Shown here: one piece after another, positions 1 through 64,000 of the stretch
Layout: every line of letters starts with the position of its first letter
How positions within the stretch are numbered: the stretch's first letter is position 1
Sequence record: PZ583739.1
Strand: one strand, 5' to 3'
Length of the DNA: 64,000 bases
Source: a phage
The notes under the pieces: generated by a model
What the model was told of the DNA's origin: nothing
The model's input: the letters and a program-made list of their open reading frames with translations, nothing else
The model's database searches: none
Position numbers and translations under genes: made by a program

Positions 1-1325
1 GTAGGGCCTTGTTTAGGAGCCGAATCATCATCAACCTCATACCAGCGCTGATTACCTTTCTTAACACCCATCTTGAATTTATTATAGTAGTTCTTATCAC
101 CATAACGAGACTTAAGCTGTTTGATTAACTGCAGCCCCATTTGAGCGAATTCTTCGGTCTCAACAACACCCAACATAAAGTCAGCTGTATGAGCAATACC
201 AAAGGATTCTGCGATGTCAGCCATATCAATCTCAGCTGCAACGTTCGCGCCCCTGGTTGTCTGCGCTGCAGTCCACAGGACCACATTTTTCTCGACTGCC
301 AGACCACGAAGTTCTTCTGCAACCATCTTAATCAGACCGTAACTATTTTCGGTAAACGTTTTCAGTCTTGAGCTTGCACAGATTGCCAGGTAGTCAACAA
401 TAATCACATCTGGTACAAACCCTTGCTTCAGCTTGTACTCGTTCAGTAATGCACGGAAGGTGTCCGCATGAGCACCGCCAGTTGGATATTGTTTTATCTT
501 CAGAGTCCCAAGAGTCCCGGAAGCACGCCATTTTTCCATCTTAGCTTTATATTCCGCCCATGACACATGACCTTCATCAATATCATCCAGAGATACATCC
601 AGCAAGTTGGCATCAATACGTTTGGCACATACTTCTTCAGCCATTTCCATGCTTATATAAAGCACATTATGACCAGTCTGAAGATAGTCAGCGGCTAACG
701 AACAAAGTCCAAGGGATTTGCCGACGTTCGTCCCGGCCAGTAAAACGTTCTCTGTACCGTACTCAACCCCACCCTTTGTGATTTTATTCAGGATGTTAAT
801 ACGGAACGGAACCTTCTTCGATTTGTTCAGATAAGTCTGGAATCGAGCTTCGTAATCGTTTAACCAGTCATGGCCCAGAGCGGAGTCAAAACAGATAGAC
901 AATGCATCGCGCATGATGTCGGGGATAGCACCAATATCCGGGATTCGTTTATCACGTTTATCTTTAGGAAGTTCGGCATTACTCTGGATTTCGATAATCC
1001 TGGATGTGGCATTGAACATCGCAGACTTCTGTACATACTTCTCGGTTTCTTTAACCAACCAGTCCTGGTCTTCTGGAGTATCGGCCAGGACTCCTAAGAG
1101 TTTCTTTGTGCCTTCATATTCGACTTCAGAAAGGTCAGAACTGTCGAGCGCGATATCAAGTGCAGTCTTAGTTGGTACCGCTTGATATTCTTTTACGTGT
1201 TCGTTAATCGTATTAAAAAGGGTCTTTGCAGGACCCTTTTCAAAATATGTGTTATTCAGATATGGCCAGACTTTAACAAAATATTCCTTGTTAAAGAGTA
1301 GCTGGGATAAAATAGTTTCTACCAC
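1..1325 (-). CDS. 41: Replicative DNA helicase gp41 (DnaB-like), N-terminal ~441 codons; 3' end lies beyond the window
   Basis: Hand translation of minus strand from GTG at 1325: MVETILSQLLFNKEYFVKVWPYLNNTYFEKGPAK...MFNATSRIIEIQSNAELP...IPDIGAIPDIMRDALSI, collinear with T4 gp41 N-terminus. Absent from ORF track because it runs off the edge and starts with GTG. Start overlaps stop of gene 40. Confidence 0.85.
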   Translation of the reverse strand, partial: MVETILSQLLFNKEYFVKVWPYLNNTYFEKGPAKTLFNTINEHVKEYQAVPTKTALDIALDSSDLSEVEYEGTKKLLGVLADTPEDQDWLVKETEKYVQKSAMFNATSRIIEIQSNAELPKDKRDKRIPDIGAIPDIMRDALSICFDSALGHDWLNDYEARFQTYLNKSKKVPFRINILNKITKGGVEYGTENVLLAGTNVGKSLGLCSLAADYLQTGHNVLYISMEMAEEVCAKRIDANLLDVSLDDIDEGHVSWAEYKAKMEKWRASGTLGTLKIKQYPTGGAHADTFRALLNEYKLKQGFVPDVIIVDYLAICASSRLKTFTENSYGLIKMVAEELRGLAVEKNVVLWTAAQTTRGANVAAEIDMADIAESFGIAHTADFMLGVVETEEFAQMGLQLIKQLKSRYGDKNYYNKFKMGVKKGNQRWYEVDDDSAPKQGP

Positions 1326-1663
1326 TTCCACCACCTCTTTTTCATTTTAATCTTATCAATTTCATCTTGTATTTGCATTGTAACACACTTTTCTACATGC
1401 ACAGCAAGCTCCGCTTTGCGGTCTTCGGAAGGGGTGCCGAAATCAACTGAAACTTTTCCAGATGGTTCAATTTTAATTCCGGTTACGTACACAATGTGAC
1501 TGGACCCATCAGGGAGTGATAACAGAATTTCCTGTCGTACAGTTCCCATGGATTGCCGGATAATCTCCAAACTTTTTTCGTAGTAAGGTACAGAAGGAGC
1601 CTTAGCTCCCTCCGCATCTTTCTCGAAATTATCTAAATCAGATAAATCGATATCATTCATCAA
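1319..1663 (-). CDS. 40: gp40-like small protein (head vertex assembly factor in T4), 114 aa
   Basis: Position between uvsX and 41 as in T4; size matches; sequence identity not verified. Confidence 0.5.
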   Translation of the reverse strand: MMNDIDLSDLDNFEKDAEGAKAPSVPYYEKSLEIIRQSMGTVRQEILLSLPDGSSHIVYVTGIKIEPSGKVSVDFGTPSEDRKAELAVHVEKCVTMQIQDEIDKIKMKKRWWKW

Positions 1664-2831
1664 GGTCTTCCATCATATCTAAATCGTTTTCGATATCTGC
1701 AGCGGACGGTTTTGTCTTACCTTCAGGAGCAGAGTATTTTTCAACCTTGGAGGCAATAAGCGCATCAACTTCGGCATCAACAACAGCATTGCTATCGATT
1801 GCACCCAGTTGGTAATGGCGTTTGATTGCATCACGGAAAGGTTCGTGTTTAAACAGCGGCCCCCAGAATTCGGTGCAGTTAGTATCTTTTGCGCGCCATG
1901 ATTTTTCTTCGCGGACCATTTCCCCGGTCTCAACATCAAGATATTCACGGTTATACCAACCAACTTTTGGTTTAACCACAAATCCGATTTCTATTGCCAT
2001 ATCAAGCAGGCCAGAATACGGGTCAATACCGCCATCGAATTTTACATCAATGAAGAATTTACTTTTCTCTTTGACCATACGAGATTTTTCGGCGTTCAGA
2101 ACAAATTGGAAGCCTTCAAGTTCTTTACCAGTTTCTTTAATCTGACGTTTACCGATAATGAATACAGTGTCCGCGGAATACATAACACCTGTGCCACCGG
2201 TCATAACGGTTTTACTGTACATCTCAATCGTCTCGATTGTATGGTTAACCGCGACACAAGGAATATCCTTGATACTAAAATAAGGGGTAACAATACGGAA
2301 CAGAGATTTCAGGGATTTAGCACGAGTCATATCGCCAACGACTTTTTCGTTCATCGCATCTTCTGTTTCTTTTTTCGACGCCATGTTACCGATTGAGTCA
2401 ATAAAGATAATGACTTTTTCACCACGCTCAATTGCTTCAAGCTGGTTAACCATATCAACTTTCAATTGTTCAACCGACTGGATTGGTGTATGGATAACAC
2501 GCTCCGGGTCTACTTTCATTGCACGAAGATATGCTTCTGTGATACCAAATTCTGAATCATAGAACAAACAGATTGCGTCGGGGTATTTGTTCATATATGC
2601 AGAGACCATCGTTAAACCCATATTGGATTTAAAGTGTTTTGACGGACCAGCAAAAATAGTCAAACCTGACTGCATACCACCATCTAGTGCACCGCTGATT
2701 GCAATGTTCAGCATCGGGATTTTTGTACGAACTACATCTTTATCATTAAAGAACTTGGACTTGGTAAGAGTCGCAGTCATTTTGGATGTAGAAGCTTTAA
2801 TCAAACGGGATTTCAAATCTGCAATAGACAT
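1653..2831 (-). CDS. uvsX: UvsX recombinase (RecA/Rad51-like)
   Basis: 392 aa; MSIADLKSRLIKASTSKMTA...GLTIFAGPSKHFKSN (Walker A)...near-collinear with T4 UvsX over full length. Confidence 0.96.
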   Translation of the reverse strand: MSIADLKSRLIKASTSKMTATLTKSKFFNDKDVVRTKIPMLNIAISGALDGGMQSGLTIFAGPSKHFKSNMGLTMVSAYMNKYPDAICLFYDSEFGITEAYLRAMKVDPERVIHTPIQSVEQLKVDMVNQLEAIERGEKVIIFIDSIGNMASKKETEDAMNEKVVGDMTRAKSLKSLFRIVTPYFSIKDIPCVAVNHTIETIEMYSKTVMTGGTGVMYSADTVFIIGKRQIKETGKELEGFQFVLNAEKSRMVKEKSKFFIDVKFDGGIDPYSGLLDMAIEIGFVVKPKVGWYNREYLDVETGEMVREEKSWRAKDTNCTEFWGPLFKHEPFRDAIKRHYQLGAIDSNAVVDAEVDALIASKVEKYSAPEGKTKPSAADIENDLDMMEDLDE

Positions 2832-2884
2832 TCATTTTTTCCATAGGCACCATTATATTTTTCTCACAGGTTTAAGATAGGATA

Positions 2885-2911
2885 ATTATATCACTGTATT
2901 TTCAGAGCAAT
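2885..2911 (-). promoter_or_regulatory. Candidate MotA-dependent middle promoter upstream of uvsX
   Basis: Minus strand reads TTGCTCTGA (MotA-box-like) then 11 nt then TATAAT. Confidence 0.3.
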
Positions 2912-3173
2912 TAACGATTGAATCCACGATTAATTGCACGTTCAACAATCTTCCGGGTCTGACGTTTGTCCCACCAGTACATAAAACCAATACCAAATGC
3001 AGACAACAGCCATAGGCTAATCAATAACATACCAATCATAATATTCTTCTCGCAGTTCAGAGCAATTTAGTAAACGTTACCACGTTTCCAGTTTTCTTCA
3101 TTCAAATGCTTATTACGCTTTTCTAATAGCAACAAACCAATTACTGTTACAACAATCAGAAGTAATAATAACA

Positions 3174-3677
3174 TCAGTTAATACCTTGGCGTGCTTTCTC
3201 TTTAGCCACACATTTATTAATATAGCTCAGACGGTTTTGAGCAGAACGCTGATACATATCGCGGTACTCATTAGCTTTTGGAGAACCCGTCTCCGCTGCC
3301 TGATAAGCTTCTGCGCGCATGATGTTTATCTGCATATTGATATATGACATGCAGACCTGTGAAATCTGGTTAACAGTATCCAGGTCATTTTGTCGCTTAG
3401 TTTCTGCTTCCAGCTTGGCAATGATTTCGTCATGCTTCGCAGCTTGCTCGCGTTTGTACTCAATTTCTTGTTGAGCATATTTCGCGCAGTTGTTTCCACA
3501 TTGATTGTTGTCGCGTTTGTAGATAAGTCCAGTACCGCCTTTGAAATCAAAGGAACCATTATGCACCTGACGGTCTGCAGCAATTCGCGCTTTACCAATC
3601 TCGTTGGCATTAACAACATCACCCTGGTAAGCACAACCAGATAGCAGCATAACAGCTGCGATAGCTAACTTTTTCAT
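3174..3677 (-). CDS. Predicted lipoprotein, 167 aa
   Basis: N-terminus MKKLAIAAVMLLSGC (signal peptide + lipobox); RBS GAGGAAA upstream of ATG at 3677; ORF-track start at 3704 is a longer extension. Confidence 0.55.
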   Translation of the reverse strand: MKKLAIAAVMLLSGCAYQGDVVNANEIGKARIAADRQVHNGSFDFKGGTGLIYKRDNNQCGNNCAKYAQQEIEYKREQAAKHDEIIAKLEAETKRQNDLDTVNQISQVCMSYINMQINIMRAEAYQAAETGSPKANEYRDMYQRSAQNRLSYINKCVAKEKARQGIN

Positions 3678-3827
3678 TGTATTTTCCTCAATTAAAACAT
3701 TCATAGCGGGCTTGGAGCCCCAAAAATACCCAACCCAAAATTAAAGTTGGAATCATATGCGGAGTCATTATTGCCCAATAGATTGACATACTAAAAAATG
3801 CAATCAGTACAATAATTGTAATTATCT

Positions 3828-4070
3828 TCATTTTGCTTCCTTGATGATAATTACTTGTGCGTTTGATTTACGTTCAGCAACGAGTGCCCAGATAAATGCA
3901 ATAAACCATCCGACCATTGTCCAACCTAACAGGAGGTTAACAAAGAAGATTCCACAATTACTTTTGGTACCACGCAGCAGCGCGATAATCCACGGCAGAA
4001 AATATGCCAGTGCAGCCAGGAAGAAAGAACCCGCACCAAGAACAACAGTACCCGCAATTAATGTTTCCAT
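3828..4070 (-). CDS. imm: Small two-TM membrane protein, Imm-like by position (superinfection immunity)
   Basis: 80 aa, two hydrophobic helices, lies immediately upstream of gene 43 where T4 imm lies; homology not verified. Confidence 0.45.
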   Translation of the reverse strand: METLIAGTVVLGAGSFFLAALAYFLPWIIALLRGTKSNCGIFFVNLLLGWTMVGWFIAFIWALVAERKSNAQVIIIKEAK

Positions 4071-4139
4071 TTTAATATCCTTAAGTTATTCATCAGTTGA
4101 TGAGGTAATCATACGGCAATCCATTGCCGTTGTAAACAC

Positions 4140-6854
4140 TTAAAAGTCAAACATATCAAAAAGAGTTGCTTTCTTTTCGTAATCAACCTTTGCAGCTTCA
4201 GAGAAACCTGTTAATGGCTTAACAAAAGTCTTCTGGAACAGTATGTTGTAGTCCATCCACTGCAGAACCTGGTCACGGATTTCAATCGGGAGTTCAATCC
4301 CAGATGGCCATGCAATCACGGTTTCACCAAACGGGTTACCGACTTTAAGAGGAAGTACATACACCTTTTCCCCTTCCATGATTTGTGGAACAGTCTTCAG
4401 ACCTTTAGTTGCACGCATATATGCAAGCACACCTTTGATATGAGCCGGGCACTTAAATCCAGGGAAACCGCCTTCATTATATTTCTGGATGTTGTTAACC
4501 GATGATACACCTGCGATGGTCATGTAGTTAAGCTCATTAAATTCCTTATTGAATTCCTTGAAGTATGTCTGCAGAGATTCTTCACCTTCTTGCAGCATAC
4601 GGCGGATACATTCTTTCAGAGCTTTCTGACATGCCTTTGGAGTACTCGACTTTTGAGTTTCCAGACCCATGATTTTCAATTTCGGAACAGCATATCGTGT
4701 GCCTTCCATATCGTACACGTTCAGTGCATAACGCTTCTTCGCCGTCCAGAATCCACCCACACCCTTAGAACCCAGCGGAGGACATGCAATCGCTTCACGG
4801 TCCATAAACATAAGGTGCTGTTTGTTGTTCATGTATTCAGCCAGCTCACGGAAAGCTTTATCGATTGCCGGTTCCAGACGGTCTTTCGCAAACTTGTCCA
4901 TGAAGTCAACCAGGTGGTTTGTATCACGGAATTTAGATTCGCCACCAACCTTTTTAATCAGGTTATCGCACTGGATATAAATGGAGTCAGTATCGCCATA
5001 GAACACATAAGTTTCGCCGCTTGTCCCACAGACACTATCGAAGTATTCGTTAACTTTACGCTCAATCCACTGCAATGCAAGTTGTCCGAAAGATGTAATC
5101 GCGGTTGCATTTCGCAGGTCAAAGTAACGGAACCAGATATTGCCCAGAGCGCCATAACAACTGTTGATAAGCAGTTTACGGTTAATCTGTGCGGTCATGC
5201 CTGCAACTTCTTCCATCTGCGCTTTGTACAACATACCATTCAGGACTGTTTGATTCAGACCATGCAGGGCCGTTTTCATATTGTCATCAAAGTCATGACG
5301 ATAATCAACTTCTGGTTCGGTTGTGCCAGTTCCTGGATTACGCAGAGCTTCCTTAATCAGTTCACCATTACGTTGAGCCGCAAGCATATAGCCTTTGTGC
5401 TCTTTACGCTGATTAAACACCTTGGTGACTTCTGTCGGAATAATACCCGCAACATCTTTAAAATACATCATACCATTTGGAGCACAACTAAATGTATCAG
5501 ATGGACGGTCAGCAGTTCCTGCGATGTATTCATACATCGGCGCTGGGGCAAATGAACCGGCAATCGTTTCTGGACTGATATTAATCTGTCGGATGATGCT
5601 TGGATACAGAGATGTTAAGTCACAGCTCATCACATATTTGTACGCGTTCGGAATAGGTTCCTTAACAAATGCACCAGGGAACGATTGACGAACATGCGAT
5701 TTGGTTTCCGGAATGACTTTGTTTTGAGTCTTCAGGCTGTTAAAGATAATCGCATCCCAAGTTTTGATTGGGCTGAATACAGACTGAATCTGCATTTTTG
5801 CGTAATAACCCATTGACTGACTCAGGTTAATAAACTGCCGCTTACGGTCAATCTGCACAACACGATAAACGTCGATGATGTTATAAGAAATATACCGCTG
5901 GTGATTTGATTCACGCAGTTTAGAAATCGGACCATCATACGGGAGTTTACCAACACCCAGTTCAGATTCCGCAACATAATCCAACGAATAAGACGGTTGG
6001 TTTGTGAAGCTGAACTTTTTATACAGGTCCAGATAATCCAGAACAGAGATACCCAGAATCTGAATGATTTCTTGTTCTTCACCAAAGCCGTTGTTAATGA
6101 CCTTAACTTTTGTACGACGATGTGGGCTCAGACGTTTTGCCGTAGCTTCACCAAATACATTTTTAAGACGGTTGTAGATATATGGAATATCAAACTTCTC
6201 GATGTTCCAACCGGTTAACATAACCGGAGTTTTCTCGTTCCAGAATACCAAATACTGCTGGAGCATTTCTTCTTCTGAATCGAAAGCCATATAAACAATT
6301 TTTTCCAGGATTTCTTCAGGGACTTCATCACCACCGTCTTCCTGCAGCTTAGCAGCAATATCAATAGACCATTGCTCCACAGTGGCGTATGGTGAGCCCA
6401 AAAGGTCAAAGACATAGAATTTATCGTCTACCGAATCATAGTGCGTCAGGGCATCAATAGGGTGACGTGCTTCAGACGGTTCAGGGAACCCATCAGGAGA
6501 TGTCACCTCGATATCGAAGTTAGCAACACGGATTTTACTTGAATCATATTTGATTTCGTGTGGGTAACGGTCGGACAAGTATGCGAGTTTAAAGTCATCC
6601 ATACCCATAACTTCGAGGCCCATGTCATTCATTCGCTTCATCCACTGGGATGCATCACGCATGGAATCGAATTCTTTTTTCACACAACCTTTATTATAGA
6701 TGTCTGTATACTTTGCAGCCTGGCCTTCCCGGGCGTGCATAAACAAGCATGGGGCATAAGGGATTTCACGAACACGTTCATGACCATTCTTGTCAATATA
6801 TCGTTCGAGTAGGTTGTCACCGATTTGTTCGATAGTTAAATAAAATTCTTGCAT
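4140..6854 (-). CDS. 43: DNA polymerase gp43 (family B, with 3'-5' exonuclease)
   Basis: 904 aa; exo motifs FDIEV, Pol motifs DLTSLYPSII, KLLINSCYG, YGDTDS; C-terminal ...KKATLFDMFDF as in RB69/T4 gp43. Confidence 0.98.
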   Translation of the reverse strand: MQEFYLTIEQIGDNLLERYIDKNGHERVREIPYAPCLFMHAREGQAAKYTDIYNKGCVKKEFDSMRDASQWMKRMNDMGLEVMGMDDFKLAYLSDRYPHEIKYDSSKIRVANFDIEVTSPDGFPEPSEARHPIDALTHYDSVDDKFYVFDLLGSPYATVEQWSIDIAAKLQEDGGDEVPEEILEKIVYMAFDSEEEMLQQYLVFWNEKTPVMLTGWNIEKFDIPYIYNRLKNVFGEATAKRLSPHRRTKVKVINNGFGEEQEIIQILGISVLDYLDLYKKFSFTNQPSYSLDYVAESELGVGKLPYDGPISKLRESNHQRYISYNIIDVYRVVQIDRKRQFINLSQSMGYYAKMQIQSVFSPIKTWDAIIFNSLKTQNKVIPETKSHVRQSFPGAFVKEPIPNAYKYVMSCDLTSLYPSIIRQINISPETIAGSFAPAPMYEYIAGTADRPSDTFSCAPNGMMYFKDVAGIIPTEVTKVFNQRKEHKGYMLAAQRNGELIKEALRNPGTGTTEPEVDYRHDFDDNMKTALHGLNQTVLNGMLYKAQMEEVAGMTAQINRKLLINSCYGALGNIWFRYFDLRNATAITSFGQLALQWIERKVNEYFDSVCGTSGETYVFYGDTDSIYIQCDNLIKKVGGESKFRDTNHLVDFMDKFAKDRLEPAIDKAFRELAEYMNNKQHLMFMDREAIACPPLGSKGVGGFWTAKKRYALNVYDMEGTRYAVPKLKIMGLETQKSSTPKACQKALKECIRRMLQEGEESLQTYFKEFNKEFNELNYMTIAGVSSVNNIQKYNEGGFPGFKCPAHIKGVLAYMRATKGLKTVPQIMEGEKVYVLPLKVGNPFGETVIAWPSGIELPIEIRDQVLQWMDYNILFQKTFVKPLTGFSEAAKVDYEKKATLFDMFDF

Positions 6855-6939
6855 TTGATTTCCTTTATAGTCGAGTGATTGACTTTTGTTTTATGACTTG
6901 ACGCTATTATACTACAAAAGGGACCGAAGTCCCTTTGCT

Positions 6940-7167
6940 TTAAATTTCTATTGTACGACGTTCGATAGTCGGATTACCATTTTCATCTTTAGTTCTAACC
7001 ATAGCCTGGAAGACTCTCTGACCAGGATGCAATAATTTATTGAGTTCCTTTTGAAATTCTATTTGAAGTTCTTCGGAAAGGTCAAAAATAGTTTGAGTTG
7101 GGGAAAGTCCGTATACTTCTTTAAGGCGTTCACATGTTTCAATTTCATGCTTCATATCAATTACCAA
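6940..7167 (-). CDS. Hypothetical protein, 75 aa
   Basis: ORF between gene 43 and regA, co-directional; no recognisable motif. Confidence 0.4.
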   Translation of the reverse strand: MVIDMKHEIETCERLKEVYGLSPTQTIFDLSEELQIEFQKELNKLLHPGQRVFQAMVRTKDENGNPTIERRTIEI

Positions 7168-7525
7168 TTGTATATTTGGCTACGAGCTTCCAGTCGTCTT
7201 TTTGTTTGAATGAGATAACACGGAAGTTGTTTGTTACTGCGAACAATTCATTATGCTCTTCTTCTTTGATAGCAATTAAGCCCCAGTCTTCGAGCAGTTG
7301 AGCAATGGAATCACGGCGCTGATAGTCTTCGCCGTCAATATCCACCTGACGACCATCCATGCGCAGCATTTCTTTGAAGTGAACAATATAGTAACGACCT
7401 TGCTTTTGGAGGATGTGGCAGCTCTGGTACAGTACACGGTCTTTATTATTTGCGATGCCCATACGGGTCAGAGTTTCTTTAACTTTCAGGAAGTCTTCAG
7501 GTTGCTTTAATGTAATTTCAATCAT
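7157..7525 (-). CDS. regA: RegA translational repressor
   Basis: 122 aa; MIEITLKQPEDFLKVKETLTRMGIANNKD...NNFRVISFKQK, near-identical to T4 RegA. Confidence 0.96.
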   Translation of the reverse strand: MIEITLKQPEDFLKVKETLTRMGIANNKDRVLYQSCHILQKQGRYYIVHFKEMLRMDGRQVDIDGEDYQRRDSIAQLLEDWGLIAIKEEEHNELFAVTNNFRVISFKQKDDWKLVAKYTIGN

Positions 7526-7526
7526 T

Positions 7527-8105
7527 TTACCATTCCAATATTTGTTTTTTAATTTCTTTTTGTTCTTTCACATTACTGGTAACGGTCTTTAAGAATTCAT
7601 CCGTTACCAGACCTTTTGTCTTTTTCAAAACATCTTTAAGACTACCTTTGACTTTCAATGTTTCCATATACATCAAAGCATCATCTGCATTAATTGTATA
7701 ATATTTCATCAAAAGCTTTAACACAAGCTGGACGTTGACTACATCCGGTTCAGCCTTGGCCCATTTGCCATAACGCTTGCCTTGTGGAACTGCATGCAAC
7801 AAATAATTATAATGCTGCTGGTCTGTTAACCCGGAACCGATTAAGTTCATCACGTTCACCTGCATGATGCAATCAACATGTTGACTCAATGCGTTATCCA
7901 GCCAGAATTTATTGTAGTTTTCTGATTGAATAAGGTTCCGTGGTTTTTTGCTAACGGTTATGTCGTTAAGAATCGCGAACAATTCATTTTCTGCTTTCTC
8001 TTTGTATGAATCGGACAATTCCTGAATTTTGTTAAAGTCGCGTGATTTCCACGCAACCTCATGTTCGTTTAATTGAACGTCATCATCAAAGAGACTTACA
8101 GCCAT
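7527..8105 (-). CDS. 62: Clamp-loader small subunit gp62
   Basis: 192 aa; MAVSLFDDDVQLNEHEVAW...GKRYGKWAK...; collinear with T4 gp62; ATGA-type overlap with gene 44 stop. Confidence 0.93.
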   Translation of the reverse strand: MAVSLFDDDVQLNEHEVAWKSRDFNKIQELSDSYKEKAENELFAILNDITVSKKPRNLIQSENYNKFWLDNALSQHVDCIMQVNVMNLIGSGLTDQQHYNYLLHAVPQGKRYGKWAKAEPDVVNVQLVLKLLMKYYTINADDALMYMETLKVKGSLKDVLKKTKGLVTDEFLKTVTSNVKEQKEIKKQILEW

Positions 8106-9073
8106 TTCATTTCCCCAGCCAGTTGAGCAAACAGATAAGTCAAGTGTACTTCGGTATTGGCCGCAATGCCATGATACTGATTATTCTCACCTACAATCTC
8201 ATACATGCGGATGATACTTGCACCAGTCAGTTTGCCATACATTTCATCAGCCAGCTTTGCAATGAAGCTTGAATAATCATTTGCATGCTTAGGAGCCAAG
8301 CCACGGAGAACTTTAAAGTTACGGTCCTTAAGGGCATCAATCACATCATCAATTGGTGTGCGATTGTTTGTCACGATACTCAGAATACCAGAATCGATAA
8401 CACCCTTTGCAGAGTAACGGTCAAGCTCGTTAATTGTCTTACGCAGGTCCGGGAAGTTATGCTTAACCAGAGCAGCAACAACTTTCAGGTCTTCGATTTC
8501 AACGCCTTCGTTTTTACATACCGCGACTGCACGATGAATCATCTCTTTCATCATGGTAGTCTGGTCAGCCGGAGTTGCTTCACCGAATTTAATGACGCGA
8601 CAACGAGACTGCAACGGAGTGATGATACCATCGATATTGTTCGCGGTCATAATGATTGAACAGTTACTCGAATAAGCTTCCATAAAGCTACGGAGGTGCC
8701 GTTGTGATTCAGCCAGACCTGCACGGTCGAACTCATCGATAACGATTACCTTGCGGCGACCTTCGATTGATTTGGATGATGCAAAGCGAGTCAATTCATT
8801 ACGCACAAAGTCAATTCGGCAATCGGAGCCGTTAACAAACAGCATATCAGAATTCGTATCTGCACACATAGCTTTTGCAACTGTTGTCTTACCAGTACCA
8901 GGGGAACTACTGACCAGAATCAAGTTAGGAATCAAACCTTTTTTAACAATCGCCTCTAATGTTTCTTTATCATGGGCCGGGAGAATACACTCTGATAATG
9001 TACCTGGGCGATATTTTTGTTCCCACATGAAGTCGGATTCATTGACTGTCAAACCGTTAATTACTGTTGCCAT
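8096..9073 (-). CDS. 44: Clamp-loader ATPase gp44 (AAA+)
   Basis: Start trimmed to ATG at 9073 (MATVINGLTV...) with RBS GAGGA; Walker A SPGTGKTT, IVIDEFD, SRC motif; collinear with T4 gp44. Confidence 0.93.
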   Translation of the reverse strand: MATVINGLTVNESDFMWEQKYRPGTLSECILPAHDKETLEAIVKKGLIPNLILVSSSPGTGKTTVAKAMCADTNSDMLFVNGSDCRIDFVRNELTRFASSKSIEGRRKVIVIDEFDRAGLAESQRHLRSFMEAYSSNCSIIMTANNIDGIITPLQSRCRVIKFGEATPADQTTMMKEMIHRAVAVCKNEGVEIEDLKVVAALVKHNFPDLRKTINELDRYSAKGVIDSGILSIVTNNRTPIDDVIDALKDRNFKVLRGLAPKHANDYSSFIAKLADEMYGKLTGASIIRMYEIVGENNQYHGIAANTEVHLTYLFAQLAGEMKWL

Positions 9074-9110
9074 TATTATTTTCCTCATATTAGTTTCTAC
9101 TTTGTACTCC

Positions 9111-9128
9111 ATGGGGCCGAAGCCCCAT
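9111..9128 (-). promoter_or_regulatory. Intercistronic C(UUCG)G tetraloop hairpin between genes 45 and 44
   Basis: Minus-strand RNA AUGGGGC-UUCG-GCCCCAU; 7-bp stem, UUCG loop. Confidence 0.5.
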
Positions 9129-9131
9129 TTA

Positions 9132-9827
9132 TTAATCTTGGAATTCGTGGCTAGAGCCTTGTTCCATTGCAATCACATAGCTTGCTTGTGTGCCTTCAAA
9201 CTTCGTAGCAAATTTATCATCTTTCGCCCAAAGCATAACACGGTAATCAGCCGGAATCATTTTCATATTCAGTTTGTTAATGATAAATTTAAACGCTGCA
9301 TCGCCTTCGTAATCGCCACACACCAGGGAATACAATGGACGCGCTAATTCTTTATCTTCGAGCTGGTTATAACCATGGATAACAATCTTACCGTCTTTGT
9401 TGGTGATTGCAAAAGTGTCCAGAGACAAACCACCAGCCACACGCAGAAGCTGCTGCAGGTCACTGCCTTTCAGGTCGAAGATAACCTTAGCTACCGGGAA
9501 AGGAATCTTCTTAGCAGGGAACACGATAGTGCTCGGGTCAGCTGCAGGCCAGTGAATCGTTGAACGTTGGTCTTTGATAATGATATTCGATGCATCTTCA
9601 GACAGAGATACTTCAGCTTGGTCAGTTACCAGGCCCAGGATACTTAAGAAGCCGTTCAGGTCATAAATTGCCGCTTCAAAGTCGATTGTATCATTGATTT
9701 CAGATTCACCATATGACGCTCCAGTTACAGAACGAGTTAGGATGGTATTGCCTGGTTTAAGCATAATGCCAGAGTAGATGGAGGTGAAGTTTTTCAAAAC
9801 TGCGATGGTGTCACGACTAAATTTCAT
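9132..9827 (-). CDS. 45: Sliding clamp gp45
   Basis: 231 aa; MKFSRDTIAVLKNFTSIYSGIMLKPG...FWPAADPST...LQQLLRV; collinear with T4 gp45. Confidence 0.95.
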   Translation of the reverse strand: MKFSRDTIAVLKNFTSIYSGIMLKPGNTILTRSVTGASYGESEINDTIDFEAAIYDLNGFLSILGLVTDQAEVSLSEDASNIIIKDQRSTIHWPAADPSTIVFPAKKIPFPVAKVIFDLKGSDLQQLLRVAGGLSLDTFAITNKDGKIVIHGYNQLEDKELARPLYSLVCGDYEGDAAFKFIINKLNMKMIPADYRVMLWAKDDKFATKFEGTQASYVIAMEQGSSHEFQD

Positions 9828-10711
9828 TTCATTTTCCTATTAACATAATAATTTGACCAGGACCGGATTGCACCCTGATAGTTTTCATCATTAAACCCAT
9901 GTTCAATGGCGTGTTTTCTAAACTTAATATACCCTGGTTGGCCTAAAGCATTCCACAATGCTTTAAGTTCATCTTCATACTGTAACCAGGTTCCTCTTGC
10001 TTTAGATTTCCTAAATTTTTCTTTAAATTCAGGGTTGGCATTTCGTTCGGTTGCTCGTTTTGAAGCCTTTATTCTATTATCTGAATTATTCCAATATTCA
10101 GTAATTGATTTTAAATATTTTTCATATACTTCAGATGTATTCATTATAGCTTTGAATTTTAAAGCATACTCAACATCTTTATAACGATTTTTGACTTCAA
10201 CAGACCTTGCTTGTCGAGCTTCGTCAGTCCAATATTCTTTTTGGAAGTCTTTAATTGCTTGAATGTGCTTATCTGAAATTGAACAATCTTTACGAACACC
10301 AACATAATCAGATGTAAGTTCAGATGGATGTAATTTAACAACTTTACCCGTTTTCAAGTTTCGGTATGGAGCATATCCAGGAGCATCATAGCGGCTTTTG
10401 TCGTGTGCATACGTTTTATTAAAGTATTTCTCATTGGTTACAGCTTTAACTGACATTTGAAAAATATTTTCTATTTTCCTTGGGTCCTGTTTTGTTTCCC
10501 CAATGATAGTAACAATATAGTCACCGCTATCAATTAATTCATTATACAGCGTAGTATATTTTGAATTCGGAGAACCTGTATAAATTTTATTATTTTTATC
10601 GAGAATATTTTGGCCATTAAATGTCGTATCAACCTTTGAACCAATATAATAACAAGGGAATTCATTATTTTGTTCCCTTGTTATAAAGGTTATTTTATAA
10701 ATCAAATTCAC
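9824..10711 (-). CDS. GIY-YIG family homing endonuclease (Seg-like), free-standing
   Basis: N-terminus LIYKITFITREQNNEFPCYYIGSK fits the GIY-(10-11 aa)-YIG motif; inserted between 45 and rpbA; basic C-terminal half. Confidence 0.7.
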   Translation of the reverse strand: MNLIYKITFITREQNNEFPCYYIGSKVDTTFNGQNILDKNNKIYTGSPNSKYTTLYNELIDSGDYIVTIIGETKQDPRKIENIFQMSVKAVTNEKYFNKTYAHDKSRYDAPGYAPYRNLKTGKVVKLHPSELTSDYVGVRKDCSISDKHIQAIKDFQKEYWTDEARQARSVEVKNRYKDVEYALKFKAIMNTSEVYEKYLKSITEYWNNSDNRIKASKRATERNANPEFKEKFRKSKARGTWLQYEDELKALWNALGQPGYIKFRKHAIEHGFNDENYQGAIRSWSNYYVNRKMK

Positions 10712-11139
10712 GCAACAACTGCCATTTGTTTGCGGATAGCTTCCGGAAGAGATTCAATATACTCTGGAAGTTGCGCAGCAATAATAGAACCAGCTTGGAC
10801 CAGGTGGTCGTCGAAGTCAACACAGTAATCATCTTCGAGACGTTCGGAACCGTCACGGTCGATAACCAGTTTAGCACCAGCAGCCAGTGAATCGTTGTAG
10901 TGATTACGCATCAGTTCAATCCACTTATCAGATACATCAGTATCAATCACACCGTACAGCATGAATTTAATTTCTTGCGGCAGAGACTGCAGACGGGCAG
11001 CAGATGCTTCATCACATGCCAGGACCCAGGATTTGCGGATGCGGTTTTGGTTGTGTGGGTTAGCGTCGGTGCGGATGGTTTTAACTTGGATATCTTTAGC
11101 AGTTACGTTGTTCATAATATTCTCTCTATTCATTATCAA
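10708..11139 (-). CDS. rpbA: RpbA-like RNA polymerase-binding protein
   Basis: Position between 45 and 46; segment TIRTDANPHNQNRIRKSWVLACD...LQSLPQEIKFMLYGVIDTDVSDKWIELMRNHYNDS recalled from T4 RpbA; true start uncertain. Confidence 0.65.
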   Translation of the reverse strand: MIMNRENIMNNVTAKDIQVKTIRTDANPHNQNRIRKSWVLACDEASAARLQSLPQEIKFMLYGVIDTDVSDKWIELMRNHYNDSLAAGAKLVIDRDGSERLEDDYCVDFDDHLVQAGSIIAAQLPEYIESLPEAIRKQMAVVA

Positions 11140-11331
11140 TTAATCAAAGTATTCATATGCAAACCAGGCATTGTGTCTGTTCGCGATTATTTTAACATAT
11201 TCTTCACCGAAAGCGTTTTGTAAGTCACGTTCAGTAACAAGGTGTTCATCTTTCGAAAAGGTATTAACTAACACATACCGTTTAATTTCAGGGACAGCCA
11301 GTAAATGCTGCCCGGTTAAGAAGTCAGCCAT
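11140..11331 (-). CDS. Hypothetical protein, 63 aa
   Basis: Trimmed to ATG at 11331 with RBS AGAGG; the ORF-track extension overlaps gene 46. Confidence 0.4.
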   Translation of the reverse strand: MADFLTGQHLLAVPEIKRYVLVNTFSKDEHLVTERDLQNAFGEEYVKIIANRHNAWFAYEYFD

Positions 11332-11365
11332 AATAGCCTCTATTATAACATCCTTGTTTAAAGCA

Positions 11366-13048
11366 TTATTCCATAACAGTGAATCGACCAACTTTTTTCA
11401 TCTGGAGATGTTGCCCGTATGCTTCCGGGTCATGGTCTCGGTGACTGATAATAAAGATGTTGGTGTCTTCCAATTTGTTCAGGATGGTAGCAATTGCTTT
11501 AACACCCTCTACATCAGTGGCCGAGTCAAAAACTTCATCCAGAATTAAGGTGTTAATATTAACACCAGATACTTTCGCAGCAATATCACGCCATGTAAAC
11601 AGCAATGCAATATCGATACGAGCTTTTTCACCCTGGCTAAATGATGCATAGCTGAAGTCTTCACGTCCACGAGATTTAATCGTTTCGTTGAACTCTTCGT
11701 CTAACGTAAAACTATAATCAGCTTCCATAACTTTAAGGTAAGCGTTTATCTGCTTATTAAAGATAGGAATATATTTCTTAATAATCGCACCTTTGATACC
11801 GGAATCTTTCAACATATCCGTTAGGATACCACGTTGATATTTTTCCATCACAAGGTCAGATTTCTGTTTGACTATTTTATCAAGCTGGTCTTGAAGCATT
11901 TTAATGTCTGCTGCATGGTCGATGAATTCTGACTTAGCTTGCTCGATTAATGCTTTAACCTTTTTAGCTTTTTCGACAGTCTGGACTAAGGTTTGTTTCT
12001 TAGTTTGAATGTCTTGAGCTATTGTACGTTGTTTTTGTCTTGCAGCAGAATACACATCAAATTGCTCCTGAACAGCATTCTGACGAGCTTTATGCTTATC
12101 AGCTGATGCATTACATTCTTCAATCTTTGACTCAATCCTGGCGACAATAGGGTCTCCTGGATGCAACTGACTGGCACAAGTCTGACAACAACCACCTTTC
12201 TCGTACAGACCAACAACCTTTCGGTAATCGTCTATCTTCGACTTAATCAGAAATGATTCCTGCTTTAACTTCGTGAGTTCATGCTCAGGGTCTTCTCCCA
12301 AGATTATCTCGGTCAGTCTTGTTGTTGCTTCTTCGATAGTTGTCTTGATTCCACGTGCTTCTGTGGCAAGTTCATCATACATCGTTTGCAGCCGCAACAG
12401 ATTATCACCTGATAATTTTCTTTGACGGTCTTCGTTGTCCTGATAGATTTTAATCTGTTGAACAATCCCGTCATGCTGCACATCCATCACCTGGATTTGA
12501 CTATTGACTTCGCGGATAAGAGATTTGTTCAGCTTATCCATATCGGCCAGTACAGAAACCTCTAAAAGGTCTTCGACAAGTTTTCTTCTTGCAGGAGTGG
12601 ATAGGCCCATAAAAGGGGTATATCCAGCTGTGCCGAGTACGACAATCTGTTTGAAGCTTGCATAGGACATTCCGATGAGCTGTTCAAATTCCGCTTGGAA
12701 GTCTTTACTGCTGGCAGATTCATCAAGACGTTTACCGCCACAAGAGATTTCAAAAACATTGGGTTTTTGCCCGCGTTTGATATAGTATTCTTTTCCATCA
12801 TATTCCATCCACAATTCAACGAGCATATCTTTTTTGTTGCTCGAGTTAATCAACTGGCCTTTCTTTACATCACGGAAAGGCTTACCGAACATAGCAAAGG
12901 TAACCGCTTCAAGGAACGTAGATTTACCCGCACCATTCTTGCCGGTGACCAGAGTTTTTTGGACTTTATCCAGTTCAACAGTAATCGGTTGAGCACCAAC
13001 CGACATAATATTTTTATAGATAACTTTCTTAAGCTTAAAAGTCTTCAC
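11366..13048 (-). CDS. 46: Recombination endonuclease subunit gp46 (Rad50/SbcC-like ATPase)
   Basis: 560 aa; Walker A GKNGAGKST, central coiled coil with CxxC zinc hook, signature/Walker B near C-terminus. Confidence 0.95.
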   Translation of the reverse strand: MKTFKLKKVIYKNIMSVGAQPITVELDKVQKTLVTGKNGAGKSTFLEAVTFAMFGKPFRDVKKGQLINSSNKKDMLVELWMEYDGKEYYIKRGQKPNVFEISCGGKRLDESASSKDFQAEFEQLIGMSYASFKQIVVLGTAGYTPFMGLSTPARRKLVEDLLEVSVLADMDKLNKSLIREVNSQIQVMDVQHDGIVQQIKIYQDNEDRQRKLSGDNLLRLQTMYDELATEARGIKTTIEEATTRLTEIILGEDPEHELTKLKQESFLIKSKIDDYRKVVGLYEKGGCCQTCASQLHPGDPIVARIESKIEECNASADKHKARQNAVQEQFDVYSAARQKQRTIAQDIQTKKQTLVQTVEKAKKVKALIEQAKSEFIDHAADIKMLQDQLDKIVKQKSDLVMEKYQRGILTDMLKDSGIKGAIIKKYIPIFNKQINAYLKVMEADYSFTLDEEFNETIKSRGREDFSYASFSQGEKARIDIALLFTWRDIAAKVSGVNINTLILDEVFDSATDVEGVKAIATILNKLEDTNIFIISHRDHDPEAYGQHLQMKKVGRFTVME

Positions 13049-13254
13049 AAAAGATTCCTTTTAATGTATCTTTTAGACCATTCTATCATATCATCATAAT
13101 CTAAAAAGCATTCATCAAATTCAGCCATGCAAACCACTCCCTGCGCCGTTTTTGATGTGATATAAATTATTCCGACATATCTAGAATCTTCTTCGGTATA
13201 ATCAATATTTGCTACAAATTCATCATCAAGATTAAATTCAAAAGTCTTCATCAT
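13045..13254 (-). CDS. Hypothetical protein, ~69 aa
   Basis: Small ORF between 47 and 46, overlapping stops/starts typical of T4 operons. Confidence 0.4.
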   Translation of the reverse strand: MMKTFEFNLDDEFVANIDYTEEDSRYVGIIYITSKTAQGVVCMAEFDECFLDYDDMIEWSKRYIKRNLL

Positions 13255-13501
13255 AATAAGCATCCTTGATGCATGATTCAGCCATATGAATTAATGTCTC
13301 TGGAGTATCATCTTCCATTACATTAAAGCTAAATTCCACGGCCCAATCGGTGACTACATAGACTTTGATAAGTTGACCAGTTTCCCGGTCAGTGATAGCT
13401 TCAAACCAATACTTAATAGTATTCGGTTGATTATCGTCGTCAACCACAGCACATTCGCGGATATGTTCAAGACCCGCTTCATTAAAATCATAAAGTCTCA
13501 C
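13238..13501 (-). CDS. Hypothetical protein, 87 aa
   Basis: Small acidic ORF between 47 and 46. Confidence 0.4.
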   Translation of the reverse strand: MRLYDFNEAGLEHIRECAVVDDDNQPNTIKYWFEAITDRETGQLIKVYVVTDWAVEFSFNVMEDDTPETLIHMAESCIKDAYYDEDF

Positions 13502-14517
13502 GGTTGCACCTCAAGGTATAATTTGTTGGCCAATGCTTTGAGAGCTTTTGATTCTTTCTCATTGGCGTCAGGTAATGCATCGATATATTCTGCCATCATA
13601 TCTGTTAAGCGTTTTATGTCTAACTCTTCATCAGAGTCTGATGTGTCAACACTGTTATCAACCTTATTGACAACACGCAATTCATGCACACGCTTTTCTA
13701 ATTCAGATTCGAACTTGGTCAGGTCTTTATCGACTTTTTCTACAATAACACGGACTGATAAGTCTTTGAAGTCGTCGTAGTTAATAGTTTCGTTTGGATA
13801 GAAAATCTTCCGATGCCAGGTGGTTTCATTCGGAATAAATTTCATCTCTTTGGTTTCGGTATCAAATTCCCAGAACCCGCGTGGGTCGTTCTCGTCACCT
13901 GCTGTTAATGTCCATGGTGTCCCGATGTACTTAACGTTTGCAGCTTCTGAAATTGTGTGGAAGTGACCAGACCAAACTTGCTTGTACTTCTTAAGGAAAT
14001 CAGGCTCAAGTCCGTGGGATTTCAATCCTTTATAGAAATAAAACCCGGTTAATTCCCAGTGACCGATGCAATATTCAGCCCCAGAAGTTTTGATATGTTG
14101 GTGAATGTCAGTTGCGTTCTCGTCACACATCCATGGAATCATATCAATCTGACAACCGTCAAAATCAACAGTCGTTGGCTTATCGTAGATTTTAACATGG
14201 TCATACTTATTCAGGAGTTCAGTGATAGCATTAGGATGAATCTTATTCTTCAGATTCATGTCATGGTTCCCGACTATCGTGTGCATAGTAATTCCTGCTT
14301 CACGAAGGAGTTCCATAATCTCACGGCTGAATTCCATCGTCTTATGCGTTACGGCCTTACGGACGTCAAAAATATCCCCATATTGAATCCAGACTTTAAT
14401 CCCATTCGCTTTGGAATATGCAATCGCCTGTAAAATACCATCGCGTTGAATGTTTTGAGCCCATGGGTCGTCAGCTTTGACACCTAAGTGCCAATCACCT
14501 AAATTTAAAATTTTCAT
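13498..14517 (-). CDS. 47: Recombination nuclease gp47 (Mre11/SbcD-like phosphoesterase)
   Basis: Start trimmed to MKILNLGDWHLG; motifs GDWH, GDIFD, GNHD, GHFH; collinear with T4 gp47. Confidence 0.94.
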   Translation of the reverse strand: MKILNLGDWHLGVKADDPWAQNIQRDGILQAIAYSKANGIKVWIQYGDIFDVRKAVTHKTMEFSREIMELLREAGITMHTIVGNHDMNLKNKIHPNAITELLNKYDHVKIYDKPTTVDFDGCQIDMIPWMCDENATDIHQHIKTSGAEYCIGHWELTGFYFYKGLKSHGLEPDFLKKYKQVWSGHFHTISEAANVKYIGTPWTLTAGDENDPRGFWEFDTETKEMKFIPNETTWHRKIFYPNETINYDDFKDLSVRVIVEKVDKDLTKFESELEKRVHELRVVNKVDNSVDTSDSDEELDIKRLTDMMAEYIDALPDANEKESKALKALANKLYLEVQP

Positions 14518-14657
14518 AAGCCAAGCACCGTTATCGCAATGCAAAATAAAATTACTGAAATGAACCCGTCAGGAGTAGAAAAGAATCCTATCCAACAAGC
14601 TCTTGTGAATGTGTAGAATGCCATGAATAACACGACATATCCTAAAAATAATTCCAT
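14514..14657 (-). CDS. Small hydrophobic protein, 47 aa
   Basis: Hand translation MELFLGYVVLFMAFYTFTRACWIGFFSTPDGFISVILFCIAITVLGL; RBS GGAGAG; stop overlaps gene 47 start; below ORF-track size cutoff. Confidence 0.3.
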   Translation of the reverse strand: MELFLGYVVLFMAFYTFTRACWIGFFSTPDGFISVILFCIAITVLGL

Positions 14658-14700
14658 ATACTCTCCTCAGTTGGTTCATTTTATCATCCCGAATATAAAG

Positions 14701-14724
14701 CAAAAAAGGAAGCGCTAGGCTTCC
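14701..14724 (-). terminator. Rho-independent terminator
   Basis: Minus-strand hairpin GGAAGCcuagcGCUUCC followed by UUUUUU. Confidence 0.55.
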
Positions 14725-14946
14725 TTTCCAATTAATACACCATACAGAGGTTCATGAGAAGACCTGAACTTGATAGGCTTATAGGTAATAGTACCTTCAT
14801 TTTCTGCTTTAATGCGAGCGGCTTCAAATTGAAGTATCATCTCATTTTTGTCAGATTTAATCTTATCAAAATCCGTCGAATTCGTCATTCATATAGCCTC
14901 TTAAAAATCCGGGTGTTCGTCTTTCATTAGCCACCTGTCCATGTTA

Positions 14947-15147
14947 TCATCGTTGCCACCATTTCTTAAGTTGATGAGAATCGACCCAAACCTTGGCTAC
15001 AGGCTCAATCTTAAAAATACCATCAGAATATTGGCCCATCATTTTGTATTCGGTTTCGGTCTGCTTGATACAGATATTACCATATGAGCGAAGTCTGAAA
15101 GCGGCTCCAACAAGAAGCCGTTTAAAAGGTTTATTTACTAATGCCAT
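14947..15147 (-). CDS. Hypothetical protein, 66 aa
   Basis: ORF in 47-55 interval (where T4 carries alpha-gt). Confidence 0.35.
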   Translation of the reverse strand: MALVNKPFKRLLVGAAFRLRSYGNICIKQTETEYKMMGQYSDGIFKIEPVAKVWVDSHQLKKWWQR

Positions 15148-15442
15148 TTACGATTTCCCAAATTTGTTTGCGAGTAGAATCCCACATCAACTTAATCAGG
15201 TCTTCCGTAACGGGTTGGCGGTAAATCCCACGCAGTTTAACTAAAGCGTATTTGTATGCTTCAAAATTGTTTTCCAGCACTGCGCCTTGAGCATGCTTAT
15301 TCAGTCGTGCAATTTCACGAGCATTCTTTTTCAGAATCTTTGCCGCTTGACTCTGTGCTTCGAGTGCGTTCGCTTCTTCGAGACGTTCCTGTGCTTCTTC
15401 AATCTGCTTATCGGTCAGTTGAGAAATATCTGGAGCTTGCAT
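15131..15442 (-). CDS. Hypothetical protein, 103 aa
   Basis: ORF in 47-55 interval; helical, no motif recognised. Confidence 0.4.
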   Translation of the reverse strand: MQAPDISQLTDKQIEEAQERLEEANALEAQSQAAKILKKNAREIARLNKHAQGAVLENNFEAYKYALVKLRGIYRQPVTEDLIKLMWDSTRKQIWEIVNGISK

Positions 15443-15443
15443 A

Positions 15444-15677
15444 TTAATCCTTGGGAGTTAACTCAATTGTAAAATATAGATTAGCATTATCCACATGATA
15501 ACGGTAATCAACGTTATTATCCGGCGAAGTAAATTCCAGATTCCGGACGTTTAAAGGGTCGATATCAATTGGAAGACCTTTTATGTCTCGCAGATAAAGT
15601 TTAATGAAATATGGGAGCGCAGTAAAGTCTTCCTCGATTTTATCTAAAAAATCGGTAATATCAAATTGATGTTCCAT
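15444..15677 (-). CDS. Hypothetical protein, ~77 aa
   Basis: ORF immediately upstream of gene 55; start trimmed to first ATG. Confidence 0.35.
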
Positions 15678-16218
15678 ATAAAAAATCCAAATCACCTTCT
15701 TTATCTTTGGCGCTCTTATCAGACCCTGGCGCTTTAACTAAAGAGGATTCGTACTGTGTCATTTTGTCATAGATGTCCTGGATAAATGTTTCATCAGCCA
15801 GAGCCACCATATCGTCGTCACGTGAATCATACACGTTATGAACGAAGTAGCTATATTTCTTTGCCATTTCTTTACGTTCTTTTTTGATACGCTGAACGAA
15901 AGCATTGAAGCAAGCCATTGTTATGTAAGCATGTGGATTATCGTATTTTGTTTCGTCGAAGTTATGAAGACCTTTTATTGCGGCCTCAATTCCGTCTGCA
16001 ATCATTTCTTGCTTCCAGGATTGGGTATATCCGGAGAAGTTGAAACGTTTGCTAAGACCTTCGGCTATAAGCATAATTGCCAGACCAATAACATCGTTCT
16101 GGCGAATAATTTTATTCGGGTCGGTGTTCGCATTCAGCTTCTGTTTCCACTCCGAAATAGCTTTCAGAAGCTCTTTATTATTTACATAGTTATTCTTGGT
16201 TAATTTAATTTCGTTCAT
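15661..16218 (-). CDS. 55: Late-transcription sigma factor gp55
   Basis: 185 aa; [16 protein letters not shown]...[35 protein letters not shown]..., near-identical to T4 gp55. Confidence 0.96.
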
Positions 16219-16241
16219 ATCGCCTCGCTTAGTATATGAAT

Positions 16242-16270
16242 ATTATATCATCCTTAATACAAAGCATTAG
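16242..16270 (-). promoter_or_regulatory. Candidate middle promoter upstream of gene 55
   Basis: Minus strand: TGCTTTGTA (MotA-box-like), 13 nt, TGaTATAAT. Confidence 0.3.
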
Positions 16271-16533
16271 CGAAGTAAACAGTAAGCCTGAAAGACCTTC
16301 TCCATAATTGCCTTAAATTCATGAATGTCAATATAAGGGATAACCTCGGCATCACTAATGAATTCCATCAGACGGTCATGCTCGTTGCGGTATTGTCCTT
16401 CATTCAACATGCCGATATGGGACTCCCAAGAGCCATACCCTTCTGCGTGTGGGAAGAATGTTATTTTCATGAATTCATCCACCCAAAACGTTCCCAGGTC
16501 CTGGATGGATATCATTGTATGATTGATGTGCAT
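16267..16533 (-). CDS. Hypothetical protein, 88 aa
   Basis: ORF in 55-nrdG interval. Confidence 0.35.
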   Translation of the reverse strand: MHINHTMISIQDLGTFWVDEFMKITFFPHAEGYGSWESHIGMLNEGQYRNEHDRLMEFISDAEVIPYIDIHEFKAIMEKVFQAYCLLR

Positions 16534-16799
16534 CAGTACACCAATTGAGCAGCTTCTAAAACATCATCAAGCTTATCAAACTGGTCAATATAATCAATCC
16601 CACCAACTTCATCTTTAGCATACAACCAATATTGGTGAAATTCGTATTCAATAATAAAGTGGTCACCCTCAATCTGGAGAACCCCATCACCATTAAATTG
16701 AACTGCATAACCCGTAAAGCGAACATCATTCAGGAGTTCTTCTTTCATAGTAATCATTTCCAAGTTTTTATCGTAATTAGAGAGTTTTATTTTAATCAT
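16533..16799 (-). CDS. Hypothetical protein, 88 aa
   Basis: ORF in 55-nrdG interval. Confidence 0.35.
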   Translation of the reverse strand: MIKIKLSNYDKNLEMITMKEELLNDVRFTGYAVQFNGDGVLQIEGDHFIIEYEFHQYWLYAKDEVGGIDYIDQFDKLDDVLEAAQLVY

Positions 16800-17055
16800 T
16801 TAAGTAGTCCAGGAATTCGTCTAATGTCATGCCTTCCGCCCAAGCTTCCCAAGCATCGATTTTAGTGTACTTGGTTTTAGTACACATAGGATAGATTCTG
16901 AATTCATATCCCATTGAAATGAAATAATTTAAAGTCCTTTGTAAATAGTAACCTTGACTAATTTTATGAGCGCGGCGAATTCCATTAGCATACGTATGTT
17001 TGTATGATACTATTACCGCAACACCTTCAGGTAATTCAATAGCAGGACACATCAT
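16792..17055 (-). CDS. Hypothetical protein, 87 aa
   Basis: ORF in 55-nrdG interval. Confidence 0.35.
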   Translation of the reverse strand: MMCPAIELPEGVAVIVSYKHTYANGIRRAHKISQGYYLQRTLNYFISMGYEFRIYPMCTKTKYTKIDAWEAWAEGMTLDEFLDYLND

Positions 17056-17402
17056 TTCGCGCCCTTAATAATTTTCAGGTCAACAAAACCTTTCTTACGT
17101 TGGGAGTTCATGCGCTTGATGGCTTTGTCAGAAACTTCTTTGTTTTCGCGTGGAAGCGGCAGACCAAACGCTACTACATCAAATTCATTCAGGATATACT
17201 GAACAAGGCTTTCACGAATACGCGCTTTACCCATTGTCTGACCTTCTGCAATAATCAACTTCTGTACATCGCCTTCCCACTGGTCCAGAATCTCAGGGGT
17301 AACGAAACCAGATTTCATCAGAGTGTTAACTTTAGCAAATGCGAAATTAGCGATGGTGTTAGTGATAGATGCAGTCATGATATATTCCTCAGTCTCATTC
17401 AA
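17052..17402 (-). CDS. Hypothetical protein, 116 aa
   Basis: ORF in 55-nrdG interval. Confidence 0.4.
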   Translation of the reverse strand: MNETEEYIMTASITNTIANFAFAKVNTLMKSGFVTPEILDQWEGDVQKLIIAEGQTMGKARIRESLVQYILNEFDVVAFGLPLPRENKEVSDKAIKRMNSQRKKGFVDLKIIKGAK

Positions 17403-17450
17403 TTAAAATTTTATTATCCTGGGGTCATTATACCATGACCCCGCTGGTTT

Positions 17451-17648
17451 TTACTGCGCTTTTGCGCCTTTCCAACCTTCATACATCATCGCGGCGGAAA
17501 TTAATATTGCTCCTGCACATTTTGAATAATAGAGATTCCAAAACCAGTTCAGAAAAACTTCATCATCAATACCTTGAGCTATCATATTTTCAAAGAACTG
17601 ACGACGAGATTCAGCAATTCGCTGTGATAATTTAGATTCAGGATTCAT
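17451..17648 (-). CDS. Hypothetical protein, 65 aa
   Basis: ORF in 55-nrdG interval. Confidence 0.3.
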   Translation of the reverse strand: MNPESKLSQRIAESRRQFFENMIAQGIDDEVFLNWFWNLYYSKCAGAILISAAMMYEGWKGAKAQ

Positions 17649-17780
17649 TTAAATTTTCCAGTTACCGTTTTCATCAATAAATTCAATCCAGTCATTTACT
17701 GACCACTTAGTTGTATCGCCTTTTGGAGCAGAATTTAAAGTGTATAATCCTTGTTTAAAAAGCATTCGTTTGATATTCAT
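17649..17780 (-). CDS. Hypothetical protein, 43 aa
   Basis: ATG at 17780 preceded by RBS GAGGAAAAC; the longer ORF-track version overlaps the upstream gene. Confidence 0.3.
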   Translation of the reverse strand: MNIKRMLFKQGLYTLNSAPKGDTTKWSVNDWIEFIDENGNWKI

Positions 17781-17787
17781 GTTTTCC

Positions 17788-18081
17788 TCAGCTGTAACGA
17801 TAACACTCGTTTGATTTACGTTTTGCAACACGATGAGAAGTATTATAATCCAAATCATCCTCAACGTATACATCTTTTTTCAACTGACGAACTTCTTTAC
17901 GCAGTTGACGATTCATCTCATTCTTGACTTCTGAATCAACGCCACGCATACGCTTCCATTTGTCTGAACGGAAGATATTTTCTTCAACTTGTTCCTGACT
18001 TACACCATCAGGCGCCTGACGACGCCCTGAATAATAAAAATCTTTTACAGACAATTCTTTGCGACGAATAGTTTTACCCAT
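17788..18081 (-). CDS. Hypothetical basic protein, 97 aa
   Basis: Lys/Arg-rich ORF in 55-nrdG interval. Confidence 0.4.
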   Translation of the reverse strand: MGKTIRRKELSVKDFYYSGRRQAPDGVSQEQVEENIFRSDKWKRMRGVDSEVKNEMNRQLRKEVRQLKKDVYVEDDLDYNTSHRVAKRKSNECYRYS

Positions 18082-18083
18082 AG

Positions 18084-18338
18084 TTACCTCAGCAGTTTGT
18101 ATCCAATAAGATTTTTAATGTACTGGATATCTTTGACATCCAAATCCAACTTAAGGTCTTTCAGACGGTCACCCAGGGTCAAAAAGGTTACATGTTTCCA
18201 ATTCTTCACTGGGCAACAATAAGTCTTAGGACCATTTGCAATTTCAATATTCTTATCAGTGACGGTGAGAAAAATCAGGCGCTCATCATCCAGATTAAGG
18301 GTAATGATATTTTTCATTGAGTGTAATTTCAGGCTCAT
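18084..18338 (-). CDS. Hypothetical protein, 84 aa
   Basis: ORF in 55-nrdG interval. Confidence 0.35.
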   Translation of the reverse strand: MSLKLHSMKNIITLNLDDERLIFLTVTDKNIEIANGPKTYCCPVKNWKHVTFLTLGDRLKDLKLDLDVKDIQYIKNLIGYKLLR

Positions 18339-18517
18339 TTTTTACCTTCCTTTGCCACTGCACAAAATACACCACGGTCACATACCATCAAGGGTGCATC
18401 AGGCCAACCCAAAATGCGATACCATACATCCAGACTTGATAATTGAGTTACTTGGACCACATGGCCATTTACCGAATAATACTGGTTAACTTTAATTTCT
18501 TTACCGTTAATAGTCAT
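18335..18517 (-). CDS. Hypothetical protein, 60 aa
   Basis: ORF directly downstream of early promoter at 18549-18577. Confidence 0.35.
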   Translation of the reverse strand: MTINGKEIKVNQYYSVNGHVVQVTQLSSLDVWYRILGWPDAPLMVCDRGVFCAVAKEGKK

Positions 18518-18548
18518 TATGTTTTCCTCATCAGTGGTTGATGGGATA

Positions 18549-18577
18549 ATGATACATCATTCAAAGGAGCTTGTACA
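18549..18577 (-). promoter_or_regulatory. T4-type early promoter
   Basis: Minus strand: GTGTACA, 17 nt, TATCAT, followed by TATCCC; A-tract upstream of -35. Confidence 0.45.
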
Positions 18578-18585
18578 CCCCTTTT

Positions 18586-18903
18586 TTAATCTTCAATTAA
18601 GTCCTGGTCATACCCCAGGGATATCAGTTTTGTTTTAAAGGCAGGAATATTGGTCATTTTTTCATCATTGACAAAAATCACCGGGTAACGAATGTTAAGG
18701 GTAGGATATCCAGCACGCTTAGCAAGAGACACGATTAAAGGCCTGTCATAAGCGATTTCAGAGCCTTGTTTGTTAAGGACTGAATAGAATGTATAAGGAA
18801 GGTTTAAGGAGCCCAGAAGGCTCCTGACGTGCATACAACCGGGGCATCGACCGACTTCTTCGGGGATACCATAGATTTCAATCTTAGTCGAGTTTTGGCC
18901 CAC
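18586..18903 (-). CDS. Glutaredoxin/thioredoxin-like protein (NrdH-like)
   Basis: 105 aa; CPGC redox motif near N-terminus; position upstream of nrdG/nrdD. Confidence 0.5.
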   Translation of the reverse strand: MGQNSTKIEIYGIPEEVGRCPGCMHVRSLLGSLNLPYTFYSVLNKQGSEIAYDRPLIVSLAKRAGYPTLNIRYPVIFVNDEKMTNIPAFKTKLISLGYDQDLIED

Positions 18904-19183
18904 AGGAAATCACTCCTTGGTAGTTCCAGGTTTTAATAACTTCTTCATCGCTGGCAGTTGCGTACGGGACATAAACCTGTACCAGGAAACCCGTGTCATC
19001 GAAAGAGAAATAAACCGTCGGTTTGATTCCATGAATCTCTGATAGAGCATAGATGTCTTTAAGGTCTTCTTCCTTACCGACAAAGAATTCCGGGTTCAGG
19101 TCGCAGTCATGGAAGTACCATTCATCACCGAACTTGTCCCATGCGGTCCAATTAGTAGTTACATATTCTTCAAAACGTTTCAT
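18884..19183 (-). CDS. Hypothetical protein, 99 aa
   Basis: ORF upstream of nrdG. Confidence 0.4.
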   Translation of the reverse strand: MKRFEEYVTTNWTAWDKFGDEWYFHDCDLNPEFFVGKEEDLKDIYALSEIHGIKPTVYFSFDDTGFLVQVYVPYATASDEEVIKTWNYQGVISCGPKLD

Positions 19184-19419
19184 TCTTTCACCTTCATCAT
19201 TTTTGCAATGGTACTATGGATAGCCTGGATTCGTTTGTTGAATTCAGAGCTTTCGAGGCCAGGATTGGTGCTTAACCAACCGATGATAACAAACAGCAAA
19301 CCAAACGGGATAGCCAGAATAAGCAGACAAACGATGAACAACACAAGCGTTATGTTTGCCAGAATATCTGCTGCAGCATTTCTAAATTTATCCATATTTA
19401 CCCTTAATTGATTAACCAA
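19180..19419 (-). CDS. Small membrane protein, 79 aa
   Basis: One long hydrophobic helix (LVLFIVCLLILAIPFGLLFVIIGWL). Confidence 0.4.
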   Translation of the reverse strand: MVNQLRVNMDKFRNAAADILANITLVLFIVCLLILAIPFGLLFVIIGWLSTNPGLESSEFNKRIQAIHSTIAKMMKVKE

Positions 19420-19509
19420 GCATTGATAAGCACTAAACTATACTGCGAATAAAATTCTGGACCAAAATGAAAAATCATATCATTTATAGTACCCATAATG
19501 TAATTCAAT

Positions 19510-19980
19510 TTAATCATGTTTCCACACCCCATCGGTATTTGACCAAAGTCGCTGATTATCTGACCCTCGCCACAGTTTTTTGGTCGGAAGATTTTTCTCA
19601 TACTTCCCATCAATAATAACATCAACATATTTAAGCATTTCTAGTTGTTTAATATCTTCAAACTTATATCCTGTCCACATCCAAATGCTTTTATTGGGAT
19701 AAAGATTTTTAATAGTTTGAACCACAGAGTGAATAACATCTCGGTTATCAGGATAGAGAGGGTCTCCTCCAGTTATAGTTAATCCTTCTATATAATCATT
19801 ATTCAAACATTCAATTAATTGTTCTAGTGTTTCACCAGTGAATGGAACGCCATTTCTAGCATTCCATGTTGATTTATTATAACACCCTTCGCATTTATGC
19901 AAACAACCTGTAACGAAAAGAACGACCCTACAACCAGGGCCATTCACAAAATCGCAAGGATAAATTCTATCATAATTCAT
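19510..19980 (-). CDS. nrdG: Anaerobic ribonucleotide reductase activating protein NrdG (radical SAM)
   Basis: 156 aa; CDFVNGPGCRVVLFVTGCLHKCEGCYN radical-SAM cluster motif. Confidence 0.92.
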   Translation of the reverse strand: MNYDRIYPCDFVNGPGCRVVLFVTGCLHKCEGCYNKSTWNARNGVPFTGETLEQLIECLNNDYIEGLTITGGDPLYPDNRDVIHSVVQTIKNLYPNKSIWMWTGYKFEDIKQLEMLKYVDVIIDGKYEKNLPTKKLWRGSDNQRLWSNTDGVWKHD

Positions 19981-21794
19981 TGATGTTTAACCCTATGCAT
20001 GATTTCTTTATTTTTGCCAAGATTAAACCCGCGTTCGTTCGGATTTCCCAAATAGCCACATGTTCTTCTTATTGTGTTCATCTTTTTAGGGTCAGTTTCT
20101 CCACAAATGGAACAAACAAATCCGTTTTCAGTAGGAGTCATTTCATGAGTACTTCCACACGTAAAACATTTATCTACTGGCATATTAACACCAAAATAAT
20201 CTAAATGTTGTGCAGCATAATCCCATGCAGCCTCAAGACCTTTTAGGTTATTTTTCATATCAGGAAGTTCAACATAAGAAATGTGACCACCTGTCGCAAT
20301 GAAATGATATGGGGCTTCACGAGAAATCTTTTCAAACGGGGTAATATTTTCTTCTACTGAAACGTGGAAACTGTTAGTGTACCAGCCTTTATCGGTAACA
20401 TCTTTTACACTTCCATATTTTTCGGCATCGAGTTTACAGAAGCGATAACACAGGTTTTCAGCAGGAGTAGAATACAAGCTAAAAGCAAATCCGGTTCTTT
20501 CGGTCCACTGCTTAAGACGAGCATTCATTTTAGTCAAAATTTCCTGTCCAATATCACGACCGACAAGAATATTCAATTCGTGAATACCGATGTATCCTAA
20601 AGACACTGAACTTCTGCCATTTTTAAATAACTCAATTATATCGTCATCAGGTTTAAGACGAACCCCAAATGCACCTTCTTGGTAAAGAATAGGAGCAACA
20701 GTCGCTTTAACTCCTTTTAAGGAACTAATTCTACACATCAAAGCTTCAAAACATAAATCCATTCGCTCATTGAATAATTCATCAAATTTCTGTTCATTGA
20801 ATTGTGTTCCAATATAAGAATCTAATGCAATGCGAGGAAGATTCAGTGTTACAACACCAAGATTATTACGTCCATCAAGAATTTCATTACCAGTCGAATC
20901 TTTCCATACGCTCAAGAAACTACGGCAACCCATTGGAGAAACAGGAATAGATGAACCGGTGATAGCTTTATTGTTCTTAGCCGAAATGATGTCAGGATAC
21001 ATTCTTTTGCTTGCACACTCTAAAGCAAGCTGCTTAATATCATAGTTCGGGTCGTCTTTATAAAGATTAACACCTTCTTCAACAAACATAACAAGTTTAG
21101 GGAAAATAGGAGTTATCCCATCGCGACCAAGACCTTTGATACGATTTTTCAGAATTGCTTTCTGAATCATTCGTTCAGTCCAGTCAGTTCCCGTGCCAAA
21201 CGTAATTGTCACAAAAGGCGTTTGCCCATTTGAACTAAAGAGCGTATTTACTTCATATTCATAAGCTTGGAATGCATCATATACGTCTTTTTCTGTTTTA
21301 GATTGAGCATAATTCAATGCATCAGTGATTTGCCATTTTTCTGCATCTTCAATATGTTTTGCGTATGTACGTTTAACATAAGGAGAAAATACTTTGTCTA
21401 CATTAGCAAAAGTCGTTCCACCATATTGGTGAGAAGCAACCTGTGCAGTAATTTGTGCCATAATTGCAGTAGCAACACCAATTGATTTAGGAGTTTCAAT
21501 CTGCGCATTACCGAGCTTAAACCCGTTCTCAAGCATTCCTTTTAAATCTACTAAACAGCAATTAGTAAATGGAAGAGCGGGGGAATAATCAATATCATGG
21601 AAATGAATAATTCCACTTTCATGTGCTTTCATAATAAAAGACGCGACCATATTTTTGGCAATGTGTTTAGATACAATACCAGCCATAAGGTCCCGTTGAG
21701 TTGGAAAAACACGAGAATCTTTATTAGCATTCTCGTTTAAAAGGTCTTTATTAGTTTTATGAATCAATCCTTCAATTTCGTTTTCAATTGTCAT
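19977..21794 (-). CDS. nrdD: Anaerobic ribonucleoside-triphosphate reductase NrdD
   Basis: 605 aa; C-terminal glycyl-radical motif RRTCGYLG and Zn-ribbon CxxC...CxxC. Confidence 0.95.
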   Translation of the reverse strand: MTIENEIEGLIHKTNKDLLNENANKDSRVFPTQRDLMAGIVSKHIAKNMVASFIMKAHESGIIHFHDIDYSPALPFTNCCLVDLKGMLENGFKLGNAQIETPKSIGVATAIMAQITAQVASHQYGGTTFANVDKVFSPYVKRTYAKHIEDAEKWQITDALNYAQSKTEKDVYDAFQAYEYEVNTLFSSNGQTPFVTITFGTGTDWTERMIQKAILKNRIKGLGRDGITPIFPKLVMFVEEGVNLYKDDPNYDIKQLALECASKRMYPDIISAKNNKAITGSSIPVSPMGCRSFLSVWKDSTGNEILDGRNNLGVVTLNLPRIALDSYIGTQFNEQKFDELFNERMDLCFEALMCRISSLKGVKATVAPILYQEGAFGVRLKPDDDIIELFKNGRSSVSLGYIGIHELNILVGRDIGQEILTKMNARLKQWTERTGFAFSLYSTPAENLCYRFCKLDAEKYGSVKDVTDKGWYTNSFHVSVEENITPFEKISREAPYHFIATGGHISYVELPDMKNNLKGLEAAWDYAAQHLDYFGVNMPVDKCFTCGSTHEMTPTENGFVCSICGETDPKKMNTIRRTCGYLGNPNERGFNLGKNKEIMHRVKHQ

Positions 21795-22264
21795 TTTAAA
21801 CTCTTTCTAAGCTGCTTCTTAAATGAAGCCATTAATTGTGTTTTGGTGTCAGATTCATTATAAGTCATACCATTCAAAAGCATTTCCCGAATCATTTCTT
21901 CTTTCCCCAGACGACCGAACTCTTTGGCTTTGTCTGCCACAAAATTAGGGTGAATATTGTTTTCGGTATAATCAGATTTCAGATAGACAAGCAAACTCTC
22001 TAACCATTCCAGGTAGTCAACATCGCGACTTTTCAGACCCGAACGGCTGAACTTATGCTTCATTTGTCCTTCTGTCCCATTGCACAGATTGCATAGTAAC
22101 CCGCGAACCTTACCAGCTTTTGGCCCGTTCAATTCGTGGTCATGGTCAAGATGGTTGGCCTGAACATCGGAGTCCAAATCACGGTGGCAAATTGGACACT
22201 TACCAGCTTGTGCATCATAAAGTTTTTGTTTTTCTTCTTTGTATAATTTGCCAGTCAACAACAT
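21791..22264 (-). CDS. 49: Endonuclease VII (Holliday junction resolvase) gp49
   Basis: 157 aa; MLLTGKLYKEEKQK...HLDHDHELNGPKAGKVRGLLCNLCN...; near-identical to T4 endo VII. Confidence 0.95.
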   Translation of the reverse strand: MLLTGKLYKEEKQKLYDAQAGKCPICHRDLDSDVQANHLDHDHELNGPKAGKVRGLLCNLCNGTEGQMKHKFSRSGLKSRDVDYLEWLESLLVYLKSDYTENNIHPNFVADKAKEFGRLGKEEMIREMLLNGMTYNESDTKTQLMASFKKQLRKSLK

Positions 22265-22393
22265 AATAAACCCTTACCATTATTAGATAAGGGTATTTAT
22301 TAATATCCTAATAGTTTAGCAGTGCAACTTAGCACTAACAACAATCCGAATAAAACAACTCCGACCCAAAATACCGTAATAAGAGCATCCATA

Positions 22394-22570
22394 TCAGACC
22401 CCGTAGAACGAGCGATGTAACCGTTTAAATTGACGAATCATCTTTTTGGTAGGACGAGTATACAATCCCACACAGGTGGCCATAAACTGGTCAGTAGGAC
22501 TTCCTTTGATAAGGAGTTTCCAGACCTTGCCACCGTTTAACTTTTCGGTATAGACTAATGCAGTTTTCAT
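22394..22570 (-). CDS. Hypothetical protein, 58 aa
   Basis: Hand translation MKTALVYTEKLNGGKVWKLLIKG...; start ATG overlaps upstream stop (TAATG); below ORF-track cutoff. Confidence 0.3.
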   Translation of the reverse strand: MKTALVYTEKLNGGKVWKLLIKGSPTDQFMATCVGLYTRPTKKMIRQFKRLHRSFYGV

Positions 22571-22842
22571 TAAACAATCCTAAAACAAGGATAATGGCAG
22601 TCAACGTTACCATTATCAATTATCATATACTCAGTGATACAGGCCCATGACCCTTCAATTTCTATGGTATCAAAAAGGTATTCATCTGTTTCAACAACGT
22701 CCCAAACATTACATTCAACATCAGGGTCAAAACGTTGTCTTAACGCCTGGATAACATCGCCATTTTTAAATCCTGCGTCTTGAAGCTCTTTCATAAAACC
22801 TGATTGAGCAGCAGCATGAATATTAACAATTTCTAAAAACAT
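22570..22842 (-). CDS. Hypothetical protein, 90 aa
   Basis: ORF downstream of gene 49. Confidence 0.4.
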   Translation of the reverse strand: MFLEIVNIHAAAQSGFMKELQDAGFKNGDVIQALRQRFDPDVECNVWDVVETDEYLFDTIEIEGSWACITEYMIIDNGNVDCHYPCFRIV

Positions 22843-23015
22843 TAAAAGGCCTCATCAGAAAAGCGGAGTTGAGCTTCAAGCCAATGAATGTAGTCAGCTG
22901 CAGCAAAAATTAAAGCAGATTCTTCATCGGGTAACTTACGAGAATCCGACAATTCGTAAAGCGAATGCTCAATCAGACGGCCTTTATGACGGCCAACTTC
23001 AATTTTGGTACTCAT
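22842..23015 (-). CDS. Hypothetical protein, 57 aa
   Basis: Hand translation MSTKIEVGRHKGRLIEHSLYELSDS...; stop overlaps next start (TAATG). Confidence 0.3.
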   Translation of the reverse strand: MSTKIEVGRHKGRLIEHSLYELSDSRKLPDEESALIFAAADYIHWLEAQLRFSDEAF

Positions 23016-23131
23016 ATCCAAACTCCATATCGATTAAATCATTGTTTGAAGGTTCATTATACTCTATTTCGGAATCGTTGTAAACAGGTTCCTCTGGCTC
23101 GACAGTTTCAAATCTACATACAAACCAAGGT

Positions 23132-23812
23132 TTATTCATTATTCTTTTTCCTAGCATCAGAAGCAGCTTTTCTTCTAGCTCTGGTCCTTTCTAAATCAGC
23201 GGCAATCAAATTAGCTATATTAGTAACCGGATTACCAAATTCATCATAAGTAATATATTTCCAAGCATATCCAAATGTATGATTTCTCTCATTAAGAAGG
23301 CATCTTTTAATAGCACTGCCTGCTTTATAAATTGAAAGAAATTTAGCTGCATCTGGTAAATAATCAAAGGTTTCTACCAATTCACCTGAACTTAAATCAA
23401 ATGCGCCAAAAAGCTCAATGGTGTATTTACTCCTATCAAGACTGGCTTTAGCTTCATGCTTTAAGTGGTTTATTTCTTTTAGAATTTTAAGGTCTAATTG
23501 TCCTGGTATTTTATCTATCTGTACACCCATTCTAGATAAAGCATATCCCATTTTATAGTTTCCTGATTTGGCCAACCAATAGTGGGCCATAATATGGCTT
23601 TCTATACTTAGATTTACAAGATTCCATTTAGACGTTTTAAATTCAGGAAATAACGATTTAGGTAATATATGGTGAGACTCGGTTTTACCTTTTATTAAAG
23701 GTCCGGAAGACTCTATTAAAGAGAAATAGTTTTCAGCAAATTGCCTTATTGGCAATTTGCTTTTAAGAAGTTCTTTAATTTCGTCTAAGGTTTTAGTAGG
23801 CTTAACGGTCAC
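23132..23812 (-). CDS. HNH homing endonuclease (Mob-like), free-standing
   Basis: 226 aa; ESHHILPKSLFPEFKTSKWNLVNLSIESHIMAHYW matches the HNH motif of T4 Mob endonucleases. Confidence 0.65.
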   Translation of the reverse strand: MTVKPTKTLDEIKELLKSKLPIRQFAENYFSLIESSGPLIKGKTESHHILPKSLFPEFKTSKWNLVNLSIESHIMAHYWLAKSGNYKMGYALSRMGVQIDKIPGQLDLKILKEINHLKHEAKASLDRSKYTIELFGAFDLSSGELVETFDYLPDAAKFLSIYKAGSAIKRCLLNERNHTFGYAWKYITYDEFGNPVTNIANLIAADLERTRARRKAASDARKKNNE

Positions 23813-24110
23813 ACCAATAACAACTTACTTCAAAATCAGGCTCGCCGTCGTCCCAGTACCAAGGACCAACCGGATGCCAATCGCCATGCTTATCTTCTTC
23901 ATATACTTCAGATTCAAGGCCAACGTATTGCCATTGGACTTCATAAGCAGTGCCACCAATTACAACAGTGTTCTCACCATACGGGTTAGCCACAGCAAAG
24001 TCAATACCTTCTTCTTTCGCCAGGGCTACCATGTATTCATAGAGTTTATGTTCCAGGTCGTCTTCTTTACCGTCACCCAGATAAATTGTTTGTCCGTCTA
24101 ATTCACTCAT
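23802..24110 (-). CDS. Hypothetical acidic protein, 102 aa
   Basis: ORF upstream of HNH gene; C-terminal CYWC. Confidence 0.4.
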   Translation of the reverse strand: MSELDGQTIYLGDGKEDDLEHKLYEYMVALAKEEGIDFAVANPYGENTVVIGGTAYEVQWQYVGLESEVYEEDKHGDWHPVGPWYWDDGEPDFEVSCYWCDR

Positions 24111-24296
24111 AATTCCACCATAAATTCGTCAATCATTTAAAGTTCCAGAATGAAGCACCGACCAGAAATAAAGGCCAACAAATCATAGACGTCAGCCACC
24201 AACAAAAATCACCTGCACCGAAATCATCTAATTTAGCTAGGGTCTTAGCATAGCCAATACCGATGATAAGATACAAAACACCCAACATTAATTCAA

Positions 24297-24560
24297 TCAT
24301 TTGAAATATGCTCGCAGTTGGTCAAAGCCACCAATATGACTTCCATCAGGGGCAAATACTTGCGGCATGGTCAAACCAATTTGAGATTCGCGACCAAGCG
24401 CAACCAGGAGTTGAGCAATCTTCTCATCATCAAACACACCTTTTTCCGGCATAACATTGATGAACTCGTAAGGTTGTTTTTTAACGTCAAGTAGACGTTT
24501 TGCATTATCGCAGAAAACGCAACGATGGATGTTTGAATCATAGCCATATACTTTAAACAT
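24297..24560 (-). CDS. nrdC: Thioredoxin/glutaredoxin NrdC
   Basis: 87 aa; [24 protein letters not shown]...[26 protein letters not shown], near-identical to T4 NrdC. Confidence 0.93.
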
Positions 24561-24798
24561 CTTGAATTCCTAATACTTGTTTGAATACTTCAGAGCGGTC
24601 GAGCTCTGTTCCAGTTTCTTTAAGGTGTGCATTTCTGATATCATGCACTTCAGTAAGGATATTATTATACGAACGAGTTAAAGCAGATTTCAATACTGAA
24701 TAACTATCCGGAAATTTACCGTGTTCTTTATAATAGGCCAGAGTTAATTCACGGACCACTCTTTCGGCGGTCTCAACATATTCTTTACGCTTTGCCAT
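24553..24798 (-). CDS. Hypothetical protein, 81 aa
   Basis: ORF upstream of nrdC. Confidence 0.4.
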
Positions 24799-24964
24799 TT
24801 TCTTCTCGCGGACTGATTACAAGTGATTTACCATCAAGTGCTTCCAGGATGTCTGACACTAAATTATCTGGCATGGGCTGGACTTCACAAATTTGTTTTG
24901 CAAAGTCATCGATACCAAGAGCACACTTTTCTTTAAGCCTTTTTAATTCATCTAAATTAATCAT
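24785..24964 (-). CDS. Hypothetical protein, ~59 aa
   Basis: Trimmed to ATG at 24964 ([13 protein letters not shown]...), overlapping upstream stop ATGATTAA. Confidence 0.3.
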
Positions 24965-25295
24965 TTTCTTCTCGCTCAAATTTATGTTTACAATGTCTGC
25001 ATTTATAACGAAGATTACTAGTCTGCCAATGGACCAACTGGACCTGTTCAGTTCCACATTCTGGACAGTTAGGAACACGTTTAGAAGCACGTTCACGGCG
25101 ACGAACTATAGCCATTACCATATCCCAATCGGGAACCTGACTATAATCGTCACAACCATGAATCTTTCCTAACTGCACAAGGTCAACACCCTCAGCGTTT
25201 TCAATAAATTTTAAAAGACCTTTATTAACCCCCGCGGCGGGGGTCCATTCTGGAAATGCAGTTTCTGCAATATCTTCAGCTAAACGTTGTTTCAT
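24957..25295 (-). CDS. Hypothetical Cys-rich protein, 112 aa
   Basis: C-terminal CPECG...CRHCKHKF (zinc-ribbon-like). Confidence 0.4.
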   Translation of the reverse strand: MKQRLAEDIAETAFPEWTPAAGVNKGLLKFIENAEGVDLVQLGKIHGCDDYSQVPDWDMVMAIVRRRERASKRVPNCPECGTEQVQLVHWQTSNLRYKCRHCKHKFEREEND

Positions 25296-26281
25296 TTCAG
25301 CAGCTCCAGAGCCTGTTCCAGTTTATCCAGACGATTGGTTGATTCTTCCCAAAGTCGCTTGGCTTTAGTATAGTCTTCAGTTGCCTTTTTATTAACAGCA
25401 AGAGCTTTATTATACGCCGTTTCCAGAGCAACAATTTCAGGCGCTTTTTGTTCCACTGGCTCATTATTCAGATTATCAATCAGGTCTTCAAGGGTGGTTT
25501 CTTGCGGTGCATTCATAATTTCCTCACTTTTCTTTTTATAAATTTCTGCAACAGTTGGTTGTTTTGCGCATTTAACTTCACGCAATGTCACCACAATTTT
25601 CCAACCTTTCCAACCATGAGTACTGGTGATAGGGTCTACTTTAATTTTTTCAACAGTGCGCATATAGTTAAGGGCACACTGCATCTGTGAAGTAAGCGTG
25701 CTCGCAGCATCAAAATACTTTTTGACATTTTCTGGAGTAGCCGCTGGCGTAAAGAACGCATACTTAACTGTAATAATTACCTGATTTTCACCAGACTCTT
25801 TAACATTTATCATGTGCTCAGCCAAATGGGAGATAGTGCGATAATCGCTACCCATCAATTTTGTCGCTGATTTGATGATAGACATTTTGTTATCTCTGAA
25901 TTCACGAGCCCAGCAATTTGCGAATTCAGAAACAGTATAGCCTTGTTTATCAAGGTAGTATTTTTCAACATCACCAAACCAATGATATCCAATTGTACCT
26001 TTACCATGTCTGGATTCAACGCCAAACTTATTAAGAAGGTCTTTATTAACCAGGTATGCCAGGACTCGGGAACCTTTAAAAGTTTTCTTGATATCATCGT
26101 TACCAGCACGACTCGCAATAGTTGCAATGTCTTTCTTGAAGCGACCAGATGCAACAATCGTCGAGTCAATCTGATTTAACCAGAAATTGATAATTAAAAG
26201 GATAGCCGATTCACCTATTAATGGTTTTACTTTTGTGTCGATAGTGGTGTTAAAGGCCCGGATATATTCGTTACGTGTCAT
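25292..26281 (-). CDS. Hypothetical protein, 329 aa
   Basis: Large ORF; C-terminal coiled coil ...LDKLEQALELLK. Confidence 0.5.
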   Translation of the reverse strand: MTRNEYIRAFNTTIDTKVKPLIGESAILLIINFWLNQIDSTIVASGRFKKDIATIASRAGNDDIKKTFKGSRVLAYLVNKDLLNKFGVESRHGKGTIGYHWFGDVEKYYLDKQGYTVSEFANCWAREFRDNKMSIIKSATKLMGSDYRTISHLAEHMINVKESGENQVIITVKYAFFTPAATPENVKKYFDAASTLTSQMQCALNYMRTVEKIKVDPITSTHGWKGWKIVVTLREVKCAKQPTVAEIYKKKSEEIMNAPQETTLEDLIDNLNNEPVEQKAPEIVALETAYNKALAVNKKATEDYTKAKRLWEESTNRLDKLEQALELLK

Positions 26282-26339
26282 AGTGTTCTCCTCATAAAGT
26301 AGGAATTCATTATACTCCCTCCATCCCTGGAAGTAAACA

Positions 26340-27275
26340 TTATTTTAATGCTTTGATTGCCGCTTGCAATTTATTGCGTTGTTTTTCCATATTCTTGATG
26401 CGATTCAGAACATCCTGGATACCCTTTTTCTCATCTTCAATCAGACCATTTAAGCGGTTAACTGATTCCCGGATAGCATCAGCATGATAGCTCTCAATAG
26501 GCTTCATTGGTGGGTTAAAGATTTCAAGAGAGCTGTTTGGCTGGATTTTCCATTGATACATATTTTTAACTTCCAGTGGTGAAATTTTAGTCTGGTCGTA
26601 AGATTTAAACTGACCTGCAAATGCTGGGCCATATGATGCGGTAGGGATACGTTCCATTTCTGGTTCCTTTTTATCTTCTGGTTCATTTTTCTCTTGATAA
26701 GGAGCATAAGATAAAAGATATTCTTTAGTCAATTTAATATCAATGGCTATAGTTTTGAGGAATTTTTCCGTTTGGTGGATATAATTTGTATCTTCATCAA
26801 ACGTGTACGATTCAACAGCATGGCGCATATAAAACAGCGCAATACCCATAACCTCTTTAAAGTTATGACAAAGAGCAACATCGCCCTTGGTAGTTGGTTT
26901 GAACTTAATCTGTACACCATCATTCTTAATATTGATAATCAAGTTGTCAGAGTTAAAATTATAGTTCTTGATGTTAACCGGAGCTTTGCGAATACGAAAT
27001 CCGCCGGCCAGAATTTCCTTGATACTCTTACGAACCGTGGCACCAAACAAAAACGCTGGGCGACGGCAGTAATCATTCAGAGAGTTAATTCTTACAATAC
27101 GTTGACCATACCCCTGGGTAGCAGAACCTGATTTGATTTTGCCAAAGTTAACCAAAGAATTCATTGCGATAAGACGAGTCACACGACCGTCATGTGGTTC
27201 ATAACTACTAGCGTATTCTTTACGTGTTTTAATTTTCATATCATAGTCCAAATAATTTTTCATAGAATTTAGCAA
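26340..27275 (-). CDS. Hypothetical protein, 311 aa
   Basis: Large ORF; C-terminal coiled coil ...QRNKLQAAIKALK. Confidence 0.5.
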   Translation of the reverse strand: MLNSMKNYLDYDMKIKTRKEYASSYEPHDGRVTRLIAMNSLVNFGKIKSGSATQGYGQRIVRINSLNDYCRRPAFLFGATVRKSIKEILAGGFRIRKAPVNIKNYNFNSDNLIINIKNDGVQIKFKPTTKGDVALCHNFKEVMGIALFYMRHAVESYTFDEDTNYIHQTEKFLKTIAIDIKLTKEYLLSYAPYQEKNEPEDKKEPEMERIPTASYGPAFAGQFKSYDQTKISPLEVKNMYQWKIQPNSSLEIFNPPMKPIESYHADAIRESVNRLNGLIEDEKKGIQDVLNRIKNMEKQRNKLQAAIKALK

Positions 27276-27456
27276 TAGGCCAACACACCATCATAATTGC
27301 CAAAACAAACCAAAGCAGAGGCCATACTAGTGTAATGAATACTGCATCATAGCTTGATTCAATTTCGATTGGATTCCAATCACCCGATTTATGAATGATA
27401 ATGGTCGTCATGAATCCTAGCACAAAGTAAAGGAGAATAAAACCTACAATTTCCAT
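27241..27456 (-). CDS. Small membrane protein, 71 aa
   Basis: Two hydrophobic helices. Confidence 0.35.
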   Translation of the reverse strand: MEIVGFILLYFVLGFMTTIIIHKSGDWNPIEIESSYDAVFITLVWPLLWFVLAIMMVCWPIAKFYEKLFGL

Positions 27457-27540
27457 ATTAACCTACAATATTTGAGAATATCAGCCACAGAATACCTGTG
27501 GCAACGATTGCATAACCAAGAACAGCAAGCCATTCCATAA

Positions 27541-28389
27541 TTAATCCTTAAGCAATTCAATAACGTTCATCAGTTTCTGACGTTCGGCTTTCGCTGCGCT
27601 ATTCAGTCCTGACAGACGGAAAATTTCATCATCTTGCTGCTGGATGGTGATGTTAAGCTCTTCAATCTGTTTAGTGAAAAGCTCAATTTGCTCTGAATAT
27701 TTTTCATTGCTTCGCACTGGAACAGGTTCCATTTTAGGAGCTTGTTCAATGGGGCTCTCGACTTCAACTTGGTCTTTAATTTGACATAGTTTAATACGCT
27801 GGACGCCTCCAGTTTTAACATCATAAAAGGTAAGAATGCCGTGACATTCCAGTACAGACAATGCCAAACGAAGATGGAATTTCCAATTATCATATTGACA
27901 TCCACTAAAAGAAGAAATACTGTATTCACCTTCTTTTTGACCTTTAATAACATTAAATAGTTTATAATCTAAAGAATTATTGGTTTTAAAGGTCATTTGT
28001 TTATCTTGACCGCTTGCTAAACGAGCGCCTAATGCCAATAAACGGCGCTGGTTTTTCCAAAGGTCTTTAACCACTTCATCAAACGTCATGGTGCTAATCG
28101 CACGACCATAAAGGTCATAGCCTTTATTATAATTTTTAAGTAGAATTTTGGCATTAGCACGAGACAACATACCTGAACGATGAAGAGATTTCATGACTCG
28201 GTCTTCTAATGTAAGAAGACCAGTGGTCTTTTCAAAGATTTTAGTGAATTCAGCGGAATTAGTACAAACATTGAACTTATTCCACATCATATATAAAACA
28301 TTTAAAACCACATCTTTAGTGCTTGGAATACTGTTAAATTTAACAACTTTTTTAACTTCAGAACGAATTTCATTAATTGCTTGTGACAT
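27541..28389 (-). CDS. Hypothetical protein, 282 aa
   Basis: Large ORF; C-terminal coiled coil ...RQKLMNVIELLKD. Confidence 0.5.
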   Translation of the reverse strand: MSQAINEIRSEVKKVVKFNSIPSTKDVVLNVLYMMWNKFNVCTNSAEFTKIFEKTTGLLTLEDRVMKSLHRSGMLSRANAKILLKNYNKGYDLYGRAISTMTFDEVVKDLWKNQRRLLALGARLASGQDKQMTFKTNNSLDYKLFNVIKGQKEGEYSISSFSGCQYDNWKFHLRLALSVLECHGILTFYDVKTGGVQRIKLCQIKDQVEVESPIEQAPKMEPVPVRSNEKYSEQIELFTKQIEELNITIQQQDDEIFRLSGLNSAAKAERQKLMNVIELLKD

Positions 28390-28452
28390 AATAATTTCCT
28401 CAATAGATTAATCAAAGGTCAGAACCATTATACCATCCTTGGTATAAAGCGT

Positions 28453-28977
28453 TTATGCGAGAACCGTCTTTAAACGCTCTTCAAACTTCTGAAGGAGTAC
28501 CTGGCGCTCTGCTCTTTGTTTGGTATAGGTTTCAATACGCTCTGAAGTGAGATTGTATTGTTCATTAACTGATTCCCGCATGAATTCAGGAATCTCTTTA
28601 CATGCTTTGATTTCATTGAACTTATCAAGCACCGCTTGTTGTTCAGCAATCAGACCATCATAATATTGGATATCTGATTTGATGTTTTGTACATCAGATT
28701 CAGTAGGCATATTTTTCTTTGCTCTTGTCGCCTGATACTCAGCATTAGTCTCTCTTGACCAGAACAAAGAGCGGTTTTTGTTGGTGTTTTTATACACATC
28801 AACAATACCAACTGAATCAACAGTCACAATCCAGTTCCAGGCGTTTTTATAAGTCTGACCACCTGATACTGTAATCTCACCTGCACGAGCAACATCATTA
28901 AAGAACTTACTTTGTGCTTCTGATTTAAAATTACCATTATTGTAATTAATCAGATTAAAGATTGATTTGGCTTCCAT
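28453..28977 (-). CDS. Hypothetical protein, 174 aa
   Basis: ORF directly downstream of early promoter at 29014-29042. Confidence 0.45.
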   Translation of the reverse strand: MEAKSIFNLINYNNGNFKSEAQSKFFNDVARAGEITVSGGQTYKNAWNWIVTVDSVGIVDVYKNTNKNRSLFWSRETNAEYQATRAKKNMPTESDVQNIKSDIQYYDGLIAEQQAVLDKFNEIKACKEIPEFMRESVNEQYNLTSERIETYTKQRAERQVLLQKFEERLKTVLA

Positions 28978-29013
28978 TTTATTCTCCAGTATTTGGTAAC
29001 TCAGTATGGGAAC

Positions 29014-29042
29014 ATTATACGTCTATCCCCATACTATGTACA
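29014..29042 (-). promoter_or_regulatory. T4-type early promoter cassette (PeSL-like)
   Basis: Minus strand: GTGTACA, 17 nt, TATAAT, then conserved leader GTTCCCATACTGAGTTACCAAATA. Confidence 0.5.
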
Positions 29043-29045
29043 CAT

Positions 29046-29348
29046 TTAATTAAAAGTTCTTTCAGTATTTTCACCGCTGAACCAGACGCTCTTAACGGCT
29101 TGCTGGGCGCGATGGAGCTGCTCTGCCATATAAACATCAAGGGCCTCAGCTTTACGTGTCCTGTGAGCTTCTGCGGCGACCATTTGCAGCTTATCCATCA
29201 TGATAAGAGCTTTACATTTCTCCTTCAGAGCATATCGCTTCTTCTCTTCTGGAGTTTTGACCATTCCTCTTAACTTGTGCATTTTCAACTTAAAATGGTC
29301 AGCAGATTTCAGACATGCCTCAATCATGTCAAGTTCATACTTTTTCAT
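29046..29348 (-). CDS. Hypothetical protein, 100 aa
   Basis: Helical basic ORF. Confidence 0.4.
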   Translation of the reverse strand: MKKYELDMIEACLKSADHFKLKMHKLRGMVKTPEEKKRYALKEKCKALIMMDKLQMVAAEAHRTRKAEALDVYMAEQLHRAQQAVKSVWFSGENTERTFN

Positions 29349-29354
29349 AATTCC

Positions 29355-29561
29355 TCACTTGCGACGACGTTTTGGTAATGGTTTAGGGAAGAACATTGCT
29401 TTACCTGCAGGGGTCAAAGTCACACGCAAAGCATTACCAATACCAAGGGATGCTTTAACCAGACCTTTGGCTTTTAACTCACCAAATGCTTGACGTTGTT
29501 CAGGGTCACGAGTGTTAACCATCAGACCTTTTTCACCAGCAGCTTTGATTAATTCTAACAT
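29355..29561 (-). CDS. Hypothetical protein, 68 aa
   Basis: ORF directly downstream of early promoter at 29603-29631. Confidence 0.4.
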   Translation of the reverse strand: MLELIKAAGEKGLMVNTRDPEQRQAFGELKAKGLVKASLGIGNALRVTLTPAGKAMFFPKPLPKRRRK

Positions 29562-29602
29562 TTTATTCTCCGTTTGTTTATTTGGTAACTCAGTATGGAA
29601 TC

Positions 29603-29631
29603 ATTATGTCCTAAGACAAGAGGCTTGTACA
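29603..29631 (-). promoter_or_regulatory. T4-type early promoter cassette (PeSL-like)
   Basis: Minus strand: GTGTACA, 17 nt, CATAAT, then GATTCCATACTGAGTTACCAAATAAAC. Confidence 0.5.
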
Positions 29632-29679
29632 CAATATACTAAATAAAAATACTTAATAAAACCATAAAGGAGAAAGTTT

Positions 29680-30426
29680 ATGATTTTGTCCGGAAGAACT
29701 ATTGATGAACTCAATGAAAAAGTCCAGGCCGCCTTGGCTGATAATTGGTATTTGTTTGGTTCTACTGTGGTGTTGCCAAATACACCTACGGATAGCAAAG
29801 AACGTTTTTTCCAAACTATGTCCAACTCGGAAACTCAGATACCGGGCCCGCCTGGACCAAAAGGAGAACCGGGTGTGTCCGGGCCCAAAGGAGACCCAGG
29901 CGGGGCTGGAAAATCTTCTTATCAGATATGGCTTGACTTGGGGAATACAGGAACTGTTGATGATTTTTTAACTGATACAGCGGGAAAGAGGGAAAAATCC
30001 GAGGTGTTTTGGAGTGGTATAAACGTTCTATTAACTAATGGTGCGACTTCAAACATAATTAGTATTTTAAAGGGGATTCCGCCGACAGCAGGGACTCTAT
30101 CTCCGTTTTTTAGAACCGCTGATGATAAGTTGTGGCCATATAACCAAGACAGAAGCCTAATGTTTAAACTCAACCTTATTGGTAATTTTACAGGAGCCTC
30201 GCAAGCTCGAAGTATAACATTAAATTTCGTTGGAACCAACGGAAACACTTATATACAGAATCGTCCGGAAAATGCTACAGATATTTTGTCTTTTACGACG
30301 TTCTTTAGCATTGATAAAGATGGGGCAATGGCAACCAATGGTACAGCTATAACTGTTACGCCAAATGGCGGCAACTTTACAATAACCTCTGCATTGTTAG
30401 TAGCCGAACAAACAGTGACTTCGTAA
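29680..30426 (+). CDS. Collagen-repeat fibre-like protein, 248 aa, on the opposite strand to its neighbours
   Basis: Strong RBS AAAGGAGAAAG 7 nt before ATG; seven Gly-X-Y triplets (GPPGPKGEPGVSGPKGDPGGAG) followed by KSSYQIWLDLGNTGTVDDFL, a motif I associate with phage tail-fibre proteins; Asn/Thr/Gly-rich C-terminus. Confidence 0.6.
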   Translation: MILSGRTIDELNEKVQAALADNWYLFGSTVVLPNTPTDSKERFFQTMSNSETQIPGPPGPKGEPGVSGPKGDPGGAGKSSYQIWLDLGNTGTVDDFLTDTAGKREKSEVFWSGINVLLTNGATSNIISILKGIPPTAGTLSPFFRTADDKLWPYNQDRSLMFKLNLIGNFTGASQARSITLNFVGTNGNTYIQNRPENATDILSFTTFFSIDKDGAMATNGTAITVTPNGGNFTITSALLVAEQTVTS

Positions 30427-30448
30427 ACAAAAAAGGGCCAGATGGCCC
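30427..30448 (-). terminator. Rho-independent terminator (hairpin may also stop the plus-strand gene)
   Basis: GGGCCagauGGCCC hairpin with U6 on minus strand; lies between converging genes 29680-30426 (+) and 30449-30688 (-). Confidence 0.5.
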
Positions 30449-30688
30449 TTAGATTGCACTCCAAAAATTATGGAATCTTATAGTATTGATAGCCCAGTTA
30501 GCAAACCTGCGAGTTTGCTTGGAAGTTGGTTTGCATGTGTACTTGATATTGACCCGACGACCAGTTTCACGACAGACTGCTTCGAGATACCAGCGGCGAC
30601 CTTTATGAGGTCTTCCATATGATAAGAAGACCTTGATTTCCTGGTTATCGATAATAAGAGTTGTGGTTGTCAAGATATACCTCTTCAA
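30449..30688 (-). CDS. Hypothetical basic protein, 79 aa
   Basis: ORF downstream of nucleotidyltransferase gene. Confidence 0.35.
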   Translation of the reverse strand: MKRYILTTTTLIIDNQEIKVFLSYGRPHKGRRWYLEAVCRETGRRVNIKYTCKPTSKQTRRFANWAINTIRFHNFWSAI

Positions 30689-31655
30689 CGAACTTGTTCC
30701 AGAACTTCATGTCCACCTTCTCAGGCATACCGTTCTTATGAGCCTGGATGGCCAGGACTTCGACTTCATCGACAGTATTTTCCAACAGGCCTTGGACGAC
30801 TTTGAAAGGCATATCGCCAGCTTTGATTGCTTTAATAATAGAAGCGTTTTTGAGCGGATAAACCAGGTCACCAGTTTGATAGATTTCCTTCAACTGGTAT
30901 CCAGCACGATAAGCATGGCTCAGAGCTTTCCAGTCAATACCTTCATTGGCTTCAGCCTTACGAGCACGTTCACCATATTCTGCATCGAGCTTATTCAGAG
31001 ATTGCTTAAGCTCAATTAAAGACAGGGTGGTTTGGTACTTACGTCCAAGAACAGTATAGAACGTTTGAGGGCCTGTTTTCTCATGATTATGGAATACCCA
31101 TTCACAGAACTCATTTTCAGGGAGTCTGTGTTTGATATCTTCTACCTTAGTTCGACGTTGCTTAGTTGAACCGTCTTCTTGATAATCAACCCACTGTTCA
31201 GGAATCTGGTTAACGATTGCCAGTACACCACGTAGAGCGGCCAATCGAGAACCTTTAACACCATATTTGGAAGCTTGCTTACGGACATAACCCAAATAGG
31301 CTTTCATGTTAGTTGTATAGAACCGTGAACGGTTATCCTGGATAAACTTCCATACATCTGGTAAATCGGATTTGACAACCAGGTCAGCCGGGGTGTGAAT
31401 CATATCCAGAGCAACGGTTTCGCCTTCGGCCGCCAGTTTAAAGAAATATTTCAGACTATAAAGTTCATGGTCAACATCATCTTTTGTATTTTTGGTGGCC
31501 GTGTTATTCGTGTTCAGGTTGGTATGGTTCATCGCCGTCCCAAGTAGAATATCACGAGGATGTGGAACAAAGATTTCTTTAAAATCGACATCAGATTCTG
31601 AGGTACTTGTTCCATAAAGGTGGCTACCGAAGTAGCCTTTCATAACTGTTCTCAT
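30645..31655 (-). CDS. Predicted Pol-beta-superfamily nucleotidyltransferase, 336 aa
   Basis: Start trimmed to ATG at 31655 with RBS GAGGA; N-terminal GSHLYGTSTSESDVDF fits the GS-x(9-13)-DxD NTase signature. Confidence 0.55.
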   Translation of the reverse strand: MRTVMKGYFGSHLYGTSTSESDVDFKEIFVPHPRDILLGTAMNHTNLNTNNTATKNTKDDVDHELYSLKYFFKLAAEGETVALDMIHTPADLVVKSDLPDVWKFIQDNRSRFYTTNMKAYLGYVRKQASKYGVKGSRLAALRGVLAIVNQIPEQWVDYQEDGSTKQRRTKVEDIKHRLPENEFCEWVFHNHEKTGPQTFYTVLGRKYQTTLSLIELKQSLNKLDAEYGERARKAEANEGIDWKALSHAYRAGYQLKEIYQTGDLVYPLKNASIIKAIKAGDMPFKVVQGLLENTVDEVEVLAIQAHKNGMPEKVDMKFWNKFVEEVYLDNHNSYYR

Positions 31656-32104
31656 TTTTTGTCCTCGAAGTGGATTACAGGACACATCTTAGATTTACGA
31701 GCTTTAATGTATTGAATAACGATGTTTTCTTTAGTTTCCTTTCCTTCACGTTTGGCTAGAATACGTTGCCATTCCTTTTCTTCTTTATGTAAATCATACC
31801 AGGACCATAAATTCATTAGACCATACATTAAACCAAATGCTACCGCCAGAATAAGAGCCAGTGTAGCTAGTCCTAAAATAAACCCTAAGCCTAAACCGAC
31901 CGGGGTGCTTAATACAAAGAAATGCTCTAATACACCAGCCCCAGCGACAGTTAATCCAAAACCCATACTACCTGCAGCAACAGCACAAACAAAACAGGCC
32001 CAAACCATTTTCCAGAAATAAGCACACAATGAGTGTGGGCGAGAATTGCGGTCATAAAATTTATCGTGGAAACGAGCATGCCAAGAGTTTGTATTGATAA
32101 TCAT
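31652..32104 (-). CDS. Multi-pass membrane protein, 150 aa
   Basis: Three or four hydrophobic helices (Gly/Ala/Leu-rich), charged C-terminal tail; stop overlaps NTase start. Confidence 0.45.
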   Translation of the reverse strand: MIINTNSWHARFHDKFYDRNSRPHSLCAYFWKMVWACFVCAVAAGSMGFGLTVAGAGVLEHFFVLSTPVGLGLGFILGLATLALILAVAFGLMYGLMNLWSWYDLHKEEKEWQRILAKREGKETKENIVIQYIKARKSKMCPVIHFEDKK

Positions 32105-32114
32105 AATATTTTCC

Positions 32115-32675
32115 TTAAGAGTTCATAGTTGGGATAACAGAGTTCAGATAAGAGACTAAAACTTTTAGCTCGTCTTTAGTAAATACCACTTCATTAAAAC
32201 CGTCGTGGGTCTGGGTCAGGGATAGCAAATCACGACCCTCGTGTTGATACACGGTTAATTCAGTATCATAATTCAGTTCTTCTTCATCACCTTCAAATGT
32301 TTCACTAGAACGAATCACCGCATCTTGACCAGGGACTTTCCATTCAACTTCTGGCTTGCATTCTTCCTGGAACAGTTTAAAAATACATTTAAAGAATTTA
32401 TCAGAATCGCTAATGCTCAGACATTTTTCATCTGTTTCAATATTAAACCCGCCATCGTGCTTATAAATGCGAGCGCATACATCATCGTTAATATCAAATA
32501 CACCACTAAAACTACCGTTAAGATATTCATCTTTATCCAAAACCTTTAAATCATAAAGCGGCTTGATATCTTGGATAGTCAGTACGATTTTATCGTCTTC
32601 TTGACAAAGCTCAATTGCGTTATTAACTACTTCAGCGGTCAGTTCGCCAAACAATTCAGTTGTTTCAATAATCAT
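32115..32675 (-). CDS. Hypothetical acidic protein, 186 aa
   Basis: ORF upstream of the membrane protein/NTase pair. Confidence 0.45.
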   Translation of the reverse strand: MIIETTELFGELTAEVVNNAIELCQEDDKIVLTIQDIKPLYDLKVLDKDEYLNGSFSGVFDINDDVCARIYKHDGGFNIETDEKCLSISDSDKFFKCIFKLFQEECKPEVEWKVPGQDAVIRSSETFEGDEEELNYDTELTVYQHEGRDLLSLTQTHDGFNEVVFTKDELKVLVSYLNSVIPTMNS

Positions 32676-32685
32676 TTTCTGTTCC

Positions 32686-32922
32686 TCAACGGTTATGTTT
32701 TAAAATACTATAAAGCGCTTCTACTTGGCTTGCATCCAGGTAAATAACATCATCATCTTGCTCAATGGAAATCCCACCAGTATTACCTTTAACAAAATTA
32801 CATTCGCACACTTCAACTGGGCGGTATACGTCACCAACTGGATGCTCAGGCTCCAGAACAATCACACCATTTTCAGAATTACCACTTGGGTCATATAAAC
32901 TCATCTCATGCTCCTGTGCCAA
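32686..32922 (-). CDS. Hypothetical protein, 78 aa
   Basis: Small ORF. Confidence 0.35.
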   Translation of the reverse strand: MAQEHEMSLYDPSGNSENGVIVLEPEHPVGDVYRPVEVCECNFVKGNTGGISIEQDDDVIYLDASQVEALYSILKHNR

Positions 32923-33158
32923 CAGTTTCGTGGCTCACGTTTAAAAATTTCATCATGCATTGATTGACAACCAACACAATATATCACACCTTTAATCGCT
33001 TGTCTCCGCGCTTCAGGAATTTTTTCGTCGCAGTCAAAACAGAATTCAGCAGACTCCCTTTCAACTGCAACTTGTGCTCTCGCATGGGTGATAGCGGCTT
33101 GGACAACCGCTTCCATCTCTAACTGTTCAGCACCATCTTTTGCAAATCCAACAGCCAT
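32901..33158 (-). CDS. Hypothetical zinc-ribbon protein, 85 aa
   Basis: CFDCD...CVGC motif pair. Confidence 0.4.
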   Translation of the reverse strand: MAVGFAKDGAEQLEMEAVVQAAITHARAQVAVERESAEFCFDCDEKIPEARRQAIKGVIYCVGCQSMHDEIFKREPRNCWHRSMR

Positions 33159-33340
33159 TATGCTTTCAACCCATTCAGATACTCAACCAATGCTGCTTTA
33201 GAATTCGCTAAATCTCGTTTACACTGCTCTATTCCGGAATATGAATAGCCTTCACAATGTTCTACTGCACTATCATAAGAATCGCGTTCAATAGTAGTAG
33301 CGAGTTTAAGGATTTGTTCAATCTGTTCAGTAGTTAACAT
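33158..33340 (-). CDS. Hypothetical protein, 60 aa
   Basis: Small ORF. Confidence 0.3.
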   Translation of the reverse strand: MLTTEQIEQILKLATTIERDSYDSAVEHCEGYSYSGIEQCKRDLANSKAALVEYLNGLKA

Positions 33341-33344
33341 AATA

Positions 33345-33581
33345 TCACCAGTATTTTTTGATGGTAGAAATTAATTCTTGGACTTGAGTAGTTTTCAGTT
33401 TACACCCGCAACCCTTTAGGGTGTCTTTAAGGAGCCATGGTTCCTTGAGCTCATCCTTTTCCAGGCGGATTCTATATCCGCGGTAATCAGCAAATATGCT
33501 TCTGTCATCAAATATCTTAATTTCAAGAATATGATTATTGGTTTCATATTCCAATGAAACCATGGTATTTGTAAGTTTCAT
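33345..33581 (-). CDS. Hypothetical protein, 78 aa
   Basis: Small ORF. Confidence 0.35.
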   Translation of the reverse strand: MKLTNTMVSLEYETNNHILEIKIFDDRSIFADYRGYRIRLEKDELKEPWLLKDTLKGCGCKLKTTQVQELISTIKKYW

Positions 33582-33784
33582 TATTCCACCACATATGATA
33601 ATGAGAAAATTGCTGATGAAAGATGGGTAGCATCTTCTTCACACAGTTCAAATGGAGCTTTCTGTAAGAGTTCAACCACTTCTTCATCAGTGGCACTGTC
33701 CATAAAGATTGCATAATCATTAAGATAGATAACAACCTCATCACCAGTATTAACTGCATCAATCTTGATATTTTTAATTCTCAT
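33581..33784 (-). CDS. Hypothetical protein, 67 aa
   Basis: ORF directly downstream of early promoter at 33813-33842. Confidence 0.35.
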   Translation of the reverse strand: MRIKNIKIDAVNTGDEVVIYLNDYAIFMDSATDEEVVELLQKAPFELCEEDATHLSSAIFSLSYVVE

Positions 33785-33812
33785 TGTGTTCTCCTCAGTA
33801 GTTGATGGGATA

Positions 33813-33842
33813 ATAGTACACCCTTTTTATGAGGATGTAAAC
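33813..33842 (-). promoter_or_regulatory. T4-type early promoter
   Basis: Minus strand: GTTTACA, ~17-18 nt, TACTAT, then TATCCC. Confidence 0.4.
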
Positions 33843-33851
33843 ACCCTAAAT

Positions 33852-33885
33852 GAAAAAAAAAGGTCCACCCGAAGGCAGACCTTTT
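33852..33885 (-). terminator. Rho-independent terminator with UUCG tetraloop
   Basis: Minus-strand RNA GGUCUGCC-UUCG-GGUGGACC followed by U9. Confidence 0.65.
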
Positions 33886-33888
33886 GAA

Positions 33889-34272
33889 TTACTCTAGTGT
33901 TAACAGATACTTAGTCTGAAAGAAAACTCCAACGATATCGTCCAGAGTCGATTGAATAGCCTTGGGTACAACTTTATAGACTCTTTCCGAGCTTTTAATC
34001 ATTTCATCTAAAAACAAAATTGTATCTTTCGGCAAGTCCGAGGCGGACGGTAATGCAGCTTTGTATTGTTTCCCGCTGTAACCTAACCATTGCTCACTGA
34101 ACTGGTCGAGTGGACCTTGGATTTCTGTGAAGTAGAAATCATAAGCTTTATGGCGGGCGTAACTTTTGGTTTCAAGATGGGCGGACTTAAAATAAGCCAA
34201 AGAGACTAACAACCACCCAATATATGAATCCACCTCAGACCCACGACCCGTTACGAAATCATCAAATTTCAT
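33889..34272 (-). CDS. Hypothetical protein, 127 aa
   Basis: ORF downstream of rI. Confidence 0.4.
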   Translation of the reverse strand: MKFDDFVTGRGSEVDSYIGWLLVSLAYFKSAHLETKSYARHKAYDFYFTEIQGPLDQFSEQWLGYSGKQYKAALPSASDLPKDTILFLDEMIKSSERVYKVVPKAIQSTLDDIVGVFFQTKYLLTLE

Positions 34273-34555
34273 CTTCCAATTTTACCTTCATTAATTTAGC
34301 GTACTCTCTCGCCGCAGCTTTACCATCGCTTTTGCAGGTAATTTCAGTTTCGCATTGGCTTTTGTTGTTCCATTCAGTCTTGATAAACGCCCAGAACTGT
34401 TCGGATTGGTGCACGCTTGGTTCTTTGAATTGCGAATAAATCTTCATCGCACTATCTGCATATTGGGTAAACTTCCCATCTGTTGCAGAGGACAGATTTG
34501 GACCTAAACAGCCCAGGATTATTAGACTTAATGAAAGTCCTCGAATAAGGTCCAT
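34262..34555 (-). CDS. rI: RI lysis-inhibition antiholin-like periplasmic protein
   Basis: 97 aa; N-terminal signal/anchor, then SEQFWAFIKTEW...C...C...YAKLMKVKLEDEI resembling T4 RI; adjacent to tk as in T4. Confidence 0.6.
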   Translation of the reverse strand: MDLIRGLSLSLIILGCLGPNLSSATDGKFTQYADSAMKIYSQFKEPSVHQSEQFWAFIKTEWNNKSQCETEITCKSDGKAAAREYAKLMKVKLEDEI

Positions 34556-34627
34556 AAGGACTCCTATTGTTGGTCATGATTACGCTTTGCAGCCTTAACA
34601 TAGCGGAATACTAGTTAGTAACTGTAT

Positions 34628-34903
34628 TTATAGACGTTTAAAATTAAAGCAGTACTCTGAAAATAAACCTGCAAAATTACGTTCAACCCAGACCCGTTGT
34701 TTTGGACTGGTAATCGTTGACAAATAGTATGCTTGTTGCAGGCTTATTCCGTTTTTATTAGGGCACTCTTTGTTGAACGAGTGATAGGTACTTGCAACGA
34801 TTTCGACTTCGCGCTCATACCTTTCCTGGTCCTGTTGCATAGGAACAAAAACCAAAACCAGGAATATCAAAATAGAGATATACGTCCAAACCTTGTATAC
34901 CAT
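34628..34903 (-). CDS. Hypothetical membrane-anchored protein, 91 aa
   Basis: N-terminal hydrophobic helix; between tk and rI. Confidence 0.4.
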   Translation of the reverse strand: MVYKVWTYISILIFLVLVFVPMQQDQERYEREVEIVASTYHSFNKECPNKNGISLQQAYYLSTITSPKQRVWVERNFAGLFSEYCFNFKRL

Positions 34904-34910
34904 GTGAACC

Positions 34911-35483
34911 TCAGCTTGTTAATTCGAGCCAATGTTTTCTGCACAAAGATACGTACGATTCATTCCCACCGACCAATACTTGCTCGCCGTCCTTTACAGC
35001 AGCACCGTCGATTACTCGAGCGGTCATGGTTGCTTTCCGGCCGCAATGACAGACGCCCTTTAATTCAACCAGTTTATCCGAAATAGCCAGAAGTCTGGCC
35101 GAACCGGGAAATAATTGACCCCGAAAATCTGTTCTTAGCCCGTAACACATAACGGGGATATTGTAATTATCAACCACTTGAGCTAACTGGTCAATTTGCT
35201 CTGGTAACAAAAATTGAGCTTCATCGACCAGGACACAATGGATATCCTTTTGAGACTCGGCCCATTTATAGAATTCAAACAGGTTCATGTCGGCCGTTAC
35301 CAGGTTTGCTTCCTGGCTAATACCGATGCGTGATTTAATTTCGCCTTCCGAGTCCCGATTATCAATAACAGGTTTTAGCAAAAGCACACTCATTCCACGC
35401 TCTTTATAGGAATAAGCTGCAGTCAGCAATGAAGCTGTTTTGCCTGCATTCATTGCTGCGTAATGATAAATTAAACTCGCCAT
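34911..35483 (-). CDS. tk: Thymidine kinase
   Basis: 190 aa; P-loop MNAGKT, ...VDEAQF..., C-terminal zinc-binding CHCGRKA...C. Confidence 0.95.
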   Translation of the reverse strand: MASLIYHYAAMNAGKTASLLTAAYSYKERGMSVLLLKPVIDNRDSEGEIKSRIGISQEANLVTADMNLFEFYKWAESQKDIHCVLVDEAQFLLPEQIDQLAQVVDNYNIPVMCYGLRTDFRGQLFPGSARLLAISDKLVELKGVCHCGRKATMTARVIDGAAVKDGEQVLVGGNESYVSLCRKHWLELTS

Positions 35484-35492
35484 ATCACCTTC

Positions 35493-35678
35493 TTAAAGCG
35501 TATTCACATAAGCTATTAATTCGTTTTCTTTCGCATCAAATCGATTGGCAAATTCTTCCTGATGGTCGGCATCTATCGGGCCATATTCATCATAAAAAGC
35601 ATTTGCTTCCGTATGCTCATCCAAAAGCTCATGGATAAGCTCAAATAATCTACTTTTCTGACTAATGCTTAAACTCAT
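35493..35678 (-). CDS. Hypothetical acidic protein, 61 aa
   Basis: Small ORF upstream of tk. Confidence 0.35.
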   Translation of the reverse strand: MSLSISQKSRLFELIHELLDEHTEANAFYDEYGPIDADHQEEFANRFDAKENELIAYVNTL

Positions 35679-35881
35679 TTCGGTTCCCCATATCGCACAA
35701 ATTTAGGATGTTCGCAATAACCAGAATGAAAACCTTCACCCTTATGATTAGAACATCCTTTATTAGAACAGTACCACCAGTAATCATATTCGCAATTCAT
35801 TTCATCATTGCATAAAGCTGCGATTACTGGCCATTCACATTTTTCACATTTGGCCGTTTTAAGAATTCGGGCTTGGCTCAT
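35675..35881 (-). CDS. Hypothetical Cys-rich protein, 68 aa
   Basis: CEKCEW...CNDEMNCEYDYWWYCSNKGC (zinc-binding-like). Confidence 0.4.
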   Translation of the reverse strand: MSQARILKTAKCEKCEWPVIAALCNDEMNCEYDYWWYCSNKGCSNHKGEGFHSGYCEHPKFVRYGEPK

Positions 35882-36332
35882 AATCCACCACTATTAAATC
35901 AATATCAGGAGTAAACATGTCGATTAATTTAGAAACCTTATCCCAATCGCCGCCAGCAATACCACAACCAATACGAGGAATATAAATTACCGGTTTAAAC
36001 AAAAGGGTTTCTGCCTGTAGATTTAATTCTATCATACAATTTACTAAAGCGCCATAATCAAGATTAGGGCCCGGTTCATATTGGGTGTACAAATTATAGC
36101 ACATACCAAACCCAGTAGGTTTATGTTTAAAAACAATAGACATATCACCGAGTTTTCCTCTGTAACCATAGTCGGTTGAGGTTTTATCTATTTCTAAAAC
36201 TTTTGGATAAGCCTTCGCCAACTGTCCAGCTACGCCAGAACCCATTGTGTGAAAGCAGTTGCAACCATGTGCAATAATATTGCCTTGAAGAAAGAGGGCG
36301 ACGATATCGCCCTTAATATACTGGGTAATCAT
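35859..36332 (-). CDS. Macro-domain protein (predicted ADP-ribose binding/hydrolase)
   Basis: 157 aa; GDIVALFLQGNIIAHGCNCFHTMGSGVAGQL resembles the macro-domain N-terminal core; Gly-rich loop GCGIAGGDW later. Confidence 0.6.
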   Translation of the reverse strand: MITQYIKGDIVALFLQGNIIAHGCNCFHTMGSGVAGQLAKAYPKVLEIDKTSTDYGYRGKLGDMSIVFKHKPTGFGMCYNLYTQYEPGPNLDYGALVNCMIELNLQAETLLFKPVIYIPRIGCGIAGGDWDKVSKLIDMFTPDIDLIVVDYEPSPNS

Positions 36333-36688
36333 TTAGAGTTCAATCCTCTATTATATGAATCCACTAACCTGTCAACCATACTGGTGCAGGCCGCCTTATA
36401 TTTTGCACTTGACAGAATGCAATCCATTTCAAATAGTTTCTTTTCATATTTGTTGGATAATACATTCTTTTTCAAAAGCGTATGTTCAACATCATTTTGG
36501 CCATCTTTATAGGCTGCGGTGAGCTTGGCACTGAACCGGATTACACAATCCACATTGCTTGATGCGCAATAATCTTTAGCCGTCCTCGTTGCATATTCTA
36601 CGATGCTGTTGTTGTCGTCGCTCTGTACTGAAGCTATTCCTCCCATGCTGAATACTAACCCTATGGCTAAAGTGATAACTCTTACCAT
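36329..36688 (-). CDS. Secreted hypothetical protein, 119 aa
   Basis: N-terminal signal peptide MVRVITLAIGLVFSMGGIASVQS. Confidence 0.45.
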   Translation of the reverse strand: MVRVITLAIGLVFSMGGIASVQSDDNNSIVEYATRTAKDYCASSNVDCVIRFSAKLTAAYKDGQNDVEHTLLKKNVLSNKYEKKLFEMDCILSSAKYKAACTSMVDRLVDSYNRGLNSK

Positions 36689-36690
36689 TT

Positions 36691-37233
36691 TTAATCCACC
36701 GTTTTTAATAGGCCTCGTGATTTTAAGTAGTTAGCTTTTTCTAGGACCTGTGAAGCATACGTATTACCAGCTTTCACATTCCATCCTGCGTTATATGATG
36801 ATAGTGTTTTTCTTATATCCCCCTTATGAATATTCAACCAGTATGAAAGCTCAATATAAGCCCAGCGCGCACTGTTCTCTCTCTTGCTTATCATCTTGAT
36901 TATTTCTTTATCTGTCATTGTCCACCCAACCTGTTTCACGCGTTCGCGCACGGTTGGAAGATAATTTTGGAATATACCATATGCATGATGCTTATCTTTA
37001 TTTAATCCAGTATTAACCCCAGCAGAACTTTCCTGCCAGGTTAAACCAGCCATGATATATCCCAAACCATTACGTTGGTGTGGATTTTCTTTGTACTTGC
37101 CATTTTTCTGGAACTGCTCTCCAAACGCATAAGCATATTGGAGGTTCCCCATTTGTTCATTACTGAAAGTAGGCTCTACGCTATGGGCAGACATACTAAC
37201 TGTCAATAGTAAGGTGGCGATTACTTTTTTCAT
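36691..37233 (-). CDS. Secreted lytic-transglycosylase-like protein (SLT fold), 180 aa
   Basis: Signal peptide MKKVIATLLLTVSMSAHS; GLTWQESS...AYGIFQ matches the family-1 SLT E-S...G-hydrophobic-x-Q pattern. Confidence 0.5.
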   Translation of the reverse strand: MKKVIATLLLTVSMSAHSVEPTFSNEQMGNLQYAYAFGEQFQKNGKYKENPHQRNGLGYIMAGLTWQESSAGVNTGLNKDKHHAYGIFQNYLPTVRERVKQVGWTMTDKEIIKMISKRENSARWAYIELSYWLNIHKGDIRKTLSSYNAGWNVKAGNTYASQVLEKANYLKSRGLLKTVD

Positions 37234-37243
37234 GAATTCCCCA

Positions 37244-37702
37244 TTAGATATAAATCACTTTTGTGCTAATTTTTCCTTCCAGACGATTAGAGTTAACAAA
37301 CGCCATACGACAACACATGGTCGGAGACTTCCCAGGAAGAGCTGGGTTAACTGTCATTCCTAACCATAGGTTCTTGTCTGTGATTTCCAGACGAAGTGGA
37401 CGGTAGTTCACATTCGGGTCAATTTGTGCTTCAACTTCCGGGAGCGGTTTCATCTCCAGGAATTCAACGATTTCTTTTACATGTGGTGTGATTTTTCCAA
37501 ACAAGTCAAAAACATATTGTTCATCAATTTCACGTTGGATTGCACGGTCCAACAGGTGCGGACTGTACTTAATGAAGAATGCCTCAAGGCCTGCTTCTTT
37601 ACAAGCCTTGTTGATAGCATTATTAATTTTGAGGAACTCCGTTTCAAAAATGCGACGAAGTTTATTGCGGCGAATGTAAACACTTGAATCGATAGTAGTC
37701 AT
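37244..37702 (-). CDS. regB: RegB endoribonuclease
   Basis: Trimmed to ATG at 37702 with RBS GGAG; MTTIDSSVYIRRNKLRRIFETEF...YSPHLLDRAIQREIDEQYVFDLF...CRMAFVNSNRL, collinear with T4 RegB (152 aa). Confidence 0.9.
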   Translation of the reverse strand: MTTIDSSVYIRRNKLRRIFETEFLKINNAINKACKEAGLEAFFIKYSPHLLDRAIQREIDEQYVFDLFGKITPHVKEIVEFLEMKPLPEVEAQIDPNVNYRPLRLEITDKNLWLGMTVNPALPGKSPTMCCRMAFVNSNRLEGKISTKVIYI

Positions 37703-37729
37703 GATTATCTCCTTTTGTTTGATGGGATA

Positions 37730-37758
37730 ATCATAACTCATTTCAACCTGCTTGTACA
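37730..37758 (-). promoter_or_regulatory. T4-type early promoter driving regB
   Basis: Minus strand: GTGTACA, 17 nt, TATGAT, then TATCCC. Confidence 0.5.
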
Positions 37759-38338
<580 letters not shown>

Positions 38339-38342
<4 letters not shown>

Positions 38343-38572
38343 TTCACTTCCTCGCCAGTTGCGATATCATATTCTACCAAACGAAGGCCTTCAGTCCAAC
38401 CTTGCACGGAGATATAGGTAGTCGGGTAAATCATTTCTTTACCATTCCACCGACCGCCATCCCAGACTTCCAGAAAGTCTTGTTCACCTGGCCCATTAAA
38501 CCATTCAACAAATCTTTTCAGAGCTTCATCAGAGCCTTCAATTGTCAATTTAGACATATTTTTTCCAGTCAC
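38339..38572 (-). CDS. Hypothetical protein, 77 aa
   Basis: Small ORF. Confidence 0.35.
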
Positions 38573-38849
38573 TAATTAATCGCACATCCTGGTCATAGGT
38601 CAGGAGGCTACGAGTGATAATACCCTTACACGGTCCAGAAATAAATTCCAGAGTAAAGTAAGGAACCAACTTCATCAAGCGAATACTCGGAGCAGTGCAA
38701 CGAAATCTGGACCCAATAAAAGGCCCAGACAAAAACACATACTCAAAGAAATTTGCTTTATTAAAGATTTCAAAATTCTTTACGAAATCTTCTGACCTAA
38801 CCTTTGGAATAAAATAGATTTGGTCAAAAAGCTCTTCATGGGTCATCAT
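38550..38849 (-). CDS. Hypothetical protein, 99 aa
   Basis: Small ORF. Confidence 0.35.
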   Translation of the reverse strand: MMTHEELFDQIYFIPKVRSEDFVKNFEIFNKANFFEYVFLSGPFIGSRFRCTAPSIRLMKLVPYFTLEFISGPCKGIITRSLLTYDQDVRLISDWKKYV

Positions 38850-39442
38850 TGCATTCCTATCACAAAGAACAGAGGACGTGTGGTTTGATTGGTTTCTTCA
38901 CATGATGCACGACAGCAATAATGCACAACCTTTATGTGGGCATCGTAAATCTTATCCATATCAGGTGTTTTAACAGGCTCATCAATTATATACAGAACCC
39001 GTGAAAGTGATAATCCACGGAATTTGCATGCAGTGTTACCAATAAAACTACGAACAGAATCAGTGTACAAACGGTGCTTAATACTTTCTGTATGGTTATT
39101 AAAATATTCCTTTCGGATTGCAGTAGCCGAAACATTAGCATATGCCGTGTTATTAGACAAAATAACAATAGAGCCGCCATCAGCTAACCATTCCGTAGCA
39201 AAAATGGATACTGCTTTAGTTTTACCAGATTGACGCCCACCATCAAGTTTTAAGGTGCAGCATTCTTTAAACAAGGTTTGTGAATCGGGTACATAAAACC
39301 CACTATTACAAATGTGTTCTACTCTAGCATCAGAATGGTTTGCAAAAGCATTCATCAGGGATAGATAACTACCGGTTAAAAACGTTTTCATAATTGTCTC
39401 TTTTAAGTGGTGGGGCCATTCCTTGGCACATAATTCGTCCAT
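38846..39442 (-). CDS. Predicted P-loop NTPase, ~198 aa
   Basis: Walker A GGRQSGKT and Walker-B-like LYIIDEP; start uncertain. Confidence 0.45.
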   Translation of the reverse strand: MDELCAKEWPHHLKETIMKTFLTGSYLSLMNAFANHSDARVEHICNSGFYVPDSQTLFKECCTLKLDGGRQSGKTKAVSIFATEWLADGGSIVILSNNTAYANVSATAIRKEYFNNHTESIKHRLYTDSVRSFIGNTACKFRGLSLSRVLYIIDEPVKTPDMDKIYDAHIKVVHYCCRASCEETNQTTRPLFFVIGMQ

Positions 39443-39554
39443 GTATCCGTATGTAAACCCTTTACCGCACTTGGGCTCGACCTTATTACAGGTAGGGAAA
39501 GGTCCATCACTCAGAGGACGCGACGTTCATGAGGAGAGGGTCGGCTTGCCTTTA

Positions 39555-39854
39555 TTAGAAAGAACCAGAACCTTTAATTGTGTTCTGGCGACCTTTATTT
39601 TCTAATTCAGAATGGTCAATTTCATATGCTTGTGCTACGCCAAAGGCCTTTTTAACTTTAGCTAAAGAACCTTTAGATGTAACAATATTAAAAGTATTGC
39701 CTTTAGTAAAATCAACCGAATCCACTTGCACGCCCTGTTTACCGAGGCTTGCTACAATAGCATCAACATATTGTTGGTCTAAATTACCTTGGACTCCGAT
39801 TTGAAATGCTTTAGGAGCTTTAGCTTCTGTGATAAATTCTTTATAAGTTAACAT
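39555..39854 (-). CDS. Internal-protein-like small protein with CTS-like N-terminus
   Basis: First ATG gives MLTYKEFITEAKAPK..., resembling the T4 internal-protein capsid targeting sequence MKTYQEFIAEA. Confidence 0.45.
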   Translation of the reverse strand: MLTYKEFITEAKAPKAFQIGVQGNLDQQYVDAIVASLGKQGVQVDSVDFTKGNTFNIVTSKGSLAKVKKAFGVAQAYEIDHSELENKGRQNTIKGSGSF

Positions 39855-39902
39855 TTTATATTCTATTGTTTGGTTGATAAAATCAGTATACAACCTTTTT
39901 AG

Positions 39903-40319
39903 TTAAGCGTACACTGCTTTCCCATAGTATTTGTACCAGGTAGGCTTTTGAGAAATTTTCTCATTCAGTCTGGCTTGACTGATTTCAATTGACCAGATTG
40001 ATGGTTGATAATCATTCTTCCATTCATCAGGAATATCATTTAAATCTTGGGTAGAAATATCTTTTATGTTAAACCCTCGCTTTAAACATTCCGCAATAAG
40101 TTCTTGATGGCGGTTTTTAAGGAACAAAAGTTTATCATAAAAGAAGGTGACATGACCAGTCCCTAAAAGAAAAGATGATGGGATTTTAAAGTCAGAAACC
40201 TTTTTACCATTTTGTACATGTTTGCGAACCGCACCAAACACGCGAGGAAGCTCACGATATTCAGCCATAAGGTGTTGGTCAGCAAGTTCAGATACCAGGG
40301 TTAAGTTAATACGTGTCAT
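39903..40319 (-). CDS. denV: Endonuclease V (pyrimidine-dimer DNA glycosylase) DenV
   Basis: 138 aa; [35 protein letters not shown]...[13 protein letters not shown], near-identical to T4 DenV. Confidence 0.96.
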
Positions 40320-40345
40320 GTTTGTTCTCCGTAGTTGATAGGGTC

Positions 40346-40374
40346 ATTATAACCCTATCATTTGGAGATGTACA
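40346..40374 (-). promoter_or_regulatory. T4-type early promoter upstream of denV
   Basis: Minus strand: TGTACA, 17 nt, TATAAT, then GACCCT. Confidence 0.45.
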
Positions 40375-40644
40375 TCATTTCTTAGAGTATTGACCCATAA
40401 GTTTAGCGATATCACCCAATTTCTGATTAAACAAATAATCCACTTCTTTACCAGATTTATCTACAATTTGCCACTGGCCACTTCCTTTGTTACCAAAGGT
40501 CCAATCACCAACTTTAAATGAAGTTCCATTAACTTTTTTAATAGAAGTAAACTCAAAGCCTTCTTTCTTAGCTAAAAATGCCATGCGGCTTTCATCTGAT
40601 TCATTTAATACAGATTCAGCCAAAAATTCTTGATACGTTTTCAT
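40375..40644 (-). CDS. Capsid internal protein (IPII/IPIII-like) with capsid targeting sequence
   Basis: 89 aa; N-terminus MKTYQEFLAES matches T4 CTS; located between denV and e as ipII/ipIII are in T4. Confidence 0.7.
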   Translation of the reverse strand: MKTYQEFLAESVLNESDESRMAFLAKKEGFEFTSIKKVNGTSFKVGDWTFGNKGSGQWQIVDKSGKEVDYLFNQKLGDIAKLMGQYSKK

Positions 40645-40647
40645 ATT

Positions 40648-41142
40648 TTACCTTTTGTATGCGTCAAAAGTTCCAGTACGGAAAGTTTCGATAACTCGTT
40701 TTGCCCTATTCGGAGTCTGGACTTTATACCATCTTGAGTCAGCTAGTTCCTTAGCAGCAGCTTCCCATGATTTAGCCTTCAGAAGTCGCATACCCTTAGG
40801 AAAACCAGCTACCCCAGCAACACCCATCTGGAATACCATATTAATGAGTGCACAGCGACGAACTTCATCCAGTACATCATAAACAGGTTTTAAGACAGGA
40901 TGTCTCAAGATTCCAGCTTTAGCTTTTTCGACCGAACGATTAAACAATGTTTCAGCTTCGTGTTGGGTTATGCGACCATTGCAGACGCGACCCATGAGCT
41001 TGTCGAGCTCAGCACGAGCAACATCTTTTGATGGGTTCTTAGTTATCAGTTGCCCGATACCAATGGTCCAATAGCCTTCAGTATCTTTATACAAATCCAA
41101 CTTACAACCTTCATCTATACGTAACATTTCGAATATATTCAT
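40648..41142 (-). CDS. e: Lysozyme (endolysin, T4 gene e)
   Basis: 164 aa; [32 protein letters not shown]...[12 protein letters not shown]...[16 protein letters not shown], near-identical to T4 lysozyme. Confidence 0.98.
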
Positions 41143-41168
41143 AATACCCCCTTATATAGGAGTATTTA

Positions 41169-41630
41169 TTATCCGAAAATTTGAGTCATTACCTTGTACA
41201 TCGATTTGCCCATCACGTACTGCCATTGGCTCGGTTTAATCAGAGCAAATGCATCAAACTCTGGGACCGAACTGCCATCCGGGAAGGTATGATAGGCAGA
41301 GCATTTACTGTGTCTGAATTGCTCATGCTCGACAGGAACCGTATACAAAAACAGGTGAAGGTTTTTGTTATCTGAATAACGGAACTCACCGAGGTCTTTT
41401 AAGAATGCCGGGTCGTATTGGGTAAACCCAGTTTCTTCTTCGGTTTCACGAATAGCCGCTTCAATCGGGGATTCACCAGCTTCCACATGACCCTTAGGGA
41501 TGTCCCATTTGTGTGCTGGCATACCTGGTTTACGAGAACCGGTCACACGACCCATGAATAACTCTTTATCTTCAGTCATGAAAATAATGCCAGCAGATAA
41601 TTCTTTCACCTTGTTTTTCTTACTCATCAT
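41169..41630 (-). CDS. nudE: Nudix hydrolase NudE
   Basis: Nudix box GHVEAGESPIEAAIRETEEETG; start trimmed to ATG at 41630. Confidence 0.9.
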   Translation of the reverse strand: MMSKKNKVKELSAGIIFMTEDKELFMGRVTGSRKPGMPAHKWDIPKGHVEAGESPIEAAIRETEEETGFTQYDPAFLKDLGEFRYSDNKNLHLFLYTVPVEHEQFRHSKCSAYHTFPDGSSVPEFDAFALIKPSQWQYVMGKSMYKVMTQIFG

Positions 41631-41856
41631 CACGTTCCCAAGATTTTTTAAAGATTTCGCCCATAATAATTTCAATACGTGTTTCTGTTGAAGGCGATTC
41701 ACTATCAGAAGTTTGAACTTTATATTCAGAAATAGGGCGGAACATATCTAAGTCAGTTTCTAAATCATCTTTGATTTTCTCTTCTGATGTACCTGTGTCA
41801 TAGGAATACAGATAAGAATCACATGACTCAGATTTAATATAAATCGCAATACTCAT
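41620..41856 (-). CDS. Hypothetical acidic protein, 78 aa
   Basis: Start overlaps upstream stop (AAATGA). Confidence 0.4.
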   Translation of the reverse strand: MSIAIYIKSESCDSYLYSYDTGTSEEKIKDDLETDLDMFRPISEYKVQTSDSESPSTETRIEIIMGEIFKKSWERDDE

Positions 41857-42440
41857 TTACGGCATTCCTCAATAAAAGAGTTCAATGTATTTTTCTTATT
41901 GATATCGTCATATAGCTTTTTAACTTTAGAAATACGAAAAGGTACTTCAATAGCCATAGTCCATAAAAATGATGCAATAAGTCCAACAGCAGCAGAAGAA
42001 AGGCACGCGCCCATTACAGCTACAGGTGCTTCATTTTTACCTGTCAAGAAAAACAACAGGATTGGTAAAAATAAGATTCCAGTCCACGCATAAAACCTGG
42101 AACAAATTAACTTATCAAATTCATCTTTCCAGGTACGAAATCCATATTTCTTGCTATAAGAAATTAATGGGTCGGGTGTCTGTTCTTTGAGTGGTTCTGG
42201 TTGATACCCATTAATGATGTATCCCATTTTATATTCCTTAATTAAAAGCTCTTTAACATGACGATTGCATCGCGACCAATCAACATTTTCCACCTTGATT
42301 CCTTCATCACCATCATCAAGGTTCGCCCAATATTTTTTGGTAATCATAAATTCATCTCTTGATACAATTATACCTGTATTTTCTGCCCGGCGGATGAAGT
42401 TTACATCAACACCCATACAACCGGGTTCATAAAGGGCCAT
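41853..42440 (-). CDS. Membrane protein with soluble N-domain, two TM helices and C-terminal ...FIEECRK tail
   Basis: 195 aa; hydrophobic helices ILFLPILLFFL and VAVMGACLSSAAVGLIASFLW; tail motif shared with 45448-46676 proteins. Confidence 0.45.
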   Translation of the reverse strand: MALYEPGCMGVDVNFIRRAENTGIIVSRDEFMITKKYWANLDDGDEGIKVENVDWSRCNRHVKELLIKEYKMGYIINGYQPEPLKEQTPDPLISYSKKYGFRTWKDEFDKLICSRFYAWTGILFLPILLFFLTGKNEAPVAVMGACLSSAAVGLIASFLWTMAIEVPFRISKVKKLYDDINKKNTLNSFIEECRK

Positions 42441-43126
42441 TACCAGCCCTCCATAGGGAATTCCAGATATACTTGAGCATTAACGCGGATTTCATTTGTA
42501 ATCTTTTTAACACGGTCGGTATTACGAGACACACGACCAAACCAGCGCCAACCGTTACTTACTGCACGAGAACCTGTATGCCATGTCTGCCAATCAAACT
42601 GGAGCAACGTGCGGTCAGGAGCATCCCACTTGGTTAATTCATTGGACTCAATTTTTTCCAGAACTTCTTTATGCCACTGGCGATAGATAAGTTCGCCTTC
42701 AGGAATCTGACTAAATTGGGCAGTTCCGGTCGCAAAATAAGTAGGACACACATCAGCGTTAACAAGACCAAGAATATGTTCAGAATGGTAACGAGGATTA
42801 TCATAATCAGGTTGCCCTGCAGTAATAAAGTGTTGACCAACCGGAATATCCTGGCGCGGTACATCATCATGGTGATAACCTGGGATAGCAGGATACCAAC
42901 CAGGCATTAACATATGTACACGAGAATCGAATACGACATTTTCATTAGTCCAATCAATCGGAAGATTGGCAATAAAACTACGAGTGATTGGGCCGCCTTT
43001 ATCCCAAGCAAAACTCAAATCGCAGTTAAAGAACATTGGTTCATTTTTGATTTGATCGTTTTGAACATCGTGAGCAAAACCACTTACGGCACGAGCTCGG
43101 CTATTAAACACTTTAGAACTATTCAT
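42440..43126 (-). CDS. Hypothetical protein, 228 aa
   Basis: Trp/His-rich ORF; TIR AATGAGGAAAATATT-ATG. Confidence 0.5.
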   Translation of the reverse strand: MNSSKVFNSRARAVSGFAHDVQNDQIKNEPMFFNCDLSFAWDKGGPITRSFIANLPIDWTNENVVFDSRVHMLMPGWYPAIPGYHHDDVPRQDIPVGQHFITAGQPDYDNPRYHSEHILGLVNADVCPTYFATGTAQFSQIPEGELIYRQWHKEVLEKIESNELTKWDAPDRTLLQFDWQTWHTGSRAVSNGWRWFGRVSRNTDRVKKITNEIRVNAQVYLEFPMEGW

Positions 43127-43153
43127 AATATTTTCCTCATTGATTGTGGGACC

Positions 43154-43182
43154 ATTGTGTCATAGTCCCACTTGGATGTACA
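43154..43182 (-). promoter_or_regulatory. T4-type early promoter
   Basis: Minus strand: GTGTACA, 17 nt, CACAAT, then GGTCCC. Confidence 0.4.
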
Positions 43183-43185
43183 CAC

Positions 43186-44145
43186 TTATTTTGCGAAAGG
43201 ACGAATTAAATGTTGGTTAGCTTTAAAACGTTTAACATAGTCTTCGTGCCCCAGGGTGTTGTACATATTAACCACTTCCTGGTAATGTTCCCAGGCATAC
43301 TCACGGAACCATCCAGAAGTAATGGAGGTGCAGACTTTTTCCAGCGCAATATGGAAGCTCACGGATGGAGAGATATTGAACTCATTAGGAACCTGCGAAC
43401 GCTCCAGAGCGAGCACACATGCTTCTTCATAAACCCCTGCCAGTTTAATAACATCAGGGAGTGCTTCAAATTTTTCACGCGAGGTCATGACTTCTGAATC
43501 ATCCTTCATATAGAACTTATATGCAGGCTTATCAGCAAGCGCCACGGCCTCGTGGATGGAGTCATGGTCAAGGGTATAGATTGTATCATTAAAGAAAGTT
43601 TTCTTGCCCACGTCTAGTTTAGGGTGACTGTATGACAGTGTCTCTGCCTGACGCTGCAGCATGATTTTCTGCAGTTCATCATTAAGAACAATACCCTTAT
43701 TGCGAAGGTAATTAATATGACTCATGGTCTTCAGGAAGAATGGATTGTTCTTCAGGTAACGATGAGATAATTTAATTGCCAGACAAATATCAGGAGTTGC
43801 CCAGTAAAAACCTGTAAGACGATCTTTTTTAATATGATTTTCAGCATATTTCAGGAGACGATAACTTGAGGTGAAATCTTCGTCTTGAAGCTCACCAGTA
43901 ATTTCTCGTACGTTGGTCAGGGCACGGACAATATAAGCTTCAAAATAGGTTTCTTTGCCATTGTACATACATTTAAAAGCTTGGACGTTAGGGTTATCCA
44001 CAGGAACATGAGCACCGAACATACGTGCTTTAAAGTGGTTCCAGGAGCCTTGGTCAGCGATAAAGTCCCAATCAGAGTTTTCAATTTTCTGACTTTCAAT
44101 CAGACCAGCGTTATGTAATGCACGAGAACCAATAACTAACATCAT
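43186..44145 (-). CDS. Hypothetical protein, 319 aa, possible nucleotidyltransferase fold
   Basis: N-terminal IGSRALHNAGLIESQKIENSDWDF loosely fits GS...DxD; TIR AATGAGGAAAATATT-ATG. Confidence 0.45.
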   Translation of the reverse strand: MMLVIGSRALHNAGLIESQKIENSDWDFIADQGSWNHFKARMFGAHVPVDNPNVQAFKCMYNGKETYFEAYIVRALTNVREITGELQDEDFTSSYRLLKYAENHIKKDRLTGFYWATPDICLAIKLSHRYLKNNPFFLKTMSHINYLRNKGIVLNDELQKIMLQRQAETLSYSHPKLDVGKKTFFNDTIYTLDHDSIHEAVALADKPAYKFYMKDDSEVMTSREKFEALPDVIKLAGVYEEACVLALERSQVPNEFNISPSVSFHIALEKVCTSITSGWFREYAWEHYQEVVNMYNTLGHEDYVKRFKANQHLIRPFAK

Positions 44146-44159
44146 AATATTTTCCTCAT

Positions 44160-44326
44160 TAGTAAAGACGAGTTACTTCATATTTTCCAAGTGCCGATTT
44201 TTTCGCTTCAATTCGTGAGGCAGCAAGATTGGCGGCCTCTAGTGAAGAAAATTGAACCACTTGAGAAGTATTCTGTCTTACTCCACCTTGCGGGTGAGTG
44301 ACAAAAACAATAAGAACATTATACAT
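44160..44326 (-). CDS. Hypothetical protein, 55 aa
   Basis: Hand translation MYNVLIVFVTHPQGGVRQNTSQVV...; same TIR AATGAGGAAAATATT-ATG; directly downstream of promoter 44355-44383. Confidence 0.3.
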
Positions 44327-44354
44327 AATATTTTCCTCATTAGTTGACGAGATA

Positions 44355-44383
44355 ATGATACTACGTTTCTTTAGGCTTGTACA
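44355..44383 (-). promoter_or_regulatory. T4-type early promoter
   Basis: Minus strand: GTGTACA, 17 nt, TATCAT, then TATCTC. Confidence 0.45.
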
Positions 44384-44429
44384 CTAAATTTCTGCACATA
44401 AGTCCTCCTATCACATCCTTGTGATAATT

Positions 44430-44654
44430 TTAGCAGCTACTCGGGTGCCAGATTTTACCGTCAGGTTGAGCAACAAAGGTGCGACCAGCGTCTTCGCCAT
44501 AGCAAGAGCTGTACAACCAGTCTTCGAGACGAACCTCACCATCATATTCGTCAAGCTCAATACCGAAATCTTGAGCGTTAGCCATATCTTTTACTTTCTT
44601 ATACAATGCAGCCAGTTCAAGTGCTGCTTTTTCTAATTCATTAATATCAGACAT
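44430..44654 (-). CDS. Small protein, 74 aa, C-terminal ...KIWHPSSC (divergent member of the WVSSSxxC family)
   Basis: N-terminal helix plus C-terminal W-x-x-S-S-C tail; first of four tandem paralogues. Confidence 0.45.
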   Translation of the reverse strand: MSDINELEKAALELAALYKKVKDMANAQDFGIELDEYDGEVRLEDWLYSSCYGEDAGRTFVAQPDGKIWHPSSC

Positions 44655-44663
44655 TTTTATTCC

Positions 44664-44861
44664 TTAGCATTCGTAAGAGGAGGACACCCAAGAGGTACCA
44701 CTAATTGTAATACAACCATTATAAAGCGTGATATGTCGTTCTAGGTCACGAACACCATCGATATAGATATCAGCTTCTTCGCGTTCTTCTTTGCAAATCT
44801 GGATAACGTTTTCAATAGCTGCCGCAGCAGTACGGATTGCACAATCTAATTCACGAGACAT
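44664..44861 (-). CDS. Small protein, ~65 aa, C-terminal ...SWVSSSYEC
   Basis: Trimmed to ATG at 44861 with RBS AAGGAA; tandem paralogue. Confidence 0.45.
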   Translation of the reverse strand: MSRELDCAIRTAAAAIENVIQICKEEREEADIYIDGVRDLERHITLYNGCITISGTSWVSSSYEC

Positions 44862-44869
44862 AACATTCC

Positions 44870-45151
44870 TTAACATTCAGAAGAGGAGGACACCCAACCG
44901 CCTTTTTCCAGGTCAGTTGTATAGTCATGAGTATTAACAATAGCCCATTCAGGATGGCCATGTTCTTCCCAATGAGCAAGGTCGGCTTTCAGGGCGCCAG
45001 GAGAATAATAGTCACCGCCCATACCGCGAGCAGGGTATATATTAAAATGAGTCTCATATTTGTTTGCAATTTCCTCGGCACGACGAATAGCTTTATGGAT
45101 GTCATTTACTGCGTTAGCCAGTTCTTTATTTTTACGGTAATCATTCATCAT
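44870..45151 (-). CDS. Small protein, 93 aa, C-terminal ...GGWVSSSSEC
   Basis: Tandem paralogue; helical N-terminus. Confidence 0.45.
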   Translation of the reverse strand: MMNDYRKNKELANAVNDIHKAIRRAEEIANKYETHFNIYPARGMGGDYYSPGALKADLAHWEEHGHPEWAIVNTHDYTTDLEKGGWVSSSSEC

Positions 45152-45160
45152 AGAGTTTCC

Positions 45161-45451
45161 TTAGCACATTGCCGAAGAGGAGACCCAAGCACCAACTGTA
45201 ACGACACCGTTTTCAACTTCGCCGCCGTTGTTTTCAATTTCATCTTTAAACCACTTGGAGCATTCATAACCGACAGGATAATATGTACGGCCTGAACCAT
45301 AATCACCGGTACCGAATTGGATACCGTATTCATCTGCGATTTCTTCGCAGTGTTTTTCAATTTCAGAGGTCTTATTTAGAAGAGAATAGATAGCTTTTTC
45401 TGCAGATTTTTCATCATAATACTTGGGGATAGCAATTTCAATTTTATTCAT
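45161..45451 (-). CDS. Small protein, 96 aa, C-terminal ...GAWVSSSAMC
   Basis: Tandem paralogue. Confidence 0.45.
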   Translation of the reverse strand: MNKIEIAIPKYYDEKSAEKAIYSLLNKTSEIEKHCEEIADEYGIQFGTGDYGSGRTYYPVGYECSKWFKDEIENNGGEVENGVVTVGAWVSSSAMC

Positions 45452-45801
45452 GATTTACATTCCTTAATAAAGGTTTCAAGGTCATTACGTTTTGTTTTGT
45501 CTAGGAACTTATTATACTCAGCCATTGCTGAAGCATATCTCTTCCGACTAGGAGCATTCAAGGCGTTTGTGTGACAGATATCATACACAACAGGGATAAA
45601 ATAAGCCACAACAGCCGGAGCAATTATCATAAAGAAGCCCATATCAATAGGCATGACTCCCTCGATTGCAGCCATAACCGTGGTCATTACCAGACCAACC
45701 AAACCGCCAAGCATGGCGGTGACAATCCCTAATAATAAACTGGCACCAATATCATATTCAGCCAATTGATAAACATGTGATGCAAGACTAGGCCGTTCCA
45801 T
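45448..45801 (-). CDS. Two-TM membrane protein with C-terminal ...FIKECKS tail, 117 aa
   Basis: ATG at 45801 with strong RBS AAGGAGG; hydrophobic helices; tail motif shared with neighbours. Confidence 0.45.
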   Translation of the reverse strand: MERPSLASHVYQLAEYDIGASLLLGIVTAMLGGLVGLVMTTVMAAIEGVMPIDMGFFMIIAPAVVAYFIPVVYDICHTNALNAPSRKRYASAMAEYNKFLDKTKRNDLETFIKECKS

Positions 45802-46147
45802 TACGAACCTCCTTAATAAATTCTTCGGCACATTTAATTTTGTGCTCTTCTTGCAGGGAAACACATTTTTGTTCCCACTCTTTAACTCGCCCACGATATC
45901 CTTTATTCATATGATTTTGATGCCACACGTTTATCAATATCATGCTCAGGACTGTAATAAAAGGTGCTGCAATTATTAGTGACCAGGCGACTCCAACACT
46001 AATGATATTCATATCCCCACAAAGCACCATCATTATAACCCCAACGATGCACATGGACAAAGCTCCAAATGGAGGCATAAGGTCTTTATCAATCTTGTCT
46101 GCGTACACAAATTTTTCTGGTTTACTTGGCAGATATAGCGTTCGCAT
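45788..46147 (-). CDS. Two-TM membrane protein with C-terminal ...EEFIKEVRN tail, 119 aa
   Basis: ATG at 46147 with RBS AAAGGGG; two hydrophobic helices. Confidence 0.45.
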   Translation of the reverse strand: MRTLYLPSKPEKFVYADKIDKDLMPPFGALSMCIVGVIMMVLCGDMNIISVGVAWSLIIAAPFITVLSMILINVWHQNHMNKGYRGRVKEWEQKCVSLQEEHKIKCAEEFIKEVRNGTA

Positions 46148-46676
46148 TTTGAACCCCTTTAGCATATTCACGACATTCAGCAATAAAACGATTAAGCTTA
46201 CGTTTCCGTTTACGACTCTCTAATGTGTACTCAGCCGCCAAATCAAGAAGCTCATCTTTATCATAATTTTTAATATCAGTATAAGTTGGTCGGCGGTCAA
46301 CCATTCCAAAGTGGTCACCATTTTCCAACATCAAATAACACACCAAATGGTCACCATCGTCCGCATTAATAAGTTGCCTATAATCATCTGGGTCATTTAA
46401 CGCATATACTGAATAACGTAGTCCACCGAATTCCACTCGTTGAATACCCAGATTTACATCAATAATTTCCAAGGCATCTGCGAAAGAAAGGTCTTCAGCT
46501 AAAGCAAAAATAAAAGGCAATTTGGTAGTATCGCCGCGACTTGTCGTTCTTCTTAAGAAATCATTGGAATAACCCAGGTCTTGGCGAATTCTGTAAAGAA
46601 CCGTGTTAGTTTCAGTGGCAAGACCACTACCACTAAACCAGTCTACATTTGATATAAGGTCAGTATATAAGCTCAT
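46122..46676 (-). CDS. Hypothetical soluble protein, 184 aa, C-terminal region ...NRFIAECREY...
   Basis: ATG at 46676 with RBS GGGAGAGGAG; preceded by hairpin 46697-46713. Confidence 0.45.
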   Translation of the reverse strand: MSLYTDLISNVDWFSGSGLATETNTVLYRIRQDLGYSNDFLRRTTSRGDTTKLPFIFALAEDLSFADALEIIDVNLGIQRVEFGGLRYSVYALNDPDDYRQLINADDGDHLVCYLMLENGDHFGMVDRRPTYTDIKNYDKDELLDLAAEYTLESRKRKRKLNRFIAECREYAKGVQNANAISAK

Positions 46677-46719
46677 AATATTCTCCTCTCCCAATTAGGG
46701 GGCAAAGCCCCCTTTTATC

Positions 46720-47313
46720 TTACTTAAGTGAATTGATGTATTCTTCAATGTCAGCGGACGTGGTATCCACACCAACCTGTGGGCCTTTGAAGGTTTCAAC
46801 ACGCATCAGGGTGTCTTCAATATCAATCTTAGTCAATGCAGCGATTTCAACAACATCATCTGCGGTTGCAATACCCAGTGCAGACACCTTACGGGTTTCG
46901 CGGATGTATTCCAGTTTAACAGCTAGTTCCTGACGAGAGTCATCCAGCTCTTTAACTTTCAATTTAATTTCATTACGCATTTCAACATAATCATCTGCCT
47001 TCTTACGAAGTTGTTTAGCAGTGCGACGATACAGGAGACCCAGTTTAGCATGGACCTGGACATCAGCACCATCAGCAATCAGTTTACGAATTTCACGCTC
47101 TTTTGAAGCGGCGAGCTGGTCTTTTTCATTCGCTAACTCGCGGATGCGTTTTTCTTCATTAACAGACTTAACGTGGGCAGTCTGGAGCTCAGTAATCTTA
47201 TCAATCAGGGTAGAAGCAGCTTTAGTATACTGGTCTTCAATAGACAGGTTTTGCGCCATTGCAGTACCCAGTTTGGAGCGGATGAATTCAACAATTTTCT
47301 TTAAAGTATTCAT
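46720..47313 (-). CDS. Hypothetical coiled-coil protein, 197 aa
   Basis: Long charged heptad-like helical sequence; no motif recognised. Confidence 0.45.
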
Positions 47314-47385
47314 GGTATTTCCTTCAGATGGTTAAAGTTTTATTATCCAGGGAACATACTATCATGTTCCCATTAAAGCACTAAT

Positions 47386-47691
47386 TTAGATTTTGTTTTC
47401 CTGCACACCATAATAAAGTTCATCAGACACGATATCCAGGATGCGGCGAACATATTCATCATGGTATTGGCAGTCAAAATCAAATGCAACAGTAGTTTCC
47501 GCTTCACGAGTGAATTTAACTTGCACATTCAGGTGATTAACAACGTTAGTTAATTTATCAGTAAAGAACTCTTTTGCTACCGCCTGTTGGACTTGCACTT
47601 TGAACTTGGTGTTACGAATCATATTTTCAGCAGATGCGAAATTACCAGTTTTATCAAAGTCAACAAGCGCCAGGTTGATGATGAATTTCAT
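47386..47691 (-). CDS. Hypothetical protein, 101 aa
   Basis: RBS GGAG; directly downstream of promoter 47733-47761. Confidence 0.45.
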   Translation of the reverse strand: MKFIINLALVDFDKTGNFASAENMIRNTKFKVQVQQAVAKEFFTDKLTNVVNHLNVQVKFTREAETTVAFDFDCQYHDEYVRRILDIVSDELYYGVQENKI

Positions 47692-47732
47692 TTTATTCTC
47701 CAGTGTTTTATTTGGTAACTCAGTATGGAATC

Positions 47733-47761
47733 ATTATGCCTTAAAGCAGGGGGCTTGTATA
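47733..47761 (-). promoter_or_regulatory. T4-type early promoter cassette (PeSL-like)
   Basis: Minus strand: GTATACA, 17 nt, CATAAT, then GATTCCATACTGAGTTACCAAATAAA; -35 sits inside the GGGGGcuuguauaCCCCC hairpin. Confidence 0.5.
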
Positions 47762-47773
47762 CCCCCTTTTTAA

Positions 47774-48205
47774 TTAAATTTCAAATTCTTTTCGGAAGTT
47801 GGAAGCATAAGACTGAACTGATGCTTTGTTGAATCCAAACTCACGCACAATCATATCAATAACAGCTCTGCGAGCAGCACCATTAGACATATTAACAGTT
47901 TTGAACATATCATAGCATAAATCTTTGTTGCTCATACCGGAGCGTTTAGGTGCTTTTGGTTCAGCTTTAGGAGTAGGTTTAACTTCTGGTTTAACCTGTC
48001 CATCATTCAGACCTTTAAAAATTTTACCTGCCAGAGTTGCCAGTTTAGCAGCTTCGCCACGAGTGATACCAAATACTGCCGGGTTAAATGAAATACCTTC
48101 AGCTGTCAGACGTTTGAAGAACATACGTGCTGCGGATTGTGCTTCAGCTTCAGAAGAGTTGTTTAATGCCAGTTTAACATACTTAACCAGTTTTGAAGTT
48201 TTCAT
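47774..48205 (-). CDS. Hypothetical protein, 143 aa, paralogue of 48289-48714
   Basis: Trimmed to ATG at 48205 (MKTSKLVKY...); C-terminal ...AARRAVIDMIV...VQSYASNFRKEFEI. Confidence 0.45.
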   Translation of the reverse strand: MKTSKLVKYVKLALNNSSEAEAQSAARMFFKRLTAEGISFNPAVFGITRGEAAKLATLAGKIFKGLNDGQVKPEVKPTPKAEPKAPKRSGMSNKDLCYDMFKTVNMSNGAARRAVIDMIVREFGFNKASVQSYASNFRKEFEI

Positions 48206-48247
48206 TTTATTATCCCGTTTGTTTATTTGGTAACTCAGTATGGGATA

Positions 48248-48276
48248 ATTATACACTATCCCACCTGGAAGTAAAA
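48248..48276 (-). promoter_or_regulatory. T4-type early promoter cassette (PeSL-like)
   Basis: Minus strand: GTTTTAC, 17 nt, TATAAT, then TATCCCATACTGAGTTACCAAATAAA. Confidence 0.5.
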
Positions 48277-48288
48277 CACTTTTCTCAA

Positions 48289-48714
48289 TTATTTTTGAGC
48301 TTTGCGGAAGTTGGAAGCATATGACTGAACAACAGTCTTTTTGATATCATGGGTGGTAACCAGAACATCAATCAGAGCACGACGAGCTGCATTATCATTC
48401 ATATCAATTTCTGCAAATGCCTGGAAGCAAATGTCACGAGCGTTACCAGATTTGGACTGGATTTTTTCTTCTTTAACTTCTTCAATTGGGAATTCAATCA
48501 TTTCAGCTTGGATTAATTCAATAATAGATTCTTTTGACTGTTTGGTGTTTACCTTCAGTTCAGAATTAAGGGACTTGGCGATGGCAACAATCTGGGTTGA
48601 AGTCAGATGGATAAGTGCATCTTCACGAATGCAGATTTCACATACTTCGTCGGCAACCATTTTGTTAGTGATGCGGGTAACAGAGAATGCAGAGGTCAGG
48701 GTCAGAAAGTTCAT
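48289..48714 (-). CDS. Hypothetical protein, 141 aa, paralogue of 47774-48205
   Basis: Trimmed to ATG at 48714 (MNFLTLTSAF...); C-terminal ...AARRALIDVLV...VQSYASNFRKAQK. Confidence 0.45.
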   Translation of the reverse strand: MNFLTLTSAFSVTRITNKMVADEVCEICIREDALIHLTSTQIVAIAKSLNSELKVNTKQSKESIIELIQAEMIEFPIEEVKEEKIQSKSGNARDICFQAFAEIDMNDNAARRALIDVLVTTHDIKKTVVQSYASNFRKAQK

Positions 48715-48765
48715 TTTATTTCTCCAAAGTTTTGTTTGATTCAGTGTGTAACTCAATATGGAATC

Positions 48766-48794
48766 ATTATGCACCCGGTCAATTCGGATGTACA
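48766..48794 (-). promoter_or_regulatory. T4-type early promoter cassette (PeSL-like)
   Basis: Minus strand: GTGTACA, 17 nt, CATAAT, then GATTCCATATTGAGTTACACACTG. Confidence 0.5.
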
Positions 48795-48830
48795 CTACTT
48801 TTTGAAGAAAATTTCAAATTTATTCAGGGT

Positions 48831-48854
48831 ATAAAAAAGCCCGCATTGCGGGCT
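48831..48854 (-). terminator. Rho-independent terminator
   Basis: Minus-strand hairpin AGCCCGCaaugGCGGGCU followed by U6. Confidence 0.6.
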
Positions 48855-48855
48855 G

Positions 48856-49410
48856 TTAGTTCTTATAAAAACGGAACGGATTTATATGAAAGGCGAGCAT
48901 AGCCTTAGGGATGGGTCGGGACAGAAGGCTCTTGAGCTTCCAGCCACAATAAACACGCAGATAAAAGGTGATTCCACCGACCTTAAGATAAGGAACAGAA
49001 GCAAAAACACCCCAGGCATTGTCCGTCCACATAAAGAGCCATCCATGATGAGCTTTATCCGGGGAACCAGATTCGACATCAGGATTACCTTTATAATGGA
49101 ATTCTGAATTGCAATCACGACCGAGCTTGTGGTAAGCAAAATTGTATGCTTTGTTTCGCCAGAGCCAGGCTACTCGTTGAAAGTAAACACCTAATGGCCA
49201 TTTTCGGATTTTTGACCAACGTTTGACATGACCTCGGTCACCATCAATCGGATTATCATAAGTCATCATCCAATCAAATCCGAACGGAAGTTTACCAGTC
49301 TTTTTATTATGGAACGGAACTACAAATGGAGCCAGGATAACGGCCAGAATCATGGAGATAAAATCCAGCGGAACTAACAGAATCCAACTCAAATATTTTA
49401 ACAGTTTCAT
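48856..49410 (-). CDS. Membrane protein, ~184 aa
   Basis: Trimmed to MKLLKYLSWILLVPLDFISMILAVILAPFVVPF (N-terminal TM); Trp/His-rich; TATAAATC (late-promoter-like, 7/8) lies 20 nt upstream. Confidence 0.45.
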   Translation of the reverse strand: MKLLKYLSWILLVPLDFISMILAVILAPFVVPFHNKKTGKLPFGFDWMMTYDNPIDGDRGHVKRWSKIRKWPLGVYFQRVAWLWRNKAYNFAYHKLGRDCNSEFHYKGNPDVESGSPDKAHHGWLFMWTDNAWGVFASVPYLKVGGITFYLRVYCGWKLKSLLSRPIPKAMLAFHINPFRFYKN

Positions 49411-49432
49411 ACGTTTCTCTTTAGTTGATTTA

Positions 49433-49461
49433 TAAAAAAGCCCCAACCTTTCGGAAGGGGC
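49433..49461 (-). terminator. Rho-independent terminator
   Basis: Minus-strand hairpin AGCCCCuuccgaaagguuGGGGCU followed by U6. Confidence 0.55.
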
Positions 49462-49499
49462 TATACCTTGTCGGGGTTCCACCTGCAAGGCAAGTGTTC

Positions 49500-49883
49500 T
49501 TATCCGCGAGCGAATGCCATTGCAGCGCGTTCGTTGGCACGGTCGGTGATGTTCAAGAATTTATCACGAGCGATTTCGATTGGAGCGCCAACCCAGTCAG
49601 CGGCACCATTACCTGGAGACTGTTTAGGACGAACCATATAAGTTGAAACTTTGGAACCGGCTAGTTTAGCACCTGGTGCTGCTGCGTTTTTAACGTCTTT
49701 GGCTTTGATACCAAACCCAGTTACGATACCCCAAGAAACACCATTAACTGGTTTCTTGAACATAACACGGTCACCAATTGAAACACCGGCTTTTTCTGGA
49801 GCCACTAAAGAAAATTTGCCAGCTTCAGTCAGTACGGATTCGGTGATGGTATTGCGATTTAAAAATTCTGCATATGTAAGCAT
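49500..49883 (-). CDS. Small protein with CTS-like N-terminus (internal-protein candidate), 127 aa
   Basis: MLTYAEFLNRNTITESVLTEA...; late promoter TATAAATA 32 nt upstream. Confidence 0.5.
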   Translation of the reverse strand: MLTYAEFLNRNTITESVLTEAGKFSLVAPEKAGVSIGDRVMFKKPVNGVSWGIVTGFGIKAKDVKNAAAPGAKLAGSKVSTYMVRPKQSPGNGAADWVGAPIEIARDKFLNITDRANERAAMAFARG

Positions 49884-49914
49884 TTTGTTTTTCCATTATT
49901 AGGGTTGTTGTTAA

Positions 49915-49922
49915 TATTTATA
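49915..49922 (-). promoter_or_regulatory. T4 late promoter TATAAATA
   Basis: Exact TATAAATA on minus strand 32 nt upstream of ATG at 49883. Confidence 0.55.
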
Positions 49923-50120
49923 TTCCATAGTACCGGATGCACCATCCGCTCGGATTTCTCATACTACCGGGCGCACCGCCCGCTCTGGAAAAACTCCGTA
50001 AAAGGGTGCGCCGTTTCTGCTGTGATATAAGGGGACATCAACAAATCGTAAAGATTTATTAATGTCAGTCCTTAAACAGGGAACATCAGTCCGACGACTT
50101 ACCGGTAGCGACCCGGTTTC

Positions 50121-50360
50121 TCATTCAATTGTAATAGCTAATTTGACTTTAACAACCTTATAATTGGAATCAAGGTCATTGAATTCCATAAAATTTGTTG
50201 CTAATCTGCGAGTCGGGAAACTTAGATATTTATTATGAGCCGGAGGAGCGGTTAATGCAAACCATGGGACTTGTTTATCATTTGCATCAAACTCGTCAAA
50301 GCTATAAACCAGCTCGTTGTTGGTTATATCCATAACCGCGTAGGATTCGTTAATAACCAT
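50121..50360 (-). CDS. Hypothetical protein, 79 aa
   Basis: Trimmed to ATG at 50360 with RBS GAGGA; the ORF-track N-terminal extension runs into tRNA-Arg. Confidence 0.4.
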   Translation of the reverse strand: MVINESYAVMDITNNELVYSFDEFDANDKQVPWFALTAPPAHNKYLSFPTRRLATNFMEFNDLDSNYKVVKVKLAITIE

Positions 50361-50375
50361 AATATCCTCAGTAAT

Positions 50376-50452
50376 TGGTCGGGGTGGTGGGATTCTAACC
50401 CACAACCTACGGTTTAGAAGACCGTTGCTCTATACAATTGAGCTACACCCCG
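50376..50452 (-). tRNA. tRNA-Arg (anticodon UCU), CCA encoded
   Basis: Hand-folded cloverleaf: acceptor CGGGGTG/CACCCCG, anticodon stem ACGGT/ACCGT, loop CTTCTAA, T-arm GTGGG-TTAGAAT-CCCAC, discriminator A + CCA. Confidence 0.8.
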
Positions 50453-50454
50453 GG

Positions 50455-50528
50455 TGGCCCCATCCGGACTTGAACCGGAAACCTGCCAGTTATGAGCCGG
50501 ATGCTCTAACCAATTGAGCTACAGGGCC
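50455..50528 (-). tRNA. tRNA with CAU anticodon (Met, or Ile if lysidine-modified)
   Basis: Hand-folded: acceptor GGCCCTG/TGGGGCC, D-arm GCTC-AATTGGTTA-GAGC, anticodon loop CTCATAA, T-arm TCCGG-TTCAAGT-CCGGA. Confidence 0.8.
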
Positions 50529-50533
50529 TAAAA

Positions 50534-50800
50534 TTAAATTACAAATCCAGCGGGAGCATTATCATCTTTTGCCATGTGCTGAATTGTATGATAAGTCATT
50601 TCTTCCGGAGCAACCAGATAAGCCGCAACGTTAACTAGTGGAATTATTTTTGGTTTAGCGAATGTGCTATCGGCAATTGCCATAAAGGACTCGCCGTCGG
50701 TCTCAACTTCGCCAAATTGACATTCATATGAAATAGAACAACGTTTGGTAGTTGTTGTCTTGGTTTCCGGGTCATAAAAAGCTAATTTTAATACTAACAT
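50534..50800 (-). CDS. Hypothetical protein, 88 aa
   Basis: ATG at 50800 with RBS GAGGTG; immediately upstream of the tRNA pair. Confidence 0.4.
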   Translation of the reverse strand: MLVLKLAFYDPETKTTTTKRCSISYECQFGEVETDGESFMAIADSTFAKPKIIPLVNVAAYLVAPEEMTYHTIQHMAKDDNAPAGFVI

Positions 50801-50921
50801 AAGCACCTCAAGTAAAATTAAGTAAAGTAAGTTTGATTAATAGCACATGCTATTATGAAAGGTTCTTTGAGGGAAGAACCTTTGGTAATAGAGGGTACTT
50901 ATTAATAATAACGCGTTTTTG

Positions 50922-51398
50922 TTAAAGCATATCAAGCCCTTTAACAGATGGGATTCGGATTTCTTCTTCGATTATATATAGCTTAACATAAGAAATTACA
51001 CGCATGAAATCGCCATCATATTCGCAAGCCATACCAAGGAGCTCAGTAAGGGCTTCATTCAAATAGTATGCTTCTTCATCATCATTCAACAAGGCTTCTA
51101 AGTCTTGGATACCAAGAACTTTATCCAAAAATTCATAAGTCAACTGGCCAGATTTTACGCCAGATGCAATGTGGGCGATAACCAAGTGCTTAACCACATC
51201 CCATTCTGAATTACCACATTTGTTGCGGTTGTTACAATGCGAACCATGGAAAAGTTCCAGGATATATTTGTACTGCTGGATTTCTTGTTCTTCTACGCCA
51301 AATACCGTTTGGGTTTTATAGTTGTCACCATCATTTTCCCAGGTTTCAATTTCAATCACATAACCTTTAGGGATGGTCTGACCAAATTTGATATTCAT
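50922..51398 (-). CDS. Hypothetical protein, 158 aa
   Basis: ATG at 51398 overlaps upstream stop (ATGA). Confidence 0.45.
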   Translation of the reverse strand: MNIKFGQTIPKGYVIEIETWENDGDNYKTQTVFGVEEQEIQQYKYILELFHGSHCNNRNKCGNSEWDVVKHLVIAHIASGVKSGQLTYEFLDKVLGIQDLEALLNDDEEAYYLNEALTELLGMACEYDGDFMRVISYVKLYIIEEEIRIPSVKGLDML

Positions 51399-51784
51399 TC
51401 GCATGTTCCTTCATCAACAATAGTATGCGTATTGGCATTAACAATCTGCCACCAGTCAAAACGGTTGGAACCATAACAAGGCTTCTTCTCGTTTTCTTTA
51501 ATGATATCACGCAGTTCATCTTCAGTCGCAGCCTTTGCGATTAAGTCAGCATAACCGCCACGAGGATAATAGCTATCACCAGCAAAGAGCAAAAAGTTTG
51601 TTTTGATATTCTTGAATTCTTCAAGAGTAATAACTGTTCCATTTGGTTGAACAATATCTACATAACTATACCCTAATTTTTGAGCTTCATCTACTGCTTC
51701 AAGCAGGGTGTCATGCGCCCACCCAATTTGGCAATCTGGTTTTTCAGATGGATTTGCCTGATAATCCGCGTACACTTTATACAT
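51395..51784 (-). CDS. Hypothetical protein, 129 aa
   Basis: ATG at 51784 with RBS AAGGTG. Confidence 0.45.
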   Translation of the reverse strand: MYKVYADYQANPSEKPDCQIGWAHDTLLEAVDEAQKLGYSYVDIVQPNGTVITLEEFKNIKTNFLLFAGDSYYPRGGYADLIAKAATEDELRDIIKENEKKPCYGSNRFDWWQIVNANTHTIVDEGTCE

Positions 51785-51785
51785 T

Positions 51786-51971
51786 TTACTCACCTTTGGA
51801 GATTTTATCCATAACGAAAGAGATTGAACCAATTAAAAATGCAACTACTAAAGAGATTATATTCTCAGAAGTTGAAAGCATATTCAACATAAAGCCAGCA
51901 AACATGCTAAAACCAAAAGCGGTAACAGCAACAAGGGCAGTAACATTTCTAATTAATTCGCAACGTTTCAT
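51786..51971 (-). CDS. Small membrane protein, 61 aa
   Basis: Two hydrophobic helices. Confidence 0.4.
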   Translation of the reverse strand: MKRCELIRNVTALVAVTAFGFSMFAGFMLNMLSTSENIISLVVAFLIGSISFVMDKISKGE

Positions 51972-52032
51972 TTTATTCTCCTCATATTTTGATAGGGTTA
52001 TAGTATCTCAACTAGAACCCGTTGTAAACAAT

Positions 52033-52257
52033 TTATTCCACACCAGCAGCTTTCAAAAGTTTTTTAAGATTGGCAGTACCTTGAGCGGAAAATGTGACTT
52101 TGCCACCTTTTTCACCGATGCTACCGGTCAATTTAGCAAGTTTATCACTTGGAATTTTTTTAAAATCAGCCAGTGTACCATCAAAGGTTTTTGTAACAAC
52201 TGGCAGTTCATCTTCGTGTCTTTTAGCTTCGGTAATAAATTCTTGATAAGTTTTCAT
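52033..52257 (-). CDS. CTS-tagged capsid internal protein candidate, 74 aa
   Basis: N-terminus MKTYQEFITEA; own early promoter. Confidence 0.65.
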   Translation of the reverse strand: MKTYQEFITEAKRHEDELPVVTKTFDGTLADFKKIPSDKLAKLTGSIGEKGGKVTFSAQGTANLKKLLKAAGVE

Positions 52258-52287
52258 TTTGATTCCTATTGTTTATTTGATGAGATA

Positions 52288-52316
52288 ATTATACAATATC
52301 CCATTCAAAAGTACAC
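52288..52316 (-). promoter_or_regulatory. T4-type early promoter
   Basis: Minus strand: GTGTAC, 17 nt, TATAAT, then TATCTC. Confidence 0.45.
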
Positions 52317-52571
52317 TTATTTTTTAGGGATACGGTAGTAACGCATCTCAACATCTTTCTGCTTGTACCACTTTTTGATAAGGTCTTCAGAACCTTTAAT
52401 AGTAACGATGTCATAGCGACCATCATGCGATACTTCAGCACTTAACTGCATGAAGTTGTCTAGTGAACGACGCAATTCCTCATTAGAAAAACTACCACGC
52501 GGGGAACCAACATAAGCAAACTCAACTTTTGCATCTGCGGCTTCGTTAATAAATTCTTGATAAGTTTTCAT
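52317..52571 (-). CDS. CTS-tagged capsid internal protein candidate, 84 aa
   Basis: N-terminus MKTYQEFINEA; own early promoter. Confidence 0.65.
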   Translation of the reverse strand: MKTYQEFINEAADAKVEFAYVGSPRGSFSNEELRRSLDNFMQLSAEVSHDGRYDIVTIKGSEDLIKKWYKQKDVEMRYYRIPKK

Positions 52572-52596
52572 GTTGTCTCCAGTAGTTGATGAGATA

Positions 52597-52626
52597 ATTA
52601 TACTGCAGTTATCCCATCGCGTATAC
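52597..52626 (-). promoter_or_regulatory. T4-type early promoter
   Basis: Minus strand: GTATAC, 18 nt, TATAAT, then TATCTC. Confidence 0.4.
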
Positions 52627-52627
52627 T

Positions 52628-52870
52628 TTATTTTAAGTCTTCCAGACGTTTTTTCATCTTGGTGCCGTTCTTAGCAATCTCGCCTGCATCAGAACAAAGA
52701 GCAAGGAGAGCTTTAACTTTACCCTGGTCGCCTTTAAAAGATGATGCATCTACTGAATCAGCAAGTTCTTTGATACGTGCAAACAGGCGCTCTGCTTCAG
52801 CAAGGGCTTGACCAAGTTTAACTTCCATACCATGGGAAGATTCTGTTATAAATGTTTGATAAGTTTTCAT
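52628..52870 (-). CDS. CTS-tagged capsid internal protein candidate, 80 aa
   Basis: N-terminus MKTYQTFITES. Confidence 0.65.
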   Translation of the reverse strand: MKTYQTFITESSHGMEVKLGQALAEAERLFARIKELADSVDASSFKGDQGKVKALLALCSDAGEIAKNGTKMKKRLEDLK

Positions 52871-52878
52871 TTGAAATC

Positions 52879-53151
52879 CTATTTTAGATAAATTGCATAT
52901 TTTTTATAACCAGCCGTCTCATGGCGAAGACCCTTGTCATTGGCAAAACGCTCAATGTTATTAATTTGGTTCTGGTCAAGTTCTGAAATGTCAAACGCGA
53001 AAAAGTTGCGTTTGTTGCCAATTGTTATATGGTCAGTTAAGTCAATGCTATACAGGTGATTGATATTGTCAATCATAGCTTTGACCGCTTTACTAATTTT
53101 TACTTCTTCATTCAGTTGTGACTCGTTGAAAAATTCATTGAAAGTTTTCAT
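52879..53151 (-). CDS. CTS-tagged capsid internal protein candidate, 90 aa
   Basis: N-terminus MKTFNEFFNES; late promoter TATAAATA 10 nt upstream of the ATG. Confidence 0.6.
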   Translation of the reverse strand: MKTFNEFFNESQLNEEVKISKAVKAMIDNINHLYSIDLTDHITIGNKRNFFAFDISELDQNQINNIERFANDKGLRHETAGYKKYAIYLK

Positions 53152-53159
53152 AAGAAACC

Positions 53160-53492
53160 TTATTTATAAAGTTTTGCCAGTTCTTTACGTCCGCGAGCAG
53201 ACATAATAAATTGTTCATCGCCAATTTTAAAATAAGCCATACCACCGTCAACAGCGATACCAATTTCTTTAGTACCTTCTTTGCCTTTCCACTTGCCACC
53301 AGATTTCAGGACAGCTTCAACTGCAGCTTTGGAATATTTGGACGTTTGAAAACGTTCATTACCAATCTGAAAGAAAACACCATCTGCATTTTTGGATAAA
53401 CCAAATTTCAGAGAGCCTTCACTATCATCAATTGATTTGGTCTCATTGATGGCGGATTCGGCTAAAAACTCGTTGTAAGTCTTTATGTTCAT
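53160..53492 (-). CDS. CTS-tagged capsid internal protein candidate, 110 aa
   Basis: N-terminus MNIKTYNEFLAES; own early promoter. Confidence 0.6.
   Translation of the reverse strand: MNIKTYNEFLAESAINETKSIDDSEGSLKFGLSKNADGVFFQIGNERFQTSKYSKAAVEAVLKSGGKWKGKEGTKEIGIAVDGGMAYFKIGDEQFIMSARGRKELAKLYK
53161..53168 (-). promoter_or_regulatory. T4 late promoter TATAAATA
   Basis: Exact TATAAATA on minus strand overlapping the stop of the upstream gene. Confidence 0.5.
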
Positions 53493-53523
53493 TTTAACTC
53501 CGTTTGTTCATTGGTGTAGGAAC

Positions 53524-53552
53524 ATAATACTGCACCTACACTCATTTGTACA
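53524..53552 (-). promoter_or_regulatory. T4-type early promoter
   Basis: Minus strand: GTGTACA, 17 nt, TATTAT, then GTTCCT. Confidence 0.45.
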
Positions 53553-54243
<691 letters not shown>

Positions 54244-54244
<1 letters not shown>

Positions 54245-54921
54245 TATATTACCTTATTAATTTTATCAAAAAGTTCTTCGAGTGTGCCATCGTTTTTAAT
54301 AACAATGTCACTAGCTAGTGGTGGAAGTCCAGCTTCCGTAATGTGTGTATCAGTAGAATGATTTGCTTCATCGCGTTCTACAAAGATTATTGTAGCACCC
54401 ATCGCCCGAAGCGAATCAAGTTCGTTCTTTTGGCGAACATCTGGGACAACGTAATATTTATATCCAGAATAGAGGTTGTCAAGATAGTCGCAGGCAAAAG
54501 TTTTAATCCAAAACATGCTGTCGAACTCTGTACAAACAATATCAGTTCCAAGGGTCTGCATGAAACGTCTAACTGTCCAGGGCTCAACATTATTTAGTGT
54601 GTGAAATTCAATAATTTTACGAACCATATCCGGATTCGGAAGGTCAAGATTGTATTGTTGTTTCAACCATTCAAGAGCATCAACCAGAAGAATATAAGCT
54701 TCGGTGTTGTTCATTATCAAGGTTTTTTCACGGTCATAACCTTGCCCATCAAAATTTTCCAGGGTCAAATTGTGTGGCAGGTCTTGACGAATCCACGCTT
54801 TATAAAGCGCTTCTTTAATCGGACCAGCAAGCTGCCACTTTGTTCCGTTTTGACTAATAACATAATCAGCAGTCGTATCTTTACCACTGCGTTTTTTACC
54901 CACAATCGCAATTAATTTCAT
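54244..54921 (-). CDS. 1: Deoxynucleoside monophosphate kinase gp1
   Basis: 225 aa; P-loop GKKRSGKDTTADYV; ...RAMGATIIFVERDEANHSTDTHITEAGLP as in T4 gp1. Confidence 0.92.
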
Positions 54922-55517
54922 ACGTTTCTCATAGATGGATGCATTGACTTAGACCTGATTTCCTGTTGCATTGCTGCATTACTATCAATCTGTGGTCTAC
55001 CTTCTATTATTATACCATCAATTTCTACAGCAAAAGACTTAAAGTTAAAAGTTGCTGTTGCATTGATAGCCGGGTCAGAATCTTCTTTATATGAGTACTG
55101 AATCTCTGACAGGTCGGACGGCCATGCTCCATAGTAATGGATTGACATGACAATTTTGTCCTTGTTGTTATCTAAGATATGAAGCGTGACCGCTTCGGGA
55201 CGACCCTTCGGATGCCATGCTTTTGATTCGTGTGTGATGTAGTTATTGAGCGAGAGCATCCATTTATAAATGTCAAGCCATGCTCTTAGGTCTTTGTCAC
55301 ACAGAAAGTTAACAATCAGCGGGTCGAATTCTATTGTACTACCAGGAAGACTGGAGCGATTTATACCTTGTGTTCCGCCCGGAACATCCGTCACAGGAAT
55401 GTGAACTCCAGGGAGGGTAACATCTTGAACATTGAGTTTAAAGGTCTGTGTGAGGTTTGAATCGCTTACCTCTAATATAAAGTTAGTCGTGTTAGTTTGA
55501 TTATATAAACCTGACAT
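54918..55517 (-). CDS. 3: gp3-like tail completion / sheath stabiliser protein
   Basis: Assigned by position between genes 1 and 2 (T4 order 1-3-2-4); start trimmed to first ATG (MSGLYNQ...); homology not verified. Confidence 0.5.
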   Translation of the reverse strand: MSGLYNQTNTTNFILEVSDSNLTQTFKLNVQDVTLPGVHIPVTDVPGGTQGINRSSLPGSTIEFDPLIVNFLCDKDLRAWLDIYKWMLSLNNYITHESKAWHPKGRPEAVTLHILDNNKDKIVMSIHYYGAWPSDLSEIQYSYKEDSDPAINATATFNFKSFAVEIDGIIIEGRPQIDSNAAMQQEIRSKSMHPSMRNV

Positions 55518-55602
55518 AGTGCACCTTGTTTGCTTTAAAACAATCAGTGTTATAATGGTTCTAGACCTTTTGTCCTTACCAATAACACTGACCGACAATA
55601 GA

Positions 55603-56277
55603 TTATTTTATTAATGTGTTAAGTCTTAGCTTAGTCATAAACGGATAACGTTCCAACATTGGCTTTACCCAGTATCGAGGATGCAATTCCTTTTTATATG
55701 CTAGGACCAACTCTCGAGCTTGCTCGATGGTATCAACTCCGAAGTTTTTGCACATTTCTTGCCTATCTTTTTCCCACCGGCGCTTTCTCAATTCATCCTG
55801 AATCTCTTTATTTTTAAAATGTCCATTATTGCGAGAATGTTTTGTACCCTTGGTTGGACTGTAATGTCTTCCTTTGACAAACCCATCCGGAACATCTTCC
55901 CATGGAAATAGTTTTATCGATTTTACACCATTATTAAAGTAAACTTTACCGGTTTGGCTTTTAGAAATATTGTCAGCGTGTCTGCGTCTTAACCAGCCAA
56001 ATAATTTATTATTGCGTTTCAAATACTTGCTTGACTGGCTCATAGATGTGGCAGCAAAACTTAAACCTGGATTTGTAGGATATATTTTAACCAATAGTTG
56101 ATGGGCTACATAATGTTCTTCGGGAGTCAAATCGACTAAGTTATCCGGAGCATTTGAACCACCCATACATTTCGGAATGATGTGATGAGATTCTTTATAT
56201 GAAATCAGGACCCTGTTACGGGCCCTTTCAATTAACGATGAATATATAAACTGATAATTCAAAGTGAATTTCTCCAT
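55603..56277 (-). CDS. HNH homing endonuclease, free-standing, inserted between genes 3 and 2
   Basis: 224 aa; [31 protein letters not shown] is a canonical HNH motif; basic C-terminal DNA-binding-like region. Confidence 0.75.
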
Positions 56278-57086
56278 ACTTTCTGTGAAGAAAATCTTTT
56301 GCCTTTTGAAAAAAACTGCTGAAGGGGGAGTAATACCACATTTGCCCAGTCGCTGGGCTTGATTTCAGTAATAGTACCTTTTATATTGCCAGGTATATAT
56401 GCTTTAATCATCTGGTCAGCCCCTTTAAATCCCTTCACTTTTGACCAATCAATCTTCAGATGAGTCTTGTTCGTAATCGTAGGAGTATTAGCATATTGCT
56501 TAAGAAGTTCCTCAAGGAACTCTTGACGTGCCTTCGGTGGAATATAGTGCAAGTTCAAACCATACATCAAATTGTGCTTACCTAGCCCAAGATAAATGAT
56601 TAACGGATATTTGTCCCAGTACGGAAGAGTATCCTTATGCTTTGCATCATAGATATAAGCATAAATCTTACCCGGTTGAGGTTTAGCCGTTACGTGGCCC
56701 CGAACTGATTTCTTAATTGTCTCTGCGAACCATCTGGCAGATTTGGTGTTGCTTGCGGCGCCTTCGTTAGCAATCTTATCTCTTATGCTCTTTCTAAAGC
56801 TATTCACCATTATCAGCTGACGTTCAGCCTTCGTAAGTTTACCGGCAGGTTTCTTTTTGAGCTTGGATACTTTATAAGCAGTCTGAATTCTCGAATGATA
56901 TCTTGACATGCTTTTGGTAAAGGTCGAATAGTTGATTCCTTTCTCTTCAGCAAACTTCTTCGAGGTCATTCCCTTTTCTTTTGCTGTATAAAATTCAACC
57001 CCTATCTCAACCCATTGTTGTTCGGATTTACTGGGTTTCGGACCTGGTTTATCTGCAGATTCATTGATAAATGTAAAAATACTCAT
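56259..57086 (-). CDS. 2: DNA end-protector protein gp2
   Basis: 275 aa from ATG at 57086 (ATGA overlap with upstream stop); size and position match T4 gp2. Confidence 0.75.
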
Positions 57087-57811
57087 CCTTTCCATCCTTC
57101 TATAAAATTAATCAAATCATTTTTTAAATAGTATGGTAAGGTTTCTGTATAGCCATCGACCATAATATCTTTATTCAAATAACCTCTGTCTTTTATATAT
57201 AATACAGATATTGCGGATTCTAACATTTTGGCTTGTGCACCCAGTTCAAATTCTCGATAATATAATTTGGAACTAATGCATTTGGAAAAATGATTTTGCT
57301 GCCACAATCTAAAATCATGATTGGAAGTTATACCATACTTTAAAGCAGTTCCGCCTGGATATTCTATTTTATTAACATAAACAATAGCAGGTTTCTTTGC
57401 GTTAAATCCTTTGTGACAACAGTTTGGACATCCTTTGTTTTTTGTTGTAAAGTTGTTTAGATTTGTAATCCAACTGGTTGAACACGTAGAACACTTTATA
57501 TAGGCTTTTGATTTTGTAAAAGTTGAATATGTGGTATCCCATTTATCAAAACTATACAATGGATTCACGGAATTTATTCTTGTGATTGCATCTAATTCAG
57601 ATATTAATTTGCTTTCACCATAAGAACGTTTTAAATTACAATTAGAACACCAACTTTTTGTTTTTAACTTATGCTTTAAAACAGTTGCTTTGTATTTGCA
57701 TGTTTCTTCACATATAAAGCACTTTACAAATATCAAAGTTTTTGATTTATTAAAATCGCCTTGTCCCACTATCTCGCCATTTGTGATGTTAAAATCTGAA
57801 CAATCGTACAT
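57083..57811 (-). CDS. Cys-rich putative endonuclease, inserted between genes 2 and 4
   Basis: 242 aa; N-terminal CxxC pairs ([13 protein letters not shown]) and second cluster CSTCS...CPNCCH; C-terminal [21 protein letters not shown] is GIY-YIG-like; genes 2 and 4 are adjacent in T4. Confidence 0.4.
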
Positions 57812-58263
57812 TATAAACCCTTATATCCCATTTTTCTAAGTGCATCTTCAGTAATCAATCTAAACTGGATGCCCATTTTATCGGCTACGGCCTGCGCTGC
57901 TTTCCACTTATCCTTGTTAACGGCCCAAGTGTACATTTCGTTCATAAACCTCTTCTTACTTGCAGCGGTCGTATTGACTGGTTTTGCCGGCGGCCTTGTT
58001 TCCTTTTTGGGTTTGACCTCAAAGAAAAACTGTTGTCCATTTGAGAATTTCACCCACATATCCATGTAATATCTGCGTTTTTTACCATCCGCATTACTGA
58101 AATATGGAATAATTACGGTCTCAGAGCCCCATTGTATCACATCTGGATGATTATCTAACCAATTAAATACAAATTTTTCCCAATTTGACCTGTATGTGAT
58201 TTTCTTCCAGTCTCCTTTGTACTTGGCAACGTTTTTTGGCTGCCACTTCCCGGAGTATGCCAT
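57811..58263 (-). CDS. 4: Head completion protein gp4
   Basis: 150 aa; position and size as T4 gp4; late promoter TATAAATA 29 nt upstream. Confidence 0.8.
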   Translation of the reverse strand: MAYSGKWQPKNVAKYKGDWKKITYRSNWEKFVFNWLDNHPDVIQWGSETVIIPYFSNADGKKRRYYMDMWVKFSNGQQFFFEVKPKKETRPPAKPVNTTAASKKRFMNEMYTWAVNKDKWKAAQAVADKMGIQFRLITEDALRKMGYKGL

Positions 58264-58291
58264 ATAGCCTCCTAATAAATATTGATATACT

Positions 58292-58299
58292 TATTTATA
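58292..58299 (-). promoter_or_regulatory. T4 late promoter TATAAATA for gene 4
   Basis: Exact TATAAATA on minus strand. Confidence 0.55.
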
Positions 58300-58303
58300 A
58301 ATG
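58296..58303 (+). promoter_or_regulatory. Late-promoter-like TATAAATG for gene 53 (divergent from gene 4 promoter)
   Basis: 7/8 match to TATAAATA on plus strand, overlapping the minus-strand promoter in a near-palindrome; 8 nt before the ATG. Confidence 0.35.
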
Positions 58304-58311
58304 GAGGCTTT

Positions 58312-58914
58312 ATGCTTTTTTCATTTTTTAACCCAATTGATTATGATGCTAAAACAATCAGAAAAAACTCGGCATCATTAACGAAAGAAGACGTCTTAAG
58401 CATCCCGATGACTGACATCTTCAGAAACTATCGTGCCTATTTTGATAAGGTTGCGGTTAATTATACACCGAAAACATATTACATCGCTGGAGCTCCAAGA
58501 CCTGAAGAACTTGCATATCAGCTCTATGGTAATACTCAACTCTATTGGGTTCTCCTTATGCTTAATGATATCTATGACCCGTATTATGGTTGGATATGTT
58601 CACAAGAATCATCGTATCAGGCATCAGTTCAACGCTATTCGAATATAGGTGGTAATCAGGTTCTTTATCATGTAAATGAAGATGGTGAAAAATTCTGGAA
58701 TCTTGTTTCTTATCCTGATAATCCGTACACCTGGTATGATAAAGGTGATAAGAATAAATTGTACCCACAATATGAAGGTCCATTAGCTGCAGTAGATATC
58801 TATGAAGATGCTATTCGTAAAAATGAATATAAACGAGAAATAAAGATAATCGACCCTAATGATATCGAATCATTTATTTCGGCATTAATCCGTGAGATGG
58901 AGAAGTCATTATGA
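58312..58914 (+). CDS. 53: Baseplate wedge protein gp53
   Basis: ATG at 58312 with RBS GGAGG; MLFSFFNPIDYDAKTIRKN...PMTDIFRNYRAYF...YHVNEDGEKFWNLVSYPDNPYTWYDKGDK, collinear with T4 gp53. Confidence 0.9.
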   Translation: MLFSFFNPIDYDAKTIRKNSASLTKEDVLSIPMTDIFRNYRAYFDKVAVNYTPKTYYIAGAPRPEELAYQLYGNTQLYWVLLMLNDIYDPYYGWICSQESSYQASVQRYSNIGGNQVLYHVNEDGEKFWNLVSYPDNPYTWYDKGDKNKLYPQYEGPLAAVDIYEDAIRKNEYKREIKIIDPNDIESFISALIREMEKSL

Positions 58915-60653
58915 TTAATATGTCAGATAATGTAAGTTGGTTCGTCGGTGTTGTCGAAGACCGAATGGACCCACTTCAACAAGGCCGAGTCCGTGTCCGT
59001 GTATGGGGTATGCATCCATATGAGAAATCACAAGGGCCTGTAAAAGGTATCAGAACTGAAGACCTGCCATGGATGTCTGTACTGATGCCAACATCATCTG
59101 CATCAGTTTCTGGTATTCAAACTGCAATGACCGGTATGGTGCCAGGGACTCAGGTATATGGTCACTTTTTAGACAAGTGGAAACTCAACGGGCTTGTTAT
59201 TGGTACGTATGGTTCAGCCTCAAGACAAAAAGCAAATCCCAACGAAGGCTTCTCTGACCCCACAGGACAATATCCACTTTATGTAGGTAATGATGCTGCT
59301 GCGCTCAACCGTGGCGGTGAGGTTGGTTATGATGCAACTTCGAACGTAATTCAGGATGCAAACACCGATGTAGGTATTAACCCTGATGGCCTTGATTTGA
59401 GTCAAGTTAAGCCAGATGATAATCCTAATTTCACAATTGAAAATATGCTTCACCGTGATGAAGGTCTTCGTTTGAAAGTATATTGGGACACCGAAGGTTA
59501 TCCTACTATAGGTATAGGACACTTAATTGCACCACAACCTATTAGAGATATGAATCAGATAAACAAAATATTATCTAATCAAATAGGCCGTGAAGTTAAA
59601 GGTAACCCTGGTGCAATATCAATGGACGAGGCTTCTAAGTTATTCCAGGAAGACCTTAAAAAAGTTCAAAACGATATAGGCCGGCATAGTGTTGTAGGCC
59701 CGGTTTACAATAAAGAAAACCGTTCGAGACAAATGGCTCTTGAAAACATGGCTTTCCAAATGGGATTGGGTGGGCTTGCTAAATTTAAAACGATGCTCGC
59801 TGCAATGTTAGCCGGAGATTATAAGAAAGCATTTGATGCCGCCCGTGATTCTGTATGGTTTAACCAAACTAAAGGCCGTGCATCAAGGGTATCAATGATT
59901 ATCCTCACAGGTAATATGGAATCATATGGTATTATGGCCCCTAAAGAAAGGTCATTTAAAGGGCGTTCATATAGGATGATTCAAACCTTTGCAGCCCCTG
60001 CAAATTCTGACCCAGCCGACCCGTGGACTCCAGAAGATACGAGGATTTTGTTTAAAGAGCCAGAATCCAGTTACAAGGGCGAATATCCTTACGTGCAGAC
60101 AATGCAAACTGAAGGCGGTCATATTCAGGAATTCGATAACACCCCTGGACAAGAACGTTATCGACTGATTCACCCGACCGGTTCCTATGAGGAAGTTGCA
60201 CCAGATGGTCGTAAGACTTCGAAGACAGTGGCTGATGGATATTATATGACCCAGGGCGATTCGAGTACTTACGTTGGCGGTAATAATAAAGTCAACGTTG
60301 GTGGTGATGAAACCTATTATAATATGGCTAACGTTCGTCGTCAGACCGATGGAAACGAAAGCATTCATATTCGTGGGAATGAAACCAAAACCATTGAAGG
60401 TGACGGTACAATTATCGTCAAAGGTAATGTAAGTATTCTGGTCGAAGGTAATGCTGAAATAACTGTTAAAGGTGACGCAAAAACTCTTGTCGAAGGTAAC
60501 CATGATTATACGGTAAATGGTAATGTCAAATGGTCCGTTAATGGAAACGTTGATATGACCGTGGCTGGCAATTGGTCCGAAACAATGTCAACAATGAGTT
60601 CTATTGCATCTGGTCAATATACTATTGATGGTTCGAGGATTGACATTGGCTAA
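58911..60653 (+). CDS. 5: Baseplate hub / tail lysozyme gp5
   Basis: 580 aa; OB-fold N-domain, central lysozyme domain (LRLKVYWDTEGYPTIGIGHL) and C-terminal beta-helix VxGxxxxx repeats. Confidence 0.96.
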   Translation: MINMSDNVSWFVGVVEDRMDPLQQGRVRVRVWGMHPYEKSQGPVKGIRTEDLPWMSVLMPTSSASVSGIQTAMTGMVPGTQVYGHFLDKWKLNGLVIGTYGSASRQKANPNEGFSDPTGQYPLYVGNDAAALNRGGEVGYDATSNVIQDANTDVGINPDGLDLSQVKPDDNPNFTIENMLHRDEGLRLKVYWDTEGYPTIGIGHLIAPQPIRDMNQINKILSNQIGREVKGNPGAISMDEASKLFQEDLKKVQNDIGRHSVVGPVYNKENRSRQMALENMAFQMGLGGLAKFKTMLAAMLAGDYKKAFDAARDSVWFNQTKGRASRVSMIILTGNMESYGIMAPKERSFKGRSYRMIQTFAAPANSDPADPWTPEDTRILFKEPESSYKGEYPYVQTMQTEGGHIQEFDNTPGQERYRLIHPTGSYEEVAPDGRKTSKTVADGYYMTQGDSSTYVGGNNKVNVGGDETYYNMANVRRQTDGNESIHIRGNETKTIEGDGTIIVKGNVSILVEGNAEITVKGDAKTLVEGNHDYTVNGNVKWSVNGNVDMTVAGNWSETMSTMSSIASGQYTIDGSRIDIG

Positions 60654-60663
60654 TATACTTCCA

Positions 60664-61185
60664 ATGAGCACTGACCTAGGAGACTCCATGGAAGGAGCCT
60701 CAATCGATGTTACGTTTACAGCTCAATTAGAAACAAACGAAACATTAGTCGAAATAAATATAACTGAATATGAGGCCACCCCTGGCGTTAATGTTGAGGG
60801 TAATCATCTTTATGGTGTTTATGAATCCGTGTTCGGATTTGCAGATGATGCGCTTAAATACCGACTTAACGATGAATTCAAAACTGCCGGTTCATGGGAA
60901 GACCTTCCTACCGATAAGAGTACTCAATTGTATCTCTGGAGGGCCCCAGCGAGCCTCCAGAAGGTCTTTTCATACACGGTAACCCTAACCTATGACTTTC
61001 AAGAAGAGAGCTCTGGTGGAGACACAGGGAGCTCTGGTGGCAGTAATAGCCGTGCAGGTAATGAGACCGACCCACCTCCTGCTCCAGTAAGAAAAACAAT
61101 GACAAAAGTTTACACAAAAACTATCGTTGGCAACTGGTCAAGATGGGCAGATAAACTGCGTTCATACGTATACGCGAGGGATTAA
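60664..61185 (+). CDS. 5.1: gp5.1-like hypothetical protein
   Basis: ORF between 5 and 5.4; start trimmed to ATG at 60664; Gly/Ser-rich segment. Confidence 0.45.
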
Positions 61186-61478
61186 TGGCTGGATTAAGTT
61201 TCAATCAATGTGTTACAGCAGGCCACGAAGCATGGCCACCGACTGTAATTAATGCAACTCAAGGTAAAGTATTCACCGGGGGAATTCCGGTGTTAGTTGC
61301 CGGAGACCCTATTACCGAGCATACCGAAATTAAAAAACCATATGAAACTCACGGTGGAGTAACACAACCGCGCACATCAAAAGTATTTGTTACCGGTAAG
61401 AAAGCTGTTCAAATGGCAGACCCGATTTCATGTGGTGATACTGTCGCACAAGCTTCAGGGAAGGTGTTCATAAAATGA
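61185..61478 (+). CDS. 5.4: PAAR-repeat spike-tip protein gp5.4
   Basis: 97 aa; PAAR-like motifs ([20 protein letters not shown]); position after gene 5. Confidence 0.85.
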
Positions 61479-62152
61479 ACAAAGAATTTAATTTTGTATA
61501 TGTAACTACAAACCTAGAAAATGGTAAAAAGTATATAGGCAAACATTCTACTGACGATATGTTTGATGGATATTACGGCACAGGGGAGCTTATCAAAAAG
61601 GCTTATAAAAAATATGGAAAGGATTCGTTTGAGACAAAAATAATAAAATTTTTTGATACTGAAGATGAAGCTTACGACTACGAAGAATTTTTAGTAGACG
61701 AATCTATAATTTATGATGATAGATATTATAATATAGATTTGGGTGGCAAAGGAAGTATGCGAGGAAGAAAGCATAAGGAATCTTCAAAAAAGCAAACATC
61801 AGACAAAATGAAGGGTAGGCCAAAGCCACCTAGAAGTAAAGAACATATTGAAAATTTTGAAAAAGCTATGGCCAAAAGGAGAAAACCTAAGCTACCTCCA
61901 AAACCGAGGGTTTTTGTTAGAGGAGAAGAGCATCCTTTATATAAAAGACCAAGACCTCAATCTGTTATTGACCTATGCAAACTTAATAATAGAAAACACC
62001 CCATTTGGCAATCATATGATATTTTATTCAAATTATGGAAAGAAAATGATAAGCCAGGTTGGAGAAAAATGACACGATTGGCCATTGAAAACGGATTTCC
62101 AAATACGGCTTATGACAAAATGATAAAACAATTTAAACAGGATTCAGAATAA
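61475..62152 (+). CDS. GIY-YIG homing endonuclease (Seg-like), inserted between 5.4 and 6
   Basis: 225 aa; [19 protein letters not shown] fits GIY-x10-YIG; basic Lys/Arg/Pro-rich C-terminal half; AT-rich relative to neighbours. Confidence 0.8.
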
Positions 62153-64000
62153 TGGCTACTCCTACGAATTACCAATTAACAAGAACCGTTAACGCTATCC
62201 CAAAAGTATTTGTGGGAGCTACGTTTGAAGAAATTAAAAAGAACATCATCGACTGGTTATCAAGCCAGGATGAATTTAAGGATTATGATTTCGTCGGTTC
62301 GCGAATGAATATCCTGATTGATATGCTTGCATACAATACATTGTATATGCAACAGTTTGCTAACACGGCAGTTTACGAATCATTTATCGGAACTGCAAAC
62401 TTAAGGTCTTCGGTTGTTCAGGCGGCACAGGATAATGGATATCTTCCATCTTCACGTTCGGCCGCAAAGACTTCGGTTATGCTGACATGTTCTCATGCTC
62501 TGCAACCATCGAATATCGAAATCCCACGAGGAACTAAATTCCTGGCCTATGCTCGTGATACATCAGCTGACCCTTATGTTTTTGTTACCACGGAAAACGT
62601 TATTGCGGTTAAAGATATTAACAACCAATACCTTCCGATTGTATCTCTAGCCCAGGGTCGTATTATTCGTACAGAACTTTTATATGACCCGAAACAACCT
62701 ATTCTTATTCGCGACCCGGATATCGACCGCAAAGAAGTTAAGTTATATGTGAACGGTGTTGAGTGGGTTGACTGGACGAACAAATCAATGGTCCATGCTG
62801 GTTCGACTTCCACCATATTTTATATGCGTGAAACAATCGATGGCTATACTGAATTTTTCTTCGGTGAAGGTGAATCCACCAAATCCGTAGCCGGCGGCGT
62901 TATGGAAGCCAACTATATTGGCGGTCTCAAACCTGTGCAAGATTCGACAATTGTTATTGAATATCTTCGCACCTCAGGGGCAGATGCAAACGGTGCTGTT
63001 GATTTCAGTTATGCCGATACTTTGTCTTATATCACAGTGGATAAAATTACTGAAAACTACAATGACGACCCTGATTATGTCGGTGCTGATGGTGGTGGTG
63101 ACCCAGAAGATATCGAACGTATCCGTGAACTGGCTGTTGTTAAACGTGAAGCGCAGATGCGTGCTGTCACCGGAACAGATTATGATACCTTCGTATCTGA
63201 AAGATTTGGTTCAATCGTGCAAGCCGTACAGACGTTTACAGACGCAAATAAGCCTGGGTATGCGTTTATATCAGTTAAGCCTAAATCGGGCTTGTATCTC
63301 ACTGCAGTGCAGCGTGAGGACATCCAGAACTACCTTAGTGAGTTCAACGTATCAACAATTACACCATCGGTAATTTCTCCGGATTATTTGTTCCTTAAAC
63401 ATAATATCAAAGTATCTTATGCGCTGAACAAATTACAAGAATCTGAACAATGGTTGCAAGCACAAATCATTAATCAGATTGACCGTTATTATATCGATGA
63501 AGTTGAAATCTTTAACAGAAGTTTTGCTAAGTCAAAAATGCTTACGTATGTGGATAATACTGACCATAGTATTCTTGGTTCGTCTGCAACCATTTCGATG
63601 GTGCGTGAAGTCCTGAACTTCTTTAAGACTCCAGAATCCGGCATTAAATACTATAACCAGTATGGCAACCGTTCAGTCGAATCAAGTGAATTTGAATTTG
63701 TTCCGACCACGGGTGAAGCCTATAACGTTCGCATTGTTGCAACTGATAAAGATTCTCGTGGTGATGGTAAAATGGTAATTGGTCCATTCCGCCCGGGTGA
63801 TGTTATTGAAAACGTAAACATCCACCCTTACCTACAAGATGACTTTAATAAAATGGAAGCTCCGGCTGACCAAACAGTTTATTACGCAATTGGCGAAATT
63901 GACTATTACTCTGATTATATTTTTTGGGATATCGCCGCGATTGGATTGACCTCCGAACGCTTTGAAGTTCAATCAATCGAACTTTATGCAAGTCCTAACC
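62152..64000 (+). CDS. 6: Baseplate wedge protein gp6, N-terminal ~616 codons; 3' end beyond window
   Basis: Hand translation from ATG at 62152: [36 protein letters not shown]...ANLRSSVVQAAQDNGYLPSS...GADGGGDPEDIERIRELAVVKRE..., collinear with T4 gp6; absent from ORF track because there is no stop in the window. Confidence 0.9.
   Translation, partial: MATPTNYQLTRTVNAIPKVFVGATFEEIKKNIIDWLSSQDEFKDYDFVGSRMNILIDMLAYNTLYMQQFANTAVYESFIGTANLRSSVVQAAQDNGYLPSSRSAAKTSVMLTCSHALQPSNIEIPRGTKFLAYARDTSADPYVFVTTENVIAVKDINNQYLPIVSLAQGRIIRTELLYDPKQPILIRDPDIDRKEVKLYVNGVEWVDWTNKSMVHAGSTSTIFYMRETIDGYTEFFFGEGESTKSVAGGVMEANYIGGLKPVQDSTIVIEYLRTSGADANGAVDFSYADTLSYITVDKITENYNDDPDYVGADGGGDPEDIERIRELAVVKREAQMRAVTGTDYDTFVSERFGSIVQAVQTFTDANKPGYAFISVKPKSGLYLTAVQREDIQNYLSEFNVSTITPSVISPDYLFLKHNIKVSYALNKLQESEQWLQAQIINQIDRYYIDEVEIFNRSFAKSKMLTYVDNTDHSILGSSATISMVREVLNFFKTPESGIKYYNQYGNRSVESSEFEFVPTTGEAYNVRIVATDKDSRGDGKMVIGPFRPGDVIENVNIHPYLQDDFNKMEAPADQTVYYAIGEIDYYSDYIFWDIAAIGLTSERFEVQSIELYASPN

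Follow-up and report, generated by a model that had tools for sequence, protein, structure and literature searches.

The T4-like coliphages of the genus Gaprivervirus encode no dCMP hydroxymethylase, 5-hydroxy-dCMP synthase, or DNA glycosyltransferase, having lost every known gene for hydroxymethylated or sugar-bearing cytosine, and their only ThyA-family enzyme, the thymidylate synthase Td, has aspartate in place of the canonical asparagine at residue 177. Because this substitution is the only change known to turn Td into a dCMP methylase, the altered Td probably supplies the replacement base of these phages, and their DNA probably carries 5-methylcytosine (5mC), with no sugar attached.

The DNA analysed here is a 64,000-nt stretch (record PZ583739.1; hereafter the window) from a Gaprivervirus of the VR7/VR26/SP18 group. 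The closest complete annotated genome is that of VR26, with 94% nucleotide identity to the window, and other relatives reach 97-98%. In T4, segA, b-gt, 42, imm, and imm.1 lie between uvsX and 43, and a-gt and mobB lie between 47 and 55. The original prediction, which placed b-gt and 42 in the first of these intervals and a-gt in the second and held the cytosine-modification genes to be missing from both positions here, was right on both counts: tblastn, phmmer, and a ThyA-family HMM detected no homologue of T4 gp42, alpha-gt, beta-gt, or Dam in the window. Its inventory of the two intervals needs amending (Table 1). The uvsX-43 interval does hold a lipoprotein and an Imm-like protein, and a 47-aa membrane peptide lies there as well. 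The 47-55 interval (14514-15695) lacks a-gt, as described, and also mobB, but carries five conserved small ORFs rather than three, each with a counterpart in T4 or JS98 and in a layout shared by JS98 and VR26. Both intervals are simply empty sites.

Table 1. Features of the uvsX-43 and 47-55 intervals and of gene 1 in the window.
Feature	Position	Strand	Remarks
uvsX recombinase (left boundary)	1653-2831	minus	392 aa; 98% identical to VR26 UvsX, 72% to JS98 UvsX
Spacer	2832-3173	minus	two unsupported mini-ORFs only; site of 5hoC-arabinose cluster in Dhakavirus/Mosigvirus, of b-gt and 42 in T4
Unsupported mini-ORF	2911-3039	minus	42 aa; no PHROG match
Unsupported mini-ORF	3067-3174	minus	35 aa; no PHROG match
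Predicted lipoprotein	3174-3704 (probable start 3677)	minus	176-aa ORF; JS98 orf43 homologue; phrog_1754, E=5e-47
Membrane peptide	3688-3831	minus	47 aa; phrog_3610, E=8e-27; JS98 orf44 homologue (tblastn); '42.1-like' in VR26 annotation
imm, superinfection immunity protein	3828-4070	minus	PF14373 (Imm_superinfect), E=1e-17; 52% identical to T4 Imm
Gene 43 DNA polymerase (right boundary)	4140-6854	minus	904 aa; 98% identical to VR26 gp43, 78% to JS98 gp43
Gene 47, SbcD-like nuclease subunit	13498-14544	minus	97% identical to VR26 gp47
47.1	14514-14657	minus	PHROG match; 80% identical to T4 47.1
a-gt.2	14715-14888	minus	PHROG match
a-gt.3	14947-15147	minus	PHROG match
a-gt.4	15131-15442	minus	PHROG match
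a-gt.5	15444-15695	minus	PHROG match
Gene 55, late sigma factor	15661-16218	minus	100% identical to VR26 gp55
Gene 1 dNMP kinase	54244-54921	minus	PF21448, E=4e-77

The uvsX-43 interval measures 1308 nt in the window, 1213 nt in VR26, 3635 nt in T4, 5378 nt in JS98, and 5260 nt in VR5. In the last two phages, members of the sister genus Dhakavirus, a cluster for arabosyl-5-hydroxycytosine fills the uvsX-imm interval that is left empty in the window. The spacer between uvsX and the lipoprotein gene aligns with JS98 or VR5 only over its first ∼64 nt beside uvsX, contains an insertion of ∼100 nt relative to VR26, and yielded no remnants of a deleted cluster in blastn and tblastx searches. The lipoprotein ORF, in which MKKLAIAAVMLLSGC starts at codon 10, has the lipobox LLSGC, is 52% identical to JS98 orf43, resembles T4 Imm.1 at the N-terminus only, and matches no Pfam family. 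An analogy once drawn with RB69-type phages, said to lack the T4 glucosyltransferases and to use a different sugar, is inapplicable, as RB69/JS98-type phages keep a modification cluster of their own in the uvsX-imm interval, and the 5-hydroxy-dCMP synthase (RB69 gp48, DLP3 gp80) and arabinosylation cluster (PMC13326640) are absent from Gaprivervirus.

A whole-genome search for gene 42, gene 56, and glycosyltransferases, proposed with the original prediction, was run on VR26 and recovered gp56, with gene 42, the glucosyltransferases, and the RB69/JS98-type 5-hydroxy-dCMP synthase and arabinosyltransferase all absent. Neither the window nor the complete VR26 genome contains a homologue of gp42, a-gt, b-gt, Dam, or JS98 orf38-42. 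When the window and the whole VR26 genome were searched over their six-frame ORFs by tblastn, phmmer, and the ThyA-family HMM for relocated copies of gene 42 and the glucosyltransferases, td alone was recovered. The best match to an alpha- or beta-glucosyltransferase in the window and VR26 had only E=0.016, and none is annotated in VR26; JS98 orf38, 40, 41, and 42 had no match with E<0.1 in either. The gp42 searches did pick up both positive controls, T4 and JS98, and the HMM finds both Td and a gp42-type enzyme in each of them. In VR26 it finds td (E=2e-131), with the next match at E=0.2. JS98 orf39 bears the published D169N, N177D, L143E signature of 5-hydroxy-dCMP synthase, and a ThyA homologue of this type is absent from the window and VR26.

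The gene set of VR26 nevertheless includes gp56, cd, td, gp1, alc, denA, and denB. Four of the encoded proteins, gp56 (80% identical to the T4 dCTPase), Alc, DenA, and DenB, presuppose DNA free of ordinary cytosine, and the absence of modification genes is a puzzle because these four have been kept; their genes lie outside the region of VR26 that matches the window, and gp1 lies inside it. Papers from 2021 and 2025 had already flagged this absence in Gaprivervirus as puzzling, and the genus is listed, together with Acinetobacter phages 133 and ZZ1, as being without known modifying enzymes yet having denB, alc, and 56 (PMC8056088).

Published work on VR7 indicates that cytosine is indeed modified. 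Restriction analysis with methylation-sensitive EcoRII and SalI, combined with T4 BGT, showed the DNA of VR7, grown on BL21(DE3), to be unglycosylated and to contain what are described only as 'modified cytosines', whereas VR5 DNA is glycosylated (PMC6326788). The original prediction had posed two alternatives, a modification pathway encoded elsewhere or DNA that is not modified in the T4 manner, and the VR26 gene set and the unglycosylated state of VR7 DNA favour both. The likely replacement is an altered td outside the window, not a sugar pathway.

In the VR26 genome td is the only ThyA-family gene and adjoins frd; because it lies beyond the window, the allele of the window's source is taken from its relatives (94-98% identical). 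The VR26 protein has the thymidylate synthase fold (PF00303, E=1e-90; T4 structure 1TIS, E=1e-127), with Cys146, Arg166, Tyr94, and Glu58 present. It reads VFLGLPFDIGSY where T4, JS98, and E. coli have PFNIASY, and the Td proteins of VR26, VR7, TH44, and P8 combine Asp177 (E. coli ThyA numbering) with Leu143 and Asp169. The active site is otherwise canonical for methyl transfer (Leu143, Cys146, His147, Asp169), and among 12 residues near the substrate C5 (list from PMC13326640), residue 177 is the sole difference between the Td of VR26 and those of T4 and JS98; an Ala179Gly change lies close to it in the sequence. The canonical dUMP-selecting Asn177 is replaced by aspartate in all six Gaprivervirus Td sequences tested, which span two sublineages that share 85% identity and include VR7 and TH44, two of the phages most closely related to the window. 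Of the best 120 Td homologue clusters, four have Asp177, all of Gaprivervirus type, and the other 116, also T4-like, have asparagine. Asp177 is found as well in the Td of Acinetobacter phages 133 and ZZ1; Lazarusvirus, a genus listed among producers of 5-hydroxy-dC (PMC13326640), keeps Asn177.

Introduced into thymidylate synthase, the same single substitution (N177D in E. coli, N229D in L. casei) makes the enzyme a dCMP methylase (Hardy & Nalivaika 1992 and Liu & Santi 1992, cited in PMC8670742 and PMC13326640), and the engineered enzymes share Leu143, Cys146, His147, and Asp169 with Gaprivervirus Td. Hydroxymethylation, by comparison, goes with an acidic residue at 143, and 5-hydroxylation with D169N (PMC8670742, PMC13326640). 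Gaprivervirus Td differs from the engineered enzymes in having additional lineage-specific changes at positions 52-57, 148-149, 179, and 182, which may tune the predicted activity.

Td and several partner proteins show divergence peculiar to this lineage. Identity to the counterparts in JS98 and T4 is 64-69% for Td, 65% for Frd, and 46-48% for DenB, where JS98 and T4 share 83%, 79%, and 72%, respectively. Among 148 VR26-JS98 orthologue pairs ranked from the lowest identity, denB is 9th, gp1 11th, and alc 14th; Alc and DenB are both strongly diverged (46-57% identity). The kinase gp1, whose reaction is the one step toward modified dCTP that the window itself encodes, is at least 95% identical across 34 Gaprivervirus records, 54% identical to the best match outside the genus among the matches listed, and ∼47% identical to T4 and JS98 gp1.

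In the pathway that we infer from sequence, including the identity of the base, the activity of Td on dCMP, and the dTMP route, gp56 would convert dCTP and dCDP to dCMP, which Td(D177) would methylate with methylene-tetrahydrofolate to 5-methyl-dCMP, with Frd recycling the dihydrofolate. The diverged gp1 and host NDP kinase would then raise 5-methyl-dCMP to 5-methyl-dCTP, and gp43 would incorporate it, placing 5mC without sugar where cytosine would stand. The dTMP could come from phage dCMP deaminase acting on 5-methyl-dCMP, from host ThyA, or from residual activity of Td on dUMP. The first of these routes has a precedent in Xanthomonas phage XP12, where 5mC fully replaces cytosine through a folate-dependent dCMP methyltransferase of the thymidylate synthase family, and dTMP arises by way of 5-methyl-dCMP (works cited in PMC8543423 and PMC5175136). 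The likeness is one of described chemistry and consists in predicted dCMP methylation by a ThyA-family enzyme, dCMP deaminase as a source of dTMP, and DNA without sugar. XP12 is a siphovirus, whereas Gaprivervirus has a T4-type genome with gp56, Alc, and DenB, and its Td, still 64-69% identical to genuine Td proteins, looks like a recently converted T4-type enzyme.

Asp177 is also the equivalent residue of T4 gp42, and Gaprivervirus lacks gp42 and the glucosyltransferases but shares the partners gp56, gp1, Alc, DenA, and DenB with the T4 system, of which gp56, Alc, and DenB form the set classically associated with hydroxymethylcytosine (hmC). Td(Asp177) might on these grounds be a dCMP hydroxymethylase that leaves 5-hydroxymethylcytosine without any sugar in the DNA, as T4 gt- mutants do, and BREX does block VR7 about as strongly as the hmC mutant T4147 (PMC6326788). 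This seems unlikely. At position 143 Td has the hydrophobic leucine of methyl-transferring enzymes instead of the aspartate or glutamate of hydroxymethyl-dCMP synthases (aspartate in gp42), it keeps His147 where gp42 has threonine, and frd is still present next to td, which is what a folate-oxidising reductive methylation would lead one to expect. Furthermore, the hmC control T4147 was labelled 'hydroxymethylated' and VR7 only 'modified', although the T4 BGT glucosylation test was at hand (PMC6326788).

Several of the ORFs specific to Gaprivervirus could be assigned to no family, and the papers of 2021 and 2025 suggested an unrecognised enzyme, which here would be a non-ThyA protein encoded by one of them and making a so far unknown cytosine derivative. 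We consider this quite unlikely. The ORFs that set the window and VR26 apart from JS98 are short orphans and genes for homing endonucleases, for internal head proteins, and for a tail-knob protein. If the endonucleases, the structural proteins, and one GIY-YIG-like protein (matching T5orf172/MUG113) are set aside, those of at least 60 aa do not exceed 188 aa, and no match to a methyltransferase, oxygenase, or transferase family was found among the lineage-specific ORFs. A Pfam scan of 30 window and VR26 proteins, picked mainly for lack of a close JS98 counterpart, likewise returned no methyltransferase, TET/JBP, or glycosyltransferase family, and the Asp177 Td is already a sufficient route with precedent. 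Two other proteins, a 319-aa DUF7275+DUF7277 protein (43186-44145) and its 228-aa neighbour (42440-43126), were rejected as replacement enzymes because JS98 and RB69, which have a ThyA-type modifier of their own, carry 89% identical copies.

Ordinary cytosine, with gp56, Alc, DenA, and DenB altered in specificity or tolerated and Asp177 Td acting mainly as a thymidylate synthase, is very unlikely. T4-like genera without any modification system do exist (PMC2993671; PMC12115623, Table 4), and the divergence of Alc and DenB possibly reflects altered function, but the modified cytosines of VR7, the close resemblance of gp56 to the T4 dCTPase, and the fixation of aspartate across the genus and its recurrence in 133 and ZZ1, against a background of Asn177 elsewhere, all argue otherwise. 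Methylation after replication, through a DNA methyltransferase of the host or of the phage, which could in principle leave site-specific marks that resist EcoRII and SalI, is highly improbable, given that no DNA methyltransferase is annotated in VR26 or was detected (the T4 Dam query had no match), that the VR7 host BL21(DE3) is dcm-, and that site-specific methylation would give no protection from Alc, DenB, and a dCTP-depleting gp56.

Some considerations count against 5mC made by Td(D177). A phage that gives up its dedicated dTMP synthase has to obtain dTMP in some other way, and many small ORFs of no assigned function could encode something unforeseen. The E. coli enzymes McrBC, McrA, and Mrr should attack fully 5mC DNA; the VR26 annotation includes no arn homologue, and the record of one relative names a K-12 host. 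In the literature searched, which did not extend to the Arch Virol articles that describe VR5, VR7, VR20, and VR26, 5mC was nowhere reported for Gaprivervirus, for VR7, or for Straboviridae.

The recurrence of Asp177 in Acinetobacter phages suggests a broader scenario, which we believe and doubt in about equal measure: Gaprivervirus and, independently, 133 and ZZ1 would have discarded the modifying ThyA paralogue and converted their sole thymidylate synthase to a dCMP methylase by Asn177Asp, giving fully 5mC genomes, with dTMP supplied via phage dCMP deaminase and gp1, DenB, and Alc re-tuned to 5mC versus C. For phage 133, of which 75 of 160 kb were scanned here, a listed gene 42 allele (Petrov 2010, PMC2993671, Table 4) conflicts with a reading in which gp42 is missing.

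With one particular enzyme as candidate and 5mC as the predicted base, the Gaprivervirus puzzle, left open in 2021 and 2025, becomes answerable. If the prediction is true, these phages would be, to our knowledge, the first group of coliphages in which 5mC replaces cytosine completely, and they would exemplify a repeated evolutionary route in which one substitution in the active site of Td takes the place of an entire modification module. How the phages behave toward McrBC, MspJI-type enzymes, BREX, CRISPR, and sequencing chemistries could then be predicted, and 'td' annotations in T4-like genomes would need to be checked at residue 177.

The first 12 kb of the window share 94-98% identity by megablast with phages VR26, VR20, VR7, SP18, TH44 and others, which infect Escherichia and Shigella and all belong to the genus Gaprivervirus (Straboviridae, Tevenvirinae); no identical record was found in the phage collection, and a second query of 16 kb had best identities of 95-96%. 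The window spans gene 41 to gene 6 in the order of T4, mostly on the minus strand. In T4, the uvsX-43 interval holds segA, b-gt, 42, imm and imm.1, and the 47-55 interval holds 47.1, a-gt, mobB and a-gt.2 to a-gt.5. As originally noted, b-gt and 42 are missing from the former interval, which comprises the ORF with a lipoprotein signal, a membrane peptide, Imm, and two mini-ORFs without family support. For 47-55, the noted absence of a-gt held, but the small conserved ORFs number five, not three. A ~100-nt stretch (~3058-3176) directly downstream of the lipoprotein gene, missing in VR26, contains a 35-aa hydrophobic ORF without family support.

Coordinates of features in the window and in pieces of related genomes (L003 and L004, VR26; L020-L022, Acinetobacter phages; counted within each piece); insertions are relative to JS98 and/or VR26
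Feature	Sequence	Coordinates	Strand	Remark
uvsX	window	1653-2831		left border of uvsX-43
35-aa ORF	window	3067-3174		hydrophobic
176-aa ORF	window	3174-3704		lipoprotein signal MKKLAIAAVMLLSGC
47-aa membrane peptide	window	3688-3831		
Imm	window	3828-4070		Pfam Imm_superinfect, E=1e-17
gene 43	window	4140-6854		right border; 1308 nt from uvsX
Insertion	window	9824-10711		
gene 47	window	13498-14544		
47.1, a-gt.2 to a-gt.5	window	between genes 47 and 55		five small conserved ORFs
gene 55	window	15661-16218		
nrdG, nrdD	window	19510-21794	-	156 aa, 605 aa
Insertion	window	23132-23812		226-aa orphan ORF without family
248-aa ORF	window	29680-30426	+	PF16532, E=9e-33
228-aa ORF	window	42440-43126	-	no Pfam family; ~89% conserved in JS98
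DUF7277+DUF7275 protein, 319 aa	window	43186-44145	-	~89% conserved in JS98; with its 228-aa neighbour, annotated RB69 ORF134c-/ORF132c-like pair
gp1	window	54244-54921		
Insertion	window	55603-56277		
Insertion	window	57083-57811		
Insertion	window	61475-62152		
denB	VR26	L004:19434-20027		
frd	VR26	L003:44602-45183		
td	phage 133	L020:20517-21464		
td	ZZ1	L021:31-963		
td	Lazarus	L022:31-978		

Several further differences from VR26 and from JS98, a member of the sister genus Dhakavirus, were observed. The insertions resemble mobile homing-endonuclease genes: one is homologous to a 'putative DNA endonuclease' of VR26, another is weakly MobD-like, a third, located between genes 2 and 4, has a treble-clef zinc finger, and a fourth is SegA-like. 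The 248-aa ORF, on the opposite strand amid early genes, has an Sf6-type tail-needle-knob domain and a weak collagen-repeat match; it is missing in VR26 and JS98 and is named 'tail needle knob' in phages RZ and P8. The genes nrdG (radical-SAM activase) and nrdD are present as in T4 with no VR26 or JS98 counterpart, so anaerobic ribonucleotide reductase is variably present in the genus.

The proposed whole-genome search for gene 42 and glycosyltransferases was run on VR26, the closest complete annotated Gaprivervirus genome, and found none. Searched by tblastn against the window and complete VR26, T4 gp42, b-gt, a-gt and Dam gave nothing better than E=0.5, while gp56 is present in VR26 (80% identity to T4), directly upstream of the window's start point. 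A ThyA-family HMM built from E. coli ThyA, T4-like Td, T4 gp42 and JS98 orf39 was run with filters off on every six-frame ORF of at least 60 aa; it had no match in the window and a single match in VR26, td (E=2e-131; next, E=0.2), and as a positive control it picked up Td and the gp42-type enzyme in both T4 and JS98. Gene 42, glycosyltransferases and DNA methyltransferases are missing from the VR26 annotation, which does include gp56, cd, td, frd, gp1, alc, denA and denB. When 30 proteins of the window and VR26, picked mainly for want of a close JS98 counterpart, were scanned with Pfam, no methyltransferase, oxygenase or glycosyltransferase emerged; matches were to endonucleases, a T5orf172/MUG113 (GIY-YIG-like) domain, NrdG, a tail-needle-knob protein and DUFs. 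The DUF7275/7277 protein was ruled out as a replacement enzyme because JS98 has an 89% identical copy.

In the Dhakaviruses JS98 and VR5, the stretch from uvsX to imm measures 5.3-5.4 kb, with room for five extra genes, orf38-42, annotated as RB69 orf047c-, 048c-, 045c-, 051c- and 052c-like. Of these, JS98 orf39 is distantly related to gp42 (24.5% identity, E=5e-8) and carries the diagnostic D169N, N177D, L143E signature of PMC13326640. That 2026 paper shows RB69 gp48 and relatives to be flavin-dependent 5-hydroxy-dCMP synthases and 5-hydroxycytosine to be the attachment point of arabinose, and it includes Dhakaviruses among the carriers. The window retains homologues of JS98 orf43 (lipoprotein), orf44 and imm but has neither homologues nor recognisable remnants of orf38-42; its phage thus lacks the RB69-type module as well as the T4-type one, a configuration common to 33 records.

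The gene absence is real and already in the literature. With regard to non-canonical bases, a 2021 paper states that Gaprivervirus and three further phages, ZZ1 and 133 of Acinetobacter and MP1 of Morganella, 'lacked any known enzymes'; it records DenB, Alc, DenA and dCTPase in Gaprivervirus and suggests 'an unknown protein' (PMC8056088). In another study, VR5 and VR7 DNA was digested with enzymes sensitive to methylation, hydroxymethylation or glycosylation, in the presence or absence of T4 beta-glucosyltransferase; VR5 and T4 were judged glycosylated, T4147 hydroxymethylated, and VR7, which 'has modified cytosines', unglycosylated (PMC6326788). The JS98 cluster is present in VR5 and absent from VR7, in agreement with these DNA states.

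The remaining ThyA-family gene, td, encodes an altered active site. In an alignment of VR26 Td, JS98 Td, T4 gp42, JS98 orf39 and E. coli ThyA, VR26 Td has Asp at ThyA position 177 (VFLGLPFDIGSY), whereas this residue is Asn in JS98, T4 and E. coli (PFNIASY). The E. coli ThyA sequence used as numbering reference matches all 12 residues given in PMC13326640 within 6 A of C5 (W80, Y94, A142, L143, C146, H147, Q165, S167, C168, D169, G173 and N177), so the numbering is sound. Among these positions, Gaprivervirus Td departs from T4 and JS98 Td at 177 only; Ala179Gly lies close in sequence. According to PMC8670742 and PMC13326640, the substrate changes from dUMP to dCMP, and 5-methyl-dCMP is formed, with N177D in the E. 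coli enzyme or N229D in that of L. casei, while acidic 143 accompanies hydroxymethylation and D169N accompanies hydroxylation; by these rules, Leu143, Asp169 and Asp177 together constitute a dCMP-methylase signature. Asp177 occurs in all six Gaprivervirus Td sequences fetched (VR26, TH44, VR7, CJ20, P8 and TH40), which form two sublineages sharing 85% identity. Among the best 120 homologue clusters in a database of 5.8 billion proteins, four, of Gaprivervirus type, have Asp and the other 116 Asn. By tblastn, 33 Gaprivervirus records share at least 85% Td identity, against at most 70% for any other phage. JS98 and T4 Td share 83% identity, VR26 Td only 64-69% with either, and substitutions unique to the lineage bunch beside active-site residues (positions 52-57, 148-149, 179 and 182).

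Asp177 is also found in the two Acinetobacter phages named by PMC8056088, 133 (LGKPFDIASY) and ZZ1 (LGMPFDIASY), with Leu143 and Asp169 retained. The Td of the related phage Lazarus, whose genus Lazarusvirus is listed in PMC13326640 among the 5-hydroxy-dC producers, has PFNIASY (Asn177). The Acinetobacter Td proteins are ~60% identical to one another and only ~45% identical to Gaprivervirus Td, which implies at least two origins of Asp177. In the 75 of 160 kb of phage 133 scanned, uvsX-43 interval included, the HMM finds td alone. PMC2993671 lists a gene 42 allele for phage 133, in conflict with PMC8056088 and with the scan of these 75 kb.

Partner genes have diverged as well. Among 148 VR26-JS98 orthologue pairs 100 aa or longer (median identity 76.5%, 10th percentile 51%), DenB (45%), gp1 (47%) and Alc (~50%) rank 9th, 11th and 14th lowest. 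JS98 and T4 DenB share 72% identity, whereas VR26 DenB shares 46-48% with either and is 197 aa long versus 158 aa in JS98. Frd, coupled to td, follows the Td pattern (VR26 65%, JS98-T4 79%); its divergence and that of DenB are specific to the Gaprivervirus lineage. For gp1, identity is 47-51% in all three comparisons of VR26, JS98 and T4, suggestively matching three bases in three lineages; its closest match outside the genus, among the matches listed, is in Serratia phage X20 (54%). DenB, gp1 and Alc are obliged to handle or recognise modified cytosine, and their divergence is suggestive, though not decisive, support for co-evolution.

No paper found in the searched literature proposes 5-methylcytosine DNA via an Asn177Asp Td in Gaprivervirus. 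In the best-supported explanation, the 'Td' of Gapriverviruses, presumably including that of the window's genome, would act as a dCMP methylase making 5-methyl-dCMP, and their DNA would carry sugar-free 5-methylcytosine and have to cope with McrBC. The route to dTMP may parallel that of phage XP12, which, according to references in PMC8543423 and PMC5175136, makes dTMP by deaminating 5-methyl-dCMP.

What the first reader, a model, noticed from the sequence alone, without database searches (positions are those of the whole stretch)
3174..4070. Lipoprotein next to the Imm-like gene, a candidate superinfection-exclusion pair
A predicted lipoprotein (signal peptide plus lipobox LSGC) sits beside a two-TM protein at the position of T4 imm. 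T4 blocks superinfecting DNA with the membrane protein Imm and the periplasmic protein Sp. A cell-envelope lipoprotein here could be an analogous or additional exclusion factor.
Basis: inference. Interest (0 to 1): 0.4.

Follow-up and report, generated by a model that had tools for sequence, protein, structure and literature searches.

The report
Phage lipoprotein linked to the imm gene
A T4-like coliphage encodes a real but uncharacterised cell-envelope lipoprotein. A lipoprotein gene sits next to the superinfection-immunity gene imm in every imm-carrying relative sampled, T4 included, so it is a reasonable but untested exclusion candidate, not a new kind of system.

Summary
On the minus strand, between DNA polymerase gene 43 and uvsX of a Gaprivervirus (VR7/SP18-like T-even phage), lie:
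- imm (3828-4070; Pfam Imm_superinfect, E = 1e-17)
- a conserved 47-aa two-TM gene (3688-3831)
- a 167-aa lipoprotein gene (3174-3677; MKKLAIAAVMLLSGC, with a GAGG ribosome-binding site 8 nt upstream)

The lipoprotein belongs to phrog_1754 (function unknown), the same PHROG as T4 gene imm.1.

A lipoprotein gene lies within one gene of imm in all six imm-bearing genera sampled:
- T4: 43-imm.1-imm.
- Gelderlandvirus and a Klebsiella phage: this same family occupies the imm.1 slot.
- Mosigvirus: the lipoprotein and imm sit together beside sp, at a different place in the genome.

T4 imm.1 is early at both RNA and protein level.

But this is T4's own overlooked imm-neighbour class, not an extra factor. 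It is not an Llp/Cor-type receptor mask: two phages with unrelated fibre tips carry 98%-identical copies. Winklervirus and Kanagawavirus keep the lipoprotein with no imm nearby. No function has been shown. Fold and family searches gave nothing informative.

The parts
4108..4136 (-). Promoter-like site between gene 43 and imm (GTTTACA, 17 nt, TATGAT). It would drive the five small genes downstream.
   Evidence: 10 of 12 consensus matches. The number of such sites in the region is no higher than in shuffled sequence, so this is only a candidate. From my own knowledge, the GTTTAC -35 element resembles T4 early promoters. No convincing terminator lies between here and uvsX.
4113..4130 (.). Perfect 8-bp palindrome (ACGGCAAT GG ATTGCCGT) inside the promoter spacer, just after the gene 43 stop codon.
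   Evidence: Read directly from the sequence. Function unknown.
3828..4070 (-). imm: 80-aa two-TM superinfection-immunity protein.
   Evidence: Pfam PF14373 at 1e-17; phrog_1039 at 1.9e-30; 53% identity to T4 Imm; annotated imm in VR7, SP18 and RZ.
3688..3831 (-). 47-aa two-TM protein. Its start overlaps the imm stop codon (ATGA).
   Evidence: phrog_3610 at 7.6e-27. Conserved at 51-60% identity in T4 (an unannotated ORF between imm and 42), JS10, Kanagawavirus and Winklervirus.
3174..3677 (-). 167-aa lipoprotein precursor. Shine-Dalgarno GAGG at 3686-3689; lipobox LSGC at 3633-3644, with Cys15 at 3633-3635. The mature protein is 152 aa with Cys60/Cys64 and Cys109/Cys156.
   Evidence: phrog_1754 at 6.6e-47. 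Lipobox invariant across the family. The Cys pairs are all-or-none: 28 sequences have both and 10 have neither for C60/C64, and 37 of 38 have both for C109/C156. In the AF2 model the C-terminal helical hairpin (about residues 65-165) is confident and the N-terminus is not. Some GenBank records annotate it 'lipoprotein'.
3067..3174 (-). 35-aa single-TM ORF. Its start overlaps the lipoprotein stop codon (TGATG).
   Evidence: Annotated in phages 212 and RZ. Absent from VR7 and EAWsc9. No family match.
2911..3039 (-). 42-aa single-TM ORF, the last small gene before uvsX.
   Evidence: Identical (100%) in VR7 and phage 212, and absent from EAWsc9.

Best explanation
The ORF at 3174-3677 (minus strand) encodes a genuine phage lipoprotein.

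Inferred route, from the sequence and from established E. coli rules: the protein is exported by Sec, lipidated at Cys15, and sorted by Lol to the inner leaflet of the outer membrane, because residue +2 is Ala and not Asp. It would then expose a periplasmic domain that carries two disulfides and ends in a long alpha-helical hairpin.

It is the Gaprivervirus representative of the lipoprotein gene that accompanies imm in enterobacterial T-even phages, the slot filled in T4 by imm.1. It is probably transcribed early as one unit with imm, a conserved 47-aa two-TM protein and two tiny membrane ORFs.

The most likely role (inferred, untested) is as an accessory envelope factor of the superinfection-immunity locus. 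It would act in the periplasm at a step that does not depend on the receptor: tail-tube passage or DNA transfer by secondary T-even phages, or protection of the envelope from their attack. It would not act by masking a receptor.
For: Shown:
- Lipoprotein signal with a Shine-Dalgarno sequence, conserved across the family.
- No Asp at +2 in any of the 43 lipobox-bearing sequences.
- All-or-none Cys pairs, implying an oxidising compartment.
- A confident C-terminal helical hairpin.
- A small family: only 23 clusters (at 50% identity) among 1.84 billion representative sequences. Every source I could identify is a T4-like phage.

Linkage to imm:
- T4: 43-imm.1(lipoprotein)-imm-47aa-42.
- Gelderlandvirus and Klebsiella phage M198: 43-lipoprotein-imm-42. 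Here the lipoprotein scores 73 and 68 bits against this family's HMM.
- Gaprivervirus and Dhakavirus: 43-imm-47aa-lipoprotein.
- Mosigvirus: dmd-lipoprotein-imm-sp, at a different genomic place.

Other support:
- The window protein and T4 Imm.1 both match phrog_1754 over their full length (6.6e-47 and 6.1e-43).
- T4 imm.1 is classed early RNA and early protein, like sp (PMC9697503 supplements).
- The genes are tightly packed with overlapping stop and start codons, behind one promoter-like site.
Against: - No experiment exists for any member. I found no paper reporting a function for imm.1. One paper merely asserts a link to exclusion (PMC5885020).
- Homology to T4 Imm.1 is unproven. There is no Pfam DUF5481 hit. 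The hhalign probability of 93% drops to 0.9% once signal peptides are removed. With a deeper alignment it reaches only 14-31%, although the alignment is collinear and places both C-terminal Cys in register.
- Winklervirus CHI14 keeps the lipoprotein, the 47-aa gene and sp, but has no imm anywhere in a 26-kb stretch covering both usual sites. Kanagawavirus and PM2 loci have no imm within 6 kb.
- Between VR7 and this window, imm is 86% identical but the lipoprotein is 98%, so the two do not co-vary.
- The 43-42/uvsX interval is a variable region that collects small membrane genes, so part of the linkage could simply be positional.
- Fold searches returned only generic helical bundles.
Confidence: 0.4

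Rival explanations
1. Llp/Cor-type receptor mask: the lipoprotein binds the outer-membrane receptor used by this phage and blocks adsorption of related phages, or of progeny to cell debris.
For: It is a phage-encoded, probably early, outer-membrane-sorted lipoprotein, as T5 Llp and Cor are (own knowledge; the T5 work is PMC9586334, listed). There is a weak PHROG hit to Cor (phrog_1119, E = 0.022), but it covers residues 1-17 only, which is the signal peptide.
Against: - VR7 has a T4-type gp37 tip with a gp38 chaperone, while RZ has a gp38 adhesin. Their fibre tips show no detectable similarity (E = 0.87 and 4.8).
- Yet their lipoproteins are about 98% identical.
- No other Gaprivervirus appears among the 60 best matches to the VR7 tip, which are instead phages lacking this family.
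- The gene is not next to the fibre genes.
- Three relatives have swapped the lipobox for a plain signal peptide.
Confidence: 0.08
2. An envelope or lysis-timing factor unrelated to exclusion. Examples: modulating lysis inhibition, stabilising the envelope of the infected cell, or countering a host envelope stress or defence response.
For: It is periplasmic, disulfide-stabilised and probably early. It is retained with the 47-aa protein where no imm is nearby. In T4, imm and sp mutants themselves alter lysis inhibition (PMC6832632).
Against: - There is no similarity to RI, RIII or holin families.
- The rI-like lysis-inhibition gene lies elsewhere in the genome.
- This idea does not explain why the lipoprotein moved together with imm to the sp neighbourhood in Mosigvirus.
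Confidence: 0.22
3. The linkage is positional only. The interval after gene 43 is a recombination-tolerant dumping ground for small early membrane genes, and the lipoprotein has some unrelated or dispensable role.
For: - The content of the interval varies widely. It holds 42 and beta-gt in T4, arabinose-5-P or heptose isomerases in Dhakavirus, Kanagawavirus and Winklervirus, and tiny ORFs that come and go among Gapriverviruses.
- Metagenomic variants have mosaic N- and C-terminal halves.
- imm and the lipoprotein do not co-vary.
Against: In Mosigvirus the pair lies outside this interval yet stays together. The lipoprotein is kept in every genus sampled, in three arrangements. Its lipobox and Cys pattern are under clear purifying selection.
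Confidence: 0.22
4. The outer-membrane half of a spanin (o-spanin), or a unimolecular spanin, acting in lysis.
For: It is a phage lipoprotein with periplasmic cysteines and helices.
Against: - VR7, SP18, VR20, VR25, VR26, JS98 and JS10 already have T4-type PseT.3/PseT.2 spanins (PMC6139136).
- There is no adjacent i-spanin gene and no C-terminal TM segment.
- It sits in an early gene block, and the T4 counterpart is expressed early.
Confidence: 0.02

Closest known systems
T4 gene imm.1 product (UniProt P18057; Pfam DUF5481, PF17578), of unknown function
   Same: - Both are lipoprotein precursors. T4 Imm.1 starts MKIAILVIALGLAGC|VAQGPVVNQSDVGK; the window protein has ...LSGC|AYQGDVVNANEIGK.
- Both match phrog_1754.
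- Both lie within one gene of imm, just after gene 43.
- Both end in a helical hairpin with one Cys in each helix.
- Imm.1 is early, and the window gene is probably early.
   Different: - The window protein gives no Pfam DUF5481 match.
- Similarity in the mature part is not significant.
- The window protein is 42 aa longer and has a GTGxxYxR..NQCGxNC block that T4 lacks.
- In T4 the gene lies upstream of imm. Here it lies downstream, after the 47-aa gene.
Lipoproteins in the imm.1 slot of Gelderlandvirus (Salmonella phage NP4) and Klebsiella phage M198
   Same: They are clear members of the window protein's own family (73 and 68 bits). They keep the lipobox and the C109/C156 pair.
   Different: They lie between gene 43 and imm, as T4 imm.1 does. 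They lack the C60/C64 pair. The Gelderlandvirus copy also lacks the N-terminal helix, while the Klebsiella copy keeps the QGD.V...VG motif.
T5 Llp and the Cor proteins of T1, phi80 and N15 (receptor-blocking exclusion lipoproteins)
   Same: Small phage-encoded outer-membrane lipoproteins, made in the infected or lysogenic cell, that act on the envelope.
   Different: There is no sequence or fold similarity beyond the signal peptide. The gene is not next to the receptor-binding genes and does not track them.
T4 Spackle (Sp, gp61.3)
   Same: An early, exported periplasmic protein of the T-even exclusion repertoire. In Mosigvirus the genes are contiguous: lipoprotein-imm-sp.
   Different: Sp is a soluble 75-aa mature protein that inhibits gp5 lysozyme (PMC7677548). 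It is unrelated in sequence, and VR7-type phages carry their own sp.

Membership tests
Bacterial-type lipoprotein (signal peptidase II substrate) | Positively charged n-region, uncharged h-region, and lipobox [LVI][ASTVI][GAS]C with the Cys at position 15-35 | tested here: met
   MKKLAIAAVMLLSGC has K2 and K3, an uncharged h-region, L-S-G-C, and Cys15. The lipobox is invariant in homologues.
Bacterial-type lipoprotein (signal peptidase II substrate) | Start codon upstream of the lipobox, with a ribosome-binding site | tested here: met
   ATG at 3677 with GAGG 8 nt upstream. All homologues start at the equivalent MK.
Bacterial-type lipoprotein (signal peptidase II substrate) | Actual diacylglyceryl modification and cleavage; outer-membrane sorting (no Asp at +2) | not testable with these tools
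   Residue +2 is Ala here, and it is never Asp in 43 relatives. That predicts outer-membrane sorting under the E. coli rule, but lipidation itself needs labelling or a globomycin experiment.
phrog_1754 (PHROG family of unknown function) | Significant full-length match to the family HMM | tested here: met
   6.6e-47, residues 1-161 against profile positions 2-147 of 148.
T4 Imm.1 / Pfam DUF5481 (PF17578) | Match to the Pfam HMM at or above the gathering score | tested here: not met
   No DUF5481 hit at E <= 10 for the window protein or four relatives, whereas T4 Imm.1 scores 239 bits and the Mosigvirus protein 37 bits.
T4 Imm.1 / Pfam DUF5481 (PF17578) | Profile-profile homology of the mature domains | tested here: inconclusive
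   93% probability with signal peptides and 0.9% without. With 38 sequences the alignment is collinear over 111 columns, E = 9e-5 to 0.002, probability 14-31%. The BFVD search with the Imm.1 model found only a 146-aa Citrobacter phage lipoprotein (family membership not checked), at E = 0.34.
T4 Imm.1 / Pfam DUF5481 (PF17578) | Lipoprotein gene within one gene of imm | tested here: met
Imm superinfection-immunity protein (Pfam PF14373), for the neighbouring gene at 3828-4070 | HMM match above the gathering score; two hydrophobic segments; gene located after gene 43 | tested here: met
   64.2 bits against a cut-off of 27.9; 53% identity to T4 Imm; gene order shown.
Llp/Cor receptor-blocking exclusion lipoproteins | Sequence or fold similarity to Llp or Cor | tested here: not met
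   The Cor PHROG hit (E = 0.022) covers residues 1-17 only. No Llp or Cor match appeared in the PDB or BFVD fold searches.
Llp/Cor receptor-blocking exclusion lipoproteins | Gene linked to, and co-varying with, the receptor-binding protein | tested here: not met
   The fibre genes are more than 100 kb away in VR7. The fibre tips of VR7 and RZ are unrelated while the lipoproteins are about 98% identical.
Spanin (o-spanin or u-spanin) | Partner i-spanin gene or C-terminal TM segment; no other spanin in the genome | tested here: not met
   There is no C-terminal TM segment. Gapriverviruses and Dhakaviruses are listed with PseT.3/PseT.2 spanins (PMC6139136).
Superinfection-exclusion factor (functional class) | Reduced plating or DNA entry of secondary phage when the gene is expressed | not testable with these tools
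   Needs experiments. None were found in the literature.

The most novel reading that the evidence does not exclude
The imm locus of T-even phages may be a three-part module that spans the envelope: an outer-membrane lipoprotein (Imm.1 class), Imm, and the conserved 47-aa two-TM protein. The lipoprotein would be the missing periplasmic partner that explains how Imm keeps superinfecting DNA out of the cytoplasm. The T4 mechanism, still unresolved, would then have been studied with only one of its components.
Probability: 0.15. Interest if true: 0.6.

Novelty: new member of a known kind. Interest (0 to 1): 0.33.

Why it matters
How T4 Imm blocks DNA entry is still poorly understood ('less easily understood' than Sp; PMC6832632). 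If the lipoprotein that travels with imm is part of that machinery, a two- or three-gene reconstitution becomes an obvious and cheap experiment. Exclusion between therapeutic T-even phages in cocktails could then be predicted from these genes. If it is not part of that machinery, this is one more conserved early envelope protein of unknown function, and the record should simply read 'lipoprotein, Imm.1-like'.

Tried and rejected
- Family scans. Pfam, NCBIfam and PADLOC scans of all five small proteins gave nothing for the lipoprotein. Weak FerB, DUF553 and T6SS-lipoprotein hits were rejected as noise or signal-peptide matches.
- Sequence search of solved structures. Only a tropomyosin coiled coil at E = 4.3.
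- Homology to T4 Imm.1. Tested with an HMM, with hhalign with and without signal peptides, and with a structure search. It remained inconclusive. The high hhalign probability turned out to be driven by the signal peptide.
- Receptor co-variation. Tested and rejected.
- Spanin role. Rejected on published spanin assignments.
- IMG/VR scan. It returned only 13 loci, mostly the same isolates.
- Literature. Searches for imm.1, Gaprivervirus lipoprotein and JS98 lipoprotein found no functional data.
- Whole-genome check for imm in Winklervirus and Kanagawavirus. Not done. Only 26 kb of CHI14 and +/-6 kb of the other loci were scanned.

Full report
**What the window is.** The region is 94-98% identical to Gaprivervirus genomes such as TH44, phage 212, RZ, VR7 and SP18. 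The interval between DNA polymerase gene 43 (4140-6854, minus strand) and uvsX (1653-2831, minus strand) holds five tightly packed minus-strand ORFs:
- imm, 3828-4070
- a 47-aa gene, 3688-3831, whose start overlaps the imm stop codon (ATGA)
- the lipoprotein gene, 3174-3677
- a 35-aa ORF, 3067-3174, whose start overlaps the lipoprotein stop codon (TGATG)
- a 42-aa ORF, 2911-3039

All five products are predicted membrane or envelope proteins. The one promoter-like site upstream of the block (GTTTACA, 17 nt, TATGAT; 4108-4136) lies between gene 43 and imm. A second weak match (9 of 12) lies at the imm/47-aa junction. The only terminator-like hit lies inside the 47-aa coding sequence and is at chance level.

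**Checking the observation.** The ORF listed by the tool starts at 3704. The ATG at 3677 has a GAGG 8 nt upstream and gives MKKLAIAAVMLLSGC|AYQGD... Most annotated relatives and all homologues start there.

The lipobox pattern alone is not rare. It matches 6 of 1665 start/ORF combinations in the window, mostly on the wrong strand. What makes it convincing is conservation: L12, G14 and C15 are invariant in homologues down to 22-30% identity, and 43 family and imm.1-class sequences keep a lipobox.

The neighbouring gene is a true Imm. It scores 64 bits against Pfam PF14373 (cut-off 27.9) and is 53% identical to T4 Imm. The one correction to the finding is that a 47-aa gene separates the two.

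**The protein.**
- Residue +2 is Ala, and none of the 43 relatives has Asp there. Under the E. coli Lol rule (established knowledge), the protein should be tethered to the inner face of the outer membrane.
- Three relatives have replaced the lipobox with a plain signal peptide. The working part is therefore periplasmic, and the lipid anchor is not always needed.
- The mature protein has two cysteine pairs that are kept or lost together. For C60/C64, 28 sequences have both and 10 have neither, with none having just one. For C109/C156, 37 of 38 have both, and the exception is a fragment. This points to two disulfides, and hence an oxidising compartment.
- The AF2 model (pLDDT 72.7) is confident only for a long C-terminal helical hairpin, about residues 65-165. 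The N-terminal third, including the invariant GTGxxYxR..NQCGxNC block, is poorly modelled.
- Pfam, NCBIfam and PADLOC gave nothing meaningful.
- The only family match is phrog_1754, function unknown (6.6e-47).
- The family is small. There are 23 clusters (at 50% identity) among 1.84 billion representative proteins. It was found in 115-122 phage records, all of them T4-like phages of Enterobacterales.

**The key comparison.** T4 has a gene, imm.1, between gene 43 and imm. Its product starts MKIAILVIALGLAGC|VAQGPVVNQSDVGK. It is therefore also a lipoprotein, with a motif after the Cys like the window protein's AYQGDVVNANEIGK. It also matches phrog_1754 over its full length (6.1e-43). In Pfam it is DUF5481.

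Homology of the mature parts is not proven:
- The window protein does not hit DUF5481.
- The hhalign probability of 93% collapses to 0.9% once signal peptides are removed.
- A 38-sequence alignment of mature regions gives a collinear alignment over 111 columns that places both C-terminal cysteines in register. The probability is only 14-31%, with E = 9e-5 to 0.002.
- The AF2 model of a T4-like Imm.1 also ends in a confident helical hairpin with one Cys per helix. A structure search did not connect the two families.

**Gene context is clearer than sequence.** The arrangements found are:

| Phage group | Gene order |
|---|---|
| Tequatrovirus (T4) | 43 - imm.1 lipoprotein - imm - 47aa - 42 |
| Gelderlandvirus NP4, Klebsiella phage M198 | 43 - lipoprotein - imm - 42 |
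| Gaprivervirus, Dhakavirus | 43 - imm - 47aa - lipoprotein |
| Mosigvirus p000v | dmd - DUF5481-type lipoprotein - imm - sp |
| Winklervirus, Kanagawavirus, PM2 | 43 - lipoprotein - arabinose-5-P isomerase - 47aa; no imm nearby |

- In Gelderlandvirus NP4 and Klebsiella phage M198, the gene in the imm.1 slot is a clear member of the window protein's own family (73 and 68 bits).
- In Mosigvirus, imm is not after gene 43 at all. The pair has moved together and sits beside the other exclusion gene, sp.
- A lipoprotein gene therefore lies within one gene of imm in all six imm-bearing genera sampled, in three different arrangements.
- The exception is Winklervirus, Kanagawavirus and PM2. They have no imm within 6 kb. 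In CHI14 there is none in 26 kb covering both usual sites, although sp is present.
- The 47-aa protein is also conserved, at 51-60% identity. This includes an intact T4 ORF between imm and 42 that RefSeq does not annotate.
- T4 imm.1 is classed early at both RNA and protein level, in the same class as sp (PMC9697503 supplements).

**Testing the obvious mechanism.** If the lipoprotein masked the phage's own receptor, as T5 Llp does, it should track the receptor-binding module. It does not.
- VR7 has a T4-type gp37 tip with a gp38 chaperone. RZ, in the same genus, has a gp38 adhesin.
- Their fibre tips show no detectable similarity.
- Their lipoproteins are about 98% identical.
- The best matches to the VR7 tip are phages that lack this lipoprotein family.

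A spanin role is excluded because these phages already have PseT.3/PseT.2 spanins (PMC6139136). VR7 also has its own sp, so the lipoprotein is not a replacement for Sp.

**Verdict.** The lipoprotein is real. I place it as the Gaprivervirus form of the lipoprotein that travels with imm, the T4 imm.1 class. It remains untested, and three facts weaken it: the lipoprotein persists where no imm is nearby, it does not co-vary with imm (86% against 98% identity between VR7 and this window), and the interval is variable.

The best-supported mechanism is an accessory, receptor-independent role in the periplasm within the superinfection-immunity locus (confidence about 0.4). This is a new member of a catalogued but uncharacterised family, of modest interest. 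The interest would rise if the lipoprotein, Imm and the 47-aa protein proved to work as one module.

Noticed in passing
window 3688-3831 (-); T4 NC_000866 26230-26367 (L009 4731-4868, -): The 47-aa two-TM protein after imm is conserved at 51-60% identity in T4, Dhakavirus, Kanagawavirus and Winklervirus. The T4 copy is an intact ORF (MKSKIIAALLLILMIIISIYYSVTVPLMIPTIILGWSLLLLQVKYECIN) that overlaps the imm stop codon, but it is not annotated in the T4 RefSeq record. VR7's annotators call it gp42.1.
   Followed up: partly
window 3067-3174 and 2911-3039 (-): Two tiny single-TM ORFs (35 and 42 aa) downstream of the lipoprotein come and go among near-identical Gapriverviruses. The 35-aa ORF is absent from VR7 and EAWsc9, and the 42-aa ORF is absent from EAWsc9. 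This explains the 81-92% coverage classes seen in the DNA search.
   Followed up: partly
window 4113-4130: A perfect 8-bp palindrome (ACGGCAAT GG ATTGCCGT) sits inside the spacer of the promoter-like site, just after the gene 43 stop codon. It has no T-run, so it is not a classical terminator. It could be an RNA processing or stability element.
   Followed up: no
window 2832-4139 compared with T4 (L009): The 43-uvsX interval here lacks gene 42, beta-gt and segA, which fill it in T4. In Dhakavirus, Kanagawavirus and Winklervirus the same interval carries sugar-phosphate isomerase genes (arabinose-5-P or phosphoheptose isomerase).
   Followed up: no
L011 (VR7, record 155454-159167) compared with L012 (RZ, record 166326-127): Two phages of one genus have swapped whole receptor-binding modules. 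VR7 has a T4-type gp37 tip with a 181-aa gp38 chaperone. RZ has a gp38 adhesin. The two show no detectable similarity.
   Followed up: yes
alignment A2 (P0002, P0003, P0007 against the window protein): Metagenomic variants of the lipoprotein are mosaic. P0002 differs from the window protein mainly at residues 20-70 and P0003 mainly in the C-terminal half. P0007 is close to it only over roughly the first half (76% identity over 47% of the query); its C-terminal half is divergent. This suggests recombination between the two halves.
   Followed up: no
public records: PSD2001, vB_YenM_P8 and vB_EcoM_FB (lipoprotein gene); NC_000866 imm.1: These look like annotation errors. The lipoprotein is labelled 'capsid and scaffold protein' in three records, and T4 RefSeq labels imm.1 'iduronate sulfatase'.
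   Followed up: no
window 34262-34555 (-): A second ORF with a lipobox-like N-terminus (MDLIRGLSLSLIILGC...; 97 aa) lies in the vs/tk neighbourhood. It was not checked for conservation or for a ribosome-binding site.
   Followed up: no

Follow-up and report, generated by a model that had tools for sequence, protein, structure and literature searches.

A SegG-like homing endonuclease gene at the rpbA-45 junction of a Gaprivervirus, with a putative target at the start of the sliding-clamp gene

The 64,000-nucleotide stretch analysed here (hereafter the window) belongs to a Gaprivervirus, a T4-like coliphage with about 96% identity to VR26. Between rpbA and gene 45 it carries an open reading frame (ORF) whose assignment to the homing endonucleases, as a member of the SegG-like branch of the GIY-YIG class, is supported by sequence homology and by predicted structure. 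We favor the reading, at a probability of about 0.75, that the ORF is a free-standing, intact homing endonuclease gene (HEG) which would home into HEG-less alleles by cutting near the start of gene 45 and which contains promoter-like motifs.

Gene structure and occupancy of the junction

An initial annotation had placed a gene of this kind at 9824-10711, between gene 45 and rpbA and within the replication-gene operon. The position is an exact match to an ORF of 295 aa on the minus strand, and rpbA, the ORF and gene 45 are co-oriented with 46, 45.2, 44 and 62. The gene and its neighbors are arranged as follows.

9132..9827, minus strand: gene 45 (sliding clamp), downstream neighbor and putative target gene (Pfam gp45-slide_C, 2.5e-36, and DNA_PPF)
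9824..9827, minus strand: ATGA, in which the TGA stop of the HEG overlaps the ATG of gene 45 (sequence)
9824..10711, minus strand: HEG, 295 aa, GTG start and TGA stop (ORF list, sequence)
10708..10711, minus strand: GTGA, in which the GTG start of the HEG overlaps the TGA stop of rpbA (sequence)
10708..11139, minus strand: rpbA, upstream neighbor (Pfam Phage_RpbA, 2.5e-44)

The protein begins MNLIYKITF...CYYIGSK, the N-terminus MN(L)(I/V)Y recurs in its homologues, and the GC content of the gene is 31.8% as compared with 43-45% in the flanks. A chance ORF is ruled out by the existence of full-length homologues and by a dN/dS of 0.06 against VR26 over the whole ORF, nuclease domain included. 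This level of purifying selection indicates a functional protein; within codons 1-85, 12 synonymous and 2 non-synonymous codon differences separate the gene from that of VR26. In the GenBank entry of VR26 the start of the gene has been placed at an internal ATG, and the catalytic motifs are missing from the deposited protein because of this; many other homologues are annotated merely as “hypothetical protein”. A second Seg-like ORF, grouped with the canonical SegD/SegE/SegF-type endonucleases, is present in the window at 61475-62152.

Presence and absence at the 45-rpbA junction, which the initial annotation had put forward as a check, varies among close records. The HEG is carried by 3 of 34 close records (VR26 twice, and TH15), or 2 of approximately 28 distinct close phages, and in the other 31 records the alignment is broken into segments with the ORF left out; SP18, VR7 and VR25 are among the phages without the HEG. 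In a junction alignment of three HEG-less records, a spacer of 28-30 bp is found where carriers have the HEG. The same rpbA/45 junction holds homologues, 55-63% identical and some of them frameshifted, in some Tequatrovirus and Mosigvirus genomes, and is without an HEG in T4 and RB69. The small ORFs that T4 had been supposed to contain at this position do not exist; the T4 junction is instead a 55-bp non-coding spacer carrying the mapped middle promoter P45. Occupancy of one precise site in collinear genomes is sporadic, as is characteristic of free-standing HEGs.

Among the three genus variants, amino acid identity is 55-63% for the HEG, 61-79% for gp45 and 42-66% for RpbA. We therefore reject a recent transfer of the HEG across genera; its variants are as diverged as gp45 and RpbA, and the HEG lineages should consequently be old. 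The idea that empty sites owe their 30-bp spacer to deletion of an HEG, with its two ends left behind, was likewise discarded, since the similarity between the spacer and the ends of the HEG (TTTGATTT..ATAAAA) was equalled by shuffled spacers (p = 0.33-0.88).

A divergent GIY-YIG domain joined to helical modules

Four regions can be distinguished along the protein.

10406..10711, minus strand: SegG-like divergent GIY-YIG nuclease domain, residues 1-102 (BLASTP to SegG, hhalign, AF2)
10277..10396, minus strand: small beta-rich extension, residues 106-145 (family alignment, AF2 secondary structure)
9998..10276, minus strand: helical linker, residues 146-238 (AF2 model all-helical; NUMOD3 region in relatives)
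9842..9994, minus strand: C-terminal three-helix module, residues 240-290 (phmmer matches confined to the C-terminus)

The nuclease domain contains the motif residues I4-Y5, Y22-I23-G24, K26, Y44-x-G46, E81 and N98, and it is 34% identical to the N-terminus of T4 SegG over 102 aa (BLASTP, E=8e-12). When a family N-terminal profile was compared by hhalign with I-TevI, SegD, SegE and two Seg-type sequences, a set from which SegG was left out, residues 2-103 aligned with residues 3-95 at a probability of 88.6% (E=2.7e-6), with GIY, YIG and the Asn in register; an earlier version with 3 sequences gave 58.8%. E81 and N98 are the sole invariant columns of a 119-sequence family alignment, N98 standing opposite the catalytic N90 of I-TevI and E81 within one residue of its catalytic E75, both beyond the third strand, and Y5, Y22, I23 and G24 are each conserved in more than 90% of the 119 homologues. 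In the AF2 model of the N-terminal domain (pLDDT 91), which has the order beta-beta-alpha-beta-alpha, L3-I4-Y5 belong to the strand spanning residues 2-8 and Y22-I23-G24 to the adjacent one, at 21-26. Foldseek matches of the model in BFVD included SegG of Shigella phage JK42 (E=7.4e-11), gp32.1 of VR7 (E=1.5e-7) and phage proteins, likewise predicted structures, annotated as GIY-YIG (4e-5 to 1e-3). The protein also matched PHROG 7504, “homing endonuclease”, at 3.9e-14. The Seg-like GIY-YIG identity first proposed from the letters alone is in our view borne out by the SegG match, the hhalign and BFVD comparisons, the E81/N98 pair and the patchy occupancy of the site.

Could the “IY...YIG” likeness be superficial, and the domain have some other fold or function? 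Several negative results point in that direction. The single protein gave 0 Pfam families at E<=1 and 0 NCBIfam families, PDB sequence searches with the single protein or a 6-sequence profile gave no nuclease match, and the full-length model had no Foldseek match in the PDB. The top match of the N-terminal model among 350,542 PDB chains, although it was the catalytic domain of I-TevI (1ln0_A), was non-significant (E=1.5, probability 0.20, target-normalised TM 0.51). However, the Pfam negatives are uninformative on the GIY-YIG call, because the proven endonuclease T4 SegG, run as a positive control, had 0 matches as well; T4 SegD and SegE fell below the PF01541 cut-off. It follows that the PF01541 and PF19835 profiles do not cover the SegG-like branch. 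Absence of the fold from profile searches had been named at the outset as grounds for refutation, and taken literally it is what the Pfam, NCBIfam and PDB sequence searches returned; as a test it is too blunt, given the equally empty SegG control. Moreover, 11 of 121 homologues touched PF19835 (SegE_GIY-YIG; best E=3.8e-4), and with the SegG homology, the motifs in register, the I-TevI domain at the head of the PDB ranking and GIY-YIG proteins among the BFVD matches, we consider a non-GIY-YIG domain very improbable.

The domain nevertheless departs from the canonical form. Its IY-to-YIG spacer is 16 residues long, the usual GIY-to-YIG spacer being 10-11 residues. In the hhalign comparison N32 stands opposite R27, the conserved Arg in the first helix of I-TevI, a position at which T4 SegD and SegE are gapped, and no conserved Arg equivalent to R27 was found. 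K26, conserved in more than 90% of the family sequences, is a candidate substitute for the Arg.

Residues 106-145 follow the family pattern Y..Y....TGK.V.L......YVGV, and according to an exhaustive search most relatives have residues 1 to ~150 in common. In the linker region 103 of 121 family members match Pfam NUMOD3 (PF07460), and the family profile matches the DNA-binding domain of I-TevI (1i3j) at E=8e-5; this protein itself has no Pfam match to NUMOD3 at E<=1, and for the four relatives nearest to it (P0001-P0004) no precomputed Pfam domain is on record. Five proteins (P0181, P0203, P0208, P0215 and P0216) were matched by phmmer at the C-terminus only. They carry HHILPK (HNH) or Seg-type N-termini, P0215 and P0216 being canonical Seg-type, and Pfam gave no useful family for them or for the module. 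Residues 240-290 are probably a sequence-specific DNA-binding domain. The three-helix module is common to HNH-type and canonical Seg-type proteins.

Recoding at the start of gene 45

The differences between carrier and empty alleles are confined to a short tract.

9807..9819, minus strand: cluster of 7 fixed substitutions, gene 45 nt 9-21, codons 3-7 (carrier/non-carrier comparison)

In a comparison of 3 HEG+ with 5 HEG- Gapriverviruses, no fixed difference other than these was found over 1.3 kb to either side of the HEG. Codons 3-7 read TTC TCT AAA GAC ACT in empty alleles and TTT AGT CGT GAC ACC in carriers, a recoding that alters one residue (K5R). In three independent genus pairs the divergence is confined to nt 1-30 of gene 45; here T4 and SHBML-50-1 match at 19/30 positions and RB69 and AV111 at 17/30, as against 27-30/30 elsewhere in the gene. 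The HEG-less alleles of three genera have TCTAAAGAYACTA in codons 4-8. Since the fixed differences are found only in codons 3-7, they suggest that the target of the HEG is at the start of gene 45, and nt 9-21 are a candidate for target-site immunity or for a co-conversion tract. The cluster could also be no more than a recombination joint dating from an old acquisition.

SegG cuts approximately 330 bp from its own gene, and SegF likewise cuts at a distance. A target beside the insertion site is not guaranteed, because these enzymes cut hundreds of bp away, and cleavage distant from the insertion site by T4 free-standing endonucleases is reportedly the subject of Liu et al. 2003. An active HEG could thus cut hundreds of bp off, in gene 45, rpbA or beyond, the cluster being the joint left by a diverged donor. 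Cleavage remote from the insertion site is frequent among the free-standing endonucleases of T4 (PMC2988022), which agrees with such a distant cut, as does the resemblance of the carrier codons AGT CGT to AGC CGT of the Mosigvirus carrier allele, which would be expected of donor-derived sequence. However, repair of a distant cut would co-convert the intervening DNA, yet the 1.3 kb on either side holds no further fixed difference, and the restriction of divergence to the same 30 nt in three independent pairs also argues against it. We regard a distant cut as unlikely.

Embedded promoter-like motifs, a proposed homing cycle and relation to known systems

Two promoter-like elements lie within the HEG.

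10143..10168, minus strand: MotA-box-type middle promoter motif 1, TATGCTTTA-N11-TATAAT (pattern scan)
9926..9952, minus strand: MotA-box-type middle promoter motif 2, AATGCTTTA-N12-TATATT (pattern scan)

Motif 1, on the sense strand, is about 320 nt upstream of gene 45 and conserved in VR26, TH15 and AV111. Motif 2 precedes the ATG of gene 45 by about 100 nt, and SHBML-50-1 has TGCTTAC-N12-TATAAT at its position. The pattern occurred 9 times across the 64 kb, as compared with 0.49 times in shuffled sequence, and it recovered the mapped T4 promoters P45 and P45.2 as a control. By analogy with segG, which does so for gene 32, the embedded motifs could serve gene 45, in which case deletion of the HEG would be penalised. 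Their conservation could also be explained by coding constraint, since they overlap conserved codons. No late promoter (TATAAATA) was found inside or adjoining the ORF. A Shine-Dalgarno-like AGGAAA for gene 45 lies at 9833-9838, in the last codons of the HEG, and the C-terminal NRKxK / AGGAAA is kept in all three genus variants. Upstream of the GTG of the HEG itself no Shine-Dalgarno sequence is evident. At mobE and I-TevI the start codon is hidden by an RNA hairpin; a search for a hairpin hiding the HEG start found no unusual structure (z = -0.2).

These elements bear on whether the protein is still a mobile nuclease. It might be catalytically dead or domesticated, and kept for the promoters and ribosome-binding site of the essential gene 45 or as a DNA-binding regulator or a weapon against rival phages. 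Such a role would fit a canonical Arg that is not identifiable, promoter-like motifs and a gene 45 Shine-Dalgarno within the ORF, and a frameshifted AV111 copy that retains both promoter motifs. It is at odds with the low dN/dS across the whole ORF, the preponderance of synonymous changes in codons 1-85 and the invariant Glu81 and Asn98, and rarity among close phages is better suited to a selfish element than to a beneficial gene. We give loss of nuclease function only a slim chance.

The HEG takes the place of the 30-bp spacer between rpbA and gene 45 and is joined to both neighbors through the overlapping stop and start codons. If it is active, as we prefer, we infer the following cycle. The HEG would lack a promoter of its own and be transcribed as a passenger within the 46-45.2-rpbA-45-44-62 unit. 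Translation, judged from the GTG start and the lack of a Shine-Dalgarno sequence, would be low and coupled to rpbA. In mixed infections with an HEG-less relative, the C-terminal helical modules would recognise the conserved spacer together with the beginning of gene 45, the N-terminal nuclease would cut nearby, and repair from the carrier genome would copy the HEG together with adjacent gene 45 bases into the recipient. The carrier genome would be protected because it has lost the spacer through the insertion and has a recoded version of gene 45 codons 3-7. The analogy of SegG and SegF makes marker exclusion by the HEG, which had also been proposed initially, plausible.

Among the closest known systems is T4 SegG (gp32.1), encoded by a free-standing GIY-YIG homing endonuclease gene between genes 32 and 59. 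The two nuclease domains have in common M.(I/V)Y..TF..R......P.YYIGSK...Y..S...E...N..YFN, and both genes are free-standing, co-oriented with the replication gene cluster and directly upstream of an essential replication gene. However, the present gene is inserted at rpbA/45 and segG at 59/32, the C-terminal halves are unrelated (295 aa here, 210 aa in SegG, with only the N-termini aligning), and the substitutions described above suggest a target adjoining the insertion site, whereas the SegG site is distant. Both ORFs contain promoter or promoter-like elements for the downstream gene; SegG is listed among the active GIY-YIG endonucleases, with gene 32 as its target and with promoters of gene 32 lying inside segG (PMC2988022).

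I-TevI, encoded in the td intron of T4 and the prototype structure for GIY-YIG homing endonucleases, similarly has an N-terminal catalytic domain that a long linker connects to a DNA-binding region at the C-terminus, and its Glu and Asn are in register with those found here. It differs in being intron-encoded rather than free-standing, and the present protein has an inserted beta-hairpin region (residues 29-45) within a domain with a 16-residue IY-YIG gap; neither a counterpart of Arg27 nor a zinc finger nor a Pfam GIY-YIG match was found in it. SegD, SegE and SegF are, like this HEG, free-standing, co-oriented selfish genes of T4-like phages, and their Y-x-GS(G) motif after YIG is also present. 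The C-terminal module occurs in the canonical Seg-type P0215 and P0216 too, but canonical Seg proteins reach or approach the PF01541 and PF19835 thresholds, and the present protein and SegG do not.

A broader combination of these features can be put forward tentatively, and we doubt that all of it holds. The SegG-like clade would be a distinct GIY-YIG variant (long IY-YIG spacer, inserted hairpin, no canonical Arg) unseen by current profiles; its member here would recognise and cut the ribosome-binding site and first codons of the essential gene 45 and would supply gene 45 with a middle promoter and Shine-Dalgarno from within its own ORF, so being self-driving and costly to delete; and an uncatalogued C-terminal module of about 45 aa would have been shuffled between GIY-YIG and HNH endonucleases.

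In conclusion, the HEG is an unremarkable addition to a known class at an apparently unstudied site, and it leaves the understanding of homing endonucleases unchanged. Our literature search found no paper specific to a homing endonuclease at the 45/rpbA junction, and rpbA/45 is not among the T4 homing endonuclease sites tabulated in a 2010 review (PMC2988022), to which it adds a further site. The finding also has value for annotation, in that Pfam and NCBIfam fail to recognise a nuclease domain of the SegG-like kind. When carrier alleles are set against empty ones in three genera, a sharp target prediction results, namely the first ~8 codons of the sliding clamp. If this prediction is true, mixed infections should show a bias in the inheritance of clamp and rpbA alleles.

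The junction of rpbA and gene 45

The phage is a Gaprivervirus, and across the rpbA-45 region the window is 95.7% identical to vB_EcoM_VR26. The endonuclease ORF is joined to both of its neighbours through 4-nt overlaps, with 45.2 and gene 46 lying 5' of rpbA on the same strand and 44, then 62, lying 3' of gene 45. Moreover, the ribosome-binding site of gene 45 (AGGAAA) falls within the last codons of the ORF. The coordinates, motif and gene context proposed in the initial annotation are all correct, as follows from the ORF sequence and from the neighbours identified by Pfam. Its statement that T4 has only small ORFs between gene 45 and rpbA is wrong, since in T4 this interval is a non-coding spacer of 55 bp.

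Features of the rpbA-45 region (coordinates, strand, description)
9132..9827, minus: gene 45, downstream of the ORF (gp45-slide_C, 2.5e-36)
9824..10711, minus: endonuclease ORF, 295 codons, start GTG, then MNLIYKITFITREQNNEFPCYYIGSK
9824-9827, minus: ATGA, ORF TGA overlapping the gene 45 ATG
9842-9994, minus: C-terminal three-helix module, residues 240-290
9952-9926, minus, ORF sense: MotA-type middle-promoter motif 2, a pattern match inside the ORF
10168-10143, minus, ORF sense: MotA-type middle-promoter motif 1, TATGCTTTA-N11-TATAAT
10708-10711, minus: GTGA, ORF GTG start overlapping the rpbA TGA
10708..11139, minus: rpbA, upstream of the ORF (Phage_RpbA, 2.5e-44)

Domains of the encoded protein

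The GIY-YIG fold, also claimed in the initial annotation, failed to appear in simple searches. Pfam gave no family at E<=1 for the ORF protein, NCBIfam and PDB sequence searches gave no match, and neither did Foldseek against the PDB with the confident full-length AF2 model (pLDDT 89.7). With the model of residues 1-145 (pLDDT 91, pTM 0.85), the I-TevI catalytic domain 1ln0 ranked first of 350,542 chains, at a non-significant level (E=1.5, target-normalised TM 0.51). Decisive for the interpretation of these failures is the control with T4 SegG (47910-48542 of the T4 record, minus strand), which is listed among the active GIY-YIG homing endonucleases, with gene 32 as its target (PMC2988022), and matched zero Pfam families at E<=0.1; T4 SegD and SegE are under the PF01541 cut-off.

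Positive evidence for the fold came from homology to SegG, with 34% identity over the first 102 residues (E=8e-12), and from profile-profile alignment. A family profile of 120 sequences aligned over residues 2-103 with a profile built from I-TevI, SegD, SegE and two sequences of Seg type, SegG being left out, at a probability of 88.6% (E=2.7e-6), with IY, YIG and Asn in register and Glu at most one residue off. E81 and N98 are the sole invariant columns in 119 homologues, and Y5, Y22, I23, G24 and K26 are more than 90% conserved. The model's matches among BFVD predicted structures include SegG (7e-11), VR7 gp32.1 and GIY-YIG-annotated proteins, PHROG 7504 "homing endonuclease" was matched at 3.9e-14, and 11 of the 121 family members show some match to Pfam SegE_GIY-YIG. 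We conclude that the N-terminus is a SegG-like, divergent GIY-YIG domain, which departs from canonical members on three points: its IY-YIG spacer is 16 residues long, a hairpin region is inserted at residues 29-45, and no counterpart of I-TevI Arg27 is identifiable.

A small beta-rich extension, conserved family-wide, follows at residues 106-145, and residues 146-238 are helical. The latter region contains NUMOD3 motifs in 103 of 121 relatives, none being detectable by Pfam in the ORF protein itself; the family profile matches the I-TevI DNA-binding domain 1i3j at 8e-5. The C-terminal module (∼45 aa, W..YEDEL..LW...G.PG...FRK.A...GF.D..Y) has no Pfam family. An exhaustive search found it as well, frequently as tandem copies, in P0181 and P0203, whose N-terminus is of the HNH type, and in P0215 and P0216, which are canonical Seg-type proteins; Pfam scans of these proteins, which match the C-terminus only, were uninformative. 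The module appears to be an as yet uncatalogued, nuclease-associated DNA-binding unit, and the modular build of the protein is the usual design of phage homing endonucleases.

Coding-sequence comparison shows that purifying selection acts on the full-length protein, nuclease domain included: dN/dS against VR26 and TH15 is 0.06-0.07, and codons 1-85 differ between the window and VR26 by 12 synonymous and 2 non-synonymous codons. At 2246-3133 of the VR26 record (minus strand), GenBank annotates the gene as VR26_053, "putative DNA endonuclease" (210 aa), from the internal ATG at codon 86 of 295. The annotated protein thereby lacks the Glu and IY/YIG motifs, although the 85 codons before that ATG are intact.

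Distribution, age and predicted target

Presence of the gene at the 45-rpbA junction was checked in related phages and is patchy. Three of 34 close records carry it, two of VR26 and one of TH15, and the remaining 31, SP18, VR7, VR25 and VR20 included, matched the query flanks only. Empty sites run from rpbA (...GCT TAA) through 28-30 bp (30 bp in the extracted SP18 spacer) to the gene 45 ATG. Full-length homologues of 55-63% identity occupy rpbA/45 in some Tequatrovirus (SHBML-50-1, GiZh, others) and some Mosigvirus (AV111, others), and the junction is empty in T4 and RB69. The G+C content is 31.8% in the ORF and 43-45% in rpbA and gene 45, and the ORF is an insert at rpbA/45. The empty-site spacer resembles the two ORF ends no more than expected by chance.

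Between the three genera, identity is 55-63% for the ORF variants, 61-79% for gp45 and 42-66% for RpbA; since the variants have diverged about as much as these neighbours, the lineages at rpbA/45 are old. The AV111 copy (1501-2390 of its record) is a pseudogene through a 1-nt deletion. Among the remaining Mosigvirus and Tequatrovirus homologues, several come up in tblastn as two pieces or have a truncated N-terminus (EC121). Such a mixture of intact, decayed and absent copies is what one would expect for a homing endonuclease gene.

VR20, which has an empty rpbA/45 site, contains a different ORF of 196 aa inserted between 44 and 45 (1558-2148 of its record, minus strand). It has a weak NUMOD3 match (E=0.008) and probably represents a further homing endonuclease gene of the replication cluster.

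Three carriers (window, VR26, TH15) and five non-carriers (SP18, VR20, TH41, VR25, VR7) were compared for fixed differences over 1.3 kb per side. The sole such differences are seven substitutions, at nt 9, 10, 11, 13, 14, 15 and 21 of gene 45; at the junction itself the last rpbA codon and stop also differ. The seven together turn TTC TCT AAA GAC ACT of non-carriers into TTT AGT CGT GAC ACC of carriers, with one K5R change. Divergence is just as sharply localised in the other two genera: over the first 30 nt of gene 45, T4 and SHBML-50-1 match at 19/30 positions and RB69 and AV111 at 17/30, against 27-30/30 in the rest of the gene. Codons 4-8, TCTAAAGAYACTA, are common to the empty alleles of all three genera, and nt 21 differs in every carrier. 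It could be argued that the cluster is merely an old recombination joint and that the enzyme cuts at a distance, as SegG does. We consider this unlikely, since a distant break would have co-converted all intervening DNA; the localised pattern points to the spacer and the gene 45 start as the predicted site of recognition or cleavage. Carriers would then be immune through loss of the spacer and recoding of the gene 45 codons.

Expression, kinship and significance

No late promoter (TATAAATA) was found near the ORF, and its start displays no Shine-Dalgarno sequence and no unusual RNA structure; the ORF may be a promoterless passenger translated through coupling to rpbA. The two internal motifs follow the T4 middle-promoter pattern, a MotA box (a/t)(a/t)TGCTT(t/c)A at 12+/-1 bp from a -10 element (PMC2988021). 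This pattern has 9 matches in the entire 64-kb window versus 0.49 in shuffles, and also picks out two T4 promoters that were mapped by experiment, P45 (start 32626) and P45.2, of which P45 sits in the rpbA-45 spacer, the one replaced by the insert in Tequatrovirus carriers. VR26 and TH15 retain both motifs, as does the AV111 copy (63% identical), where they are intact in a pseudogene, and SHBML-50-1 keeps a near-consensus form of motif 2. Coding constraint could explain this conservation. At 9926-9983 two MotA-box sequences AATGCTTTA lie inverted, 4 bp apart (TAAAGCATT CCAC AATGCTTTA on the plus strand), so that the pattern matches on both strands.

The closest known relative of the ORF protein is T4 SegG. 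Both have homologous nuclease domains and are encoded by free-standing, co-oriented genes just upstream of an essential replication gene; the insertion site, the C-terminal half and probably the target geometry differ. The segG ORF holds gene 32 promoters, an arrangement argued to favour keeping the endonuclease gene (PMC2988022), and our ORF similarly holds putative promoters and the gene 45 ribosome-binding site. A further GIY-YIG ORF, of the canonical Seg type and 225 aa long, lies at 61475-62152 (plus strand) and passes PF01541 (24.3 bits) and PF19835; the window thus has at least two free-standing GIY-YIG genes.

Some copies of the ORF are already labelled "homing endonuclease" or "putative DNA endonuclease" in RefSeq/GenBank, and our literature search found no paper on a homing endonuclease at the rpbA/45 junction. 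The ORF encodes a probable, uncharacterised homing endonuclease of a known class. It matters mainly for its testable target prediction and for an annotation blind spot: the SegG-like nuclease domain, for which the exhaustive search gave 132 clusters at 50% identity, lies outside current curated profiles, as T4 SegG itself has no Pfam family.
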